From IMG/VR virus record IMGVR_UViG_3300027833_001621, positions 1 through 54,115 of that record: 54,115 nt of DNA, one strand, 5' to 3'. Below are positions 1-54,115 of this stretch, one piece after another. Below the pieces are notes generated by a model that did not search any database, was not told where the DNA came from, and saw nothing but the letters and a program-made list of their open reading frames with translations. How positions within the stretch are numbered: position 1 is the first letter of the stretch; each line of letters starts with the position of its first letter. This DNA is from a virus (Duplodnaviria; Caudoviricetes). Made by a program: the position numbers and the translations under genes.

Positions 1-146
1 TTTCGACTGCCAACATGCAATCTATATCAACTAGTGAGCCCAATTTGTTTGGTGGCTTCCACACTCTGGTGTGTCAATCAATATGTACGTGTGCTTCTAT
101 ACGAGAGCTTTTTCCACAGCGGTATTTTTAATCTGGCCCGCCAACC

Positions 147-596
147 TTAGGTGTTGGAATGTTTTGCCTTGATATGATGTTCTAGCAATGCCTGTTTGAG
201 TTTGTCTGACCCGCCTACTCTAACATTAATGATACCGTTGTAGTAATCATCTGTTTCAAGTACTCGCCTGTCAAACTGCTCTCGTGCCTCTATGTAGGAC
301 ATTTCGCCCCTACCTTTACATAGGTATAGTATTTCTCTTGTGAAGTGTTTTTCGCCTAGTGCCTGTACGTCTGCGTTTAGTCTGTCTGAACTACCATAAT
401 AAGTTTTCCAGTCTGACTCTTTATAGCCTCGTCTTTTATTTTTTCTGCCTTTAAGTGGTGGCTTAGTGGTTTTAAATTTTGCTAGTTTTTTGCCTACGTA
501 CTTTTGTCCAGTTTTCTTATTTGTGATTAGGTAAACAAAGCCTTCATACTCATCTGGAATACTATCTACTTTTTTACCTTTATAAGTCCACTGCAT
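147..596 (-). CDS. GIY-YIG family endonuclease (Seg-like, free-standing)
   Basis: 149 aa. GFVYLITN...KYVGKK is the GIY-YIG motif, followed by YYGSS, a conserved Glu in SYIEARE and YYN, as in T4-like phage Seg-type nucleases. Confidence 0.8.
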   Translation of the reverse strand: MQWTYKGKKVDSIPDEYEGFVYLITNKKTGQKYVGKKLAKFKTTKPPLKGRKNKRRGYKESDWKTYYGSSDRLNADVQALGEKHFTREILYLCKGRGEMSYIEAREQFDRRVLETDDYYNGIINVRVGGSDKLKQALLEHHIKAKHSNT

Positions 597-600
597 GAAG

Positions 601-607
601 TACTTAT
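601..607 (-). promoter_or_regulatory. Putative late promoter variant ATAAGTA, 4 nt upstream of the GIY-YIG ATG
   Basis: Minus strand reads ATAAGTA-cttc-ATG(596). One mismatch to the ATAAATA motif upstream of the structural genes; no Shine-Dalgarno present. Confidence 0.4.
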
Positions 608-816
608 TGTTTGCCTTGTTTTTCTGCCTGCTTCTTGGCTTGATACGTTTCGTGTATCTCGTCCATTCTTAATTTAGATAACTTTCTTATTTTTCGTAAC
701 CAGCTGCGACTTGACATATGTGTACGATGAGATTTACGTTTCTCAAATGCTTCGTTTGCCTTAAAATATTCTAAGTATGCCTTAGTCAATTGATCATGAA
801 TATCGTCTTCAATCAT
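604..816 (-). CDS. Small basic helical hypothetical phage protein
   Basis: 70 aa. Start overlaps the hemC stop by 8 nt. Lys/Arg-rich, no recognisable motif. Confidence 0.7.
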   Translation of the reverse strand: MIEDDIHDQLTKAYLEYFKANEAFEKRKSHRTHMSSRSWLRKIRKLSKLRMDEIHETYQAKKQAEKQGKQ

Positions 817-1552
817 AATATACAGCCTCTAACTTTATAGGATTGTCGCCACTTGCATAACCTGCAACTTTTGTAGTACAATCTCCGCCTATGCCTTTTA
901 ATAATGCTCTTTCTAATTTTGCTTGCCTGTATGTTAGATCGTGATTTATTTCTTTGATTATATCACTGGACATAAGTCCTTTAACAGTTTGCAATGCAAT
1001 TATACCTTGTCCTACAGCTGGCACAATCGACAATCTAGTATATTCTCTATCAATGCCAAGTGCTTGAAGTCCAGCTTCTGCTAGTATTATAGCATCATAA
1101 TCGCCGTTGTCAAGTTTTTCTAGTCTAGTATCTATATTTCCTCTAATAGGTTTAATAACAACATTTAGATTAGAATATAATTCTTCTAGCTGTGCTTTGC
1201 GTCTTGGGCTACTAGTGCCTAACACACAGCCGTCAAACACATTACCTAATAATACATCGTGTGGGCTGTTACGTTCTAGTACCGCACTAATTTCTAATAG
1301 CGGGTGTTCAACATCGCCCGGCATATCTTTTAAACTATGTACAGCAACGTCAATAGTACCATTTAATAATTCTTGCTCTAGTGCATTACAAAATACACCT
1401 TTGCCTCCTATTTCATGTATAGGCACATCAGGATTTAAATCTCCTGCACTTTTAATAACAACTATTTCTGTATCACAAGAAAGTTCATTGCATACTCGTT
1501 CTGCATATGCTAATGCAAGTTTACTTCCTCTTACGCCTACACGAACAATCAT
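809..1552 (-). CDS. hemC: Hydroxymethylbilane synthase (porphobilinogen deaminase), C-terminally short
   Basis: Motifs RGSKLA, GGKGVF, AVHSLKDMP (catalytic Asp), GTSSPRR, IRGNIDTRL, PAVGQG and cofactor Cys in GGDC. ATG at 1552 overlaps the hemF TGA (ATGA), so it is preferred over the track start at 1558. Confidence 0.93.
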   Translation of the reverse strand: MIVRVGVRGSKLALAYAERVCNELSCDTEIVVIKSAGDLNPDVPIHEIGGKGVFCNALEQELLNGTIDVAVHSLKDMPGDVEHPLLEISAVLERNSPHDVLLGNVFDGCVLGTSSPRRKAQLEELYSNLNVVIKPIRGNIDTRLEKLDNGDYDAIILAEAGLQALGIDREYTRLSIVPAVGQGIIALQTVKGLMSSDIIKEINHDLTYRQAKLERALLKGIGGDCTTKVAGYASGDNPIKLEAVYYD

Positions 1553-2334
1553 GACCACCTCACAGTTGGAGGTAAACTCATTAGTATAGCATCCATGTTG
1601 CCTCCGGTCTTAAAACCAAAGCGTGTTCCGCGATCATAAAGTAAATTAAACTCTACATAGCGTCCACGTTTAATTTGTAAAGTATCTCTTTCAGATTGTG
1701 TATAATCTTTATCTAATGTAGGAGTAACAATGCTTTTAATTAAATCATTAAATGTTTTACCTACATCTTTTACAAAGTCAAAGTTCATTTCTTTAGGATC
1801 ATAATATTCAAAAAATATTCCACCAACACCTCTAGTTTCTTCTCGGTGTGGCAAATAAAAATACTCGTCACATGCTTTACTAAACTTAGAATAGTAGTCG
1901 GGATTGTAGTAGTCGCATATGTTTTTTAATTTTTTATGATAAGAATCTTTATCAAACGGCATACACGGTGTAATATCCATCCCACCACCAAACCATTCCT
2001 TGGTACTTGTTTTCATATAACGAGTATTAAAATGCATTGCCGGTGCGTGTGGGTTCCACGGATGTAGTACAACACTTATACCCGTTGCACTATATCCGTT
2101 GTGTTCTTCTGTTCCTGGTATCTCTTTAGCAAACTTAGGATCAAACTCACTAACAATTTTGCTAAAGTTAACAGTTCCTTTTTCGAATACATCACCGTAA
2201 ATAGTTCGGTGTTCTTGTATCCATCCAGGTTTATTTGATCCTGTATGACTTATCATATCGCAATCTAAATTTTCAATAGTTTCGCATATTTCATTTTGAA
2301 GGTTTTTAAACCATTGACTTGCTTCATCAAACAT
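1549..2334 (-). CDS. hemF: Oxygen-dependent coproporphyrinogen III oxidase
   Basis: Motifs VFEKGTVNFS, GISVVLHPWNPHAPAMHFNTR, WFGGGMD, CDEYFYLPHREETRGVGGIF, RGRYVEFNLLYDRGTRFG, ILMSLPP. Confidence 0.96.
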   Translation of the reverse strand: MFDEASQWFKNLQNEICETIENLDCDMISHTGSNKPGWIQEHRTIYGDVFEKGTVNFSKIVSEFDPKFAKEIPGTEEHNGYSATGISVVLHPWNPHAPAMHFNTRYMKTSTKEWFGGGMDITPCMPFDKDSYHKKLKNICDYYNPDYYSKFSKACDEYFYLPHREETRGVGGIFFEYYDPKEMNFDFVKDVGKTFNDLIKSIVTPTLDKDYTQSERDTLQIKRGRYVEFNLLYDRGTRFGFKTGGNMDAILMSLPPTVRWS

Positions 2335-3314
2335 TAATTAAATCGATTCCTAATTGTTTCAACAAAATGTGTTACATGTTCTGTTGGTGTAGTTTTTGTA
2401 ATGCCGTGTCCTAAGCCACACACCCAACCAGTAGTGTTAACACCTTCTAATGTTTCTAGCCATTTGTCAAGTTCGTACTCAAACAATTTACGTTCTAACA
2501 ACATGTGAGCTTCATTAAAATTACCTTGCACAAATCCATTAGTGTATGTGTTTAATGTTTTAGGTAAGTCAAGTGTACTATCAATGCCAATGCCTGACCA
2601 GTTCATCTTTTTTACTTTAGACAAACTATTAGTTGGAAGTCCTCGAGTATAGTATCCTACATTGCCAATATCTGTAATAGATTGTAACATTGGCAAGTAT
2701 ATGTTATCATGATAATTTTTACTAATGTTTTCTAAGCCGCTATCAAGTATCATAACAACTTCAGCCCCTGCTAATTTTTGTGCTCTAATACTATCTTTTA
2801 TTAGTGGAATTATTACTGTTCTAAGATATGTAGATTTAAAATCATTGCTTACTTTGTTAGGCCCAAGTGCATAGTTAAGTAAACTCCAAGGTCCGCCAAC
2901 AAATCCAATTAAACTTTTACTATGAGGAAGTGCTTCTCTTGTTGCTTCAACAGCATTGCTCTGAAAATTGATATGTTTGAGCGCACGACCAACATCGACA
3001 TACTGTTCCCAGTTTTCTTCGCTAAGGTGTGTTTCAAATTTAGGACCTGGGTCAAACTTTAATGGAAACCCTAATCCTTCTAAGTGCCATAGTATATCAC
3101 TAAACAATATAGCAATATCAAAATCAAATTGTTTAATAGGTAGCATAGCAACTTCGCTTGCTAGTTTTGGTAATTTACACATTTGTTCAAATGTAAATTT
3201 TTCTTTCATGTCCATATACCCTGATTGGTATCTGCCTGCTTGTCGCATCATCCAAATTGGCGGACATTTTTGTTCAACTCTATTTAAAGCGTTTTCAAAT
3301 TTTATGTTTGTCAT
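2334..3314 (-). CDS. hemE: Uroporphyrinogen decarboxylase
   Basis: Motifs PIWMMRQAGRY, AILFSDIL, LIGFVGGPWSLLNY, VQGN, GLGHGI. 326 aa. Confidence 0.95.
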   Translation of the reverse strand: MTNIKFENALNRVEQKCPPIWMMRQAGRYQSGYMDMKEKFTFEQMCKLPKLASEVAMLPIKQFDFDIAILFSDILWHLEGLGFPLKFDPGPKFETHLSEENWEQYVDVGRALKHINFQSNAVEATREALPHSKSLIGFVGGPWSLLNYALGPNKVSNDFKSTYLRTVIIPLIKDSIRAQKLAGAEVVMILDSGLENISKNYHDNIYLPMLQSITDIGNVGYYTRGLPTNSLSKVKKMNWSGIGIDSTLDLPKTLNTYTNGFVQGNFNEAHMLLERKLFEYELDKWLETLEGVNTTGWVCGLGHGITKTTPTEHVTHFVETIRNRFN

Positions 3315-5083
3315 TCTATAATATCGATATCATTCTCGTAACTTGTAAATCCATTTTCTTTGATAACTTTCATAACGTGATTAACACGCCCTACTAATTC
3401 ATCTTTGTGCGAGATAAGGTAAACATTCTTGTCGCCTTCTCTACCCATCTTTTTAAGAACACTTAGAGAATTTTCAACACCTGCGGTATCCATACCACTG
3501 TCAATAAGCTCGTCAATAAACATCAAGTTAATCTTTTGATATAAACTCTCCCATACATCTCTAAATGCAAAGCTCATACCAAGTATAAGCCTGTTGCGCT
3601 CGCCTCTTGATAAGTTATCAAAATCTAAATCTTGACCAAGTTGCGTAATTTCAACAGCTAAATCATTTAAGAAAACAACTTGATGCGGTAATCCTAGTTT
3701 ATCTAAGTAATAAGTAAGTCTATTGTTTAGATACGCCAAGTTCTGATCAATGATCTTCTTTCTAATGAAGCTATCTTTATTAGTTAGCAATTTTAACAAG
3801 AAATCTTGATGTTCTTTAAATTCGGTTAAGGCATTTACAGGTGTCCAGTCAATTTCTTGTATTGCAGACTCTTGTAGTTCATCAATTTGTGACTGATAAG
3901 GATCAGTTTCGTCCTTCTTTGCTTCCCATGCTTGCTTCAGACTATCAACATTTTGTCTATGATCGTATGCTTCTTTAGCTGTTTCATAAAATGTAGTAGG
4001 CTTGCCATTGATGTCGCCTATTGTAGTTAGTGCATTTAATACTTCAGATCTCTTTGTATCAACCTCAGATGCATATGTTATTGCATCTTCTAATTCTTTG
4101 TCTTTACGACCTGCAATCTCTGCTTTTTTGTCTGCATGTAACTCTTGTCCGCATGTATAACACGTTGCATCATCAAGATCTAAGATGTCTTTTTGTGCTT
4201 TTTCTACAGACTTGGTAGCACGTAGTAGTGCTGGTTCTAATGTGCTTAATTCTTTTTTAAGAGCCAAAATAGCATTGTTATGTTCAGACCAATTTGACAA
4301 CTTTTCATGCAATTCAAGTTCATTTTCAATGTCTAAATGCTCTAATTCGGCGATTGCATCTTTTAACTTCATTGTATCAGTAGTGCGTTTAGATAGCCAT
4401 GCTTTTTGATTGCTTTGTAAACTACTAATAGTAGTTTCGATCTTACTATTTGCACTTTGAATAGCATTAATCTTTAATGTTTCTTCTGTAATAGAATCCT
4501 TAGTTTGTTTAGTTTGTTCTTTTAGTGCATCGGCCTTTTCGCTAAGGATAGTAATACCAAGTAACTGTTCGATAATAGCACGTTGATCGTTTTGCCGCAT
4601 ACTCAAGAACGGTTCTGTGTATGTGTTTAGTGCAACGATATGCTTGAACATGTCATGACTCATATCTAATAAGTCGTTAATGTATTCTTGTGTCTTACGA
4701 CTATCGCCTTGCGACTCGTCTGTCATCTCTTGTTCTTGATCGTTCACATAAAACTTTAATAAGTTAGGTCCGCGACCACGTTCAACTCTATAATCTACAT
4801 TATTCTTTTCAAAGTGTAATGTAACCAACATGCCTTTACTGTTAGTTTTATTAATTAAGTTGTTAGCTCTGATGTTTGTAAGAGCTTTGCCGTACAACGC
4901 ATACGATAGTGCATTAATAATAGTAGTCTTGCCTGTGCCGTTACGTGATCCGCTATCGTCCCCGCCTTGGTCTAAGTTTTCGCCGAGTACAAGTGTTAGT
5001 TGTTGCTGATTAAAGTCAACAGCTTGGGTTTGATTGCCCACACTCATAAAGTTTCGTACTGTGAGGTCTTTAATTTTTATCAT
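3311..5083 (-). CDS. gp46: Recombination endonuclease ATPase subunit (T4 gp46 / SbcC / Rad50-like)
   Basis: Walker A NGTGKTT, coiled coil with CYTC zinc hook, signature LSRGE, Walker B LMFIDE, H-loop ISHK. Confidence 0.93.
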   Translation of the reverse strand: MIKIKDLTVRNFMSVGNQTQAVDFNQQQLTLVLGENLDQGGDDSGSRNGTGKTTIINALSYALYGKALTNIRANNLINKTNSKGMLVTLHFEKNNVDYRVERGRGPNLLKFYVNDQEQEMTDESQGDSRKTQEYINDLLDMSHDMFKHIVALNTYTEPFLSMRQNDQRAIIEQLLGITILSEKADALKEQTKQTKDSITEETLKINAIQSANSKIETTISSLQSNQKAWLSKRTTDTMKLKDAIAELEHLDIENELELHEKLSNWSEHNNAILALKKELSTLEPALLRATKSVEKAQKDILDLDDATCYTCGQELHADKKAEIAGRKDKELEDAITYASEVDTKRSEVLNALTTIGDINGKPTTFYETAKEAYDHRQNVDSLKQAWEAKKDETDPYQSQIDELQESAIQEIDWTPVNALTEFKEHQDFLLKLLTNKDSFIRKKIIDQNLAYLNNRLTYYLDKLGLPHQVVFLNDLAVEITQLGQDLDFDNLSRGERNRLILGMSFAFRDVWESLYQKINLMFIDELIDSGMDTAGVENSLSVLKKMGREGDKNVYLISHKDELVGRVNHVMKVIKENGFTSYENDIDIIE

Positions 5084-6090
5084 AGTTCGTTGTAAATGTC
5101 CAATAGCATCTTCTTATTGAAGTTGTCTGAGTCGATTGCGGCAATTTCACCAGCAACAATTTGATCGACACTTTCAAATTGTTGAATATCTAGTTCTGTA
5201 CTAATTTCTTCTAATTGTTTTTGTGGAATTAAACTAATTTCACGACACTTGTATTGATTAATAAAAGTTTCTTTAATAAAACTTGCTTCTTCATAGCTAA
5301 TAGGTAAGTCTAAATTAACACGCAAGTACATATTAGGCTTAATAAACGAATCTGCTTCGTCTATTAGTCTACTAAGTTTAACTGTACGGTATTTAGGACA
5401 ATCTGGCCAGTCGAGGTACACAGGTTCTGCATTATTTTCTCTATCAAGTATCATCATACCACGTTCGTCATCCCATGCATCTGCATAGTTGTGCGGAAAT
5501 GCATTACCTAAGTAATGTACTACACCTTGTTGCTGACGTTTGTGGAAGTGTCCGCTAAAAACATAAGACTGATTAGCAAAGTCTTCTGCTCTAAGCTCTC
5601 CGTGATCAGGCATTTGCACCATAGCGTTCATATAGAAGCTAGGTAGTTCAAAGTGTCCAAACACATACTTGCTTTTTAGCTTGCGTAGTTTCTTCCACTC
5701 GTCTCCTACAAGCCAAGGTACAATAGTTACGTCTTCAATTGTAGTAATTTCGTCTACAAATGTAATACCTGGAATGTGTTTTGCAAATGCTGTACTATTA
5801 ACATCACGCTTGTCTTTGTAATACAAGTCATGGTTACCGTCAAAGAAGAAAAACTGCTCAAAAGCAGCCCCTAACTTTTCCATACTACGGATTGTTGCAT
5901 CCATAGTTGTAAGATTCAAACTGTTTCTGTTGTGATGCCAGTCTCCGCAGAAAATACCAGTTTCACAACCGGCAGCTTTTGCTTGATCTATGTACCAATC
6001 AATAAAGTCTTCACAGTCTTGATTGTGTACTTTACTATTGCCTTTTAGACCAAAGTGGATGTCAGTAAAGACAGCTGCTTTCTTAAACAA
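5080..6090 (-). CDS. gp47: Recombination endonuclease nuclease subunit (T4 gp47 / SbcD / Mre11-like)
   Basis: Metallophosphoesterase motifs DIH, GD, GNHD, GH, SGHFH. TTG start with GGAG upstream; adjacent to gp46. Confidence 0.93.
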   Translation of the reverse strand: MFKKAAVFTDIHFGLKGNSKVHNQDCEDFIDWYIDQAKAAGCETGIFCGDWHHNRNSLNLTTMDATIRSMEKLGAAFEQFFFFDGNHDLYYKDKRDVNSTAFAKHIPGITFVDEITTIEDVTIVPWLVGDEWKKLRKLKSKYVFGHFELPSFYMNAMVQMPDHGELRAEDFANQSYVFSGHFHKRQQQGVVHYLGNAFPHNYADAWDDERGMMILDRENNAEPVYLDWPDCPKYRTVKLSRLIDEADSFIKPNMYLRVNLDLPISYEEASFIKETFINQYKCREISLIPQKQLEEISTELDIQQFESVDQIVAGEIAAIDSDNFNKKMLLDIYNEL

Positions 6091-6118
6091 ATTCTAATCT
6101 CCATTATTATATACTTGT

Positions 6119-6147
6119 ATAATACACTTGATTCAACAAGATGTCAA
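6119..6147 (-). promoter_or_regulatory. Sigma70-type promoter for the gp47-gp46-hemE-hemF-hemC operon
   Basis: Minus strand TTGACA (6147-6142), 17 nt spacer, TATTAT (6124-6119). The -35 overlaps the stop codon of the late sigma gene. Confidence 0.75.
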
Positions 6148-6992
6148 GTAGTTTTGGCGTTTTTAACTTTTTCAGCAATATCATGCTCTCTTTTTTGAGC
6201 TGCTTCCCATTCTGCGTTATGTTGTCTAGTATAACTAGGATTCATATCGTTCATTTCAAGAATATCGTCTCTAATGTTTTGATTGCGCTTTTCTAAGTTA
6301 ATAACACGTACAAAACTATTAGTAACTGCCGCTGTATAATAAGCAAATGGATTGTTTGACTTTGATTCGTCAAACTGTAAGCCAATTTGTGCTAACTGTA
6401 GGATTGCTTGGCCGCGCATTTCATCATTGTAAGTGTATCCACGTACATTGCCTCTTGTTGCATACCTTTCGCACAGTTTAATCCACATCATAGCAAGTTT
6501 GTCAGTTGCTTTAGCATGTTTCATACTAAAGTTGCCGTTTTCCATACCACCTTGCCAGTGACTTTTACCAACACAATGTAATTCGCCTTCTTCGTCAAAC
6601 TTATAATGTTGAAACGGTGGAAAATTTAACTTCACTCTAGTATCTGCTACTGTTTTAGGATTCTTTTTGCGTCCTGGTTCTTCCGGAATGTGATCAAATG
6701 TCATAATACGAAAGATTATTTCTTCTTTTGTAATTTTTTTGTAGTCTACTTCGCATTGCGCCTGCTTAACCTTTTCGCCTGCCATCTTACGTTCAGCATA
6801 ATCAGCATCGCCTAGACGTTTTGCTTTGTTACGTTTAGCTTCTGCAATGGTTCTGATGTTAATTTTGTCAATATCGGGCAAAATAATATCAAATTGGTTA
6901 AAGTCGTTGTCTACAAAACTAGAAAACCTTGATTTTGATTTGTGTATCTCTTTTAAAAGATCTTTGTTGTTTAAGTAATTTACTTTTCTCAT
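6144..6992 (-). CDS. gp55: Late transcription sigma factor (T4 gp55-like), enlarged
   Basis: N-terminal NYLNNKDLL and core RGYTYNDEM...FDESKSNNPFAYYT...FVRVINLEKR match gp55. ATG at 6992 has GGAGA upstream; the track start at 7043 is the TTG of the -35 box. Confidence 0.85.
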   Translation of the reverse strand: MRKVNYLNNKDLLKEIHKSKSRFSSFVDNDFNQFDIILPDIDKINIRTIAEAKRNKAKRLGDADYAERKMAGEKVKQAQCEVDYKKITKEEIIFRIMTFDHIPEEPGRKKNPKTVADTRVKLNFPPFQHYKFDEEGELHCVGKSHWQGGMENGNFSMKHAKATDKLAMMWIKLCERYATRGNVRGYTYNDEMRGQAILQLAQIGLQFDESKSNNPFAYYTAAVTNSFVRVINLEKRNQNIRDDILEMNDMNPSYTRQHNAEWEAAQKREHDIAEKVKNAKTT

Positions 6993-7014
6993 ATTTTCTC
7001 CAGTGATTATATAT

Positions 7015-7043
7015 ATTATAATATACTCTGTTAATAAAGTCAA
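7015..7043 (-). promoter_or_regulatory. Sigma70-type promoter for the late sigma gene
   Basis: Minus strand TTGACT (7043-7038), 17 nt spacer, TATAAT (7020-7015). Confidence 0.8.
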
Positions 7044-7044
7044 C

Positions 7045-7050
7045 TAAATA
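7045..7050 (+). promoter_or_regulatory. Putative late promoter TAAATA for the tail/baseplate operon
   Basis: TAAATA 19 nt before ATG 7070, with AGGAGA RBS in between. Core of the T4 late consensus TATAAATA. Confidence 0.6.
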
Positions 7051-7069
7051 ATGTATATAGGAGACACAA

Positions 7070-7879
7070 ATGGCAAACAACCCACAAAGTAGTATAGAAA
7101 ACTTAGGCGGTAGCGTAATCAGTGCCGCTGAAGGTGTAGTTGATACAATTATAACTAAACCTATACAAAGTGTAACTGACAGTATTTCTGATACTGGCTT
7201 TGGTAAAGCATTACGAGCAATTGGATTATTACCAGGTGCTGTTCCTACAGCAGGTGTTGGATTTACAGCTGCAAATTGGGGTTCTAAAACTGACCTTGAT
7301 TGGCGTGTTAGATTATCAGTTCCGTCAACATATAAAACAAGTCCAATTTTACAACCATTACTTGAAACTGATGGATTCATGTTTCCATATACTCCTCAGA
7401 TAATTATGGAACATAGTGCTAACTATAATTCACTACATCCTACACATAGTAATTATGCCTTTCCTGCTTACCAGAACAGCCAAGTGAACGCTATGACAAT
7501 CATTGGAGACTTTTTTGTTGAAAACGAAATGGAAGGTCGCTATTGGGTAGCAGCAACACATTATTTAAGGTCTATAACAAAAATGGCTTATGGTGCTAGT
7601 TCTAATGCAGGTTCTCCACCTCCAGTTGTTAAGTTAAATGGTTATGGAGATTATGTCTTTAAAGACGTACCAGTTGCGGTACAAATGTTTACAGTTGAAT
7701 TACCAAACGATGTTGATTATATTCAAGTTGGTATCGGAGAAAATGGTACTTGGGTACCTACACGTAGTTCTTTTTCAGTTGTTGTACAACCAATATACAG
7801 TAGAAAAAGCGTAACTGATTTTAGTTTAGATGCATTTGTAAATGGCGCATATGTAGTTGATAAAAAAGGATTTATTTAA
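7070..7879 (+). CDS. Putative baseplate tail-tube initiator/cap protein (gp48/gp54-like)
   Basis: First gene of the baseplate cluster. FPYTPQI and GSPPPVVKLNGYG motifs are typical of contractile-system tube-initiator proteins; precedes a LysM/gp53-like gene. Confidence 0.55.
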   Translation: MANNPQSSIENLGGSVISAAEGVVDTIITKPIQSVTDSISDTGFGKALRAIGLLPGAVPTAGVGFTAANWGSKTDLDWRVRLSVPSTYKTSPILQPLLETDGFMFPYTPQIIMEHSANYNSLHPTHSNYAFPAYQNSQVNAMTIIGDFFVENEMEGRYWVAATHYLRSITKMAYGASSNAGSPPPVVKLNGYGDYVFKDVPVAVQMFTVELPNDVDYIQVGIGENGTWVPTRSSFSVVVQPIYSRKSVTDFSLDAFVNGAYVVDKKGFI

Positions 7880-8181
7880 TGGCAACTTATACTTCAACTA
7901 GTCCTTGGCATACTACTCCAAAAACTGAAAATCGATATTTAGATATATTGAACATCAGACCAGTGCCATCTGCAGACGATGATATATTATACACAGTACA
8001 ACCGCAATATGCTTATAGACCAGACTTACTAGCCTATGACTTATACGGATCAAAAGATTTATGGTGGGTATTTGCACAAAGAAATATGGATCTTTTAAAA
8101 GATCCAATTAACGATTTATTGCCTGGTGTTAAAATTTATCTACCCAAAGGCCCAGACTTATCACAACTATTAGGAGTGTAA
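7879..8181 (+). CDS. gp53: Baseplate wedge protein, LysM-like (gp53-like)
   Basis: YTV...RPDLLAYDLYGSKDLWWVFAQRN...GVKIYLP is the gp53/LysM pattern. Confidence 0.8.
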   Translation: MATYTSTSPWHTTPKTENRYLDILNIRPVPSADDDILYTVQPQYAYRPDLLAYDLYGSKDLWWVFAQRNMDLLKDPINDLLPGVKIYLPKGPDLSQLLGV

Positions 8182-8187
8182 TGTAAT

Positions 8188-10587
8188 ATGGCAACAACAC
8201 CATCTGGAAATATTATTACAACATCTTTAAACAATGCGGCAACTACTGTAACCTCGGGGGTTACTAACACAGCAAATATAGTAACTGGTGAAGTAACTGG
8301 GCTTGCATCTGGAATTATAGGCGGTGCTATCAATCAGGCTATTGCACCGGTAATTGATATTGCATCAAAAGGCAAACAGGTTTATGATCTAGTAACTAAC
8401 CCAACACTAGGCGGCGCCCTAGCTTTACTAGGTAGAGGATTTCCGCCTTATAGAAATGAATTAGATAAATTTGCAAGTTACAATTATATTTTTACACTTG
8501 GTGCGTTAACAAATTTAGAATTAAATTTTCCACTAAGTTATAGAACAGTTGGTCCGCTAATTAAAATAATTAAAAGTGGCGGAACAGGCGGAAACAAAAT
8601 TCCTACAATTTATGAATTAGACGGACAAGTAGAATATTTTATTGAAGATGTTGAAATTCAAAGTCACCTCGCGCCCAATCCAGGAACAAGATTAAGTAAC
8701 GCTACTGTTATTGACTTTAAAGTAATAGAGCCATACAGTATGGGACAATTTTTTCATTCTTTAAGAACTGCGGCACTAGTAGCAGGCCATCCTAATTATT
8801 TACAAGCACCATTTTTATTAAGTGTTGGCTTCATTGGATATGACGATGATGGAAATGTGCAAGAACCTTTTTTCAGTAAAAGACATATACCTATTAAATT
8901 TGTACAAGCCGACATGGACGTTACTGAAGCAGGAGCGGTATATGATGTTAAGTGTGTGCCTTACAACGAAAGTGCGTTAACCGACGAAATTGACAAAGTA
9001 AATACTGACACTGTGATAAAAGGAAGAACAGTTGCAGAAGTATTACAAACTGGTGCTGAAAGTTTAACAGTTAAACTTAATACACTAGAAGTTGCTCAAG
9101 TTAATGCAAAACAAAAACCAGCAGAAGATTATTATGTTATTAGTTTTCCAAAAGGTGGCGCATTAGAATCAGTCGCGCCGCTCGGTGCATCAGCAACACA
9201 AGGAGCCACTGCAGGTAAAGAGCAACAATTATACGAAAGTATTCGAGGAACAGGAGCAGAAGTTCCGGATAACTTTGCCGATCAATTACAACAATTAAGT
9301 GGTACTACTACATTAGGAGCTCCTTTAGCTGCATCATTACAAGAAGCGGCTAATACCTCTATTAATGCAATAGGCTTACAAAAAGTAAACCCAGCAGATT
9401 CTTCAGGATCAGTAACACCTGGTAATGTTGCACCTGGCGATGCTGAAAGTGAAGACGAAGAAGGCACAATGGTTGCAGAAAGAATGGCAGCAGGCGATGG
9501 TGATGCAGAAACATTTACATACCGAGACGGCACAAGTATAACTAGCATGATTGAAGATGTAATATTATCTAGTGATTGGGGTCGAAATGCTATTAGACAA
9601 AAACAATCTGCTAAAGGTGAATATGAGTGGTTCAAAATACATACCCATGTTTACAATAGCTCTAGTTTATTTGGCGGCCTTGTTACAGGTGCTTCACCTA
9701 AAGTTTATGTATTTAGAGTAGTTCCATACACAGTACCGGCATCTATATTTTCTGGACCTAATACCCAAGGTGTGTTTAATGCACTGGCAGCACAATCTGG
9801 TGCAATAAAAGCATACAATTATATCTACACAGGACAAAATAGCGACATAATTAAATTCGATTTGCATTTTAATCAAACGTTTTATACAGGAATGCAAGCA
9901 ACACGTTCTCAAAAAATGATGAGTCAAATTTTTGGCGGAGCATCTTTATCAAAAGAAGAAACTGCCCAAGATTTTGCAACATCGAATACTGGAGGAACTA
10001 ATCCATTAACAGGTAATCCTGAAACTGGTGCGCCAACAACGTTATCAACTACTGTACCAAATCAAGTAAGTGGCGGCGGCGGAAGAGAAGACGCAAGTAC
10101 TTCAGTTGCTAAAACTTGGAACAACAATCTTATTAATACTGATAGAGATATGATTACAGTTGATTTAGAAATTAACGGAGATCCGTATTGGCTAATGGAT
10201 GCAGGCCTAGGCAATTATTTAGGCATTTCGAACCCACTACAGCCCGGCATAACACTCGAAGGTTCTTGCAATCCGGTAAATGGCACAATTACTACAGTAT
10301 TAAATTTTAGAACACCACTGGACTATGACGGTAAAGATGGCTTTGTAAAATATCCATTGGGCGGATTCTTGCCACTAGCTATGTTTAGCGGAGTGTATAG
10401 GACTATATATGTTACTAACCATTTTAAAAATGGTAAGTTTACGCAGACATTAAATTTAGCAAGAATAATGAATCAAGACCTAACACCGACAGCAATAGCA
10501 GGTAGTTTAATTAGTGCATTTAAGGGATCAAGTGTTGGACAAGCAATTGGTCTAGGTAACGACGAAAACGAAATGAGACCTTCATAA
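8188..10587 (+). CDS. Putative baseplate hub protein (gp27/gpD-like)
   Basis: 799 aa between gp53 and gp5. C-terminal DLEINGDP...FSGVYRTIYVTNHFKNGKFTQTLNLAR resembles hub-protein C-termini. Confidence 0.6.
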   Translation: MATTPSGNIITTSLNNAATTVTSGVTNTANIVTGEVTGLASGIIGGAINQAIAPVIDIASKGKQVYDLVTNPTLGGALALLGRGFPPYRNELDKFASYNYIFTLGALTNLELNFPLSYRTVGPLIKIIKSGGTGGNKIPTIYELDGQVEYFIEDVEIQSHLAPNPGTRLSNATVIDFKVIEPYSMGQFFHSLRTAALVAGHPNYLQAPFLLSVGFIGYDDDGNVQEPFFSKRHIPIKFVQADMDVTEAGAVYDVKCVPYNESALTDEIDKVNTDTVIKGRTVAEVLQTGAESLTVKLNTLEVAQVNAKQKPAEDYYVISFPKGGALESVAPLGASATQGATAGKEQQLYESIRGTGAEVPDNFADQLQQLSGTTTLGAPLAASLQEAANTSINAIGLQKVNPADSSGSVTPGNVAPGDAESEDEEGTMVAERMAAGDGDAETFTYRDGTSITSMIEDVILSSDWGRNAIRQKQSAKGEYEWFKIHTHVYNSSSLFGGLVTGASPKVYVFRVVPYTVPASIFSGPNTQGVFNALAAQSGAIKAYNYIYTGQNSDIIKFDLHFNQTFYTGMQATRSQKMMSQIFGGASLSKEETAQDFATSNTGGTNPLTGNPETGAPTTLSTTVPNQVSGGGGREDASTSVAKTWNNNLINTDRDMITVDLEINGDPYWLMDAGLGNYLGISNPLQPGITLEGSCNPVNGTITTVLNFRTPLDYDGKDGFVKYPLGGFLPLAMFSGVYRTIYVTNHFKNGKFTQTLNLARIMNQDLTPTAIAGSLISAFKGSSVGQAIGLGNDENEMRPS

Positions 10588-10588
10588 T

Positions 10589-12004
10589 ATGGCACAACAA
10601 ACTCGCACTCCAAGATCAAATAATATTAGCCCTGGCGTTCATATTGGCAAAGTAGTAAGCCACCTCGACGGCTCATTTATGGGCGGCATCGAAGTAATGA
10701 TTGTTAAAAGAACAGAAGCCGGTTCTATAGAAAATTATGTTACATGTAAGTATGCTAGTCCGTTTGCAGGACAGTCACCTTATGACGGTGTAACAGATAA
10801 CGCCGGACACGAGTACTCACAAAAAAGTTATGGCTTTTGGGCGGTACCGCCAGATGCAGGTACAATGGTTATTGTACTAATGCCAGACGGAGATTATAGT
10901 CAAGCATATTGGGTTGCTTGTGTTCCAGATCTTGGAATGAACTTTATGACGCCAGGAAACCCCTCTACAACAGCAAATAGTGAAGATACAACAGTAGCGT
11001 TGCCTGTTGCAGAATATAACAAGCGACAAGAAGAAGGCGCTGGGCAAGATTATACTAAATTTGTAAAACCTACAAACACAGTTGAAAAAGAGCGTTTAGA
11101 AAAAGCAGGCTTAGATAAAGATTCTGTTAGAGGATATAACAGTTCTAGTGCAAGGCGAGAAGCTCCTAGTGCTGTATTTGGTTGGAGTACTCCAGGGCCA
11201 CCAGATTTAGATGGTCCAAAATATACATATGGACGACAAGGAGCATCAATACAACGACCATTTAACAGACTAGGCGGATCTAGTTTTGTCATGGATGATG
11301 GTGATATGAGTTTGCGCCGTAGAAAAGCACCAGGCGGTGATGATCCTGACAAACCTTCATATGCTAATATTACAAAAGGCGAGTCAGACGGTGATAAAAC
11401 TATTCCTGCTAATGAATTAGTTAGACTTCAAACTCGTCATGGTCATCAAATTTTATTGCATAACTCGGAAGACTTAATTTATATTTCACACGGTAGCGGT
11501 AATAGCTGGATTGAAATGACAGCTAATGGTAAAATTGATGTATATGCTAAAGACAGTATAAGTTTTAGATCAGAAAATGATATAAACTTTTATGCTGATA
11601 GAGATATTAATTTTGAATCAGGTGGTAACACAAACTTTACATCTACTGGCGGAAGTACATTTATATCGTCTACTAATAACGTAGAAATTAAAGCAGGCGC
11701 CGACGGAAAAATTACAGCAGGTAACACTACAAATATTAGTGCTAAAACTCATCATGAAACGGCACTTGGCGGCATTTATATGAATTCAGATCAATCAGCA
11801 TCAGATGCTGTAGATGCAAGTGTACCAGTTAGAATCCCTGCTCATGAACCATGGTCGGATCATGAAAATAACAATCCAAAAGAATTTGTAGCTGATAAAA
11901 CAGCTGCAAATTCGTTAGAAGAAAGAAAAGATTTTGTAAACGGGACACTAGAGGAAGCGCCTGAACAATTTGCATTAGCAGACACATTTAAGCGTTCGAC
12001 ATAA
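10589..12004 (+). CDS. gp5: Baseplate central spike (gp5/VgrG-like), no lysozyme domain seen
   Basis: N-terminal OB-fold (GKVVSHLD...GFWAVPPDAGTMVIV), LQTRHGHQILL motif, and C-terminal 8-residue beta-helix repeats (DINFYADRDINFESGGNTNF). Confidence 0.75.
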   Translation: MAQQTRTPRSNNISPGVHIGKVVSHLDGSFMGGIEVMIVKRTEAGSIENYVTCKYASPFAGQSPYDGVTDNAGHEYSQKSYGFWAVPPDAGTMVIVLMPDGDYSQAYWVACVPDLGMNFMTPGNPSTTANSEDTTVALPVAEYNKRQEEGAGQDYTKFVKPTNTVEKERLEKAGLDKDSVRGYNSSSARREAPSAVFGWSTPGPPDLDGPKYTYGRQGASIQRPFNRLGGSSFVMDDGDMSLRRRKAPGGDDPDKPSYANITKGESDGDKTIPANELVRLQTRHGHQILLHNSEDLIYISHGSGNSWIEMTANGKIDVYAKDSISFRSENDINFYADRDINFESGGNTNFTSTGGSTFISSTNNVEIKAGADGKITAGNTTNISAKTHHETALGGIYMNSDQSASDAVDASVPVRIPAHEPWSDHENNNPKEFVADKTAANSLEERKDFVNGTLEEAPEQFALADTFKRST

Positions 12005-12009
12005 TAAGG

Positions 12010-12015
12010 TAAATA
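12010..12015 (+). promoter_or_regulatory. Putative late promoter TAAATA, 4 nt upstream of the gp25 ATG
   Basis: TAAATA-cggt-ATG(12020). Confidence 0.5.
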
Positions 12016-12019
12016 CGGT

Positions 12020-12475
12020 ATGAGTACAATAGAAAAAAGTTTATATAAACAAGTATCTGTAAAGGGTAGTAATAACTCAGACAAAATTACCACCGAAAAA
12101 AGTCCTACGTACAGAGGATTTAGTACAGTAAATGAAGAATCAAATAGTCATATACTGCATGATGTTTCGCTTATTAAGCAAGACATTATTAATCACTTTC
12201 ATATTCGCCAAGGAGAAAAACTTAGCGATCCTGAATTTGGAACAATTATATGGGACATATTATTTGAACCATTAACCGACACAGTTAAAAACGCAATCGT
12301 TGAAAATGTATCAAGAATTATAAATTATGATCCCCGTGTTCAAGTAAATCAAATTACTGTAGACGCTTATGAAAGCGGCATTCAAATCGAGTGTGAGCTT
12401 GCATATTTGCCTTATTCTATAGTAGAAAAACTACAGTTAAAGTTTGATGAGGACGCTGGGTTTTTAACACAGTAA
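12020..12475 (+). CDS. gp25: Baseplate wedge subunit gp25-like
   Basis: IKQDIINHFHIRQGEKLSDPEFGTIIWDILFEP...YDPRV is the gp25/GPW signature. Confidence 0.9.
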   Translation: MSTIEKSLYKQVSVKGSNNSDKITTEKSPTYRGFSTVNEESNSHILHDVSLIKQDIINHFHIRQGEKLSDPEFGTIIWDILFEPLTDTVKNAIVENVSRIINYDPRVQVNQITVDAYESGIQIECELAYLPYSIVEKLQLKFDEDAGFLTQ

Positions 12476-12500
12476 TTATATACGCACTTATCGATCTCAC

Positions 12501-12507
12501 ATAAATA
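12501..12507 (+). promoter_or_regulatory. Putative late promoter ATAAATA upstream of gp6
   Basis: Intergenic ATAAATAC, then AAGGA RBS and ATG 12531. Confidence 0.65.
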
Positions 12508-12530
12508 CTGTTATAGATAAGGAATAGCCG

Positions 12531-15500
12531 ATGTCGTCAACAGATAGACAAAATAGATTATTATTAGCAGAAGATTGGAAGAGAGTCTACCAGTCATTTA
12601 GAAACGCAGATTTTCAAAGTTACGACTTTGACAATTTACGCAGAACTATGGTCCAGTATCTAAGGGAAAATTATCCTGAAGATTTTAACGACTATGTTGA
12701 ATCCAGTGAATACCTTGCACTGATAGATCTTATTGCATTTTTAGGTCAAAATATTTCTTATCGTATTGATCTAAATGCTAGAGAAAATTACCTAGAACTT
12801 GCAGAGCGTAGAGAATCAGTTCTCCGTTTAGCACGTTTGCTTTCATACAATCCAAAGCGAAATCAACCTGCTAACGGATTACTTAAAATTCAAAACATTA
12901 GAACTAGTGAAGAAGTTAGAGACAGTAATAATGTTAACTTACAAGGTCAAACTATAACTTGGAATGATCCTGCTAACAGTGATTGGTATGAACAATTCAT
13001 CAAAGTGATGAATACAGCATTACCTGTTAATGGAACATTTGGTCGTCCTGCAAAGAAATCAGTTATTTCAAATGTTGACACTGAACAATATAGATTTAGT
13101 AGTACTAATACTGATGTTCCTACGTACCAATTTAACAAAAATATTGACGGCAGAGCTGTGCGCTTTGAAATAGTATCTACAGACATTACAGAGACTATTA
13201 AAGAAGAAGCACCGTTTCCAGGAAACAACTTTGCTATGTTATATAGAGATGATGGCAAAGGTCCTACAAGTTCGAACACAGGATTTTTTAGTCACTTTAG
13301 ACAGGGTGTATTAGACCAAGGTATATTTACAATTAATGATTATGCATCTAATCAAGCCGTTGCAATTGAAACTCCGCAAATTAATAATTCTGATGTTTGG
13401 TTATATAGTTTAGATAGTGTAGGTAACGAAAAAGAATTATGGTCTAAAGTTGAATCCCTGCAGGGCAACAATATTATATACAACAGTCTTAACAAAGATA
13501 ATAGAAATGTATATTCTGTACTAACTAGAGTTGACGATAGAGTTAGCTTAGTGTTTAGTGATGGAGTATTTGGAAATATTCCAACAGGTCAGTTTAAGAC
13601 TTATTTTAGAACTAGTTTAAACGAAAGAGTAATTATTACTCCTAAAGATTTTAGAGGAATAACAATTACAGTTCCTTATCTATCAAAGCGTAATAAAACA
13701 GAAACTCTTACAATAACTTATAGTTTACAATATACTGTTGATAACAGCACTAACAGCGAATCAACAGCATCAATTAAACAAAATGCTCCAACTACATACT
13801 ATACACAAAATAGAATGGTTACTGGTGAAGATTATCAAATTGCACCATTAGGAATTAATCAACAAATTGTAAAGGTTAAAAGTGTTAATAGAGTATCAAG
13901 CGGAATTAGTAGATACTTTGATCTAGTAGACGCTACTAGTAAGTATAGTAAAACAACACTATATGCAAATGACGGTGTTGTTTATAAAGAAACCCAAACT
14001 AAAAAGGATGGATTTTCTTTTACAACTAGAACTGATGTAGAAGGCGCTGTTGAAAACACTATTGTACCAATTTTAAGTGATAAGAAAATTAGAAATTATT
14101 ACTTTGATAAATTTAATAAAATTATAACAAGAGACTTAGGTGTTAACTGGGTACAAACTACAAAAGATACAAATTTATCTACAGGCTATTTTAAGAACAT
14201 TGAAGATGTTCCGTCAACATTAGGTAAATTTACTGGATCTATTTTAAGTATTGTTAAAGTAGGCTCATTAATTAAAGTAATTGCTCCAGGATATGTTGCT
14301 AAAGCTAATCCGGCAGATATTGACACATCAACTAATCACTTTAATTCAAAAGGCGAATTAGTTAATGGAACAGTAAAGCTATTAGGTGACACTTATTATA
14401 AATGGGTAAAAGTTGTTAGAATTAACGGAACTGGATTTGAACCAACAGATGACGGCGCAGGTGCTGTTATACTAAATGATGTTATTCCGTCTGGAGCAAT
14501 ACTATTTGAAATTAAACCACCACTAGCTAATAACTTAGAATCAGGTGTTAAACAGCAAATAATTGATCAAATATTTTCGTACAAAACATTTGGTTTACGA
14601 TTTGATCAAGTTGCTGCAGAATGGCGCATTGTTACAGAAAATAACTTATCACTAGGAACAGGATTTAGTACAGGTAAAACTGGCGATGTTACAAATCAAA
14701 ATCTTGATGCAAGTTGGTTAGTTCTATTTGAAACAAATGGCGAACGATATACTATTACATACCGTTCAATGAGATTTGTTTTTGAAAGTGATAACGAAAT
14801 GCGTTTTTACTATGATTCAAGTGACAAAATATTTGATAACAAAAGCGGAAAAATTGTTAAAGATACTATTACAGTATTAAACATTAATACACAGCCAGAT
14901 AACCCTGCACCATTTACTCAAGATTTTAATTGGGAAATTGTTGATGCATATAGAGACGTAGATGGCTATGTTGATAGTAAAAAATTAGAAGTAAGTTATT
15001 TTGATGACGACGAAGACGGCGTTGTAGATGATGCAGATTTGTTTGAAGAAATTGTTCAACCAGAAACTAACACTACTAACAAGTACATTATCTTTGAAAA
15101 AGTTACTACAGCAGACGGTGTAGAAGATTTTAATTATCTTCCAAACGATAATGATTCAATTATTATTTTAAATTCTAAAACTGAAGTTGCTCCGTTTAGC
15201 ACATACAATGATCAACAAATATTCTATTACATTGACACTGATGTATTTGAGATATTAGACAAATCGGCACTTAGATTAAATATCACAGCTGATTACAAAG
15301 CAAGAGTAGGCAGAAATAACTTAAAGTTCCGTTATATTCATGCTGCAAGTTCTGAGTCTAGAATAGATCCTAGTGCAAGTAATATTATTGATATGTATTT
15401 ACTAACTAGAAACTACGACAATAACTTTAGACTTTGGTTGCTCGAACAGTCTCAAACAAAACCGTTACCACCAAGTAGCGATCAGTTGTTTATTGAATAC

Positions 15501-16100
15501 GGTGCAGAGTTAAACAAAATTAAATCATTAACAGATGAAATTATATATCATCCAGTTAAGTATAAAATACTATTCGGTAATGAAGCGGATCAAGAATTGA
15601 AAGCTAAATTTAAAATTGTAAAGAACGCTAACAAAGTATTAAACGATAACGACATTAAGACAAAAGTAATTACAGCAATTAATCAATTTTTTGCTTTAGA
15701 CAATTGGGACTTTGGTGAAACATTTTACTTCTCTGAATTATCAGGATACGTAATTAACGAACTTGCTCCTGACGTGTCGTCATTTATTCTTATACCAGTA
15801 CAAGAAGATCAAAATTTTGGTAGCTTGTATGAAATCAAATCAGAAGCAGACGAAATTTTTATAAGTGGTGCTAGTGTAGACGATGTTGAAATTATTGATG
15901 CTATTACAGCTTCAAGATTAAAAGCATCAGGAAATGTTGTAACAAAATCTACAACAATAAATGCTGGAATACAAAGTTCAGCATTTACTGATACATCGAC
16001 CCCTATTAATACAACAACTTCTACAACTTCTACACCAAGTAGTTCGAGTAGTTCAAGTAGTTCATCAGGCAGTTCAAGTAACGGAGGATATAGTTACTAA
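12531..16100 (+). CDS. gp6: Baseplate wedge subunit gp6-like (baseplate J family), extended
   Basis: DFDNLR...LIDLIAFLG...RESVLRLARLLSYNP, LVFSDGVFGNIP, ESTASIKQNAP...QNRMVTGEDY. 1189 aa with a Ser/Thr-rich tail. Confidence 0.88.
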   Translation: MSSTDRQNRLLLAEDWKRVYQSFRNADFQSYDFDNLRRTMVQYLRENYPEDFNDYVESSEYLALIDLIAFLGQNISYRIDLNARENYLELAERRESVLRLARLLSYNPKRNQPANGLLKIQNIRTSEEVRDSNNVNLQGQTITWNDPANSDWYEQFIKVMNTALPVNGTFGRPAKKSVISNVDTEQYRFSSTNTDVPTYQFNKNIDGRAVRFEIVSTDITETIKEEAPFPGNNFAMLYRDDGKGPTSSNTGFFSHFRQGVLDQGIFTINDYASNQAVAIETPQINNSDVWLYSLDSVGNEKELWSKVESLQGNNIIYNSLNKDNRNVYSVLTRVDDRVSLVFSDGVFGNIPTGQFKTYFRTSLNERVIITPKDFRGITITVPYLSKRNKTETLTITYSLQYTVDNSTNSESTASIKQNAPTTYYTQNRMVTGEDYQIAPLGINQQIVKVKSVNRVSSGISRYFDLVDATSKYSKTTLYANDGVVYKETQTKKDGFSFTTRTDVEGAVENTIVPILSDKKIRNYYFDKFNKIITRDLGVNWVQTTKDTNLSTGYFKNIEDVPSTLGKFTGSILSIVKVGSLIKVIAPGYVAKANPADIDTSTNHFNSKGELVNGTVKLLGDTYYKWVKVVRINGTGFEPTDDGAGAVILNDVIPSGAILFEIKPPLANNLESGVKQQIIDQIFSYKTFGLRFDQVAAEWRIVTENNLSLGTGFSTGKTGDVTNQNLDASWLVLFETNGERYTITYRSMRFVFESDNEMRFYYDSSDKIFDNKSGKIVKDTITVLNINTQPDNPAPFTQDFNWEIVDAYRDVDGYVDSKKLEVSYFDDDEDGVVDDADLFEEIVQPETNTTNKYIIFEKVTTADGVEDFNYLPNDNDSIIILNSKTEVAPFSTYNDQQIFYYIDTDVFEILDKSALRLNITADYKARVGRNNLKFRYIHAASSESRIDPSASNIIDMYLLTRNYDNNFRLWLLEQSQTKPLPPSSDQLFIEYGAELNKIKSLTDEIIYHPVKYKILFGNEADQELKAKFKIVKNANKVLNDNDIKTKVITAINQFFALDNWDFGETFYFSELSGYVINELAPDVSSFILIPVQEDQNFGSLYEIKSEADEIFISGASVDDVEIIDAITASRLKASGNVVTKSTTINAGIQSSAFTDTSTPINTTTSTTSTPSSSSSSSSSSGSSSNGGYSY

Positions 16101-19100
16101 TGGCATACGACAAAGATCAAAACGAATTTCCACTTCCGGGTGAAGATCCGCAACGCAGACAAAGTGCTAGACATCTGCCTAAATATTTTAGAACAGATAA
16201 AAATCAAAAGTTTTTACAGTCTACATTGGACCAGCTATTACAGCCAGGCGTTTCTGAAAAAGTTAATTCGTTTGTAGGTAGAAAAACTGCAAAAGCATAT
16301 AATGATAAAACTGACAAGTATTTGCAAGATGTTTCTGCTGATAGAACTGACTATCAACTAGAGCCAGTTAGTGTTATTAAAGACGGTTTAGGAAATACAG
16401 AATTTTTAAGAGATTACATGGATTATGTACATCAAATTGAAAACTTTGGCGGCGACAACACTAATCATAGTAGAAACAATAAACAAGAATACTATACTTG
16501 GAACCCAAGTATTAATTGGGATATGTTTTCAAACTTCCGTGAATACTATTGGTTACCCACAGGCCCACAAACAGTAGTTGTTCCTGGAGATGCTAAAGAA
16601 ATTACTAGTACATATACAGTTGAACTACAAAATGCTTTAGGCGATTTATCTTATTTGTTTACTCCTGACGGAGCAACAAACAATCCTACACTAAAGTTAT
16701 ATAGGGGTGTAACGTATAGATTTGAAATTAATGCTGTTGGATCCCCTTTTACATTTAGAACTGCAAGAACACTTGAAGATGAGTTTTTATTAACTACCGA
16801 AGTGTCGCAACAAGGTGTAGAAGACGGTGTTATAGAATTAACATTAGGACCAGGCACACCAAACGAAATTTATTATGTTGCTGACAATGACATTAATATG
16901 GGCGGCCTAATTAGAGTTGCTAACCAATCAGAAGCAAGTATAATTGATGTAGAAGCAGAGATCATCGGTAAAAAATATTATACTACTAAAGATAACTGGA
17001 GTTTAACTAACGGATTAAAAGTACGTTTTGCAGGAGAAGTATTACCTGCAAAATATTCAAACTCAGAATGGTATGTTGAAGGCGTTGGAGACAAAATAAC
17101 TCTTGTAAGTGACATTGATGTTGAAGTTAGTTTTCCAGTTGGTATTGATTTGTTAGTACCATTTGATGATACTATTGACGGATTTGATGCACTCCCTTTC
17201 GGCGCAGCAACAGGTTACCCAAGAGATAAAGATTATATTACAATTAACCGTGCAAGTCCAGACGGTAACTTTTGGTCAAGATATAATAGATGGTATCATA
17301 GAGAAGTAATAGAATTATCTGCAAAAATTAATAATCTAGTTCTTGATATTGATCAAGCACAACGTGCTAACAGGCCCATTATACAATTTGATGCGGGTTT
17401 AAAATTATATAACTTTGGTACAAAAACAAAACCAGTAGTTGACTTACTTGACAACTTTACTACAGATGCATTTAGTACAATTGAAGGTAGTACAGGCTAC
17501 AATATTGATAGTGTTCAACTTGCAGAAGGAATGAGAGTATTATTCCTTAATGACACAGATCCTTTAGTTAACGGTAGAATCTTTGAAGTTAAATTTATTA
17601 ACTTTGCTGGAAGTGGTGTCAACGGACAAATTAGTTTAGTTGAAACAGAAGATAGTTTACCTGTTGAAAGTCAAACTGTTTTAATTACTAGAGGTGAAGA
17701 CTTTGCAGGTACAATGTGGTATTACGATAGTGTCACCTGGAATAAAGCACAAGAAAAAACAGCAGTAAACCAACCACCAGTTTTTGATATTTTTGATGCA
17801 AACGGAAAAAGCTATTCAGATACAACAGTTTATCCTGCATCTAACTTTAGAGGTACAAAGCTCTTTAGTTATAAAGAAGGACAAGGTGTAAATGATACAG
17901 TATTAGGTTTTCCAATTTCTTATAGAAGTATTGAAAATGTAGGCGATATTGTTTTTAACTTTAATTTTAATCAAGATACTACACAATATCAAATTGACGA
18001 TCAAACATATAATATAAATGTTAGTAATGGTTATCTAAGAAAGTATTTGCTATCTAGCAATTATCTATTAGTAGGTGCATATGTTAAAGCAAGTACATTT
18101 AGTAATCAAGATGTAGTATTGCAATATGTTAATGACGGTACAAAGATTAACTATCCAATTAATAGTTATAACAAAAGTGCATTTGTAGAAGATTTAAAAG
18201 TTAATGTAACTGTTGATAATAAAGTTGTATACGAAAATACTGATTATGAAATAGTTTCCACAGCAGACAAAGTAAAGTCGATTAGATTTTTAAATAAGAT
18301 TTCAGAAAATGCAAACATTATAATTAAAACAACATCTGCTACGTCTAAGAATGAAAATGGTTTTTATGAAATTGCTCCAAACTTAGAAAAAAATCCGCTA
18401 AATGCTGATGTTGAAACATTTACATTAGGTGAAGTTACTGATCATGTTAACAGTATTACACAAAATGCTCCAGACTTTGTTGGAGTATTCCCTGGAGTTA
18501 GTAATTTAAGAGATTTGACTAATTTAAGTGTTTATGGTAGAAAGTTTATTAAACATTCTGCTCCGTTAAACCTTGCAATGTTTTCTACATTAGATAAAGA
18601 GTCTAATGTAATTAAATCATTAAGATTTGCTAAAAAAGAATATAGTAAATTTAAAAGAATGTTTTTAGAAAATGCAGAAGTGTTACCGTTTAGTGGATCA
18701 ATAAAACAGCATGTAGATGCAATAATTTCTGAGATTACTAAAGATAAAATTAATACAATGCCTTTCTACTTTTCGGATATGATAGGCTATGGCGCATCTA
18801 TTACAACTACTATAACAATTGAAGATATTGGTACTAGGTTCTATGCACTTACAACACCGTTTGTTTTAAACGAATTAAGTACACGTTCTGTAACAGTATA
18901 TTTAAACGGCACACAGTTATTACACAATCAAGATTATGTCTTTAACACTGAAGGTTATTTAGATGTTACAGCAACTAAACAATTTGGCGACATATTAGAA
19001 ATTAACGAGTATGAAACTACAAATGGAACATATATACCGTCAACTCCAACTAAGTTAGGTTTATTTCCTAAGTACATTCCAGAATTATTCCAGGACGATA

Positions 19101-22100
19101 CATATGGTTCTGCACCAATGATGCTTAGAGGACACGATGGTAGTATAACAAAAGCATTTGGTGATTACAGAGACGACTTAGTTTTAGATTTAGAAAAAAG
19201 AATCTTTAATAATATTAAAACAGAATACGATACTACAATATTTGATATCAACGATTATCTTCCTAACACTTTTAGAAATACACAGTTTTCTAGAGTAGAC
19301 GTATATCAACCAATGATTACAGATTTTATTCAATGGTTAGAATTAATTGACGAAGATTATACTGTTCAAAAATATTATGATAGAGTAGATTCTTATTCTT
19401 GGAATTATTCAAATATGAATTCGCCTACAGGTGAGCGTTTGCCAGGATGGTGGAGAGGTGTATATAGGCAACTCTTTGACACAGATCGTCCGCATACTAA
19501 TCCTTGGGAAATGTTAGGCTTTACAATTAAACCTACATGGTGGGAAGCACAATATGGTCCTGCTCCATATACTAACGAAAACTTATTATTATGGGAAGAT
19601 TTACAAGCAGGTATTATTAGATCTGCAACAACAAATTTTTCAATTAACAAAAAATATGCTCGTCCAGGGCTATTAAACTTTATACCTGTAGATAGTAACG
19701 GTAACTTATTAAGTCCTTCAGATTCAAATGCTGTACAGCGTTTTGCGTCAGTTGGATTAGATGCTCCATTTAAGTTTGGTGACAATTCACCTATTGAAAA
19801 TGTATGGAGACAAAGTTCTGATTTTCCTTTCGCATTACTAACAAGTTGGATGATTAACTCACCAAGTTCATTACTAGCAACAGGATTTGATAGATCAAGA
19901 CAAATTAGAAATACACTAGGGCATATAGTTTATAAGCCTACAATGAAACATTTAACACTTGCTGACTTAGTGTTTCCGAATACTTCAAAAGAAGAAACAC
20001 AAGTATTAACATCTGGCATAGTAAATTATGTTGCTGCATATATGGCTAGTAGCGTAACAGCAAGTTATAGCAATTATGTTCGTAGATTAAAATCTATAAA
20101 AAATTGTTTAGCATTTAAGTTAGGCGGATTTACTGATAAATCTAAATTTAAATTAATTCTAGAATCCAGAACTCCGTTAAACAGCGGCAATGTGTTTATT
20201 CCAGAAGAAAATTATAATATATTATTGCACACTAGTTCTCCAATAAAAACAGTTAACTATAGCGGTGTTATTATAGAAAAACGTTCTACTGGGTTTGTTG
20301 TAAGAGGATACAACAAAGAAAATCCAGTATTTAAATGGTATCAGCCCTTTAGTTCAAATAAAGACGTTAATATAAACATTGGCGGAATATCAGAATCTTT
20401 TAGTAGCTGGGATGCCGGTAAGGTATATGTTAAAGGAAAAAATGTTCAATACTTAAACAATTTTTATACAGTATTAGAAACTCATACAGCAACAAGTGTT
20501 TTTGAAACAGCTAAGTTTGCAAAACTTCCTTCGTTGCCTACAGTTGGCGGCGCAGACGCAATATTTAAAGAACGCTTTAATAAATTTGATACACAAGTTT
20601 TATCTTATGGATCTAATCTAAATACAATACAAGATGTTGTAGACTTTTTACTAGGTTACGAACAGTGGTTGAAGGATCAAGGATTTAGATTTGAATACTA
20701 CGATGGTGACGAAAAAGTACTTTCAGATTGGAAAAATAGTTGTAGAGAGTTTATGTTTTGGAGTACACAAAACTGGAGCGAAGGAGCACTTATTGCACTA
20801 AGTCCAGTTGCTGACGAAATAAACTTTGAAACTGAATATTCAACAGTTGATAATATATTTGATAACTTTTATGGATATAGTTTATTAAAATCAGACGGTA
20901 CAAAGTTTGCAGAAGAGTTTACAAGAATAAGTAGACAAGAACCAAATAAATTTAAAATACGTCCTAGAAAAACTGGTGACGGTGTTTATGCTGTACAAAT
21001 ACCAATAATAAGAAAAGAACATATTGTATTATTAGATAATACAACAGTATTTGGTGATGTAATATATCAACCACCTACAGGTTACCGTCAAGATAGAATA
21101 CGTTCATTGGGTTATAGAACTGTAGACTGGGATGGTAGTTTAAACATTCCGGGCTTTATATATGATGAAGCTATTGTAACAGAATGGGAACCTTGGTCAG
21201 ACTACGGCGTTGGTGCATTAATTAAGCATAAACAATTCTATTACAGTTCAAACAATAAAGTAACAGGTACTGAATTATTTGAGTCATCTTCTTGGACACG
21301 ACTTTCTGAAAAACCAGAAAGTAAATTACTTACTAACTTTGAATACAAAACAAATCAGTTTGCAGACTTTTATGATCTTGATACAGATAACTTTGATGTA
21401 GAGCAACAAAAGTATGCACAACATCTAATAGGATATCAAAACAGAGATTACCTAGCAAACATTATTAATGACGATGTAAGTCAGTATAAATTCTATCAAG
21501 GAATGATTAAGGAAAAAGGTACATTAAACAGTCTTAATAAATTGTTTGATGTTCTTAGTGAAGCTGATAAAGAAAGTATTGACTTTTATGAAGAATGGGC
21601 AATTAAACAAAGTCAGTATGGAGCGAGTGAAGGATTTGACGAAGTTGAATTTAAATTAGACGAGGGTAAAATTAGAAATAATCCACAACCGTTTATACTT
21701 ACTAATAACATTACAGGCGAAGAAACCGATTTAATTTATAGAATATCTGATTTCCAAGTTTATAAAAAGCCTGCAAAATATAATAATAAGCCGTTCCCTA
21801 CAACTGATGATTTACCACAATTTACAAAGTCCCCGGGTTATACACATATTGAAGATGTGTCGGTTATATTAAGTAAGTACGAAGATCTTGTTTCTACAGA
21901 CTTTGGCAAGATTAAAAGCAATCAATATGTTTGGGTCGGCACCAAGAATGCACAATGGTCAGTATATCAACATGTAAACTCCGGTTATACTATTACAAGT
22001 ATTAAAGGAAACGCTACAGCGGTTAGTGTTGGCGCATCAGATAAAGACCAATTCAAAATTACAATTGATACTTCTGTATCAGATATAAAAGTTGGTGATA

Positions 22101-25100
22101 TTGTTGGAATTTATGATATTATTGAAACTGATTATACTACAGTTGATAGTACATATCCAATAGCAAATCAAACAACAGTAGATGTTGATGGATTTTTTAA
22201 AGTACTTAAAGTTAGTGTAAATGAAATTATTATTGAAACTGATAAAGTAATTTCAGACATTAATCAATGTAGAGGAATCTTAACAAAGTTTAATTCAGTA
22301 AGAGCAGAATCTTATGTACAAGCAAATGCTATTGCACAAGCAGGCATTGAAAAAGATAGCCTACTATGGGTTGATAGTGATGACAGCGGCGATTGGAGAG
22401 TTATTAAAAATAACAAACCGTTTAACTTATTGCAACGTGTCGAAGGCGAAGACAGAGTACCGTTTAATAGTTTCTCAGACAGAATAGCTGTTGATAGTAG
22501 AAACGTTACAATGGCAGTGTCAACACCGTTAAGTGGATCACTAGACGAATCACTTAATCCTGTTGCAGGCGATGGTAAAGTATTTGTTTATACTAGAGGC
22601 GGCAACAATCAAAACTTCCAATTTACACAAATTGTTGATCCGATAACACCATTAGCAGATTTACAAAAAGGATTTGGTAAAGGTCTTGGAATTAGTTCGG
22701 ATGGCAAATACTTAGTTGTTGGTTCGCCAGATAGTTCAAATGTAAAAACTAAATTCAAAGGACTTTATGATTCTACAGTTGATTATCAAAATACAGAAAT
22801 TGTTTCATACAATGATCAATTATGGGAAGCTGTAATTGATATTAATGGTGCTAATTTAGCACAACCGTTTGGTAGCTTTACATCAATGGTTGAAGTATTG
22901 TTGGATAACAATATTACTGGTGGTGAAATACAATTTAACAATTTACTAGCAGGTAATTATCCGTTTACAAATACTGATACAGATCACATATTAGTAAGAG
23001 CTGGCAAAGATCAGTACATAGCAACAGGTCCAGGAGATACTGTTTTCTTAGATTGGTATGCTACTACAACAGCAAACCAAGGACAAGATCCTGCTAATTT
23101 AACTAGAGCTCCGTTTGGAGGAGAATTACCGTCAGTAACTGAAGCGTTCTTAGAAAGCGGATTAGTAGTACAAAAGAAAATTGATGTAGTATTATATATT
23201 GATGCATTTTCAATAATACCAAGTGTAGGTGATCAAGTAGAATCACAAGGTGTATTTGGGTATGTAGAATATGTATATCAAGAAGGCCCGAGCGTTGTAA
23301 TTTATGTAGGCGGTAGTGTAGGACTTTGGCAAGAGACTGAAGCATTGTATTTAGAAACAGGAGAGTTTGTAGGACAATATGTTCGTAACGCTCCTAAGGA
23401 ATTAACACAAGTAGACACTACAGAAGATTTAGGTGGCTATTGGTGGTTTGATCTTCCTGCAACAGTAACAACAACAAATATCGTTGAAGATGAAGGTAGA
23501 GCATTAGCAATTTATAATGTTGTTCCTGCAGGTAAATCGGCAACTATAGCAGCTGGCGGAAATATTTACGATTATAATAATACTGAAATATTTGAAGGCG
23601 ATAATAATATTAACAGTTATATTAGAACATTTACTTCTGAAGGCGAACCAGGAGCATACGGAAACTTTGATGTTATTGAAAGTGACTTGTTTGTAGTCAG
23701 AGCACCTAAAACACTTACTGATATTCTTAGTAATGGTGACGATGTTAACCTATTAGTATTAAATTTACCAAACTTAAATGATCAATCGTATGTTGATATT
23801 ACACCAGCAGGAATAAATTATACTCAAACAAATAAAACCCACACGTTATATGATTTGTGGGACGGATTTATTGAATTTTCTTTAGATGAGCCAGATGACT
23901 TTGGTAATTATTATGAGCCACTAGTTGGACAATTTGTAAGAGATACTACAACAGGCGCAACAGCACAAATTACTTTCTATCAAAGAGATTCTAGAAATGC
24001 AACAATATTTGTTAAAGATGTTCAAGGTTCAAATAACTGGTCATTAGGTAGCGAAAGCGGCGAACCGTCTACTATTGAAATGTTAAGAATACCAACTAAC
24101 CCATCTCCGGTATACAATGTTACAAGAGAATTAGGAAATATTAAAACTACTTCATTAGGTAGTGATAACTTAGGCATAGGTAAACTTTGTGTATTCCAGC
24201 TTGATGCTGAAATTGCTACTGTTCCTGTAAACGATACTATAATAGGTGCAGAATATATTATCTATAAAGATACTACAATTTTAGGATTGCCAACAGATGC
24301 AAATATTCCATCCTCAATAAACTTGGATTGGAAAAATGTATATAGAGTTCCGGTAAATGCTGAAGGCGAAGCGTTAGCGTTAAACAACTATGGTATGTTC
24401 TCTGTGTACATTAGAGAAAACGTAAGTACATTTACTCCACAGGGATCTTTCATTGTTCCTGAGCAAATTGACGGATTGCGTATAGGGTCTAATATTAAAA
24501 TAGCCAAGCGTAACGAGTTGTATAAAGCGTTTATTGGCTGCGAAGGCGATGGAACAGAATCTAATCCAGGAAGAATATACTTTGTAAACAACGGAACAGA
24601 CGAAGAAGGAGTATCATACAACTGGGATCTTGCTAAAGATAAAAGATACAAGGGAGCATTTGGTAATGATAGAGATTACTATTTAAATGACATAGTATTT
24701 AATGATGGCAATTTTTACATTGCACAAACTAATATAGCAAACGGTGATAGCTTTAATATATTAGACTGGCAACTTGCTACTGATGATAAAATTAAAAGTA
24801 TTGATTACATTGGTTACATACCAAATAACACAGATCTTGTTTATAATAATGATTCGTCTTTAAAACTTGATGCAACTGGACTAACATCGTTTGGTAAAGA
24901 TTTTGATATTAGTGATGACGGCGAAGTATTAGTTGTTACAGCAGAGTACACAGACGCTCCTAACAAAGTTATTGTTTATAGAAATGTAAATGACAACTAT
25001 CAAAATTATCAAGAGTTTGAAGCAACACAAGTAAATGACGGTTTTGGCACACAAATAAGTGTAAGTCAAGACGGTTCAATGATTGCAATATCTGCTCCAA

Positions 25101-28100
25101 ATGCTAATACTGTAGATGGTGATGAAAGAGGTACAGTATATGTTTATACTTACAATCCTAAAACTAGTGTAAGAGCATTTGAACTAACACAAACACTAGT
25201 TAGTTCTAATCCAGTTAGAGGCGAAATGTTTGGCGGAAACATTGACTTTGACGGGAACATGTTATATGTAAGTGCATTTGCTGCACCTAGTGATGATGAA
25301 ACATTGTTTGATACTTATCAAGAACGTTTATATCCTGAAAGCATTACAAACGGACAAAAATATTTACTAGATCCTAATTCAGCAGGAACAGCGACAACAA
25401 CATTTGATAACGGGTTTACATCGTTTAAAAATATTATAGCTACAAATGGTGTAGTTTATGCTTATGACAGAATTGAAGATAGTTTAATATTTGGTCAAAC
25501 ACTTGATCTTAATAGTCCTAACATAAGATTCTTTGGTAAAAATATTACAGCTAAGAACAACCATTTGTATGTTGCATTACCTAGTTATGATAATGTAAAC
25601 AGTGATGGCGTGTCTACTAACAAGCCAGGATTAGTGTTAGATTATAGACGTGACGACAGTGCTAAAATATGGGAAACATATAGAGCACCATCTAAACCTG
25701 CTAATTTAGAAAAAATAAAACGTGTAATGTTGTATAACAAAAATAAGAATTCTATTATACAACATTTAGATTACATTGATCCTGTACAAGGCAAAATTGC
25801 AGGCCCAGCTGATCAAGAAATTCGTTACAAGTCTAGTTATGATCCGGCAACTTATGATGTAGGCACATCAGAGCTAGATGTTGACACTACTGAATCATGG
25901 GGAACAAGACAAGTTGGTCGAGTATGGTGGGATCTAACAACAGCTAAATTTGTAAACACATATTTAGATGGTAGTACAACTTATAAAAATAATAACTTTA
26001 ATACATTATTTGAAGGCGCTAGTATTGACATATATGAGTGGGTTGAATCTAAATTAAAACCTGAAGACTGGGATAAGTTATCTTTACAACCAGAGGGAGA
26101 AGCTAAAGGTGTTACTGGTATAACAAAGTACGGACCTGCGGCATATACTCAAAAACGTGTATACGATAGCATAGGAGAAAAATTTACTTCTTATTATTAC
26201 TATTGGGTAAAAAATAAAACAACAGCTCCTGACATTGAAGGCAGAAATATTAGTGTAGCAACTATTGCTAAATTAATTGAAAATCCAAGCGGTGCAGGAT
26301 ATAGATTTATTAGTATATTTGGTGACGATTCTTTTGCTTTACATAACTGTGAATCTTTAATTGAAGATCAGGATACAATACTAAACATTCAATACTGGAC
26401 ATTTAGTAACAAATATGACAACATACACAATCAATACCAAATCTTAGCAGAAGGACTTGATACGAGTAAACCGCATGTAGAAATAGAACAAAAATGGTTT
26501 GATAGTTTAGTAGGGTATGATAAGCAAGTGCGTCCTGTTCCAGACCCTGCATTAGCAGCTAATGAAAGATACGGAGTACTTAACAAGCCAAGACAGTCTT
26601 GGTTTATTAATAAAGTTGAAGCGGTAAAACAATTAGTTGAGCGCACAAATAAAGTTTTAAAAAGTACCTTAGTTACTGATGAAAAAGATATTTCTAAGTT
26701 GCAAGACTTTGATCCTGCACCAAGTTTAATATCACGACATTATGATGTAGCTGTAGATACTGAAGTTGATTTGCAATTTGTAGGTGTTTCTAGATTAATA
26801 CAATCAGAATTACTACCAATTATGCAAGACGGAAAAATTGTACGTGTTGACATTGTTAACTCTGGCAGGGGCTACAAAACAGCACCAACATATACTATTA
26901 CAGGACAAGGAACTGGCGCTGAGTTTGAAGTAGTAATAAACACAGCTGGTCAAATAACAGAAGTAAACATACTTAATTCGGGTTATAACTATAATGAAAA
27001 TACACAAATTAAAGTACGTCCGTTTACAGTTCTAGTAAATGCAGATAGTAATATCAGAGGCAACTGGGCGTTGTATCAAAGAGACTATACAGCTAGGGCC
27101 TGGGATAGAATTAACAGTCAGGCATACGATGTAACCAAATACTGGTACTACTGTGATTGGTATGCAACTGATTATAGTACATTTACTGAAATAGACTATG
27201 TTATTGATCAGAGCTATGGCTTACAAGGACTTGACGATAGCTTTGGCGACATTGTTAAGATTCTAAATGTAGGAACTGATGGATGGTTACTATTAGAAAA
27301 AATTGATAATCAAGATACAACAGACTATACTGTTAACTATAAAACAATTGGTAAACAAAACGGTACAATACAACTAAGTGAAAACTTATATAACTTTGAT
27401 CTAAGTAGAGTTGGTTTTGATACACAAACATTTGACACACAGTTCTTTGATAGTCAACCAATTATAGAAACAAGAATTGTATTAGAAACATTGAGAGATA
27501 GTATTTTAGTTGACGATTTGGCAACAGAGTATAATAAACTATTCTTTGCAAGTTTACGTTATGTATTCACAGAACAAGGATATGTTGACTGGGCATTTAA
27601 AACAAGTTTTGTAAAAGCACAACACAATGTAGGACGTCTAAGTAATCGTGTTACATATAAAAACGATAGCCTCGAAAGCTACGAAAAATATATTAACGAA
27701 GTTAAGCCTTACAAATCTAAAATTAGAGAATATATTTCAGATTATTCAACTCTTGAAAAGTCTGAAAGTGTAGTAAGTGATTTTGATAATCCTCCAAAAT
27801 ACAATAACGATACACAATCAATCGGAGTTAGTGATGTAAGAGTCATTAACGGACTACTAGCAGGATCACTTGATGGCTATGATACATATCCAAATAAGTT
27901 TTGGTTAGATAATGCTTCGTATAATGTTGTTGAAATATCAATTGCAGATACAGGATCAGGTTATTTAAGTGCTCCACAAATTATTATTGAAGGTAATGCA
28001 ACAGCAAAAGCTTCTTTAGGACCAGGTGGCAAACTATCATCGGTTACTATTACTAATTCAGGAAGTGATTACATTATTGCACCGACTGTAACAATTAACG

Positions 28101-31100
28101 GCACACTAGCAGATGGCGGAACACCGGCAAGAGTATCAGCTAAAATTGGTGACAGCTTAGTTAGGTCTATGCATACTACAGTTAAGTTTGATAGAGTTAG
28201 TGGAACATACTTTATTACACAGTTAAATGAAAGTGAAAATTTTGCTGGCACAGGAAGTACTACAGACTTTAATTTAAAATGGCCAATGGACATGCGTACT
28301 AACACTATTGAAATTACAATCAATGATGAGTTAGTATTAAATAGTCAATATGAATATAAGAATTATATTGATACTACAAGCAACTTTGACAAATATTATG
28401 GAAGAATAGTATTTGATCAACCGCCAGCAAATAATTCAGTAGTAACTATTAACTATAAAAAATCTATAGACTTACTAGATGCACAAGATAGAATTAGCTT
28501 ATTCTATAATCCAACTAGTGGACAAATAGGAAAAGACATTACACAGTTAATGGAAGGTGTTGATTACGGCGGCGTCCAAGTTAAGAGTTATGAGTTTGCA
28601 GGTCCTACAGGATGGGATACAGATAATTGGTATGCAGGATCTTGGGATATATTTGATCAAGAGTTTGATGATGAGTCTTTTGAAACAGACGGTTCAACAT
28701 TAGTATTTGATCTAAGTGCGCCATTACAAGCTGGTGTAAAATATAATGTTTATATTAACGGACAACGTGTTGATGATGATGCATGGGATGGAACTACAAG
28801 TGCAGATAGTCTAAACAATAAAAAGGCATTTATGGCTCCAATTACTGGAGACGGAGTAACTAACACGTTTACATTTGAAAATGAAACAGGCTATTATAAC
28901 TACCTTACTGAAATTAATCCAACATGGCAAGATAATCCACCAAGAGAAATTATAACAATTCGTAGATCTACATCAGATGGTTCGTTGTCCCCAGGACAAG
29001 ACAGTTTTGATACAGCACTACAAGGTGGCGACTTAGCATACACTACAGCACTTGGTATTAAAGCAGAAGAAATTAATGTCGATGGCGACGGATTTGTAAC
29101 ACCTACAACATCAAAAGGCCCAGAGGAAACTATTCCGGGGCAAGTACTTGATACATTAGATATTACAGTATACGAAAGACCAGTAAGCGGTTCTAGTTTA
29201 ATGCAAAGTCACATATTTAAAGGTGACGGAACTACAACAGTGTTTAATCTAAGAGAAAAACCTATCTCATATGAAAGTGTTATTGTTAAAGTTAACTATG
29301 CTGTAGTTTATGGAAAAACTAATTACAGAATTGATTTTGATACTAATCAAATAGTATTTTATGAAGCGCCGGCAGTAGGCGACAATGTTGTAGTAATGAC
29401 TATGGGAATTTCCGGAGAAGATATACTTGACTATGATGAGTTTATAGCAGATGGAACTACACAAGAATTTTTAACTAACATTAAATTTGCTGACACAATA
29501 AAAGCATATGTAACTGTAAACGGTGATAGTTTAGCTTATGAGTTAATTGAATCTGATGATAGTTACGAAGTACCGGGAAATTGTGTATTAAGATTTGTTC
29601 AACCACCAGAAGCTAATAGATTAATACAATATGGATTATTTGATAATGAAATACAGTCATTTAGTCAAGTAACAATCGACGAAATAGTAGCAGATGGTTC
29701 TTCTAGTAGTTATGAATTATCAAAGGCTCCGTTTAGTCAAGATCCGGCAGGATACCACACTATTGTTACAGTTAAATCTAGAGAAGGTTATGTTCCAGCA
29801 GTTCCAGCAGTTCCTGGAGGAGTTGCTGATCCAGAATACAACAATGCTGCAATTATTAATGTTGCAGGCGATGGTAGTGATTTCTTCAAACGTGAAGTTA
29901 CAACCAACGGTGTAAGAATTATGGGTGCTGGCACAGTAGGTGGACAAACAGCAGTTCCAGATGCGTGGTTAGAAAAAGTAGCACGTATGTTTGAACTGTT
30001 TACAGATGTAAATGGCGCAGGTATTAACGAATCATTCCAAAGAAATTTAATTAAGAATCTAAGTGGTGACGCAGGAACTTATCACGCAGGACTTCCAACT
30101 ATACAACGAGTAGCTAGAGGCGCAGGAGCAGATTATACTCCAAACTTCTTAACTGACCAAGGTGTTATTGATTGGAACCTAACAAACTTGTTTGACACTC
30201 ATGTTGCTAATGACATGGTGTGGTACCTAAACTCAACTGGTGACGGCTATGGCGACGGTGATCAAGACGCACAAGAAGTTATTGAACACGTATTCCACAC
30301 ACTACACATGCACGGGTTACCTGCAGACGATATAAAACTATATCAGTTCTTAGCCGCTGACTGGCAGACAGGTGATTTGTATGCCGCAATGGAAGAAGCA
30401 TACGATGCCGGCAAGTGGGATCCATCAGGTTATCAAGAAAATCCAGATGATTGGAAAACAATCGCAGATGCATTTGAAGTAGCCGCAAAAGAATACTTGT
30501 ACTTACTAAACTTCTGTATGTTTGAATACACAGAATTATGGGACGGTGGAAGTCTTGCTCCAGAATGGTCAGACGATATGCGTACCCAAGCAGGCATTCA
30601 AGCAAATAACCCATTAGGTTATGCGTTCCACAACACATATATTGCTCCAGTAATTAGTAAGCCATCACTTGCTACTATTAGAAGTATATTCCAAGACGGT
30701 AATACACCAGCACAGGACAATCCAGCACTAGCAGGTGCGTCAGGATATGTTGTTGATGTTGCAGGCGAAGGATCACCAGCTATACCAGAAGTACCTGGAA
30801 CAATTGTTGAGCGTGTATTAAATGCAGGTTACAGTGAAGTGTTTACTGTTGAAGAAAATGTATTAGAATACAAAATGAAAGTATGGCAAACTCCAGTAGG
30901 GTCACTATCGGGTACACGTTTAAAGGTATTCCTAAATGATACAGAAATTAGATTCTTACAAGACTGGACATTTGAAGGTGCAAGCTCCTTTAATCCAAAC
31001 ATTACTCCAGACGCACAGCCAGGAAGTACAGTAATACTTAATAGAGGTGTTGCAGCTGTAGGTGATAAACTAAAAGTATATGTTATGGATGATGGCGATT

Positions 31101-32677
31101 ATAGATTTGGCTATTGGACAGCAGATGATGAATTTATTGATACTACTGGTGGTGACAGTTCTACATCAATAATACATTTTGATAAAACATATGAAGAAGG
31201 CGAACTTATAAGAGTTTACCAATTTAGTAATCACGATGGTCAAGGAATTGACAGAGAGCATTATGATGTAGTTCAGCGTACTGAAATGACATATCAGTCA
31301 AAAGGGTATTATGACTACAGACAACTTAAAAGAGGTTTAATTAAACTAAGAGAAGAGGCAGTAAGTGTTGACTATGTATGGGTAGCACTAAACGGTCGTT
31401 GGTTAACTCCTACAGCAGATTATATACTATTAGAAAACAAACAGTATATTGAGTTTACTGATACAGTAGACGATGGCGACAGTATTGAAATTATTCACTT
31501 TAGCAATACTCCAATATCAAATAAGTTTGGTTGGAGGCAGTTTAAAGACATGTTAAACCGTACACACTATAAGCGTCTAGCAAGAGAAGATCAGTATGTA
31601 CTAGAACAACCGCTAAATTGGTATGATAGATCAATTACTGTTGTTGACAAAGTAGGTAATTTACCTAGTCCAGATCCAAAGAGCAATATTCCGGGTGTTA
31701 TTTTTATTGACGGCGAGCGTATTGAGTTCTTTAGAAAAGAAGAAAACGTGCTTAAACAACTACGTAGAGGTACATTGGGTACAGGTGTTAAGAATTTACA
31801 TGCTGCAGGTACTAGCTTCTATAACCAAAGCCAAGATAGTACTATACCATATAGTGATACTGAAGAAAATGTAGTAGCACTATCAGGCCAATATCAAGAT
31901 ATGTCAATTACATATCCAAATGACAGTATTGAAATGAGTGTAACAAGTATTGCTTACAACTTTAATAACAACACAGTATTTCCATTAGGTGGACAAGTAG
32001 CAACAGTAGACGGAGAAGGGTTCCGTCCAGGGGTTAAAGTGTTAGTACAAGATATAGAATGTGCAACAGACTATGTAAGTGCAACACAATTAACATTTAC
32101 AACACCGGCTATGGATGTTGGCTCATATGATATGGTAATTATTAATCCGATAGAAACAGAGCCAGTATATAGACCTAGCTCTACACTAGTAGTACCTAAA
32201 TACCTTCCTTATGTACAGATACTATTACCATATGCTCCTAAGCCAGTAACTTATTGGCCAGATGGATCAGTTAAGGTACAAAATCCAGCTGTATTAAATG
32301 ATTGGTATACTGAAGATTTTGATGAAGGTGGCATTCCAGGTGAAACATATTGGGAAGCACTAGATATTGAAGTATTTGCTAATGGACGTAGATTGCGTAA
32401 AAACCCAATTGAAGTGTATTCAGTAGATGAAGGACAGTTTAGTCCAGATGGTGATGTGTATTTAGAAGCAGAATATGCCGTTAACAAAAACGTTGGAGCA
32501 TATGTGCGCCTAACTACGCCGCCACAACCAAATACTGTGCTAACTATAGTTAGAAAGCAAGGTTTAATTTGGAATGAAGTAACAGACGAAACAACAGGCG
32601 ACTATAAACCACTAGGTCAGTCTAATACAAAAGTAGCAACTTTCTTACGTGGAAAGAGTATTGATCTACCGCGATAA
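16100..32677 (+). CDS. Giant multidomain baseplate/virion structural protein (gp7 position)
   Basis: 5525-aa uninterrupted ORF coupled to gp6 (TAATG). N-terminal LPKYFRT motif, beta-propeller-type FG...DG repeats, CBM5/12-like aromatic repeats, GSGY-P and GDG-T beta-sandwich repeats, an inserted domain and an IPT/TIG-like domain. Confidence 0.8.
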   Translation: MAYDKDQNEFPLPGEDPQRRQSARHLPKYFRTDKNQKFLQSTLDQLLQPGVSEKVNSFVGRKTAKAYNDKTDKYLQDVSADRTDYQLEPVSVIKDGLGNTEFLRDYMDYVHQIENFGGDNTNHSRNNKQEYYTWNPSINWDMFSNFREYYWLPTGPQTVVVPGDAKEITSTYTVELQNALGDLSYLFTPDGATNNPTLKLYRGVTYRFEINAVGSPFTFRTARTLEDEFLLTTEVSQQGVEDGVIELTLGPGTPNEIYYVADNDINMGGLIRVANQSEASIIDVEAEIIGKKYYTTKDNWSLTNGLKVRFAGEVLPAKYSNSEWYVEGVGDKITLVSDIDVEVSFPVGIDLLVPFDDTIDGFDALPFGAATGYPRDKDYITINRASPDGNFWSRYNRWYHREVIELSAKINNLVLDIDQAQRANRPIIQFDAGLKLYNFGTKTKPVVDLLDNFTTDAFSTIEGSTGYNIDSVQLAEGMRVLFLNDTDPLVNGRIFEVKFINFAGSGVNGQISLVETEDSLPVESQTVLITRGEDFAGTMWYYDSVTWNKAQEKTAVNQPPVFDIFDANGKSYSDTTVYPASNFRGTKLFSYKEGQGVNDTVLGFPISYRSIENVGDIVFNFNFNQDTTQYQIDDQTYNINVSNGYLRKYLLSSNYLLVGAYVKASTFSNQDVVLQYVNDGTKINYPINSYNKSAFVEDLKVNVTVDNKVVYENTDYEIVSTADKVKSIRFLNKISENANIIIKTTSATSKNENGFYEIAPNLEKNPLNADVETFTLGEVTDHVNSITQNAPDFVGVFPGVSNLRDLTNLSVYGRKFIKHSAPLNLAMFSTLDKESNVIKSLRFAKKEYSKFKRMFLENAEVLPFSGSIKQHVDAIISEITKDKINTMPFYFSDMIGYGASITTTITIEDIGTRFYALTTPFVLNELSTRSVTVYLNGTQLLHNQDYVFNTEGYLDVTATKQFGDILEINEYETTNGTYIPSTPTKLGLFPKYIPELFQDDTYGSAPMMLRGHDGSITKAFGDYRDDLVLDLEKRIFNNIKTEYDTTIFDINDYLPNTFRNTQFSRVDVYQPMITDFIQWLELIDEDYTVQKYYDRVDSYSWNYSNMNSPTGERLPGWWRGVYRQLFDTDRPHTNPWEMLGFTIKPTWWEAQYGPAPYTNENLLLWEDLQAGIIRSATTNFSINKKYARPGLLNFIPVDSNGNLLSPSDSNAVQRFASVGLDAPFKFGDNSPIENVWRQSSDFPFALLTSWMINSPSSLLATGFDRSRQIRNTLGHIVYKPTMKHLTLADLVFPNTSKEETQVLTSGIVNYVAAYMASSVTASYSNYVRRLKSIKNCLAFKLGGFTDKSKFKLILESRTPLNSGNVFIPEENYNILLHTSSPIKTVNYSGVIIEKRSTGFVVRGYNKENPVFKWYQPFSSNKDVNINIGGISESFSSWDAGKVYVKGKNVQYLNNFYTVLETHTATSVFETAKFAKLPSLPTVGGADAIFKERFNKFDTQVLSYGSNLNTIQDVVDFLLGYEQWLKDQGFRFEYYDGDEKVLSDWKNSCREFMFWSTQNWSEGALIALSPVADEINFETEYSTVDNIFDNFYGYSLLKSDGTKFAEEFTRISRQEPNKFKIRPRKTGDGVYAVQIPIIRKEHIVLLDNTTVFGDVIYQPPTGYRQDRIRSLGYRTVDWDGSLNIPGFIYDEAIVTEWEPWSDYGVGALIKHKQFYYSSNNKVTGTELFESSSWTRLSEKPESKLLTNFEYKTNQFADFYDLDTDNFDVEQQKYAQHLIGYQNRDYLANIINDDVSQYKFYQGMIKEKGTLNSLNKLFDVLSEADKESIDFYEEWAIKQSQYGASEGFDEVEFKLDEGKIRNNPQPFILTNNITGEETDLIYRISDFQVYKKPAKYNNKPFPTTDDLPQFTKSPGYTHIEDVSVILSKYEDLVSTDFGKIKSNQYVWVGTKNAQWSVYQHVNSGYTITSIKGNATAVSVGASDKDQFKITIDTSVSDIKVGDIVGIYDIIETDYTTVDSTYPIANQTTVDVDGFFKVLKVSVNEIIIETDKVISDINQCRGILTKFNSVRAESYVQANAIAQAGIEKDSLLWVDSDDSGDWRVIKNNKPFNLLQRVEGEDRVPFNSFSDRIAVDSRNVTMAVSTPLSGSLDESLNPVAGDGKVFVYTRGGNNQNFQFTQIVDPITPLADLQKGFGKGLGISSDGKYLVVGSPDSSNVKTKFKGLYDSTVDYQNTEIVSYNDQLWEAVIDINGANLAQPFGSFTSMVEVLLDNNITGGEIQFNNLLAGNYPFTNTDTDHILVRAGKDQYIATGPGDTVFLDWYATTTANQGQDPANLTRAPFGGELPSVTEAFLESGLVVQKKIDVVLYIDAFSIIPSVGDQVESQGVFGYVEYVYQEGPSVVIYVGGSVGLWQETEALYLETGEFVGQYVRNAPKELTQVDTTEDLGGYWWFDLPATVTTTNIVEDEGRALAIYNVVPAGKSATIAAGGNIYDYNNTEIFEGDNNINSYIRTFTSEGEPGAYGNFDVIESDLFVVRAPKTLTDILSNGDDVNLLVLNLPNLNDQSYVDITPAGINYTQTNKTHTLYDLWDGFIEFSLDEPDDFGNYYEPLVGQFVRDTTTGATAQITFYQRDSRNATIFVKDVQGSNNWSLGSESGEPSTIEMLRIPTNPSPVYNVTRELGNIKTTSLGSDNLGIGKLCVFQLDAEIATVPVNDTIIGAEYIIYKDTTILGLPTDANIPSSINLDWKNVYRVPVNAEGEALALNNYGMFSVYIRENVSTFTPQGSFIVPEQIDGLRIGSNIKIAKRNELYKAFIGCEGDGTESNPGRIYFVNNGTDEEGVSYNWDLAKDKRYKGAFGNDRDYYLNDIVFNDGNFYIAQTNIANGDSFNILDWQLATDDKIKSIDYIGYIPNNTDLVYNNDSSLKLDATGLTSFGKDFDISDDGEVLVVTAEYTDAPNKVIVYRNVNDNYQNYQEFEATQVNDGFGTQISVSQDGSMIAISAPNANTVDGDERGTVYVYTYNPKTSVRAFELTQTLVSSNPVRGEMFGGNIDFDGNMLYVSAFAAPSDDETLFDTYQERLYPESITNGQKYLLDPNSAGTATTTFDNGFTSFKNIIATNGVVYAYDRIEDSLIFGQTLDLNSPNIRFFGKNITAKNNHLYVALPSYDNVNSDGVSTNKPGLVLDYRRDDSAKIWETYRAPSKPANLEKIKRVMLYNKNKNSIIQHLDYIDPVQGKIAGPADQEIRYKSSYDPATYDVGTSELDVDTTESWGTRQVGRVWWDLTTAKFVNTYLDGSTTYKNNNFNTLFEGASIDIYEWVESKLKPEDWDKLSLQPEGEAKGVTGITKYGPAAYTQKRVYDSIGEKFTSYYYYWVKNKTTAPDIEGRNISVATIAKLIENPSGAGYRFISIFGDDSFALHNCESLIEDQDTILNIQYWTFSNKYDNIHNQYQILAEGLDTSKPHVEIEQKWFDSLVGYDKQVRPVPDPALAANERYGVLNKPRQSWFINKVEAVKQLVERTNKVLKSTLVTDEKDISKLQDFDPAPSLISRHYDVAVDTEVDLQFVGVSRLIQSELLPIMQDGKIVRVDIVNSGRGYKTAPTYTITGQGTGAEFEVVINTAGQITEVNILNSGYNYNENTQIKVRPFTVLVNADSNIRGNWALYQRDYTARAWDRINSQAYDVTKYWYYCDWYATDYSTFTEIDYVIDQSYGLQGLDDSFGDIVKILNVGTDGWLLLEKIDNQDTTDYTVNYKTIGKQNGTIQLSENLYNFDLSRVGFDTQTFDTQFFDSQPIIETRIVLETLRDSILVDDLATEYNKLFFASLRYVFTEQGYVDWAFKTSFVKAQHNVGRLSNRVTYKNDSLESYEKYINEVKPYKSKIREYISDYSTLEKSESVVSDFDNPPKYNNDTQSIGVSDVRVINGLLAGSLDGYDTYPNKFWLDNASYNVVEISIADTGSGYLSAPQIIIEGNATAKASLGPGGKLSSVTITNSGSDYIIAPTVTINGTLADGGTPARVSAKIGDSLVRSMHTTVKFDRVSGTYFITQLNESENFAGTGSTTDFNLKWPMDMRTNTIEITINDELVLNSQYEYKNYIDTTSNFDKYYGRIVFDQPPANNSVVTINYKKSIDLLDAQDRISLFYNPTSGQIGKDITQLMEGVDYGGVQVKSYEFAGPTGWDTDNWYAGSWDIFDQEFDDESFETDGSTLVFDLSAPLQAGVKYNVYINGQRVDDDAWDGTTSADSLNNKKAFMAPITGDGVTNTFTFENETGYYNYLTEINPTWQDNPPREIITIRRSTSDGSLSPGQDSFDTALQGGDLAYTTALGIKAEEINVDGDGFVTPTTSKGPEETIPGQVLDTLDITVYERPVSGSSLMQSHIFKGDGTTTVFNLREKPISYESVIVKVNYAVVYGKTNYRIDFDTNQIVFYEAPAVGDNVVVMTMGISGEDILDYDEFIADGTTQEFLTNIKFADTIKAYVTVNGDSLAYELIESDDSYEVPGNCVLRFVQPPEANRLIQYGLFDNEIQSFSQVTIDEIVADGSSSSYELSKAPFSQDPAGYHTIVTVKSREGYVPAVPAVPGGVADPEYNNAAIINVAGDGSDFFKREVTTNGVRIMGAGTVGGQTAVPDAWLEKVARMFELFTDVNGAGINESFQRNLIKNLSGDAGTYHAGLPTIQRVARGAGADYTPNFLTDQGVIDWNLTNLFDTHVANDMVWYLNSTGDGYGDGDQDAQEVIEHVFHTLHMHGLPADDIKLYQFLAADWQTGDLYAAMEEAYDAGKWDPSGYQENPDDWKTIADAFEVAAKEYLYLLNFCMFEYTELWDGGSLAPEWSDDMRTQAGIQANNPLGYAFHNTYIAPVISKPSLATIRSIFQDGNTPAQDNPALAGASGYVVDVAGEGSPAIPEVPGTIVERVLNAGYSEVFTVEENVLEYKMKVWQTPVGSLSGTRLKVFLNDTEIRFLQDWTFEGASSFNPNITPDAQPGSTVILNRGVAAVGDKLKVYVMDDGDYRFGYWTADDEFIDTTGGDSSTSIIHFDKTYEEGELIRVYQFSNHDGQGIDREHYDVVQRTEMTYQSKGYYDYRQLKRGLIKLREEAVSVDYVWVALNGRWLTPTADYILLENKQYIEFTDTVDDGDSIEIIHFSNTPISNKFGWRQFKDMLNRTHYKRLAREDQYVLEQPLNWYDRSITVVDKVGNLPSPDPKSNIPGVIFIDGERIEFFRKEENVLKQLRRGTLGTGVKNLHAAGTSFYNQSQDSTIPYSDTEENVVALSGQYQDMSITYPNDSIEMSVTSIAYNFNNNTVFPLGGQVATVDGEGFRPGVKVLVQDIECATDYVSATQLTFTTPAMDVGSYDMVIINPIETEPVYRPSSTLVVPKYLPYVQILLPYAPKPVTYWPDGSVKVQNPAVLNDWYTEDFDEGGIPGETYWEALDIEVFANGRRLRKNPIEVYSVDEGQFSPDGDVYLEAEYAVNKNVGAYVRLTTPPQPNTVLTIVRKQGLIWNEVTDETTGDYKPLGQSNTKVATFLRGKSIDLPR
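29792..29815 (+). repeat. Short tandem repeat (GTTCCAGCA)2-GTTCCT encoding a VPAVPAVP linker
   Basis: Read directly; lies at the left border of the inserted domain. Confidence 0.8.
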
Positions 32678-32680
32678 ATA
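32674..32680 (+). promoter_or_regulatory. Putative late promoter ATAAATA
   Basis: ATAAATAC overlapping the giant gene's stop, followed by AGGA and ATG 32699. Confidence 0.6.
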
Positions 32681-32698
32681 CATTGACAGGAAATAAAA

Positions 32699-33313
32699 AT
32701 GACAGATAAATTTTTAGATAAACAGGGTATATTCTTAGAAGGACATGTAAAAATACATGATCCAAAGTCTGGGGAAGTACTTCTTAATAAGCGTAATGCA
32801 ATACATTATGAAAACATGAGTATTGCCCTTGCAGAAAGTTTAAGTAATGCAGGCCAGGGGTGGGTGCATGAAATGAGCTTTGGTAACGGTGGCACAAGTT
32901 TAGATCCAACAGGTATCATTACATACTTAACGCCAAACAGCACAGGTACAAATGCAAGTTTGTATAATCAAACATTTGCAAAGGTAGTTGATGACAGAAG
33001 TGTTAACAACGTTGACCCTGCAAGGAACAAGATAGACATACGCCATGTAAGCGGAACAAATTATACTGATATATTAGTTACTTGTTTATTAGACTACGGT
33101 GAGCCAAATGGCCAAGATGCTTTTGATACAGCGAGTAGTACTGAAAGTTTATATGTATTTGACGAATTAGGATTGAGAGGTTATGATCCAGATGGCACAG
33201 GACGTTTATTAACACACGTTATTTTCCATCCAATACAAAAGTCGTTAAACAGGCTTGTACAAATTGATTATACTGTAAGAGTACAAAGTTTAACAGGATT
33301 TAACGAGGGATAA
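32699..33313 (+). CDS. Putative baseplate/tail-fibre attachment structural protein
   Basis: 204 aa. GHVKI..KRNAI, MSFGNGG, FDELGL..LLTHVIFHPIQK pattern of tail-collar/fibre-anchoring proteins; lies between the wedge and fibre genes. Confidence 0.55.
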   Translation: MTDKFLDKQGIFLEGHVKIHDPKSGEVLLNKRNAIHYENMSIALAESLSNAGQGWVHEMSFGNGGTSLDPTGIITYLTPNSTGTNASLYNQTFAKVVDDRSVNNVDPARNKIDIRHVSGTNYTDILVTCLLDYGEPNGQDAFDTASSTESLYVFDELGLRGYDPDGTGRLLTHVIFHPIQKSLNRLVQIDYTVRVQSLTGFNEG

Positions 33314-33316
33314 TAA

Positions 33317-35428
33317 ATGGCATACACTATTAACTATACAGATGTTGCAAACAAAGGTACCATTACAGTTGAAGACAGTACTATTAATAGAGAAACAACA
33401 CTTGGGTTTCCAGGACGTAACTCTACAGCATATGGTGCAACAATTGCAGAGAACTTTTTACACTTATTAGAAAGTTTTGCATCTAATAATCCACCAAGTA
33501 GTCCAGTTGAAGGGCAACTTTGGTATGATAATACATTAACTGAAGAAAAGTTAATGGTGTACAATGACACAAACTGGGTGCCAGCAAGTGGTATTTCTAA
33601 ATCAATTAATACTCCAGCTATTGCCCAACTTGGCGATTTATGGGTAGACACAGATAACCAACAATTATACTTATTTACAGGCGGTGGTTGGGTACTAGTA
33701 GGCCCTAGTTTCTCAGATGGACTAGCCACTGGAGCAAAAGCAGATCAAATTATCGGCCAAGATAACTTACTATACAATGTTTTAAGAATTGAAGTATCAG
33801 GACAAACTATTGGTATTCTTAGTGGATCAGAAATTCCGTTTATTCCTAAGTCTACTATTGCAGGATTTGCAACAATTAATCCAGGATTTAACTTAATTAA
33901 CAAAGATACCGATAATGACGGATTAAGTAATTATAAGTTTTTTGGTACAGCAGAAAAAGCAGAGAATTTAATTGTAAATAATGAAATTGTTGCTGCAGGA
34001 AACTTCCTAAGAGGTAATACTACTAGTACAACAACATTTCCATTAAACATTCAAAACAACCAAGGCATTAACTATGGTGTAAATGCAGAACTTACAGTTG
34101 GCGTTGAAGGTAATGCTGGTGTGATTCAACATAATATTGGTGGATCAAACATTGATATGCGTGTTAGAAACAATGATGCAGCTAAAACAGTTATACGTGT
34201 TGATTCGAACTTACGTGTTGGTATCAACACAGAAGCCCCAGAAGAAGCACTTGACGTTATTGGTAATATTCAATCAAGTGGCGGCATTATTATTAATGAT
34301 ACAACACAAAGTACAACTATTAATAATGGTGCATTACAAGTACGTGGCGGCGCAGGTATTAGACAAGGTCTAAATGTAGGCGGAGAAACAAAACTTTCTA
34401 ACTTACTTACAACTAATAGTATTGTTCCAGATGATAATAATATTAGAGATTTAGGTTCTTCAACAAGATATTATAGAAATACATATTCAACTAACTTTAT
34501 TGGAACACTAGACGGAACAGTAAACGGTAAAGTTAACGGTCCGTCAACATCATCGGCTAACTTAATTAACAAAACTACATTTATTATGCTTGGCGATGTA
34601 GCAACACTTGTTCCTGTTGAATTTGATGGAGCATATCAAGACCCACAATTTGATAATGGTTCAACAACAGATGAAAACGGCGTAACAACTCCGTTAGCAC
34701 CAGGCGAAGTACCATTAACAAAAACGTTTAGAACAGAAATTTCAAACCAATTTATATCAAAGAAACCTCGTGAATCAGATGTTGCATCATCTGACTTATT
34801 ATTGTTTAATGACGTAGATGGATCTACACCTGGTCTTAAGAGTGTTACTAAAGAAAACTTCTTAAAAACTATTCCAAGAACACCGGCAGGTGTACTAATG
34901 CCATATGGTGGAGATGTTGCTCCAGAGGGCGGCGACTGGATTTTATGTGACGGTAGAGAGCTTGATAAGACAGATTATCAAGCATTGTTCCAAGTACTTG
35001 GTTATAAATTTAAACCAGAGTCACAAGTTGGAAATAATAACTTTGCTGTGCCTGATATGCGTGGTAGAATGCCAATGGGTGCTGACAATATGGGCGGGCA
35101 AAGTGCTAATATTGTAACAGCAACGTCTGCAGACATTGTAGGTGCATTAGATGGTAGTGAAACAAAGTTAATTGATAAAACTAACTTGCCTGAACACCAA
35201 CACGATATGCAAGACCAAGATAATAACCAATTTTATGCTACACAAGATAGACAAGATCCGTCAACAGATACTAATGTTACAGGCATAGACGGACCTACAG
35301 CTACTAACGGCGGCCAAAAATTATCAAATAGTGGTAACGTTATTAGTTCTAACCCTGTAGGACAGGATTTTAATATTATGCCACCGACAGTAACAATGAA
35401 TTACATTATATATTCTGGAAGAGGGTAA
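33317..35428 (+). CDS. Short tail fibre with tail-collar domain (gp12-like)
   Basis: C-terminal PAGVLMPYGG...WILCDG...YQALFQVLG...FAVPDMRGRMPMG collar motif, NLPEHQH and NIMPP..MNYII. Confidence 0.8.
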   Translation: MAYTINYTDVANKGTITVEDSTINRETTLGFPGRNSTAYGATIAENFLHLLESFASNNPPSSPVEGQLWYDNTLTEEKLMVYNDTNWVPASGISKSINTPAIAQLGDLWVDTDNQQLYLFTGGGWVLVGPSFSDGLATGAKADQIIGQDNLLYNVLRIEVSGQTIGILSGSEIPFIPKSTIAGFATINPGFNLINKDTDNDGLSNYKFFGTAEKAENLIVNNEIVAAGNFLRGNTTSTTTFPLNIQNNQGINYGVNAELTVGVEGNAGVIQHNIGGSNIDMRVRNNDAAKTVIRVDSNLRVGINTEAPEEALDVIGNIQSSGGIIINDTTQSTTINNGALQVRGGAGIRQGLNVGGETKLSNLLTTNSIVPDDNNIRDLGSSTRYYRNTYSTNFIGTLDGTVNGKVNGPSTSSANLINKTTFIMLGDVATLVPVEFDGAYQDPQFDNGSTTDENGVTTPLAPGEVPLTKTFRTEISNQFISKKPRESDVASSDLLLFNDVDGSTPGLKSVTKENFLKTIPRTPAGVLMPYGGDVAPEGGDWILCDGRELDKTDYQALFQVLGYKFKPESQVGNNNFAVPDMRGRMPMGADNMGGQSANIVTATSADIVGALDGSETKLIDKTNLPEHQHDMQDQDNNQFYATQDRQDPSTDTNVTGIDGPTATNGGQKLSNSGNVISSNPVGQDFNIMPPTVTMNYIIYSGRG

Positions 35429-35431
35429 CAG

Positions 35432-37360
35432 ATGAGCTATAAATTAAATAAAACTAACGGCGAATTATTAGTAGATCTTGTAGACGGGCAACTAGATACT
35501 ACTTCAACAGATATTTCGTTAGTTGGTAGAAACTACAAAGGATACGGCGAAGCATTTAATGAGAACTTAATTAAGTTATTAGAAAATTTTGCTAGAACTA
35601 GCGCACCTGGAACGCCTTTAATAGGCCAACTATGGTATGATACCGCAGAACAGCGATTAAAGGTCTACACAGGTAGTACTTTTCGTTCAGCAGCAGGTGC
35701 TGTTGTTAGCCAAACACAGCCTAATTTAGTAGCAGGAGATCTTTGGATTGACAGTTTAAATAATAAACTATATTTCTTTGATGGTACTGACATTGTTTTA
35801 GTAGGACCACAGTATACAGCTAGCCAAGGTAAAACAGGAACTGAAGCATTTACAATATTAGATGAAAACGGACAAGACCAAACAGTCCTTGAGTTATATA
35901 TAAATGGATCATTAACAGGAATTTACTCTAAAACAGAATTTAGACCAAGAGTTAATATTGTTGGCTTTCCAGTAGATGCAAATGACAACAGAGTTCCACA
36001 GCGTCAACTAATACAAATTGGATTTAATCCTGCAAGTCCTAGTTTTTGGTGGCGTGGAACAGCACAAAGTTCAAGAGGACTAGTTAGTGACGCTGGCGAA
36101 GAATTCCAAGAAACTAACTTTATGAAAACTGACAGAAACACTAGTACAACTGGTTCGTTAGCGGTTAAAAACGCTGGAGGGTTAACAGTTGGGGTTAGTG
36201 ATACTGTATATGCAGCATTAAAAATTGATAATAATTACATTACTACATTAGAAACACAAAGACTTGGTAGAGATTTTACTATTAGAACTCGTAGAGGTAA
36301 CTTATTTGATAATGCATTTTATGCAGATTCAGATCTAAAGCGTGTTGGAATTTATACAACAACTCCTCAAGTAGATTTTGATGTAGTAGGCGATGGTAGA
36401 TTTTCCGGAGACTTAGAAGTTCAGGGAAATTTAACAATACAAGGTGATACAACTTATTTAAATGTGTCGTCACTAAGAGTTGAAGATAAAAATATTGAAC
36501 TAGGATTAATGAATGATAGTGCAATTGGCAACGATGCAGTTGTTGATGGCGCCGGAGTAATTATACGTTCAACAGACGGCAATAAGTCAGTTACATGGGA
36601 AAATGAAACAGGTAGCTGGACATTAAGTGAAGACTTAGATCTAGTAACTGGTAAAACATTTAATATTGATAACGTAACTAAGCTATCAGCAGATAGGCTA
36701 CATGATTCGGTATTGTATGCTACAGGACTTATACAAGTTGGTAGTTTAGCAAACCTAACAGTAGTAGGCGATGTTACAATCAATGATAATCTAATTGTAA
36801 GTAATGCACTTGCAATTACTAGTAACGGTACAATAACTATTAACAATCAACTCATTACTGGCGCAGATACACCAACTAGTGCTAGAGTTGCTAATAACCT
36901 AGGCAGCACAGAAGATTTAGACTCTAGTGTTGCTACTAAAGGTTATGTTGATCAAGAAGTTGGGGCAGAGCCGGTAACAATAGCATTAGATGCTACTGGA
37001 ATGGTAAATCCATCACCAGTGTTTTCTGATAATGTTGGACCGCACGAAGATATTAAAGATGCTATAGAATACCTATATCCGGCAGCACAAAAACAAGCTG
37101 GAACTTATGCAAGAGTATATGCAACATCATATATTGATGCACCAGTAACAGGTATTGATGTAAATTCTGCAATAACAAAAACTACAGTTAACGTATATGT
37201 TGATCCTGACGATAGTACAACACCAGAGTTTGATAGTGTACTAAAAGATATTACAGTTAGTTCAGTATCTGGTATTGCTAACTTATCACCGTCAAGAGCT
37301 AAGGTAGAGTTTCAAGTAGTAGGAGGAGTATGGCAATGGCAACGAACCATACCAGTTTAA
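35432..37360 (+). CDS. Tail fibre protein
   Basis: Shares its N-terminal module (LVGRNYKGYGE..NEN..LLENFA..GQLWYD) with both neighbours; beta-rich shaft and VATKGYVD motif. Confidence 0.7.
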   Translation: MSYKLNKTNGELLVDLVDGQLDTTSTDISLVGRNYKGYGEAFNENLIKLLENFARTSAPGTPLIGQLWYDTAEQRLKVYTGSTFRSAAGAVVSQTQPNLVAGDLWIDSLNNKLYFFDGTDIVLVGPQYTASQGKTGTEAFTILDENGQDQTVLELYINGSLTGIYSKTEFRPRVNIVGFPVDANDNRVPQRQLIQIGFNPASPSFWWRGTAQSSRGLVSDAGEEFQETNFMKTDRNTSTTGSLAVKNAGGLTVGVSDTVYAALKIDNNYITTLETQRLGRDFTIRTRRGNLFDNAFYADSDLKRVGIYTTTPQVDFDVVGDGRFSGDLEVQGNLTIQGDTTYLNVSSLRVEDKNIELGLMNDSAIGNDAVVDGAGVIIRSTDGNKSVTWENETGSWTLSEDLDLVTGKTFNIDNVTKLSADRLHDSVLYATGLIQVGSLANLTVVGDVTINDNLIVSNALAITSNGTITINNQLITGADTPTSARVANNLGSTEDLDSSVATKGYVDQEVGAEPVTIALDATGMVNPSPVFSDNVGPHEDIKDAIEYLYPAAQKQAGTYARVYATSYIDAPVTGIDVNSAITKTTVNVYVDPDDSTTPEFDSVLKDITVSSVSGIANLSPSRAKVEFQVVGGVWQWQRTIPV

Positions 37361-37368
37361 CAAATCAG

Positions 37369-37375
37369 ATAAATA
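37369..37375 (+). promoter_or_regulatory. Putative late promoter ATAAATA
   Basis: Intergenic ATAAATAC, then AGGGG RBS and ATG 37400. Confidence 0.65.
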
Positions 37376-37399
37376 CTAAGTCGCAATAGGGGTTTATAA

Positions 37400-38980
37400 A
37401 TGGCATACACAATAGATACATACAGCAACGGAAGGTCTTGGAAAATTGAAGACGGTACCGTTGATCAGACTACTGATTTAAAATTAGTAGGTAAAAATTA
37501 CGCAGGTTACGGTGAAATACAAAATGAAAATATGGTATTTTTACTGGAAAACTTTGCAGGGCAAACTGAGCCACCAAGAAAGATATCAGGTCAAATTTGG
37601 TTTGATACAGGTAACTCAAAACTAAAATTTTATGACGGAATTAAATGGCGCACAACAGGCGGCGCAGAAGTTAGTTCAACAGTTCCAACAGGCCTTAAAG
37701 AAGGCGACTTTTGGTGGGATCAAAATAATGAACAGCTTTACACATATAATGGTGGCGACTTTGTACTTATTGGACCCCAGAGTGCAGGATCAGGCCAAAC
37801 ACAAATTGTAAGCCGTACAGTACGCGACACTACTGGATCAAGTAGAGGCATTATTACAGCAGTTGTAAACGATGAAGTTATATTTACTGTAAGTTCACAA
37901 GATTTTACAATTGATACAAGTGATGTAGACTCCAACATTTTAGGCTTTGATAGAATACGTCAAGGTCTTACATTAAAGAATACACTAAACAGTAGCGGTG
38001 GTATTACATCAGGTGACTGGAGACTAGTAGGAACGTCTACTAACTCAGAAAAACTTGGTGGATTAGCATCTACTTCATACGTACTAAAGACAGATGCTAA
38101 CTTTAGTCAACTAGCTCGCTTTTCAGATCTAGGTATTGCTATAGGTGATTCAAACGATTTAAAAATTAAACAAGAAATTATTACTGGTAACGGCACACAA
38201 GTAGAACGTCCGATAATTTCAAACGAAACTGGCGGCAGTATTGCATTTAAAGCTAAAAATACTTCAGGTGTTATAGTTAACTCAATACAAGTATTAGCAA
38301 ATGCAATTATTCCAGGTTACGTAAACGGTACAGAAACACAAAACAAGCCAACAGCAACACTTGCAACAATGGGTACAGCACAGTATCCTTGGCAAGAGAT
38401 GTATGCAAAAGACTACATTGGTTTAGGAACAGCTGCAAAAGGTCTAGTACTTGAAGACGATGTTGATGCATATGTATTTGACTTTACAAATGGCGTAGCT
38501 CCTCCTGCTAACTTACTAAGAAAACCAAGCAAAGCAGCAGCGGCAAATACAGTAGTTGTAAGAGATCAAGACGCTGATATCTATGCAAACTATTTCCAAG
38601 GTATTGCAACAGAAGCATTATATGCTGACTTAGCAGAAAAATATACTACAGATGCTGAATATCCAGTTGGCACAGTAATGGCAGTTAGTTTAGATGACGG
38701 TGCAGAAGCAACAATAGCAATGCGTGATACTATAGCAATTGGTGTTATATCATTAGAGCCAGCATACTTAATGAACAAAGCATGTGACGGACAAGCAATT
38801 GGCCTTAAAGGTCGTGTTCCTGTACGTGTAATTGGTCCTATTAGAAAAGGACATGCTGTATATGTTGATGAAAACGGATGTGCAAGCGATGTTGTTAACG
38901 GTGGTTGTATGGTAGGCATAGCACTTGAAACTAATCTCGATGAAGACGAGAAATTAGTTGAGTGCGTGTTGAAAGTATAA
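37400..38980 (+). CDS. Tail fibre protein with C-terminal Peptidase G2-like auto-cleaving chaperone domain
   Basis: Shared fibre N-terminus. C-terminal YADLAEKY...GTVM...IGVIS..PAYLMN...IGLKGRVPVRVIGPIRKG. Confidence 0.72.
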   Translation: MAYTIDTYSNGRSWKIEDGTVDQTTDLKLVGKNYAGYGEIQNENMVFLLENFAGQTEPPRKISGQIWFDTGNSKLKFYDGIKWRTTGGAEVSSTVPTGLKEGDFWWDQNNEQLYTYNGGDFVLIGPQSAGSGQTQIVSRTVRDTTGSSRGIITAVVNDEVIFTVSSQDFTIDTSDVDSNILGFDRIRQGLTLKNTLNSSGGITSGDWRLVGTSTNSEKLGGLASTSYVLKTDANFSQLARFSDLGIAIGDSNDLKIKQEIITGNGTQVERPIISNETGGSIAFKAKNTSGVIVNSIQVLANAIIPGYVNGTETQNKPTATLATMGTAQYPWQEMYAKDYIGLGTAAKGLVLEDDVDAYVFDFTNGVAPPANLLRKPSKAAAANTVVVRDQDADIYANYFQGIATEALYADLAEKYTTDAEYPVGTVMAVSLDDGAEATIAMRDTIAIGVISLEPAYLMNKACDGQAIGLKGRVPVRVIGPIRKGHAVYVDENGCASDVVNGGCMVGIALETNLDEDEKLVECVLKV

Positions 38981-38983
38981 ATA
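38976..38983 (+). promoter_or_regulatory. Late promoter, exact T4 consensus TATAAATA
   Basis: Overlaps the upstream gene's stop; AGGA RBS and ATG 39014 downstream. Confidence 0.7.
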
Positions 38984-39013
38984 ATAGTAGCACTTAATTA
39001 GGAAGAAGAAAAC

Positions 39014-39943
39014 ATGCCAGATTTAGTAAGGGGAGCCAACGATCCACAAGGCGCTTCTAGGATTACCGCAGCTAATTATAACGATCTACAATCATCTGTA
39101 GCAGACATACTTGGCGGCGGCTTTGCTGATACTGGTTATGGACAAGAACCTGTTAGTACAGCACTATTAGCAACGGATACAGTAAGAGCTGAACATATGA
39201 ATTTGTTAAGAGACGATATTAACAGAATTCAAGTACACCAAACTGGAAGTCTTAGTTCGTTATTAGAACTTGTTCCAGGAGAAAGGGTTAGTGCTAATGA
39301 CATCGGCGGCCTAGTTGATAAAGGATTTAATCAATTTGTTGCGGTTGTTAATATTTTAACAGCTAATAAAGATACAGTTGATGGAACACAAGTAACACTA
39401 GAAACAGCAACTACTAGTACACGCTTTGCAGCATGGAACGGTGAAGTAGTACATAGTTTTACAGCAACATTTGACACTCCAGAACATAGACGTGCTTATT
39501 TTAATGCAGGCGGAAAAATACAACTAAGTGCAACTATTGAAGGTGATACTACACAAAAAGGCGCAGACTGGAATTCCATATTAACAAATATGGGAACGAT
39601 TAAGTTTAGTGCTAACACAACTACAAAAACAGGATCAGCAGGATTATTGCAGCCTGTTGGTAACTACGATTTGACAACAAGTTATCAAAAAATATTTGAA
39701 CGTAGAGGGCAAGCAGATTACTACGCAGAAAATAGATTCTTTATCTATGCTAAAGAAGTAAGTAATCGAGCAATTCAATTTAGAGTAGAATTTCAGGACA
39801 ATGACCAGGGCGACCCAAATGATGATGAATTAATCCGCGGTACTTTAACTAGTATTGTTAAACAGTTAAGACCAACAGGGTCTTATGTATCTGTGGCATC
39901 ACCATCATACAGTACACAATCAGACTTATCAGCTGGAGATTAA
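39014..39943 (+). CDS. Virion structural protein, paralogue A
   Basis: GYGQ, LRDDINRIQVHQTG and RRAYFNAGGKIQLSA motifs shared with the next gene; under a late promoter. Confidence 0.6.
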   Translation: MPDLVRGANDPQGASRITAANYNDLQSSVADILGGGFADTGYGQEPVSTALLATDTVRAEHMNLLRDDINRIQVHQTGSLSSLLELVPGERVSANDIGGLVDKGFNQFVAVVNILTANKDTVDGTQVTLETATTSTRFAAWNGEVVHSFTATFDTPEHRRAYFNAGGKIQLSATIEGDTTQKGADWNSILTNMGTIKFSANTTTKTGSAGLLQPVGNYDLTTSYQKIFERRGQADYYAENRFFIYAKEVSNRAIQFRVEFQDNDQGDPNDDELIRGTLTSIVKQLRPTGSYVSVASPSYSTQSDLSAGD

Positions 39944-39946
39944 TAC

Positions 39947-41044
39947 GTGGTAGCAACTGGCGGAATTATTAATAAGAGCGAATTTGTAGCGTTATCGGAT
40001 CGACTAGTCGCTGTACTAGGCAACGGCTCCGGACAAACTGGCTACGGACAATATGTGCCTTCGGCATTTTCGGCTTTACGCAATGCTGGGACACCAATAA
40101 TTGAACCCCTTCATTGGAATCAGTTACGTTTCGACATTAATAAAGCCTATAATCACCAAACTGGTGGAAACTCAGGAATAACAACAATTGACGATGGTGC
40201 TATTATCGGTGCAGATGCATCTGGCACAAGTGTTACTAGAATATCGGGTGATACATTTAGTATTAATGGTACTAACACTCTTGAAGGTATTAATGATTTT
40301 GATAGTAAAATTTCAGACATTGAATCTTCAGCTAATTCTATTGCTGCAGGACAGTTTGATCTTACTACAGGAAGACAAGCTGTAAATTCTTCAAGAACTA
40401 CGCCCTGGGGTGTTAATAATATTAATATTATGGTATATTCAGAATTTACTGTTGAGTTCGAAGGCGGATATACTACAACAAATAGTTCCGGCACTTCAAT
40501 GACAGCTAGTGCTTCAGACCATCGTAGACACTTTTTTAATGCCGGTGGTGAAATTAGATTAAGTGCAGCTCTTACTGGTACAACAGCAAAAGACACAGAC
40601 TGGGGCACAATGTTAGGTAACATGGGCCAAGTTATTTTTGGTAAAAATGCTACTACAAATGGTACAGGAACAGGCCGTGCAAGAGACGGATCAACTAACG
40701 TAGATAATGCCGGCGGCATTGAAAGTGCATTAGGTAATTATCAAGCAACAACCGGTTATCAATTAATATTCCAAAAGAACGGTTCTCAAGCAGAATACGC
40801 TGAAAACCTTGTAGCTATATATGTAAAACGAAATAATGCCGGTACTATATTAACATTCTTGTTTGAGTTTTACGATAATGACTCAGGAGATCAAACTGGT
40901 AGCGGCCCTGGTGTTGATGAAAATGTTCTAGCAAGCGGCGGAACACATACTTGCGGATTAGATTTTAAACGCCCTAATGCTTCAAACGGAGTTGATATTC
41001 CGGCACCAGCTGTAGCAGTTCAAACGGAATTACGCCTCACATAA
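39947..41044 (+). CDS. Virion structural protein, paralogue B
   Basis: GTG start. GYGQ, LRFDINKAYNHQTG, RRHFFNAGGEIRLSA; Gly/Thr/Ser-rich. Confidence 0.6.
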   Translation: MVATGGIINKSEFVALSDRLVAVLGNGSGQTGYGQYVPSAFSALRNAGTPIIEPLHWNQLRFDINKAYNHQTGGNSGITTIDDGAIIGADASGTSVTRISGDTFSINGTNTLEGINDFDSKISDIESSANSIAAGQFDLTTGRQAVNSSRTTPWGVNNINIMVYSEFTVEFEGGYTTTNSSGTSMTASASDHRRHFFNAGGEIRLSAALTGTTAKDTDWGTMLGNMGQVIFGKNATTNGTGTGRARDGSTNVDNAGGIESALGNYQATTGYQLIFQKNGSQAEYAENLVAIYVKRNNAGTILTFLFEFYDNDSGDQTGSGPGVDENVLASGGTHTCGLDFKRPNASNGVDIPAPAVAVQTELRLT

Positions 41045-41047
41045 CAC

Positions 41048-41076
41048 TTGACAAATACTTTTTCAGGCTATATAAT
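41048..41076 (+). promoter_or_regulatory. Perfect-consensus sigma70 promoter for the glycosyltransferase/radical SAM cluster
   Basis: TTGACA (41048-41053), 17 nt spacer, TATAAT (41071-41076); GGAGA RBS before ATG 41100. Confidence 0.85.
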
Positions 41077-41099
41077 ATATATTATACCTGGAGAATTAT

Positions 41100-41447
41100 A
41101 TGGACGAAAGATTAGAACAAGCGTTAGACTTTTCAAACTACATGGTTACACTAAACAACCAGCGTAGAGTTATTCATGAACAATTTTTAGAAACTTGCGT
41201 ACATTATTTAAATGGCGGCAAATTTTCTATAACTCGAGATTTAATTACATTTTGCCAAACATTAAAATATAATGAACAAGATAGTGCAATTTTAATTGAT
41301 GATAACAACACTCCGATTGAAGTACAAGAGCTACAGAAATTTTTAGACGACATTCTTGATATTTACTTTACTACATCATATGAATATCTTGATGAGTACA
41401 ATAAAATTAAAAAGAACAGAAAAGTAGAAGGTCTTGTTAATTTATGA
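41100..41447 (+). CDS. Hypothetical protein
   Basis: 115 aa with RBS; stop overlaps the next start (ATGA). Confidence 0.75.
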   Translation: MDERLEQALDFSNYMVTLNNQRRVIHEQFLETCVHYLNGGKFSITRDLITFCQTLKYNEQDSAILIDDNNTPIEVQELQKFLDDILDIYFTTSYEYLDEYNKIKKNRKVEGLVNL

Positions 41448-42304
41448 GTAAGGGTGTACTATTATTTGCACAAAATAATCACTCAATTGATTATATTAAA
41501 CAAGCAATATTTTGTGCTAAAAAAATTAAAAAACACCTTGGCATACCTGTAGCACTTGCTACAGACAATTCAGATTATCTAAAGGAAACGTATCCTTATT
41601 ACGAAAAGTATATTAGTCATGTAATAGAGTTAGATTGGTATGAATGCAAACAAAAGCGTACATATCGAGATGGTACTATGAGCAATAAAGATCTAGAATG
41701 GCGAAATCACGATCGCGCAACAGCATACAACATAACACCGTTTGATGAAACTATAGTAATGGATACTGATTTTATTATTGGTAATGATATTCTATTAAAT
41801 GCATTTGATACAGATCAAGACTTTTTAATATTTCGCCACATAACTGATGTTAATATGGATAGGCCAGACGAATATAGGTTCAATAAAATTAGTGATCGAA
41901 GTATAGACATGTACTGGGCTACGGTATTTTATTTTAAAAAGTCAGAAAGTATGCAACGGTTCTTTGATCTAATAACACACATTAAAGATAACTGGAACTT
42001 CTATAGACTTACATACCAGATTGTAAATAAAACTTATAGAAATGATTTTGCATTTAGTATTGCAATACATATGTTAAATGGCTTCCAGCGCACTAACTGG
42101 CCAAAAGTTTTACCAGGAAGACTATGGTTCACTAGTGATGCAGATGTATTAATAAAGTTAGAAGATGAAACTTATACTTTTTTATTAGATAAAAAGCATT
42201 GGGTAGGACACTATCATGCAGGTTCTATAAAAGATGCAAACATTCATATTATGAATAAATTTGCATTAGATAGATTTATTGACGAGGATTTAGTAAATGA
42301 GTAA
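41444..42304 (+). CDS. Putative GT-A fold glycosyltransferase
   Basis: KGVLLFA N-terminal strand; TPFDETIVMDTD with a DxD motif, as in GT8/mannosyltransferase-like proteins. Confidence 0.65.
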   Translation: MSKGVLLFAQNNHSIDYIKQAIFCAKKIKKHLGIPVALATDNSDYLKETYPYYEKYISHVIELDWYECKQKRTYRDGTMSNKDLEWRNHDRATAYNITPFDETIVMDTDFIIGNDILLNAFDTDQDFLIFRHITDVNMDRPDEYRFNKISDRSIDMYWATVFYFKKSESMQRFFDLITHIKDNWNFYRLTYQIVNKTYRNDFAFSIAIHMLNGFQRTNWPKVLPGRLWFTSDADVLIKLEDETYTFLLDKKHWVGHYHAGSIKDANIHIMNKFALDRFIDEDLVNE

Positions 42305-43136
42305 AGGATTTTGTTTATTAGCACAGAATAATTCAAATACAAACTACATTCGTCAAGCATATGCTCTTGCTCTTAGTTTACATTTGTATAATAAAGATCA
42401 AAAAATTAGTTTAATAACCAATGACGATGTTCCAACTGAATGGCAAAATGTATTTGATCAAATTATTCCTATTCCTTGGGAAGACAATGCTGAAGATAGC
42501 GATTGGAAAATACAGAATCGTTGGAAAGTTTATCATGCTAGTCCTTATGATGAAACTATTGTATTAGAAGCTGACATGATGATTACATCAGATATAACAC
42601 ACTGGTGGGAAGAACTAGCAAAACGTGAACTATTTTTTGTTAGCAATGTTAGAACCTATCGAGACGAAGTTATAACTAGCAGATTCTATAGAAAGACATT
42701 TGACGCAAACGATTTACCTAACTTATATAGTGCATTGCATTACTTTAAAAAGGGTGATACAGCAAAAGAGTTTTATAATCTATTAGAAATTATTGTAAAC
42801 AATTGGGCTTTGTTTTATTCTAAGTACGCACCAAACGAATATCAAAAATGGTGTAGCATTGATGTGTCAATGGCAATTGCTAGTAAAATATTAGGTAATG
42901 AGAAAGATATTACTGACCCTAACAGTTTTATTACATTTACACATATGAAACCACTTGTACAAGGATGGTATAATAAACCAGAAAAATGGACAAAGGTTAC
43001 TGGAAAATATTTTACTGACGGTAAATTATTCCTAGGAAATTACTTGCAAAACAGAGTACTACATTATGTTGAGGACGAATTCTTAACAGATGAATTATTA
43101 GAGAAGATGGAAAATGGAACTACACTTTTACCTTAA
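42297..43136 (+). CDS. Putative GT-A fold glycosyltransferase, paralogue of the previous gene
   Basis: MSKG.LL.AQNN...YI.QA start shared with the previous gene; SPYDETIVLEAD (ExD variant). Confidence 0.6.
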   Translation: MSKGFCLLAQNNSNTNYIRQAYALALSLHLYNKDQKISLITNDDVPTEWQNVFDQIIPIPWEDNAEDSDWKIQNRWKVYHASPYDETIVLEADMMITSDITHWWEELAKRELFFVSNVRTYRDEVITSRFYRKTFDANDLPNLYSALHYFKKGDTAKEFYNLLEIIVNNWALFYSKYAPNEYQKWCSIDVSMAIASKILGNEKDITDPNSFITFTHMKPLVQGWYNKPEKWTKVTGKYFTDGKLFLGNYLQNRVLHYVEDEFLTDELLEKMENGTTLLP

Positions 43137-43692
43137 CTTTAAAGATGATACAGGCGAAATTTGGAAACTAACAAATGAGTTAGATACTTCCACACCTTAC
43201 ATTGAAATTACTAGAGACACAATGTTAGAGTTTGCTAATGAAGATAAGAAGATGGACGACTATATGGTTATTCCGTCTAGTGATAAAACACTAAAATATG
43301 AAATTGTTCTTAAGCATAAAGATTTAGATATTTTTGATGTAGACAAGAGTGTACATCATCTTCCAAAAGTAACTAGTGTAGATACTAACAATGCATTTGT
43401 AATAACACAAAATTTAAAAAGTGCAACGTGGACAATTAGTTTAACACATGAACTTAGAGAATTATTGTCAAGCACTACATATTACAAAGATAAAAATCAA
43501 TACGTATATATTACACAAAAAGATAATCCAACAGTGTTGTTAGATACACTTGATATAAAAATGTATAATGTATTATATTCAGAAAGTTTTAATATGACAG
43601 AACAAAATAAAGAGGTTGCTCAGAACCCTAATGTGAGTTTATACTGTGGTAAAGTATTTGAAAACTATTTGCATATTCAGGAGACGGCATGA
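43114..43692 (+). CDS. Hypothetical protein
   Basis: 192 aa, overlapping both neighbours; no motif recognised. Confidence 0.7.
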   Translation: MELHFYLNFKDDTGEIWKLTNELDTSTPYIEITRDTMLEFANEDKKMDDYMVIPSSDKTLKYEIVLKHKDLDIFDVDKSVHHLPKVTSVDTNNAFVITQNLKSATWTISLTHELRELLSSTTYYKDKNQYVYITQKDNPTVLLDTLDIKMYNVLYSESFNMTEQNKEVAQNPNVSLYCGKVFENYLHIQETA

Positions 43693-44582
43693 GTACTATA
43701 AAGGTAGTTGATCAAGATATTATATTCTTATCGTACGATGAGCCAAACGCAGAAAAAAATTATGCTGATCTGTGTAGCAAAGTTCCGTGGGCAAAACGTG
43801 TACATGGAGTAGAAGGTTCAGATGCCGCACATAAAGCATGTGCTGATTTAAGTGAAACGGAATACTTTGTTACTGTAGATGCAGATAATATTGTTGACCC
43901 AGAATTCTTAAATCAAGAAGTTGATTACGAAGCACTTGGATTGTCAGCAGAACATGTGTTTAGTTGGTGCGGTAAGTTACATGTCAACGGACTAATGTAC
44001 GGCAACGGCGGATTAAAGATGTGGACACGTAAGTTTGTACACAATATGAAAACACACGAACATTCAGAAGACGGTGACGAGCGTGGCAAAGTAGAATTTT
44101 GCTTTGACGACAAGTACTATCAGTTCAACGAAAACTTTAGTGTATCTTACACAAACGAAACACCTTGGCAAGCGTGGCGAGCTGGATTTAGAGAAGGTGT
44201 TAAAATGAGTTTAGATCAAGGATCTAAAGTAGAAGACTTGCGTAAAGTATGGTGGCAAAACTACCAGCGGTTGCTTATTTGGAGTCAAGTAGGTGCTGAT
44301 GTTAAAAATGGTATATGGAGTATACTAGGCGCACGACAAGGATGTTATCTAACAAACTGTACACCATGGGACTATGCTAACGTGCGTGACTTTGAATGGC
44401 TAAACAACTTTTGGGAAAAAGAAGTAAAGGGTGTAGATCCACTTCAAACATCTATTCATTTAGGAACTGAAATACTAAAAGGAACCGGTGCAGACATATC
44501 AACTACTCCGCTTGATGAACAACAGAGTAAGTTTTTTAAAAGCGTGTATCAAAACACTCCGAGAATAATTAGGTCTAGATGA
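43689..44582 (+). CDS. Putative GT-A (GT2-like) glycosyltransferase
   Basis: DIIFLSYDEP, GSDAAHKACA, YFVTVDADNIV (DxD). Confidence 0.65.
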   Translation: MSTIKVVDQDIIFLSYDEPNAEKNYADLCSKVPWAKRVHGVEGSDAAHKACADLSETEYFVTVDADNIVDPEFLNQEVDYEALGLSAEHVFSWCGKLHVNGLMYGNGGLKMWTRKFVHNMKTHEHSEDGDERGKVEFCFDDKYYQFNENFSVSYTNETPWQAWRAGFREGVKMSLDQGSKVEDLRKVWWQNYQRLLIWSQVGADVKNGIWSILGARQGCYLTNCTPWDYANVRDFEWLNNFWEKEVKGVDPLQTSIHLGTEILKGTGADISTTPLDEQQSKFFKSVYQNTPRIIRSR

Positions 44583-45961
44583 GCAACGAACAGCGTATAC
44601 AGATATTAGAAGAAAAACGTGAAAAAATAAACAGTGTAAGTTGTTCATTTTGTACAGCCAAGTGGCTACAAACTACTCTAATGTTACAGAATGGATATAA
44701 TCACAGTTGTCATCATCCTGCCCCGCATAAAATTCCGTTGCATGAAATTCAAGCAAATCCAGCGGCACTACACAACAGTAAGTTTAAAAAAGAACAACGT
44801 GCTAAGATGCTTAAAGGTGAGCGTCCTAAGGAGTGTGGATACTGTTGGAAAATTGAAGACTTAGATAAAAACTATTTTAGTGATAGACATTATAAAACAA
44901 GTGACTCTTGGGCTTGGGATAGATTTGAAGATATTGCTAAAAGCAATCCACAAGACGATGTGTACCCAAGTTACTTAGAAGTATCATTTAGTAATGCTTG
45001 TAACTTTGCTTGTGCATACTGTTCACCTGAGATTAGTAGCAAGTGGATGGAAGACGTAAAGCAAAACGGTCCTTATCCAACTAAACATGGCGCACACAAT
45101 TTAGATTATTTAGAACAAACAGGAAAAATGCCAATACCTAATAGAGAACACAATCCTTATGTAGAAGCATTTTGGAAATGGTTTCCTGATGCATTACCTC
45201 ATTTAAAAGTGTTGCGTATCACAGGCGGCGAGCCTACTATGTCAAAAGACACATGGAAGTTGTTAGATTATCTTATTGAAAATCCACGTAAAGGATTAGA
45301 CATTGCAATTAATACAAATGGCTGTGTAGAAGATGCACTAATTGATAGACTTATTTTTAAAGTTAATCAGCTTGCCGAAGTAGGTGTTAAAGTTGATGTG
45401 TATACTAGTTTAGAAAGTACAGGCAAACAAGCAGAATATGCTAGAGACGGTCTAGATTTTATGAAATGGCTTAAAAATGTAGATAAGATTCTTAAAGAAA
45501 CTAATGCAACAGTTGCAATGATGACAACCATCAACATATTAAGTTTACCTTCCTTTCTTGACTTTATGATGACCGTAATGGACTTCCGTAAAGAGTATAA
45601 CAATAGTTTTGACATTAATAGAATACCACTAAGCATTAATATAATGCATTGGCCACCGCATTTACAGTGTACACTACTTGATGTTGATTACCGTACAAAG
45701 ACAGCAAATACTATTGAAAAAGTATGTGAACAATGGTTAAAGTATTATACCAAAGAAAAATATGCTAGATTGTATTTAGAAGAGTTTGACCAAATAAAAA
45801 GATTGTGTGATTACTTGCGTAACACAGAGCCAGCAATAGAACATAGAGCGGACTTTGTAAGATACATACATGCATACGATAAGAGAAGAAACAAGAATTT
45901 TGCGGATACGTTTCCGCAATATATTGATTTAGTAGAGGAATGGAATGCCGAAACAGCCTGA
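44579..45961 (+). CDS. Radical SAM protein with N-terminal twitch/SPASM-like domain
   Basis: CNFACAYC and ITGGEP core; N-terminal FCTAKW...SCHH...ECGYCW. Confidence 0.88.
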   Translation: MSNEQRIQILEEKREKINSVSCSFCTAKWLQTTLMLQNGYNHSCHHPAPHKIPLHEIQANPAALHNSKFKKEQRAKMLKGERPKECGYCWKIEDLDKNYFSDRHYKTSDSWAWDRFEDIAKSNPQDDVYPSYLEVSFSNACNFACAYCSPEISSKWMEDVKQNGPYPTKHGAHNLDYLEQTGKMPIPNREHNPYVEAFWKWFPDALPHLKVLRITGGEPTMSKDTWKLLDYLIENPRKGLDIAINTNGCVEDALIDRLIFKVNQLAEVGVKVDVYTSLESTGKQAEYARDGLDFMKWLKNVDKILKETNATVAMMTTINILSLPSFLDFMMTVMDFRKEYNNSFDINRIPLSINIMHWPPHLQCTLLDVDYRTKTANTIEKVCEQWLKYYTKEKYARLYLEEFDQIKRLCDYLRNTEPAIEHRADFVRYIHAYDKRRNKNFADTFPQYIDLVEEWNAETA

Positions 45962-47393
45962 AGAAAACCTACAACAGTATCGAGACAGGGTACTTGACAG
46001 CAAAAGTAAGAGTTTTTGTGGAGCAAAGTGGTATAACGCTACTACCTGGTTAGGTAGTGGTACAACAGCGAGTTGTCATCATCCACCTGCACATCAAATT
46101 CCATTAGTTGAAATACAAGACAATCCGTCTGCAATCCATAATACTAAGCATAAGAAAGAAATGCGCCGTATGATGCAAAAAGGCGAGCGTCCTAGCGAAT
46201 GTGAATATTGTTGGAAAATGGAAGATATGAAAAAAGATGCTGTCAGCGACAGGACTTTTAAAAGTATTATCTATTCAGACGAACAGTTACAGCAAGCGTA
46301 CGAAGCCGATGCTGACGATAATACTAATCTTAAAACTTTTGAAATTGCATTTGACAGAACATGTAACTTAGCATGTAGTTATTGTAATGCAAGTTTCTCA
46401 ACTACATGGGCCAAAGACATTAAGAAGAATGGCGAGTACACAAACTTAGTAAGTGACGGTGCTGGTGCATTTAAGCAAGACGGTAGTTGGACACAGCCTT
46501 ACAAAAATGATGAAGACAATCCATACATACAAGCATTTTGGAAATGGTGGGATAGTGGTTTAGCAGATAGTTTAGAAGAACTACGTGTTACAGGTGGCGA
46601 ACCTTTAATGAGCGGAAACACTTGGAAGTTGTTTGATTGGTTTAATGAGCAAGATACTGATATGCGATTTGCTATTAATAGTAACTTAATTGCTAAAGAT
46701 GATATCATTGACAAGCTAATTGAGAAAACACAAGGTATGAAACATTTTGACCTGTATACTAGTTGTGAAGCGACTGGCGCACAAGCAGAATATATACGTG
46801 ACGGCTTAGATTACGAACAGTGGCTTAGAAATATTAAGCGTATGTTAGTAGAAGGTAACTGTAATGGTATTAACATTATGATGACTATTAACAGTTTGTG
46901 TTTGTTTAGTATTACTGACTTCTTAGATGAGGTATACAAACTAAAAGAACTTACACAAAGTAGAACACCAACAGTAAGTTTAAACTTATTGCGTTTTCCA
47001 AGTTTTCAAAGTCCACTAGCACTACCTAACCATATTAAAGATTATTTACATAATCAATTTAGTACATGGTGGGAAGCACATAAAGATGATATCGGTTGGC
47101 ATGAGTTTGAAAAAGCAAGTATTGAACGTTTGATAGATTACTTAGTAACTGTAGATGCTCCGCATAGACGTACAAGTAACCCTACTACACTATGGCGTGA
47201 TTTTAAAACATTCTATGCACAGTATGATGTACGTAGAAACAAAAGCCTAAGTGTATTTCCTAAAATATTAACAGATTGGGTTGAATCAATACCGGACACA
47301 GATGCAAGCATTATGGAACTTGCAGAAAAAGAAGGCTGGATACTAAAGCCTAGCTCAAGGAATATTGATGATCCCCTTGCGTCCTACGATTAA
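45945..47393 (+). CDS. Radical SAM protein with N-terminal twitch/SPASM-like domain
   Basis: CNLACSYC and VTGGEP core; N-terminal FCGAKW...SCHH...ECEYCW. Close paralogue of the previous gene. Confidence 0.88.
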   Translation: MPKQPEENLQQYRDRVLDSKSKSFCGAKWYNATTWLGSGTTASCHHPPAHQIPLVEIQDNPSAIHNTKHKKEMRRMMQKGERPSECEYCWKMEDMKKDAVSDRTFKSIIYSDEQLQQAYEADADDNTNLKTFEIAFDRTCNLACSYCNASFSTTWAKDIKKNGEYTNLVSDGAGAFKQDGSWTQPYKNDEDNPYIQAFWKWWDSGLADSLEELRVTGGEPLMSGNTWKLFDWFNEQDTDMRFAINSNLIAKDDIIDKLIEKTQGMKHFDLYTSCEATGAQAEYIRDGLDYEQWLRNIKRMLVEGNCNGINIMMTINSLCLFSITDFLDEVYKLKELTQSRTPTVSLNLLRFPSFQSPLALPNHIKDYLHNQFSTWWEAHKDDIGWHEFEKASIERLIDYLVTVDAPHRRTSNPTTLWRDFKTFYAQYDVRRNKSLSVFPKILTDWVESIPDTDASIMELAEKEGWILKPSSRNIDDPLASYD

Positions 47394-48723
47394 TCTATAT
47401 TACGATAAAATTATAGATGAAATGCCAGTGCCTAATGGTGTGTCAGACTACACATTTAGTAATGATACTTATAGAATCCCTATGAATAAGTCTAAGGCAT
47501 CACCGATTAATTTTATTACAATATTGTTTAATACATTAAAGGTACTAAACGTAGAACGAGTTAACTTATTTTCTGGTAAAGAAACAGCAAAGAATTTGTT
47601 TTATCCTTTAGAATTAAATGAAGGCACTTCTTGGTATGATGCTGAATTTGAAGACTATATTCCTGTTAAATCTATTAATAAGATTAAAAAGGGAAAAATG
47701 AAGTTATTGATATTTGCTCCAACGTTATCGCATGACTATAGTATTATGTGGAAACTACGGACAAAGCTCGATACTTTAGGTAGCAAAGGCATTACACGAG
47801 ATAAGATTTATATTGTATTAGGTGATATGAGTAGATCATACAGAAGATGCTTTGATAATCCAAACGTATACGGAATTGACTGGTGGCAAATATATGCACA
47901 ACTTGCATATAAAAGTAGATACCATCAAGAAGATTACTTTTGGGCTTTTAGAAATCCAACATTTCATCCTTTAATGCCAGAACAACTTGAGAAAGAAGAC
48001 TTTAAATTTGAAGATTGGAAACCTAAGCGCATATTTACGGCATTTACTGGTAATAGAGCATTGCACAACACAGCACTTATTAGTGAATTGATATACGCAG
48101 GACTTGATGTTCACGGTGAATATAGTTATAATTTAAATGGTGACCTAACTCCTAAAGATTATGATAATTTTAGAATAATTGATAAAACTCGTAGTGACGA
48201 TTACATTACAAAAAAGAAAGAAATAGTTAATAACTTAACATTTGTAAAAAAACTTGACAAGACACTAGAAGAAATATCAGCTCGTCCTTTAAATGTTGAT
48301 AAAGAGTATTATCAAGATAGTCTTATTTCTATTGTTAGCGGTTCTTTCTCTCCAATGTTTGATCAACACTACTTAGATGAAATTGATGTATGTGCGCCTG
48401 GGCTTGGTGTATGGCGTCAAATAGCCAAAGGGCACCCATTCATGGCGCTCGGTTGTTTAAATACTATGGGATACGTAAGCGGTGAAGGATATTTTCTTCC
48501 TAACCCGATCACAAATCAGTTTTATGATAGAGTTGCAAAAACTCCTCAAAAAGTTAAACTAATGTGTGATAGTATTAGTAGAATGGCAGAACTTAGTGAA
48601 ACTGAAATACAGGATAAGGTACAAGAATTAATACCCTTTATGGAAAAAAATAAACAGAAGTTTTTCAATATGAAGAATCAACGTAAATTTGAAAAACTAT
48701 TCGGAGAAATGAATTATGAATGA
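47365..48723 (+). CDS. Hypothetical protein, possibly GT-B-like
   Basis: 452 aa. C-terminal ISIVS...IAKGHPFMALG loosely resembles phage glycosyltransferase-like proteins; function uncertain. Confidence 0.45.
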   Translation: MMIPLRPTINLYYDKIIDEMPVPNGVSDYTFSNDTYRIPMNKSKASPINFITILFNTLKVLNVERVNLFSGKETAKNLFYPLELNEGTSWYDAEFEDYIPVKSINKIKKGKMKLLIFAPTLSHDYSIMWKLRTKLDTLGSKGITRDKIYIVLGDMSRSYRRCFDNPNVYGIDWWQIYAQLAYKSRYHQEDYFWAFRNPTFHPLMPEQLEKEDFKFEDWKPKRIFTAFTGNRALHNTALISELIYAGLDVHGEYSYNLNGDLTPKDYDNFRIIDKTRSDDYITKKKEIVNNLTFVKKLDKTLEEISARPLNVDKEYYQDSLISIVSGSFSPMFDQHYLDEIDVCAPGLGVWRQIAKGHPFMALGCLNTMGYVSGEGYFLPNPITNQFYDRVAKTPQKVKLMCDSISRMAELSETEIQDKVQELIPFMEKNKQKFFNMKNQRKFEKLFGEMNYE

Positions 48724-49981
48724 CGATTTAAAAAATAGCCCAGGATTTTGCGTAGCACCCTGGATGCATTTACACGTTATTAATGACGGAAGATCGTTTG
48801 CGTGTTGCCAAACTCCATTGCGTGAAGAAAACAGTTTTGGTAATGTTAAGCATGAAAAGTTAATAGACATAGTCAATAGTCCTCGCGCTAAGAAAATGCG
48901 TAAGGATATGCTAGACGGAAAGCCTTTGCCTAGTGCATGTGAACGTTGTGTGTCAAAGCAACAAAATAATTTAAACACTATGCGTACTGGTTTAAATTCT
49001 AAATGGTACGATGAAACTAAAGACCTAATTGCAAAAACAGCCGAAGACGGTACACTATCAGAACTACAATTAAAATACTGGGACTTTAGATTTAGTAACT
49101 ATTGTAACCTTGCATGTACAACTTGCTCACCATTGTTTAGTACACAATGGTCTAAAGACTTTCAAAAACTACACCCAGGTGCTGACAAGTACAGTGAAAC
49201 TCAACTTATTGATCTAAAAGAAGCAAATGTTTTTTGGGATGACATTGAAGACAATTTAGAAACAATGAAAGAAATACATTTTGCCGGAGGCGAGCCGTTG
49301 ATTATGCCTGAGCATTGGCGCATTCTTGATATGCTTGACAAAAGAAAAAAATACGATATTGCATTGCGTTATAGCACAAACGGCACAACATTAGGCCAAA
49401 AGAAACAAAACGTAATGGAAATGTGGAAGAAGTTTGATTATGTACACCTAAGTATAAGTATTGACGGCGAAGGCGATGCCTTTGAGCATATTCGATATAA
49501 AGGAAAATGGAAGCAAACATTAGAAAACCTTAAAACTATTAGAGCTAGTGGTGCTGTTGATTTCTGGTTCCATCCTACTGTTAGTATTCTTAATATATTT
49601 AGACTTACTGAATTGCATCACGAACTACACATAAATGATCTAATGCCATTAGAGTCAGTGCATCCATTGCGAGGGTTCCATATGGAAAATTATTGGATTG
49701 ATAGATTCCATATCAATCCGTTGTTTACACCTGAGTATTATAGTATTACTGTATTACCCGAATTGTTAAAAGAACAAGCAGCTGATAAAATTACAAAATA
49801 TGGTAAGAAGTTAGAAGCTGATACTGGTATACCATTTAGTGGATGGCAAAATATTATAGACTTTATGTATCAACATGATAACAGTCATTTGTGGAAACAG
49901 TTTAAATGGAAGTCTAAGCAAATTGATGACATAAGAAATACAGATGTATTTGAATTAAATCCGGAATTAAGAAATGCTTAA
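48716..49981 (+). CDS. Radical SAM protein with N-terminal twitch/SPASM-like domain
   Basis: CNLACTTC and FAGGEP core; N-terminal FCVAPW...ACC...FGNV...ACERC. Confidence 0.9.
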   Translation: MNDDLKNSPGFCVAPWMHLHVINDGRSFACCQTPLREENSFGNVKHEKLIDIVNSPRAKKMRKDMLDGKPLPSACERCVSKQQNNLNTMRTGLNSKWYDETKDLIAKTAEDGTLSELQLKYWDFRFSNYCNLACTTCSPLFSTQWSKDFQKLHPGADKYSETQLIDLKEANVFWDDIEDNLETMKEIHFAGGEPLIMPEHWRILDMLDKRKKYDIALRYSTNGTTLGQKKQNVMEMWKKFDYVHLSISIDGEGDAFEHIRYKGKWKQTLENLKTIRASGAVDFWFHPTVSILNIFRLTELHHELHINDLMPLESVHPLRGFHMENYWIDRFHINPLFTPEYYSITVLPELLKEQAADKITKYGKKLEADTGIPFSGWQNIIDFMYQHDNSHLWKQFKWKSKQIDDIRNTDVFELNPELRNA

Positions 49982-50813
49982 AAAAGATCCTGTTAGAAAT
50001 AATCTACCAGCTTATGCTAAGTTTATGCCTTCTCTTATTAAAACAGTAGAAGACTTAAAACCGTTTGGGTTTTTGAAAAATGATTCTTACAATATAAGAT
50101 TTAATAAAAACCAAGAGTTTGTTGAGATTAAAACTGTACAGGACACAGAGATAGATTCTTACGATAACGATCCCTGGAATTATGTGATAGGAAAACACAA
50201 CTTTAGAGGTTTATGGGATTTCAACGATTCTAAAAAGCGCATTGGATTCTTTGGATGTAGTTTTACCTTTGGTGAAGGTATTAAATATGAAGATACGTTT
50301 ATTAACATTGTAAGCGAACAATTGAAATTAAATCCGTTCAATTTTGGAGCTGCAGGAGCAGGGGTTGAACGAGTTGCAAGGCTTTTTAGTGCAGTTTCTT
50401 CTGTTATTGACCTAGACTATGCAGTAGTTACATTACCGGGATGGCATAGACAATTACACATAGATCCTGACGGCACAATGATTAGTCTTATTCCGCACTG
50501 GCCGCATAAGGGTTACGAAAATCTTACAGACTTATTAACAAATGTGTCTGAAGAATATTATGTTGTTAGAGCATCAACGTCAATTAATTGGATCTATGAT
50601 ATAGCAAAACATAAAGGAATTAAATTAATTCTATCTAGTTGGGATCATCCGCAAAACGAATTTTGTAAGTTAGCATTTCCTAATACCACTATAGGTCCAT
50701 TTCCTAATATTGATGATAAGTGTGCAAGAGATAAAATGCACCCTGGTCCAAAGTCTCAAGCGGCACATGCGGAGCAGATTATAAAGGCATTTCATGATAG
50801 AGCTTGGGTTTAG
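49974..50813 (+). CDS. SGNH/GDSL-like hydrolase or acyltransferase
   Basis: FFGCSFTFGEG (block I), NFGAAGAG (block II), RDKMHPG (DxxHP, block V). Confidence 0.65.
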   Translation: MLKKDPVRNNLPAYAKFMPSLIKTVEDLKPFGFLKNDSYNIRFNKNQEFVEIKTVQDTEIDSYDNDPWNYVIGKHNFRGLWDFNDSKKRIGFFGCSFTFGEGIKYEDTFINIVSEQLKLNPFNFGAAGAGVERVARLFSAVSSVIDLDYAVVTLPGWHRQLHIDPDGTMISLIPHWPHKGYENLTDLLTNVSEEYYVVRASTSINWIYDIAKHKGIKLILSSWDHPQNEFCKLAFPNTTIGPFPNIDDKCARDKMHPGPKSQAAHAEQIIKAFHDRAWV

Positions 50814-51759
50814 AAATATCAATAACGATATTAAGTATATAAAAATTAAACCAGATGATACTGAATTAGCAAACGTATGGCTAAGCCAACTCGATAGGTT
50901 ATTAGAAACACATCAAAAAAAGATATTTCAAAAGAATTTTAGTTTGTTAGGAGTTCATAATAATAATAGAACAGTAGATCATATATGTAATGATTTAGAT
51001 AGAAGTATTGCAACGATTAATTACTATAGTGATTACAAAATAGTAAACAACTTTGGTGCATTGCGTAGTGAAAATAATCAACAATTACTAAATGACTTAC
51101 ATCATCATTTCGAAACAATGCAGGGACAACTTTGGAACCCCGGAAATGAATTAACAAAAGCAAATGGACATACTAGGTTAGCAATTTGTTATCTAAATCA
51201 TTGTTGCCACGAACTCGAAGCATGGTACGAAACAACAGATATAGAAGCAGACGGATATCGCAATGGTTACTTTTATTATAATTTATTAGGTATACAAGAG
51301 CGCATTGAATTAGAACCAAAGTTTAAAAAACAGTTTACTAAAAACGTTGAAGACGGAATGGTGTACTTACATTATGCACAAACTGGTAAAACTTGGTATG
51401 AAGCATATCTTGATAATGATGATGTAGTTACAGCTGATGGTATTTCAGAACATCGTGTAATTAGTGGCGAATTTAATTGTTACTTTGGTACAGGGTATGA
51501 ACTACCGTCTGACGGCAAGTTTACAAGTTGGTTAGAATCAAAAGGAGTTGATCCTAAAGATGAACAACTAGCACTAGGATATGCTCCGGTAGGTAAAATA
51601 CAAAACTTACCTGATTTAGAAGCACAAGAATTTTTTAAAGAGTATACAGACTTTTACAGTATCCAATTTAATCGTAAACGTATCGAGTACGACTTCCGTC
51701 ATAATGACGAAAGTTATATTAACTTGCTTACAGAAATATGGGACAAGTATGGACAGTAA
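50794..51759 (+). CDS. Hypothetical protein
   Basis: 321 aa. His/Glu-rich helical motifs LNDLHHHFE and LNHCCHELE suggest metal binding; family not recognised. Confidence 0.7.
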   Translation: MIELGFRNINNDIKYIKIKPDDTELANVWLSQLDRLLETHQKKIFQKNFSLLGVHNNNRTVDHICNDLDRSIATINYYSDYKIVNNFGALRSENNQQLLNDLHHHFETMQGQLWNPGNELTKANGHTRLAICYLNHCCHELEAWYETTDIEADGYRNGYFYYNLLGIQERIELEPKFKKQFTKNVEDGMVYLHYAQTGKTWYEAYLDNDDVVTADGISEHRVISGEFNCYFGTGYELPSDGKFTSWLESKGVDPKDEQLALGYAPVGKIQNLPDLEAQEFFKEYTDFYSIQFNRKRIEYDFRHNDESYINLLTEIWDKYGQ

Positions 51760-52726
51760 TGTACCTAATTTAGAAAGAGCAGTGGTTGAAGTATTTGGCG
51801 GCTGTAATTACAAATGTCAAATGTGTCCACAGACTACCGGAAGAGGTAAAGAATGGACTCGCAAGATGCCGTTTGAAATGTTTGAAAACATTTTAGATCA
51901 ATTGCCAGGTAAACCTGTAATTAACTTAGAAGGTTCAGGCGAACCAACAATGGCAAAGGATTTACCACGTTACATTGAAGCATGTACTAAGCGTGGCTTG
52001 CCTAGTTTTATGTACAGCAACGGAAGTTTCTTTAGCGGACACTTTATGCAAGACTGTGTAGATGCAGGCCTTAGTTTTGCAAGATTCAGTTGCATAGGCT
52101 ATGACAAAGACAAGTATAAAGAATGGATGGCCGTAGACAATTTTGAACTACTGAAAACAAATGTTATAAAGGCAAAACAGTATATTAAAGAAACTAACAG
52201 CAAGTGCGAAATCAGTAGTTATCATTTAATACTAGATAATAATCAAATAGAATATGAAGTTGATCAATATAGGAATAACTTCATAGGTCCTACAGGTACA
52301 ATAGGATACATATGGAAAATGCACAATTGGAGTGGTAATTATCAGCCATTGTATGTGCGTGATCCTAGTAAGCGTAGAACATGCGGTAGGCCGTTTGCTC
52401 CAGAGATTACAATACGTTCGGGTGGAATTGCAGGATTAAAAGGTGCTGTTACTCCTTGCTGTCAAACAATGGGACCACCTAATGAAAGTAAAAGTGTACT
52501 AGGGCATATTGAAACCACTAGCATAGAAGATATTTGGTATGGTGATGCATATAATAAGTTACGTAAAGATCACGAAATGGGAGACTTTCCGGACTATTGT
52601 CAAGGATGTGATTTCTTATATGAAGACCCTGAAGTATTAGTTTGGAGCAATGATAAAAAAGCAAGTACAGATCACATGTTAGGTACAAACTTTAGTTTGC
52701 GTGACTTTATGATTGACAAAAAATAG
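51749..52726 (+). CDS. Radical SAM protein with C-terminal SPASM/twitch domain
   Basis: CNYKCQMCP, GSGEP; C-terminal TCGRPF...VTPCC...LGHI...YCQGC. ATG 51749 preferred over 51704 for the shorter overlap. Confidence 0.88.
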   Translation: MDSNVPNLERAVVEVFGGCNYKCQMCPQTTGRGKEWTRKMPFEMFENILDQLPGKPVINLEGSGEPTMAKDLPRYIEACTKRGLPSFMYSNGSFFSGHFMQDCVDAGLSFARFSCIGYDKDKYKEWMAVDNFELLKTNVIKAKQYIKETNSKCEISSYHLILDNNQIEYEVDQYRNNFIGPTGTIGYIWKMHNWSGNYQPLYVRDPSKRRTCGRPFAPEITIRSGGIAGLKGAVTPCCQTMGPPNESKSVLGHIETTSIEDIWYGDAYNKLRKDHEMGDFPDYCQGCDFLYEDPEVLVWSNDKKASTDHMLGTNFSLRDFMIDKK

Positions 52727-52741
52727 AAAAGGCTGTATACT
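52713..52741 (+). promoter_or_regulatory. Sigma70-type promoter, probably producing a leaderless mRNA
   Basis: TTGACA (52713-52718), 17 nt spacer, TATACT (52736-52741); ATG at 52748, 6 nt after the -10. Confidence 0.75.
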
Positions 52742-52747
52742 ATATAA

Positions 52748-53413
52748 ATGTATGATATCGTATTCATAAGTTATAATGAACCTAATGCAGATACAAACTG
52801 GCAATTACTAAAAGCTAGATTTGCAAGAGCAAAACGTATTGACGGCGTAAAAGGAATTCATCAGGCACACATTGCCGCCGCTAAGAAATGTTTTACTAAA
52901 ATGTTTTGGGTAGTTGATGCAGATGCACAAATTCTTGATGGATTTAATTTTGATCATAAAGTAGATGAATACGATTTAGAAACTGTACATGTGTGGCGTA
53001 GTCGTAATCCAGTAAACAATTTGTTATACGGATATGGCGGAGTAAAGTTATTACCACGTAAACTTACATTAAACATGGATACTACAAAACCAGACATGAC
53101 TACAAGTATTAGTAAGTATTTTAAAGCAATGCCTGACACATCTAATGTTACAGCATTTAACACAAATGAGTTTGAAGCATGGAAGGGTGCATTTAGAGAA
53201 TGTACTAAACTAGCAAGTAAAACTATAGATAGACAAAACGAGGATGAGACAAATGAAAGATTGCATATTTGGACAACAGTGGGAGAAGACCGTCCCTTCG
53301 GCGAGTACGCTATTAAAGGTGCTATTGCTGGCCGGGAGTATGGGCTTTCTAGCGGCGTTGATATTCGCTTAATAAACGATTTTGATTGGCTAAGGACACA
53401 GTTTGATGACTGA
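52748..53413 (+). CDS. Putative GT-A (GT2-like) glycosyltransferase, paralogue of 43689-44582
   Basis: DIVFISYNEPNA, GIHQAH, FWVVDADA, YGYGGVK, AWKGAFRECTKL. Confidence 0.65.
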   Translation: MYDIVFISYNEPNADTNWQLLKARFARAKRIDGVKGIHQAHIAAAKKCFTKMFWVVDADAQILDGFNFDHKVDEYDLETVHVWRSRNPVNNLLYGYGGVKLLPRKLTLNMDTTKPDMTTSISKYFKAMPDTSNVTAFNTNEFEAWKGAFRECTKLASKTIDRQNEDETNERLHIWTTVGEDRPFGEYAIKGAIAGREYGLSSGVDIRLINDFDWLRTQFDD

Positions 53414-54115
53414 TTACAACAAGATACCTTGGCAAGATATTACTGAGTTTGGACAGAAAACCCTCCTAAAGAGCCATCTTTTCACGGTTTCGTGGATCCT
53501 GGCTAGATTTTGTAATTATTCGTGCAGTTATTGCTGGCCATACGCTAGATCTAGTACCCCTGACCACCAAGATCTAGAATTGTACTTAAACACCCTAGAT
53601 AGTATCAAAGCACAGGCTCGTGCAAACGGCTTTACAGACTTCCATTTTAGTTTCTCAGGAGGCGAACCTACAGCATATAAATACTTTAATAAAGTAGTTG
53701 AGTACTATGCTAACGATGAGCTACCGGAATATCAAAGCATACATATGACAACAAATTTAAGCCCAGGACACAAATGGTGGGCTAATTTTATTGACAATAC
53801 TCAACACCTTAAACGTAGAAGTATAACAGCAAGTTATCATGCAGAGTTTGCAGATGAACAAGAGTTTGGAGATAAATGTCTTCAACTAACAGAAGGAGGA
53901 GTATATGTTACAATCAATCAAGTTATGGTTCCTGAAATGTTCGAAGAGCTTTACGAACGCCTGGAACGATTTGCCGCCAGAGGTATTAACGTCACTCTCA
54001 AGCCCCAGTCCGATCCAACCGCCTCCCACGTGGTACATGGATACACTGAAGACCAGATCACAACAATGCGACAAGGATTCCCTCAGCACTGGAACGGAGA
54101 GCAAATTGCACAAAT
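53406..54115 (+). CDS. Radical SAM protein, partial (runs off the window; absent from the ORF track)
   Basis: Hand translation from ATG 53406: MTDYNKIPWQDITEFGQKTLLKSHLFTVSWILARFCNYSCSYCWPY...FSFSGGEPT...MTTNLS...ITASYH. Confidence 0.85.
   Translation, partial: MTDYNKIPWQDITEFGQKTLLKSHLFTVSWILARFCNYSCSYCWPYARSSTPDHQDLELYLNTLDSIKAQARANGFTDFHFSFSGGEPTAYKYFNKVVEYYANDELPEYQSIHMTTNLSPGHKWWANFIDNTQHLKRRSITASYHAEFADEQEFGDKCLQLTEGGVYVTINQVMVPEMFEELYERLERFAARGINVTLKPQSDPTASHVVHGYTEDQITTMRQGFPQHWNGEQIAQ

Follow-up and report, generated by a model that had tools for sequence, protein, structure and literature searches.

Described phage tetrapyrrole genes serve either the first step of the pathway (ALA synthase) or its end (heme oxygenase and bilin reductases). 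The closest described systems are the valaS/hemO/pcyX phages (Wegner et al., 2024; PMC11480375), which, in the main text of that paper, are likewise phage-borne tetrapyrrole genes in marine viral contigs and are given the rationale that we adopt below, the maintenance of tetrapyrrole supply in the infected cell; the viral ALA synthase is reported there to complement an E. coli ALA auxotroph. The introduction of the same paper also covers the cyanophage genes ho1, pebS, and pcyA, which resemble those treated here in being tetrapyrrole auxiliary genes of T4-like marine phages, but act after heme, on linear tetrapyrroles, whereas the genes treated here build the macrocycle. Here we describe a string of three such genes, hemE, hemF, and hemC, placed beside the recombination nuclease genes of a marine phage.

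A heme-synthesis gene string in a marine jumbo myovirus

The stretch of DNA analyzed (the window; 54,115 nucleotides, IMG/VR record IMGVR_UViG_3300027833_001621) is a fragment of a marine jumbo myovirus, a very large phage, and amounts to 12% of a genome (CheckV). Its gp46 is 50% identical to gp46 of PA5oct-like jumbo phages, and its gp46 lineage is close to PA5oct and Atu_ph07. No tRNA genes, which were looked for as a clue to the host, were found in the window. The minus-strand gene order is gp47, gp46, hemE, hemF, hemC, orf70, and a SegE-like gene (Table 1), and most junctions are stop/start overlaps. Direct reading gives ATGA at 3314-3311 for gp46/hemE, TAATG at 2336-2332 for hemE/hemF, ATGA at 1552-1549 for hemF/hemC, and an 8-nt overlap at 816-809 for hemC/orf70, so that the three enzyme ORFs and the overlaps at four junctions are where a preliminary description of this DNA had placed them. 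The hemF/hemC overlap makes ATG 1552 the likely hemC start, over GTG 1558; the ORF listing put hemC at 809-1558, with the GTG start and 249 aa. As that description also held, phage genes flank the cassette on both sides, with gp46/gp47-like and gp55-like genes and, beyond the cassette, the SegE-like GIY-YIG gene. The three are metabolic genes that lie in phage DNA with phage genes to either side, one mark of auxiliary metabolic genes. Its phrase "no mobile-element scars" was too strong, given a homing-endonuclease gene directly downstream of the cassette.

Table 1. Features of the gp47-to-SegE gene string and its upstream neighbor (positions in the window)
Feature	Position	Strand	Basis
gp55-like late sigma factor	6144-7043		family match
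sigma70-like promoter TTGACA-17-TATTAT (putative), gap between gp55-like gene and gp47	6119-6147	-	consensus and conserved position
gp47-like (SbcD/Mre11-type) recombination nuclease subunit	5080-6090	-	PF00149; phrog_100, 6.4e-63
gp46-like (SbcC/Rad50-type) recombination nuclease subunit	3311-5083	-	phrog_77, 3.3e-99
hemE, uroporphyrinogen decarboxylase, divergent viral clade, 326 aa	2334-3314	-	PF01208 URO-D, 2.4e-58
hemF, oxygen-dependent coproporphyrinogen III oxidase, 261 aa	1549-2334	-	PF01218, 7.4e-84
hemC, minimal hydroxymethylbilane synthase, 247 aa from ATG 1552	809-1552	-	PF01379 porphobilinogen deaminase, 1.9e-59
orf70, basic helical-looking 70-aa ORF, conserved	604-816	-	no family match
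SegE-like GIY-YIG homing endonuclease, end of gene string	147-596	-	PF19835, 1.6e-35

It is scarcely credible that the locus arose by chimeric assembly or by the binning of cellular DNA with viral sequence. The three enzymes do lack a phage counterpart in the collections searched, as such an error would predict: PHROGs holds no family for HemE, HemF, or HemC, blastn against GenBank phage records found nothing, and tblastn with HemE returned 11 records of at best 30.5% identity, several titled as bacterial genome records and the others short and unannotated, without a true phage match; no isolated phage of the GenBank phage collection showed the cassette. An error of this kind is, however, already contradicted by the phage genes on both sides, the overlapping reading frames, the uniform GC content (0.34-0.38 across 1-7000), and an identical gene order in four other IMG/VR contigs (L002, at 99% identity, L086, L088, and L090). 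Contigs from independent runs bridge every junction (X6, a 2896-nt contig covering 477-3372 with 11 differences; X4, a 1996-nt contig covering 899-2894), which disposes of the chimera that the preliminary description had named as a refutation. Near-identical DNA (at least 0.78 of sampled words) occurs in 14 runs, two of which may be the window's own source.

The putative promoter (6147-6119, minus strand) matches 11 of 12 consensus positions. Promoter-like sites in 1-7600 number 29, against 26.3 (sd 5.2) in shuffled sequence, which is no excess; a TTGAC-17-TATAAT-like pair is nevertheless found at the corresponding place in all 10 related loci that were aligned, with differing spacer sequence. 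The sigma70-type promoter that had been proposed upstream of gp47 is thereby upheld in its position, and its use by the phage unit is suggested by these sequence features. A search of the minus strand from 5080 to 600 found no terminator-like site. Near-identical contigs are present in RNA libraries from two studies (X15: 471-1159, 1444-1651, 2642-2935, and 2973-3210; X16: 312-1038 and 2440-2635), although such libraries can carry DNA and the contigs show neither strand nor timing. The RNA-library cover has gaps, for example 1972-2439 in X15, to which we attach no meaning.

The predicted enzymes and the selection on their genes

HemE scores 198.2 bits against PF01208 (cut-off 23.9), over profile positions 3-345 of 346, and 188.2 bits against TIGR01464, under the NCBIfam equivalog cut-off of 302.95. 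Across 20 clade members there is no variation in its RQAGRY, FSDI, NY, and GHG motifs or in R24, R28, D73, Y148, and H303, which align to the same motifs of solved structures; we take the two Arg of RQAGRY, the Asp of FSDI, the Tyr, and the His of GHG to have active-site roles. HemF scores 281.3 bits against PF01218 and 310.7 against NF003727 (cut-off 297), and its assignment above the cut-offs agrees with the O2-dependent enzyme of the preliminary description and fits an aerobic host. Alignment to solved structures shows that it keeps the HPxNPHxPxxHxNxR and GGGxDxTP stretches. Its C-terminus is short of full length, ending at profile position 271 of 295; the HemF of small alphaproteobacterial genomes stops there too, so the shortness is a lineage trait and not a phage truncation.

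HemC scores 201.1 bits against PF01379 and 232.7 against TIGR00212 (cut-off 164). Against PF03900, the profile of domain 3, it scores 20.4 bits (cut-off 26) and matches only profile positions 3-38 of 74. By alignment and model, its domain 3 is a two-strand hairpin only, the third strand and the helix being missing. C225, D76, R8, R117, R118, R137, and R143 do not vary across 31 sequences, viral and cellular, and the cofactor Cys aligns with GGC of 4mlq; this Cys presumably carries the dipyrromethane cofactor, and the Asp and the Arg set are presumably catalytic. An AlphaFold model built from the alignment (pLDDT 94.2) has 4mlq, 4htg, and 1pda as its top Foldseek matches (E 1e-24 to 1e-23; query-normalised TM 0.82-0.90), and as modelled HemC has the PBGD fold. 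Canonical hydroxymethylbilane synthase, represented by the same three structures, shares domains 1 and 2, the catalytic Asp, the substrate-binding-aligned Arg, and the cofactor Cys with the window HemC, but is about 290-315 aa long, against 247 aa and a domain 3 hairpin. Among the best 150 cluster representatives, one close cluster only (252 aa, 61% identity) is of this length. The "three intact enzymes" of the preliminary description thus hold good for the ORFs and for the catalytic residues that can be checked, although not for the C-terminal part of HemC, which is shortened.

The small ORF downstream, orf70, was considered as the missing HemC C-terminus, since the lengths fit (249 + 70 aa, approximately a full HemC), yet this was rejected. 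Its charged, Lys/Arg-rich sequence is unlike domain 3, it matches no Pfam, PHROG, or NCBIfam family, and it is present in 19 of 19 loci that share the gp46 context, including the one without hemC (L095), where it persists despite the deletion of that gene.

The cassette genes are under purifying selection, with a median omega of 0.145 for hemE, 0.066 for hemF (from 3 sequences), and 0.181 for hemC, compared with 0.054 for gp47 and 0.088 for gp46, the phage's own genes. The relaxed selection raised in the preliminary description as a possible refutation is therefore not what the dN/dS values show.

Distribution and origin of the cassette genes

The viral HemE clade is encoded by at least 120 IMG/VR contigs. 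In the 80 loci of this clade that were examined, hemC lies beside hemE in 43 and hemF in 27, hemE + hemC is the commonest pair, and hemE stands alone in 35, within the available DNA of each locus. At least three gene orders were seen for the cassette genes, which are spread over several phage lineages. Among the 19 gp46-context loci the cassette recurs but is patchy: hemC is missing in one and hemF in 14, so neither is essential. The cassette is not an isolated case: many marine viral contigs carry the module, of which it represents one arrangement.

Such patchiness could mean that these are passenger genes, or morons, carried by the neighboring SegE-type homing endonuclease, of little benefit and in the course of being lost. 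The SegE-like gene adjoins the cassette in all gp46-context relatives whose contig extends so far, the hemF indel is exact between TAATG and the hemC ATG, only 8 codons of hemC are left in L095, and similarity is mosaic, the window hemC being closest to L004 and its hemE to L003. We nevertheless regard passenger status as decidedly unlikely, considering omega values of 0.07-0.18 across diverged copies, the invariance of the catalytic residues, and the retention of the module across gene orders and phage lineages.

Other steps of the pathway appear in related records. ALA synthase is encoded in 9 of 41 (above the TIGR01821 cut-off), hemB in 6 of 40, hemJ in 2 of 41, ferrochelatase (hemH) in 1 of 41, and heme oxygenase (hemO) in 6 of 41. 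Uroporphyrinogen-III synthase (HemD), searched with the HEM4 profile, was found in 0 of 40, the records being fragmentary and the family divergent, so that misses are possible; its consistent absence from these records is of interest. One record (G023) combines ALAS, hemF-hemC-hemE, and hemO, and another (G012) combines hemE-hemF-hemC, hemJ, and hemO. Neither valaS nor hemO occurs in the window's 54 kb, and heme oxygenase was not found in the other gp46-context records searched.

These counts bear on the possibility that the enzymes work as annotated but serve bilin production in place of respiratory heme, with a viral heme oxygenase and a PcyX-type reductase acting after them and the cassette being the middle of a viral glycine-to-bilin route. 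The occurrence of heme oxygenase and ALA synthase in related records and the two records that hold several of these genes together speak for it, as do the valaS-hemO-pcyX cassettes that PMC11480375 reports, in its main text, from pelagimyophage-like marine contigs and whose purpose it calls "enigmatic." We consider it unlikely, since heme oxygenase is missing from the window and from its searched gp46-context relatives, the ferrochelatase required before HemO acts is so rare, and the window phage belongs to a different gp46 lineage, near PA5oct and Atu_ph07.

With respect to origin, the viral HemE sequences form one clade in the tree, sister to HemE of small low-GC alphaproteobacterial genomes. 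HemE of the G253/G271 type is its closest sampled cellular relative (46-49% identity), and these nearest relatives are located in heme operons and are the sole HemE match of their genomes. The cellular comparison covers a class sample of 301 alphaproteobacterial genomes and a GTDB pattern scan with, among the matches listed, at least 600 stretches. The heme operon of G253 and G271 contains hemC, hemE, and hemF with hemB, hemH, and hemJ, and an ALAS-like gene is nearby. Its gene order differs from that of the phage, whose set is without hemH and hemJ, and its HemC, at 502 aa, has a long extra C-terminal part, in contrast to the 247-aa window HemC. The window HemC is 31-38% identical to the fused HemC of the small alphaproteobacterial genomes and 40-49% to ordinary alphaproteobacterial HemC, while the window HemF is 44-54% identical to HemF of 117 of the 301 sampled genomes, without an outlier. 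One cellular donor operon for the whole cassette was rejected, as the nearest relatives of HemE, HemC, and HemF disagree. The comparison with cellular homologues that the preliminary description proposed thus yields a sister group for HemE and no close donor for HemC or HemF, and because those two are without a close donor in the sampled genomes, the cassette was probably assembled in phages.

Proposed role and comparison with known systems

We think it probable, if well short of certain, that the genes form an early-expressed auxiliary metabolic module that sustains protoporphyrin/heme synthesis during infection by a marine jumbo myovirus. Directly established are gene identity, arrangement, conservation, purifying selection, and the HemC fold; from these we infer promoter use, enzyme activity, an effect on flux, and a host. 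The sigma70-type promoter upstream of gp47 would let the host RNA polymerase transcribe gp47-gp46-hemE-hemF-hemC-orf70-segE as a single early unit, translationally coupled. HemC would then produce hydroxymethylbilane from porphobilinogen, HemE would turn uroporphyrinogen III into coproporphyrinogen III, and HemF would use O2 to take coproporphyrinogen III on to protoporphyrinogen IX, so that three steps of the protoporphyrin branch would gain capacity of phage origin. ALA, HemB, HemD, protoporphyrinogen oxidase, and ferrochelatase would come from the host, except for any that are encoded in the 88% of the genome beyond the window. The likely benefit would be a continued supply of heme for respiration while a long infection runs its course; the host would be an aerobic bacterium and is probably a streamlined alphaproteobacterium. 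In favor of HemE function is the location of the clade's nearest cellular relatives in heme operons. Counting against such a module are the incomplete domain 3 of the predicted HemC, the HemE score below the equivalog cut-off, and the loci with hemE alone in the available DNA.

That HemD was not found in related records has a further implication: without a surplus of host HemD, extra HemC on its own could lead to isomer I, a dead end. Left to itself, hydroxymethylbilane closes to uroporphyrinogen I, and HemF acts on the III isomer. HemC and HemE without HemD could therefore conceivably overproduce isomer-I porphyrins as photosensitisers that hasten host shutdown or lysis, which would suit hemE + hemC being the commonest pair. 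This is very improbable in our judgment: HemF joins the pair in 27 of the 80 loci, the hemB, hemJ, hemH, and ALAS genes of relatives point to a productive pathway, and a viral HemD could be missed in so divergent a family.

A viral tetrapyrrole toolkit is widespread and scarcely described, and the window carries one example of it. It is possible, although we would not call it probable, that this is a multi-lineage marine phage toolkit extending from glycine to heme to biliverdin except for uroporphyrinogen-III synthase, in which the HemE clade was acquired once from a streamlined alphaproteobacterium, the 247-aa HemC works without most of domain 3, hemE-hemF-hemC is under early control with the recombination nuclease, and the heme pathway of infected cells is partly viral. 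If true, such a conserved, widespread cassette for the middle of the pathway would imply that phage control over heme synthesis reaches much further than described so far, with consequences for the respiration, iron demand, and pigment turnover of infected marine bacteria. A natural minimal hydroxymethylbilane synthase, as predicted here, bears on the need for domain 3, and a divergent uroporphyrinogen decarboxylase clade is common to phages and streamlined alphaproteobacteria.

Individual genes of the pathway have been reported from other viruses. In one preprint, a bulk KEGG annotation of viral genes from seamount sediments includes HemC, HemA, and HemL (10.1101/2024.04.28.591573), and another notes a coproporphyrinogen III oxidase in a temperate phage of Nitrosospira (10.64898/2026.05.02.722434). 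PMC7674155 and PMC7892664 contain none of the heme terms looked for, and the subject of 10.1101/2024.07.04.601995 is a methyltransferase in RNA viruses. The texts searched contain no account of a phage hemE-hemF-hemC cassette. The preliminary description, which knew phage tetrapyrrole genes as mostly downstream and knew of no multi-gene synthesis cassette like this, has to be corrected in one respect: a phage gene of the synthesis side, the ALA synthase valaS, has been published (PMC11480375, main text).

The T4-type gp46/gp47 operon has gp47 and then gp46 in one transcription unit by the late sigma factor gene, as does the window, which extends it by metabolic genes, a small ORF, and a Seg-type endonuclease. 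The main text of PMC11480375 has no occurrence of hemC, hemF, hemB, or coproporphyrinogen, although the gene maps in its figures and supplements could show them. As that text presents them, the valaS/hemO/pcyX phages cover the first step and the catabolic end of the pathway, whereas the window holds three mid-pathway enzymes; the ALA synthase and heme oxygenase genes of window-related records indicate that the valaS-type and cassette gene sets share phage lineages.

Structure and context of the hem cassette

The three tetrapyrrole genes described earlier from the sequence, hemE, hemF and hemC, form a real cassette behind gp47 and gp46. All four junctions between overlapping starts and stops were confirmed by direct reading: gp46 ends and hemE begins within one ATGA, the hemE stop overlaps the hemF start in TAATG, the hemF stop overlaps an ATG at 1552 in ATGA, and hemC overlaps a 70-aa ORF (orf70) by 8 nt. 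The ATG at 1552 is therefore the most likely start of HemC, giving a protein of 247 residues. An assembly chimera at the junctions is ruled out, as the order gp47-gp46-hemE-hemF-hemC-orf70-segE recurs on four IMG/VR contigs (L002, L086, L088 and L090) and the region is spanned by contigs from two public sequencing runs, one of 2896 nt (run X6, 477-3372, 11 differences) and one of 1996 nt (run X4, 899-2894). Of the words sampled from 600-5100, a fraction of 0.78 or more was present in each of 14 public runs, two of which are possibly the source of the window.

Features of the window
Feature	Positions	Strand	Match or remark
SegE-type GIY-YIG endonuclease	147-596	minus	
orf70	604-816	minus	70 aa
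hemC	809-1558 (ORF)	minus	porphobilinogen deaminase
Promoter-like site inside hemC	1086-1113	minus	TTGACA-16-TATAAT
hemF	1549-2334	minus	coproporphyrinogen III oxidase
hemE	2334-3314	minus	uroporphyrinogen decarboxylase
gp46-like nuclease subunit	3311-5083	minus	phrog_77, 3.3e-99
gp47-like nuclease subunit	5080-6090	minus	
Predicted promoter	6147-6119	minus	TTGACA-17-TATTAT
gp55-like late sigma factor gene	6144-7043	minus	phrog_12791, 1.5e-78
Baseplate wedge gene	12531-16100		phrog_10646, 5e-297
5525-aa ORF	16100-32677	plus	TIG, FG-GAP, CBM_5_12 (weak)
Tail-fibre-like ORFs	33317-38980		
Tightly packed ORF run	41444-53413	plus	
Radical SAM protein	44579-45961	plus	
Radical SAM protein	45945-47393	plus	below Pfam cut-off
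Radical SAM protein	48716-49981	plus	SPASM domain

The 54,115-base window, a linear virus record of IMG/VR, has a CheckV completeness of 12% and a GC content of 0.28-0.41 (0.34-0.38 in its first 7 kb), with virion, baseplate and tail-fibre genes downstream on the plus strand. Its gp46 shares 50% identity with the gp46 of PA5oct-like Pseudomonas jumbo phages, 48% with that of Sinorhizobium phage Phosso and 45% with that of Agrobacterium phage Atu_ph07; the genomes of these phages measure 284-490 kb, which argues that the window is part of the genome of a T4-related jumbo myovirus. A single 5525-aa ORF separates the baseplate wedge gene from the tail-fibre-like ORFs; its domain matches are weak (CBM_5_12 below its cut-off), and its product resembles a giant baseplate or fibre protein of adhesin type. 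Further downstream, three radical SAM genes sit in a run of ORFs, those around them having no family matches; this run is possibly a cluster for the modification of peptides or cofactors.

The preliminary description had also placed a sigma70-type promoter upstream of the cassette, and this site exists. Sigma70-like sites are not in excess in the region (29, vs 26.3 with an sd of 5.2 in shuffled sequence). The position of both elements, TTGAC(A/T) and a TATAAT-like box, is conserved in all ten aligned related loci while the spacer varies, which gives the predicted promoter good comparative support. No terminator-like sites were found on the minus strand from gp47 to segE. Near-identical contigs in RNA libraries from two studies cover hemC, the hemF/hemC junction and hemE, a mere hint of transcription since such libraries can hold DNA. 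Additionally, hemC itself contains a perfect sigma70 consensus (12 of 12 positions, with a TG extension) that could drive orf70 and segE separately. The orf70 product is strongly basic and conserved, is translationally coupled to hemC, and is encoded in all 19 related loci with hemE directly after gp46.

Distribution and origin of the genes

Marine metagenomes hold many HemE relatives of about 325 aa (56-88% identity), some on contigs of 220-356 kb. Scanning with an alignment of HemE relatives, we found at least 120 IMG/VR contigs that encode viral HemE relatives, of which 80 were kept and mapped by phmmer up to 8 kb either side of hemE. The gene directly follows gp46 in 19 of these loci, accompanied by hemF and hemC in four, by hemC only in 14, and by neither in one (L095). 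Elsewhere, hemE-(hemF)-hemC occurs at 11 loci (hemF in 10, one of these cut before hemC by the contig end), hemF-hemC-hemE at 13, hemC-hemE adjoining ribonucleotide reductase genes at two, and hemE alone at 35. Overall, hemC was seen in 43 of the 80 loci and hemF in 27. The hemF indel is exact: in the related contig L003, the TAATG of hemE is followed at once by the second codon of hemC. Frequent recombination at the locus is suggested by the patchy distribution of hemF, by mosaic similarity (window hemC is nearest to that of relative L004, window hemE to that of L003) and by the adjoining Seg-type endonuclease. The SegE-like homing endonuclease gene, which adjoins the cassette and is conserved among the gp46-context relatives, may drive both this mosaicism and the variable presence of hemF. 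L095 (8972-9210) displays a natural loss of hemC, cut to its first 8 codons with hemE, orf70 and segE kept.

HemE matches were found in 236 of 301 sampled alphaproteobacterial genomes, with identity reaching 37-49% in only seven, of 1.2-1.6 Mb, and at most 35% over comparable lengths in the others. The loci of five of the seven have a GC content of 28-34%; from genome size and GC content, we infer that these organisms are SAR11-like. In a quick maximum-likelihood tree of 84 sequences (short search, SH-aLRT as sole support measure, root not established), all 50 viral sequences form one clade (SH-aLRT 95), sister to the HemE of one small low-GC alphaproteobacterial genome (G253) and nested in a group of small alphaproteobacterial genomes and three Bdellovibrionota MAGs, on a long branch from ordinary HemE. 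In G253 and a similar genome, G271, hemE lies in a heme operon. The other products of this operon are HemJ, a HemF of 272-273 aa, HemB or ferrochelatase, and a 502-aa protein that contains HemC; a gene for an ALAS-like aminotransferase is close by. By contrast, window HemC is only 31-38% identical to the fused HemC of the small genomes but 40-49% to ordinary alphaproteobacterial HemC. Window HemF shows 44-54% identity to its counterparts in 117 of the 301 genomes, and none stands out as the nearest donor. As HemE is nearest to the small alphaproteobacterial genomes and HemC and HemF have no close donor among the genomes sampled, we conclude that the cassette was probably put together within phages, not captured as a block, and that hemE appears to have been acquired by phages a single time, from a streamlined lineage of alphaproteobacteria.

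The 502-aa protein (L185 10264-11772, minus strand, and L186 7040-8548, plus strand, both from small low-GC alphaproteobacterial genomes) has an N-terminal HemC domain followed by about 270 residues without a Pfam match, and may be a fusion of HemC to a divergent uroporphyrinogen-III synthase. HemC-matching frames of 493-576 aa were also seen in the remaining small alphaproteobacterial genomes that were searched, as well as in three Bdellovibrionota MAGs.

The encoded enzymes and their constraint

Window HemE aligns over its full length to solved UROD structures, with R24, R28, D73, Y148 and H303 unchanged among 20 clade members; its NCBIfam equivalog score (188 bits vs a cut-off of 303) marks it as a divergent HemE. 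HemF passes its cut-off (310.7 vs 297) and ends at profile position 271 of 295, as does HemF of related cellular genomes. HemC also passes (232.7 vs 164) and retains the cysteine that carries the cofactor as well as the catalytic Asp and Arg residues, with its sequence ending past the second strand of domain 3; a longer viral HemC, of 273-281 aa, also exists. In an AlphaFold model (31-sequence alignment, pLDDT 94.2), domain 3 is a hairpin of residues 229-245, and the model matches PBGD structures with a query-normalised TM of 0.82-0.90. Among the best 150 matches in a library of 1.84 billion cluster representatives, this short form has one close cluster (252 aa, 61% identity); the next matches have 276-285 aa and the rest are ordinary proteins of about 290-315 aa.

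The cassette genes are clearly under purifying selection, with median omega values (pairwise Nei-Gojobori estimates, gp46-context loci) of 0.145 for hemE, 0.066 for hemF (three sequences) and 0.181 for hemC. Constraint is somewhat weaker than on the nuclease genes (gp47, 0.054; gp46, 0.088).

Proposed role and relation to known phage genes

The preliminary interpretation, an auxiliary metabolic module, appears largely correct, the enzyme functions being predicted from homology. The most economical reading would be an early operon, driven by host polymerase, that couples translation of the three tetrapyrrole enzymes to that of the recombination nuclease. Added capacity at the HemC, HemE and HemF steps would let protoporphyrin and heme supply persist as host gene expression declines. 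HemF is oxygen-dependent, so the host would be aerobic.

Family-profile searches of 40-41 whole related viral records found ALA synthase above the TIGR01821 cut-off in 9/41, HemB in 6/40, HemJ in 2/41, ferrochelatase in 1/41, heme oxygenase in 6/41 and HemD in 0/40; all these records are fragments, so a gene not found does not mean a phage without it. None of the six was found in the window's 54 kb. HemD is not known to be limiting in most cells; host HemD may suffice, or a divergent viral HemD may have escaped the profile. Where mapped (viral record G031, locus L146), hemB lies directly 3′ of hemE in a four-gene hemF-hemC-hemE-hemB module. Viral HemB is short (283-288 aa, from profile position 25-26 of 317; L146 8972-9823, plus strand, and five other viral records). 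Beside the heme modules of related contigs lie genes for PRPP synthetase, a fatty-acid desaturase and a class-3 lipase (L146 9804-16037), and for a Mom-family protein and a CHASE2-nucleotide cyclase protein (L100 10594-15999).

Viral ALA synthase, often with hemO and pcyX, has been reported in pelagimyophage-like marine contigs, and one freshwater viral ALA synthase was active (Wegner et al., 2024, PMC11480375); the main text of that paper never mentions hemC, hemF, hemB or coproporphyrinogen. Two preprints include single heme genes within bulk viral annotations (10.1101/2024.04.28.591573; 10.64898/2026.05.02.722434). No description of a phage hemE-hemF-hemC cassette was found in searches of full texts (main texts, largely of journals open without subscription). 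The earlier suggestion of an undescribed multi-gene synthesis cassette needs one amendment, as a synthesis-side phage gene, ALA synthase, is already published. Phage tetrapyrrole auxiliary genes are a known kind; the present case adds a conserved module of several mid-pathway genes, with HemC in a minimal form and HemE from a clade specific to phages.
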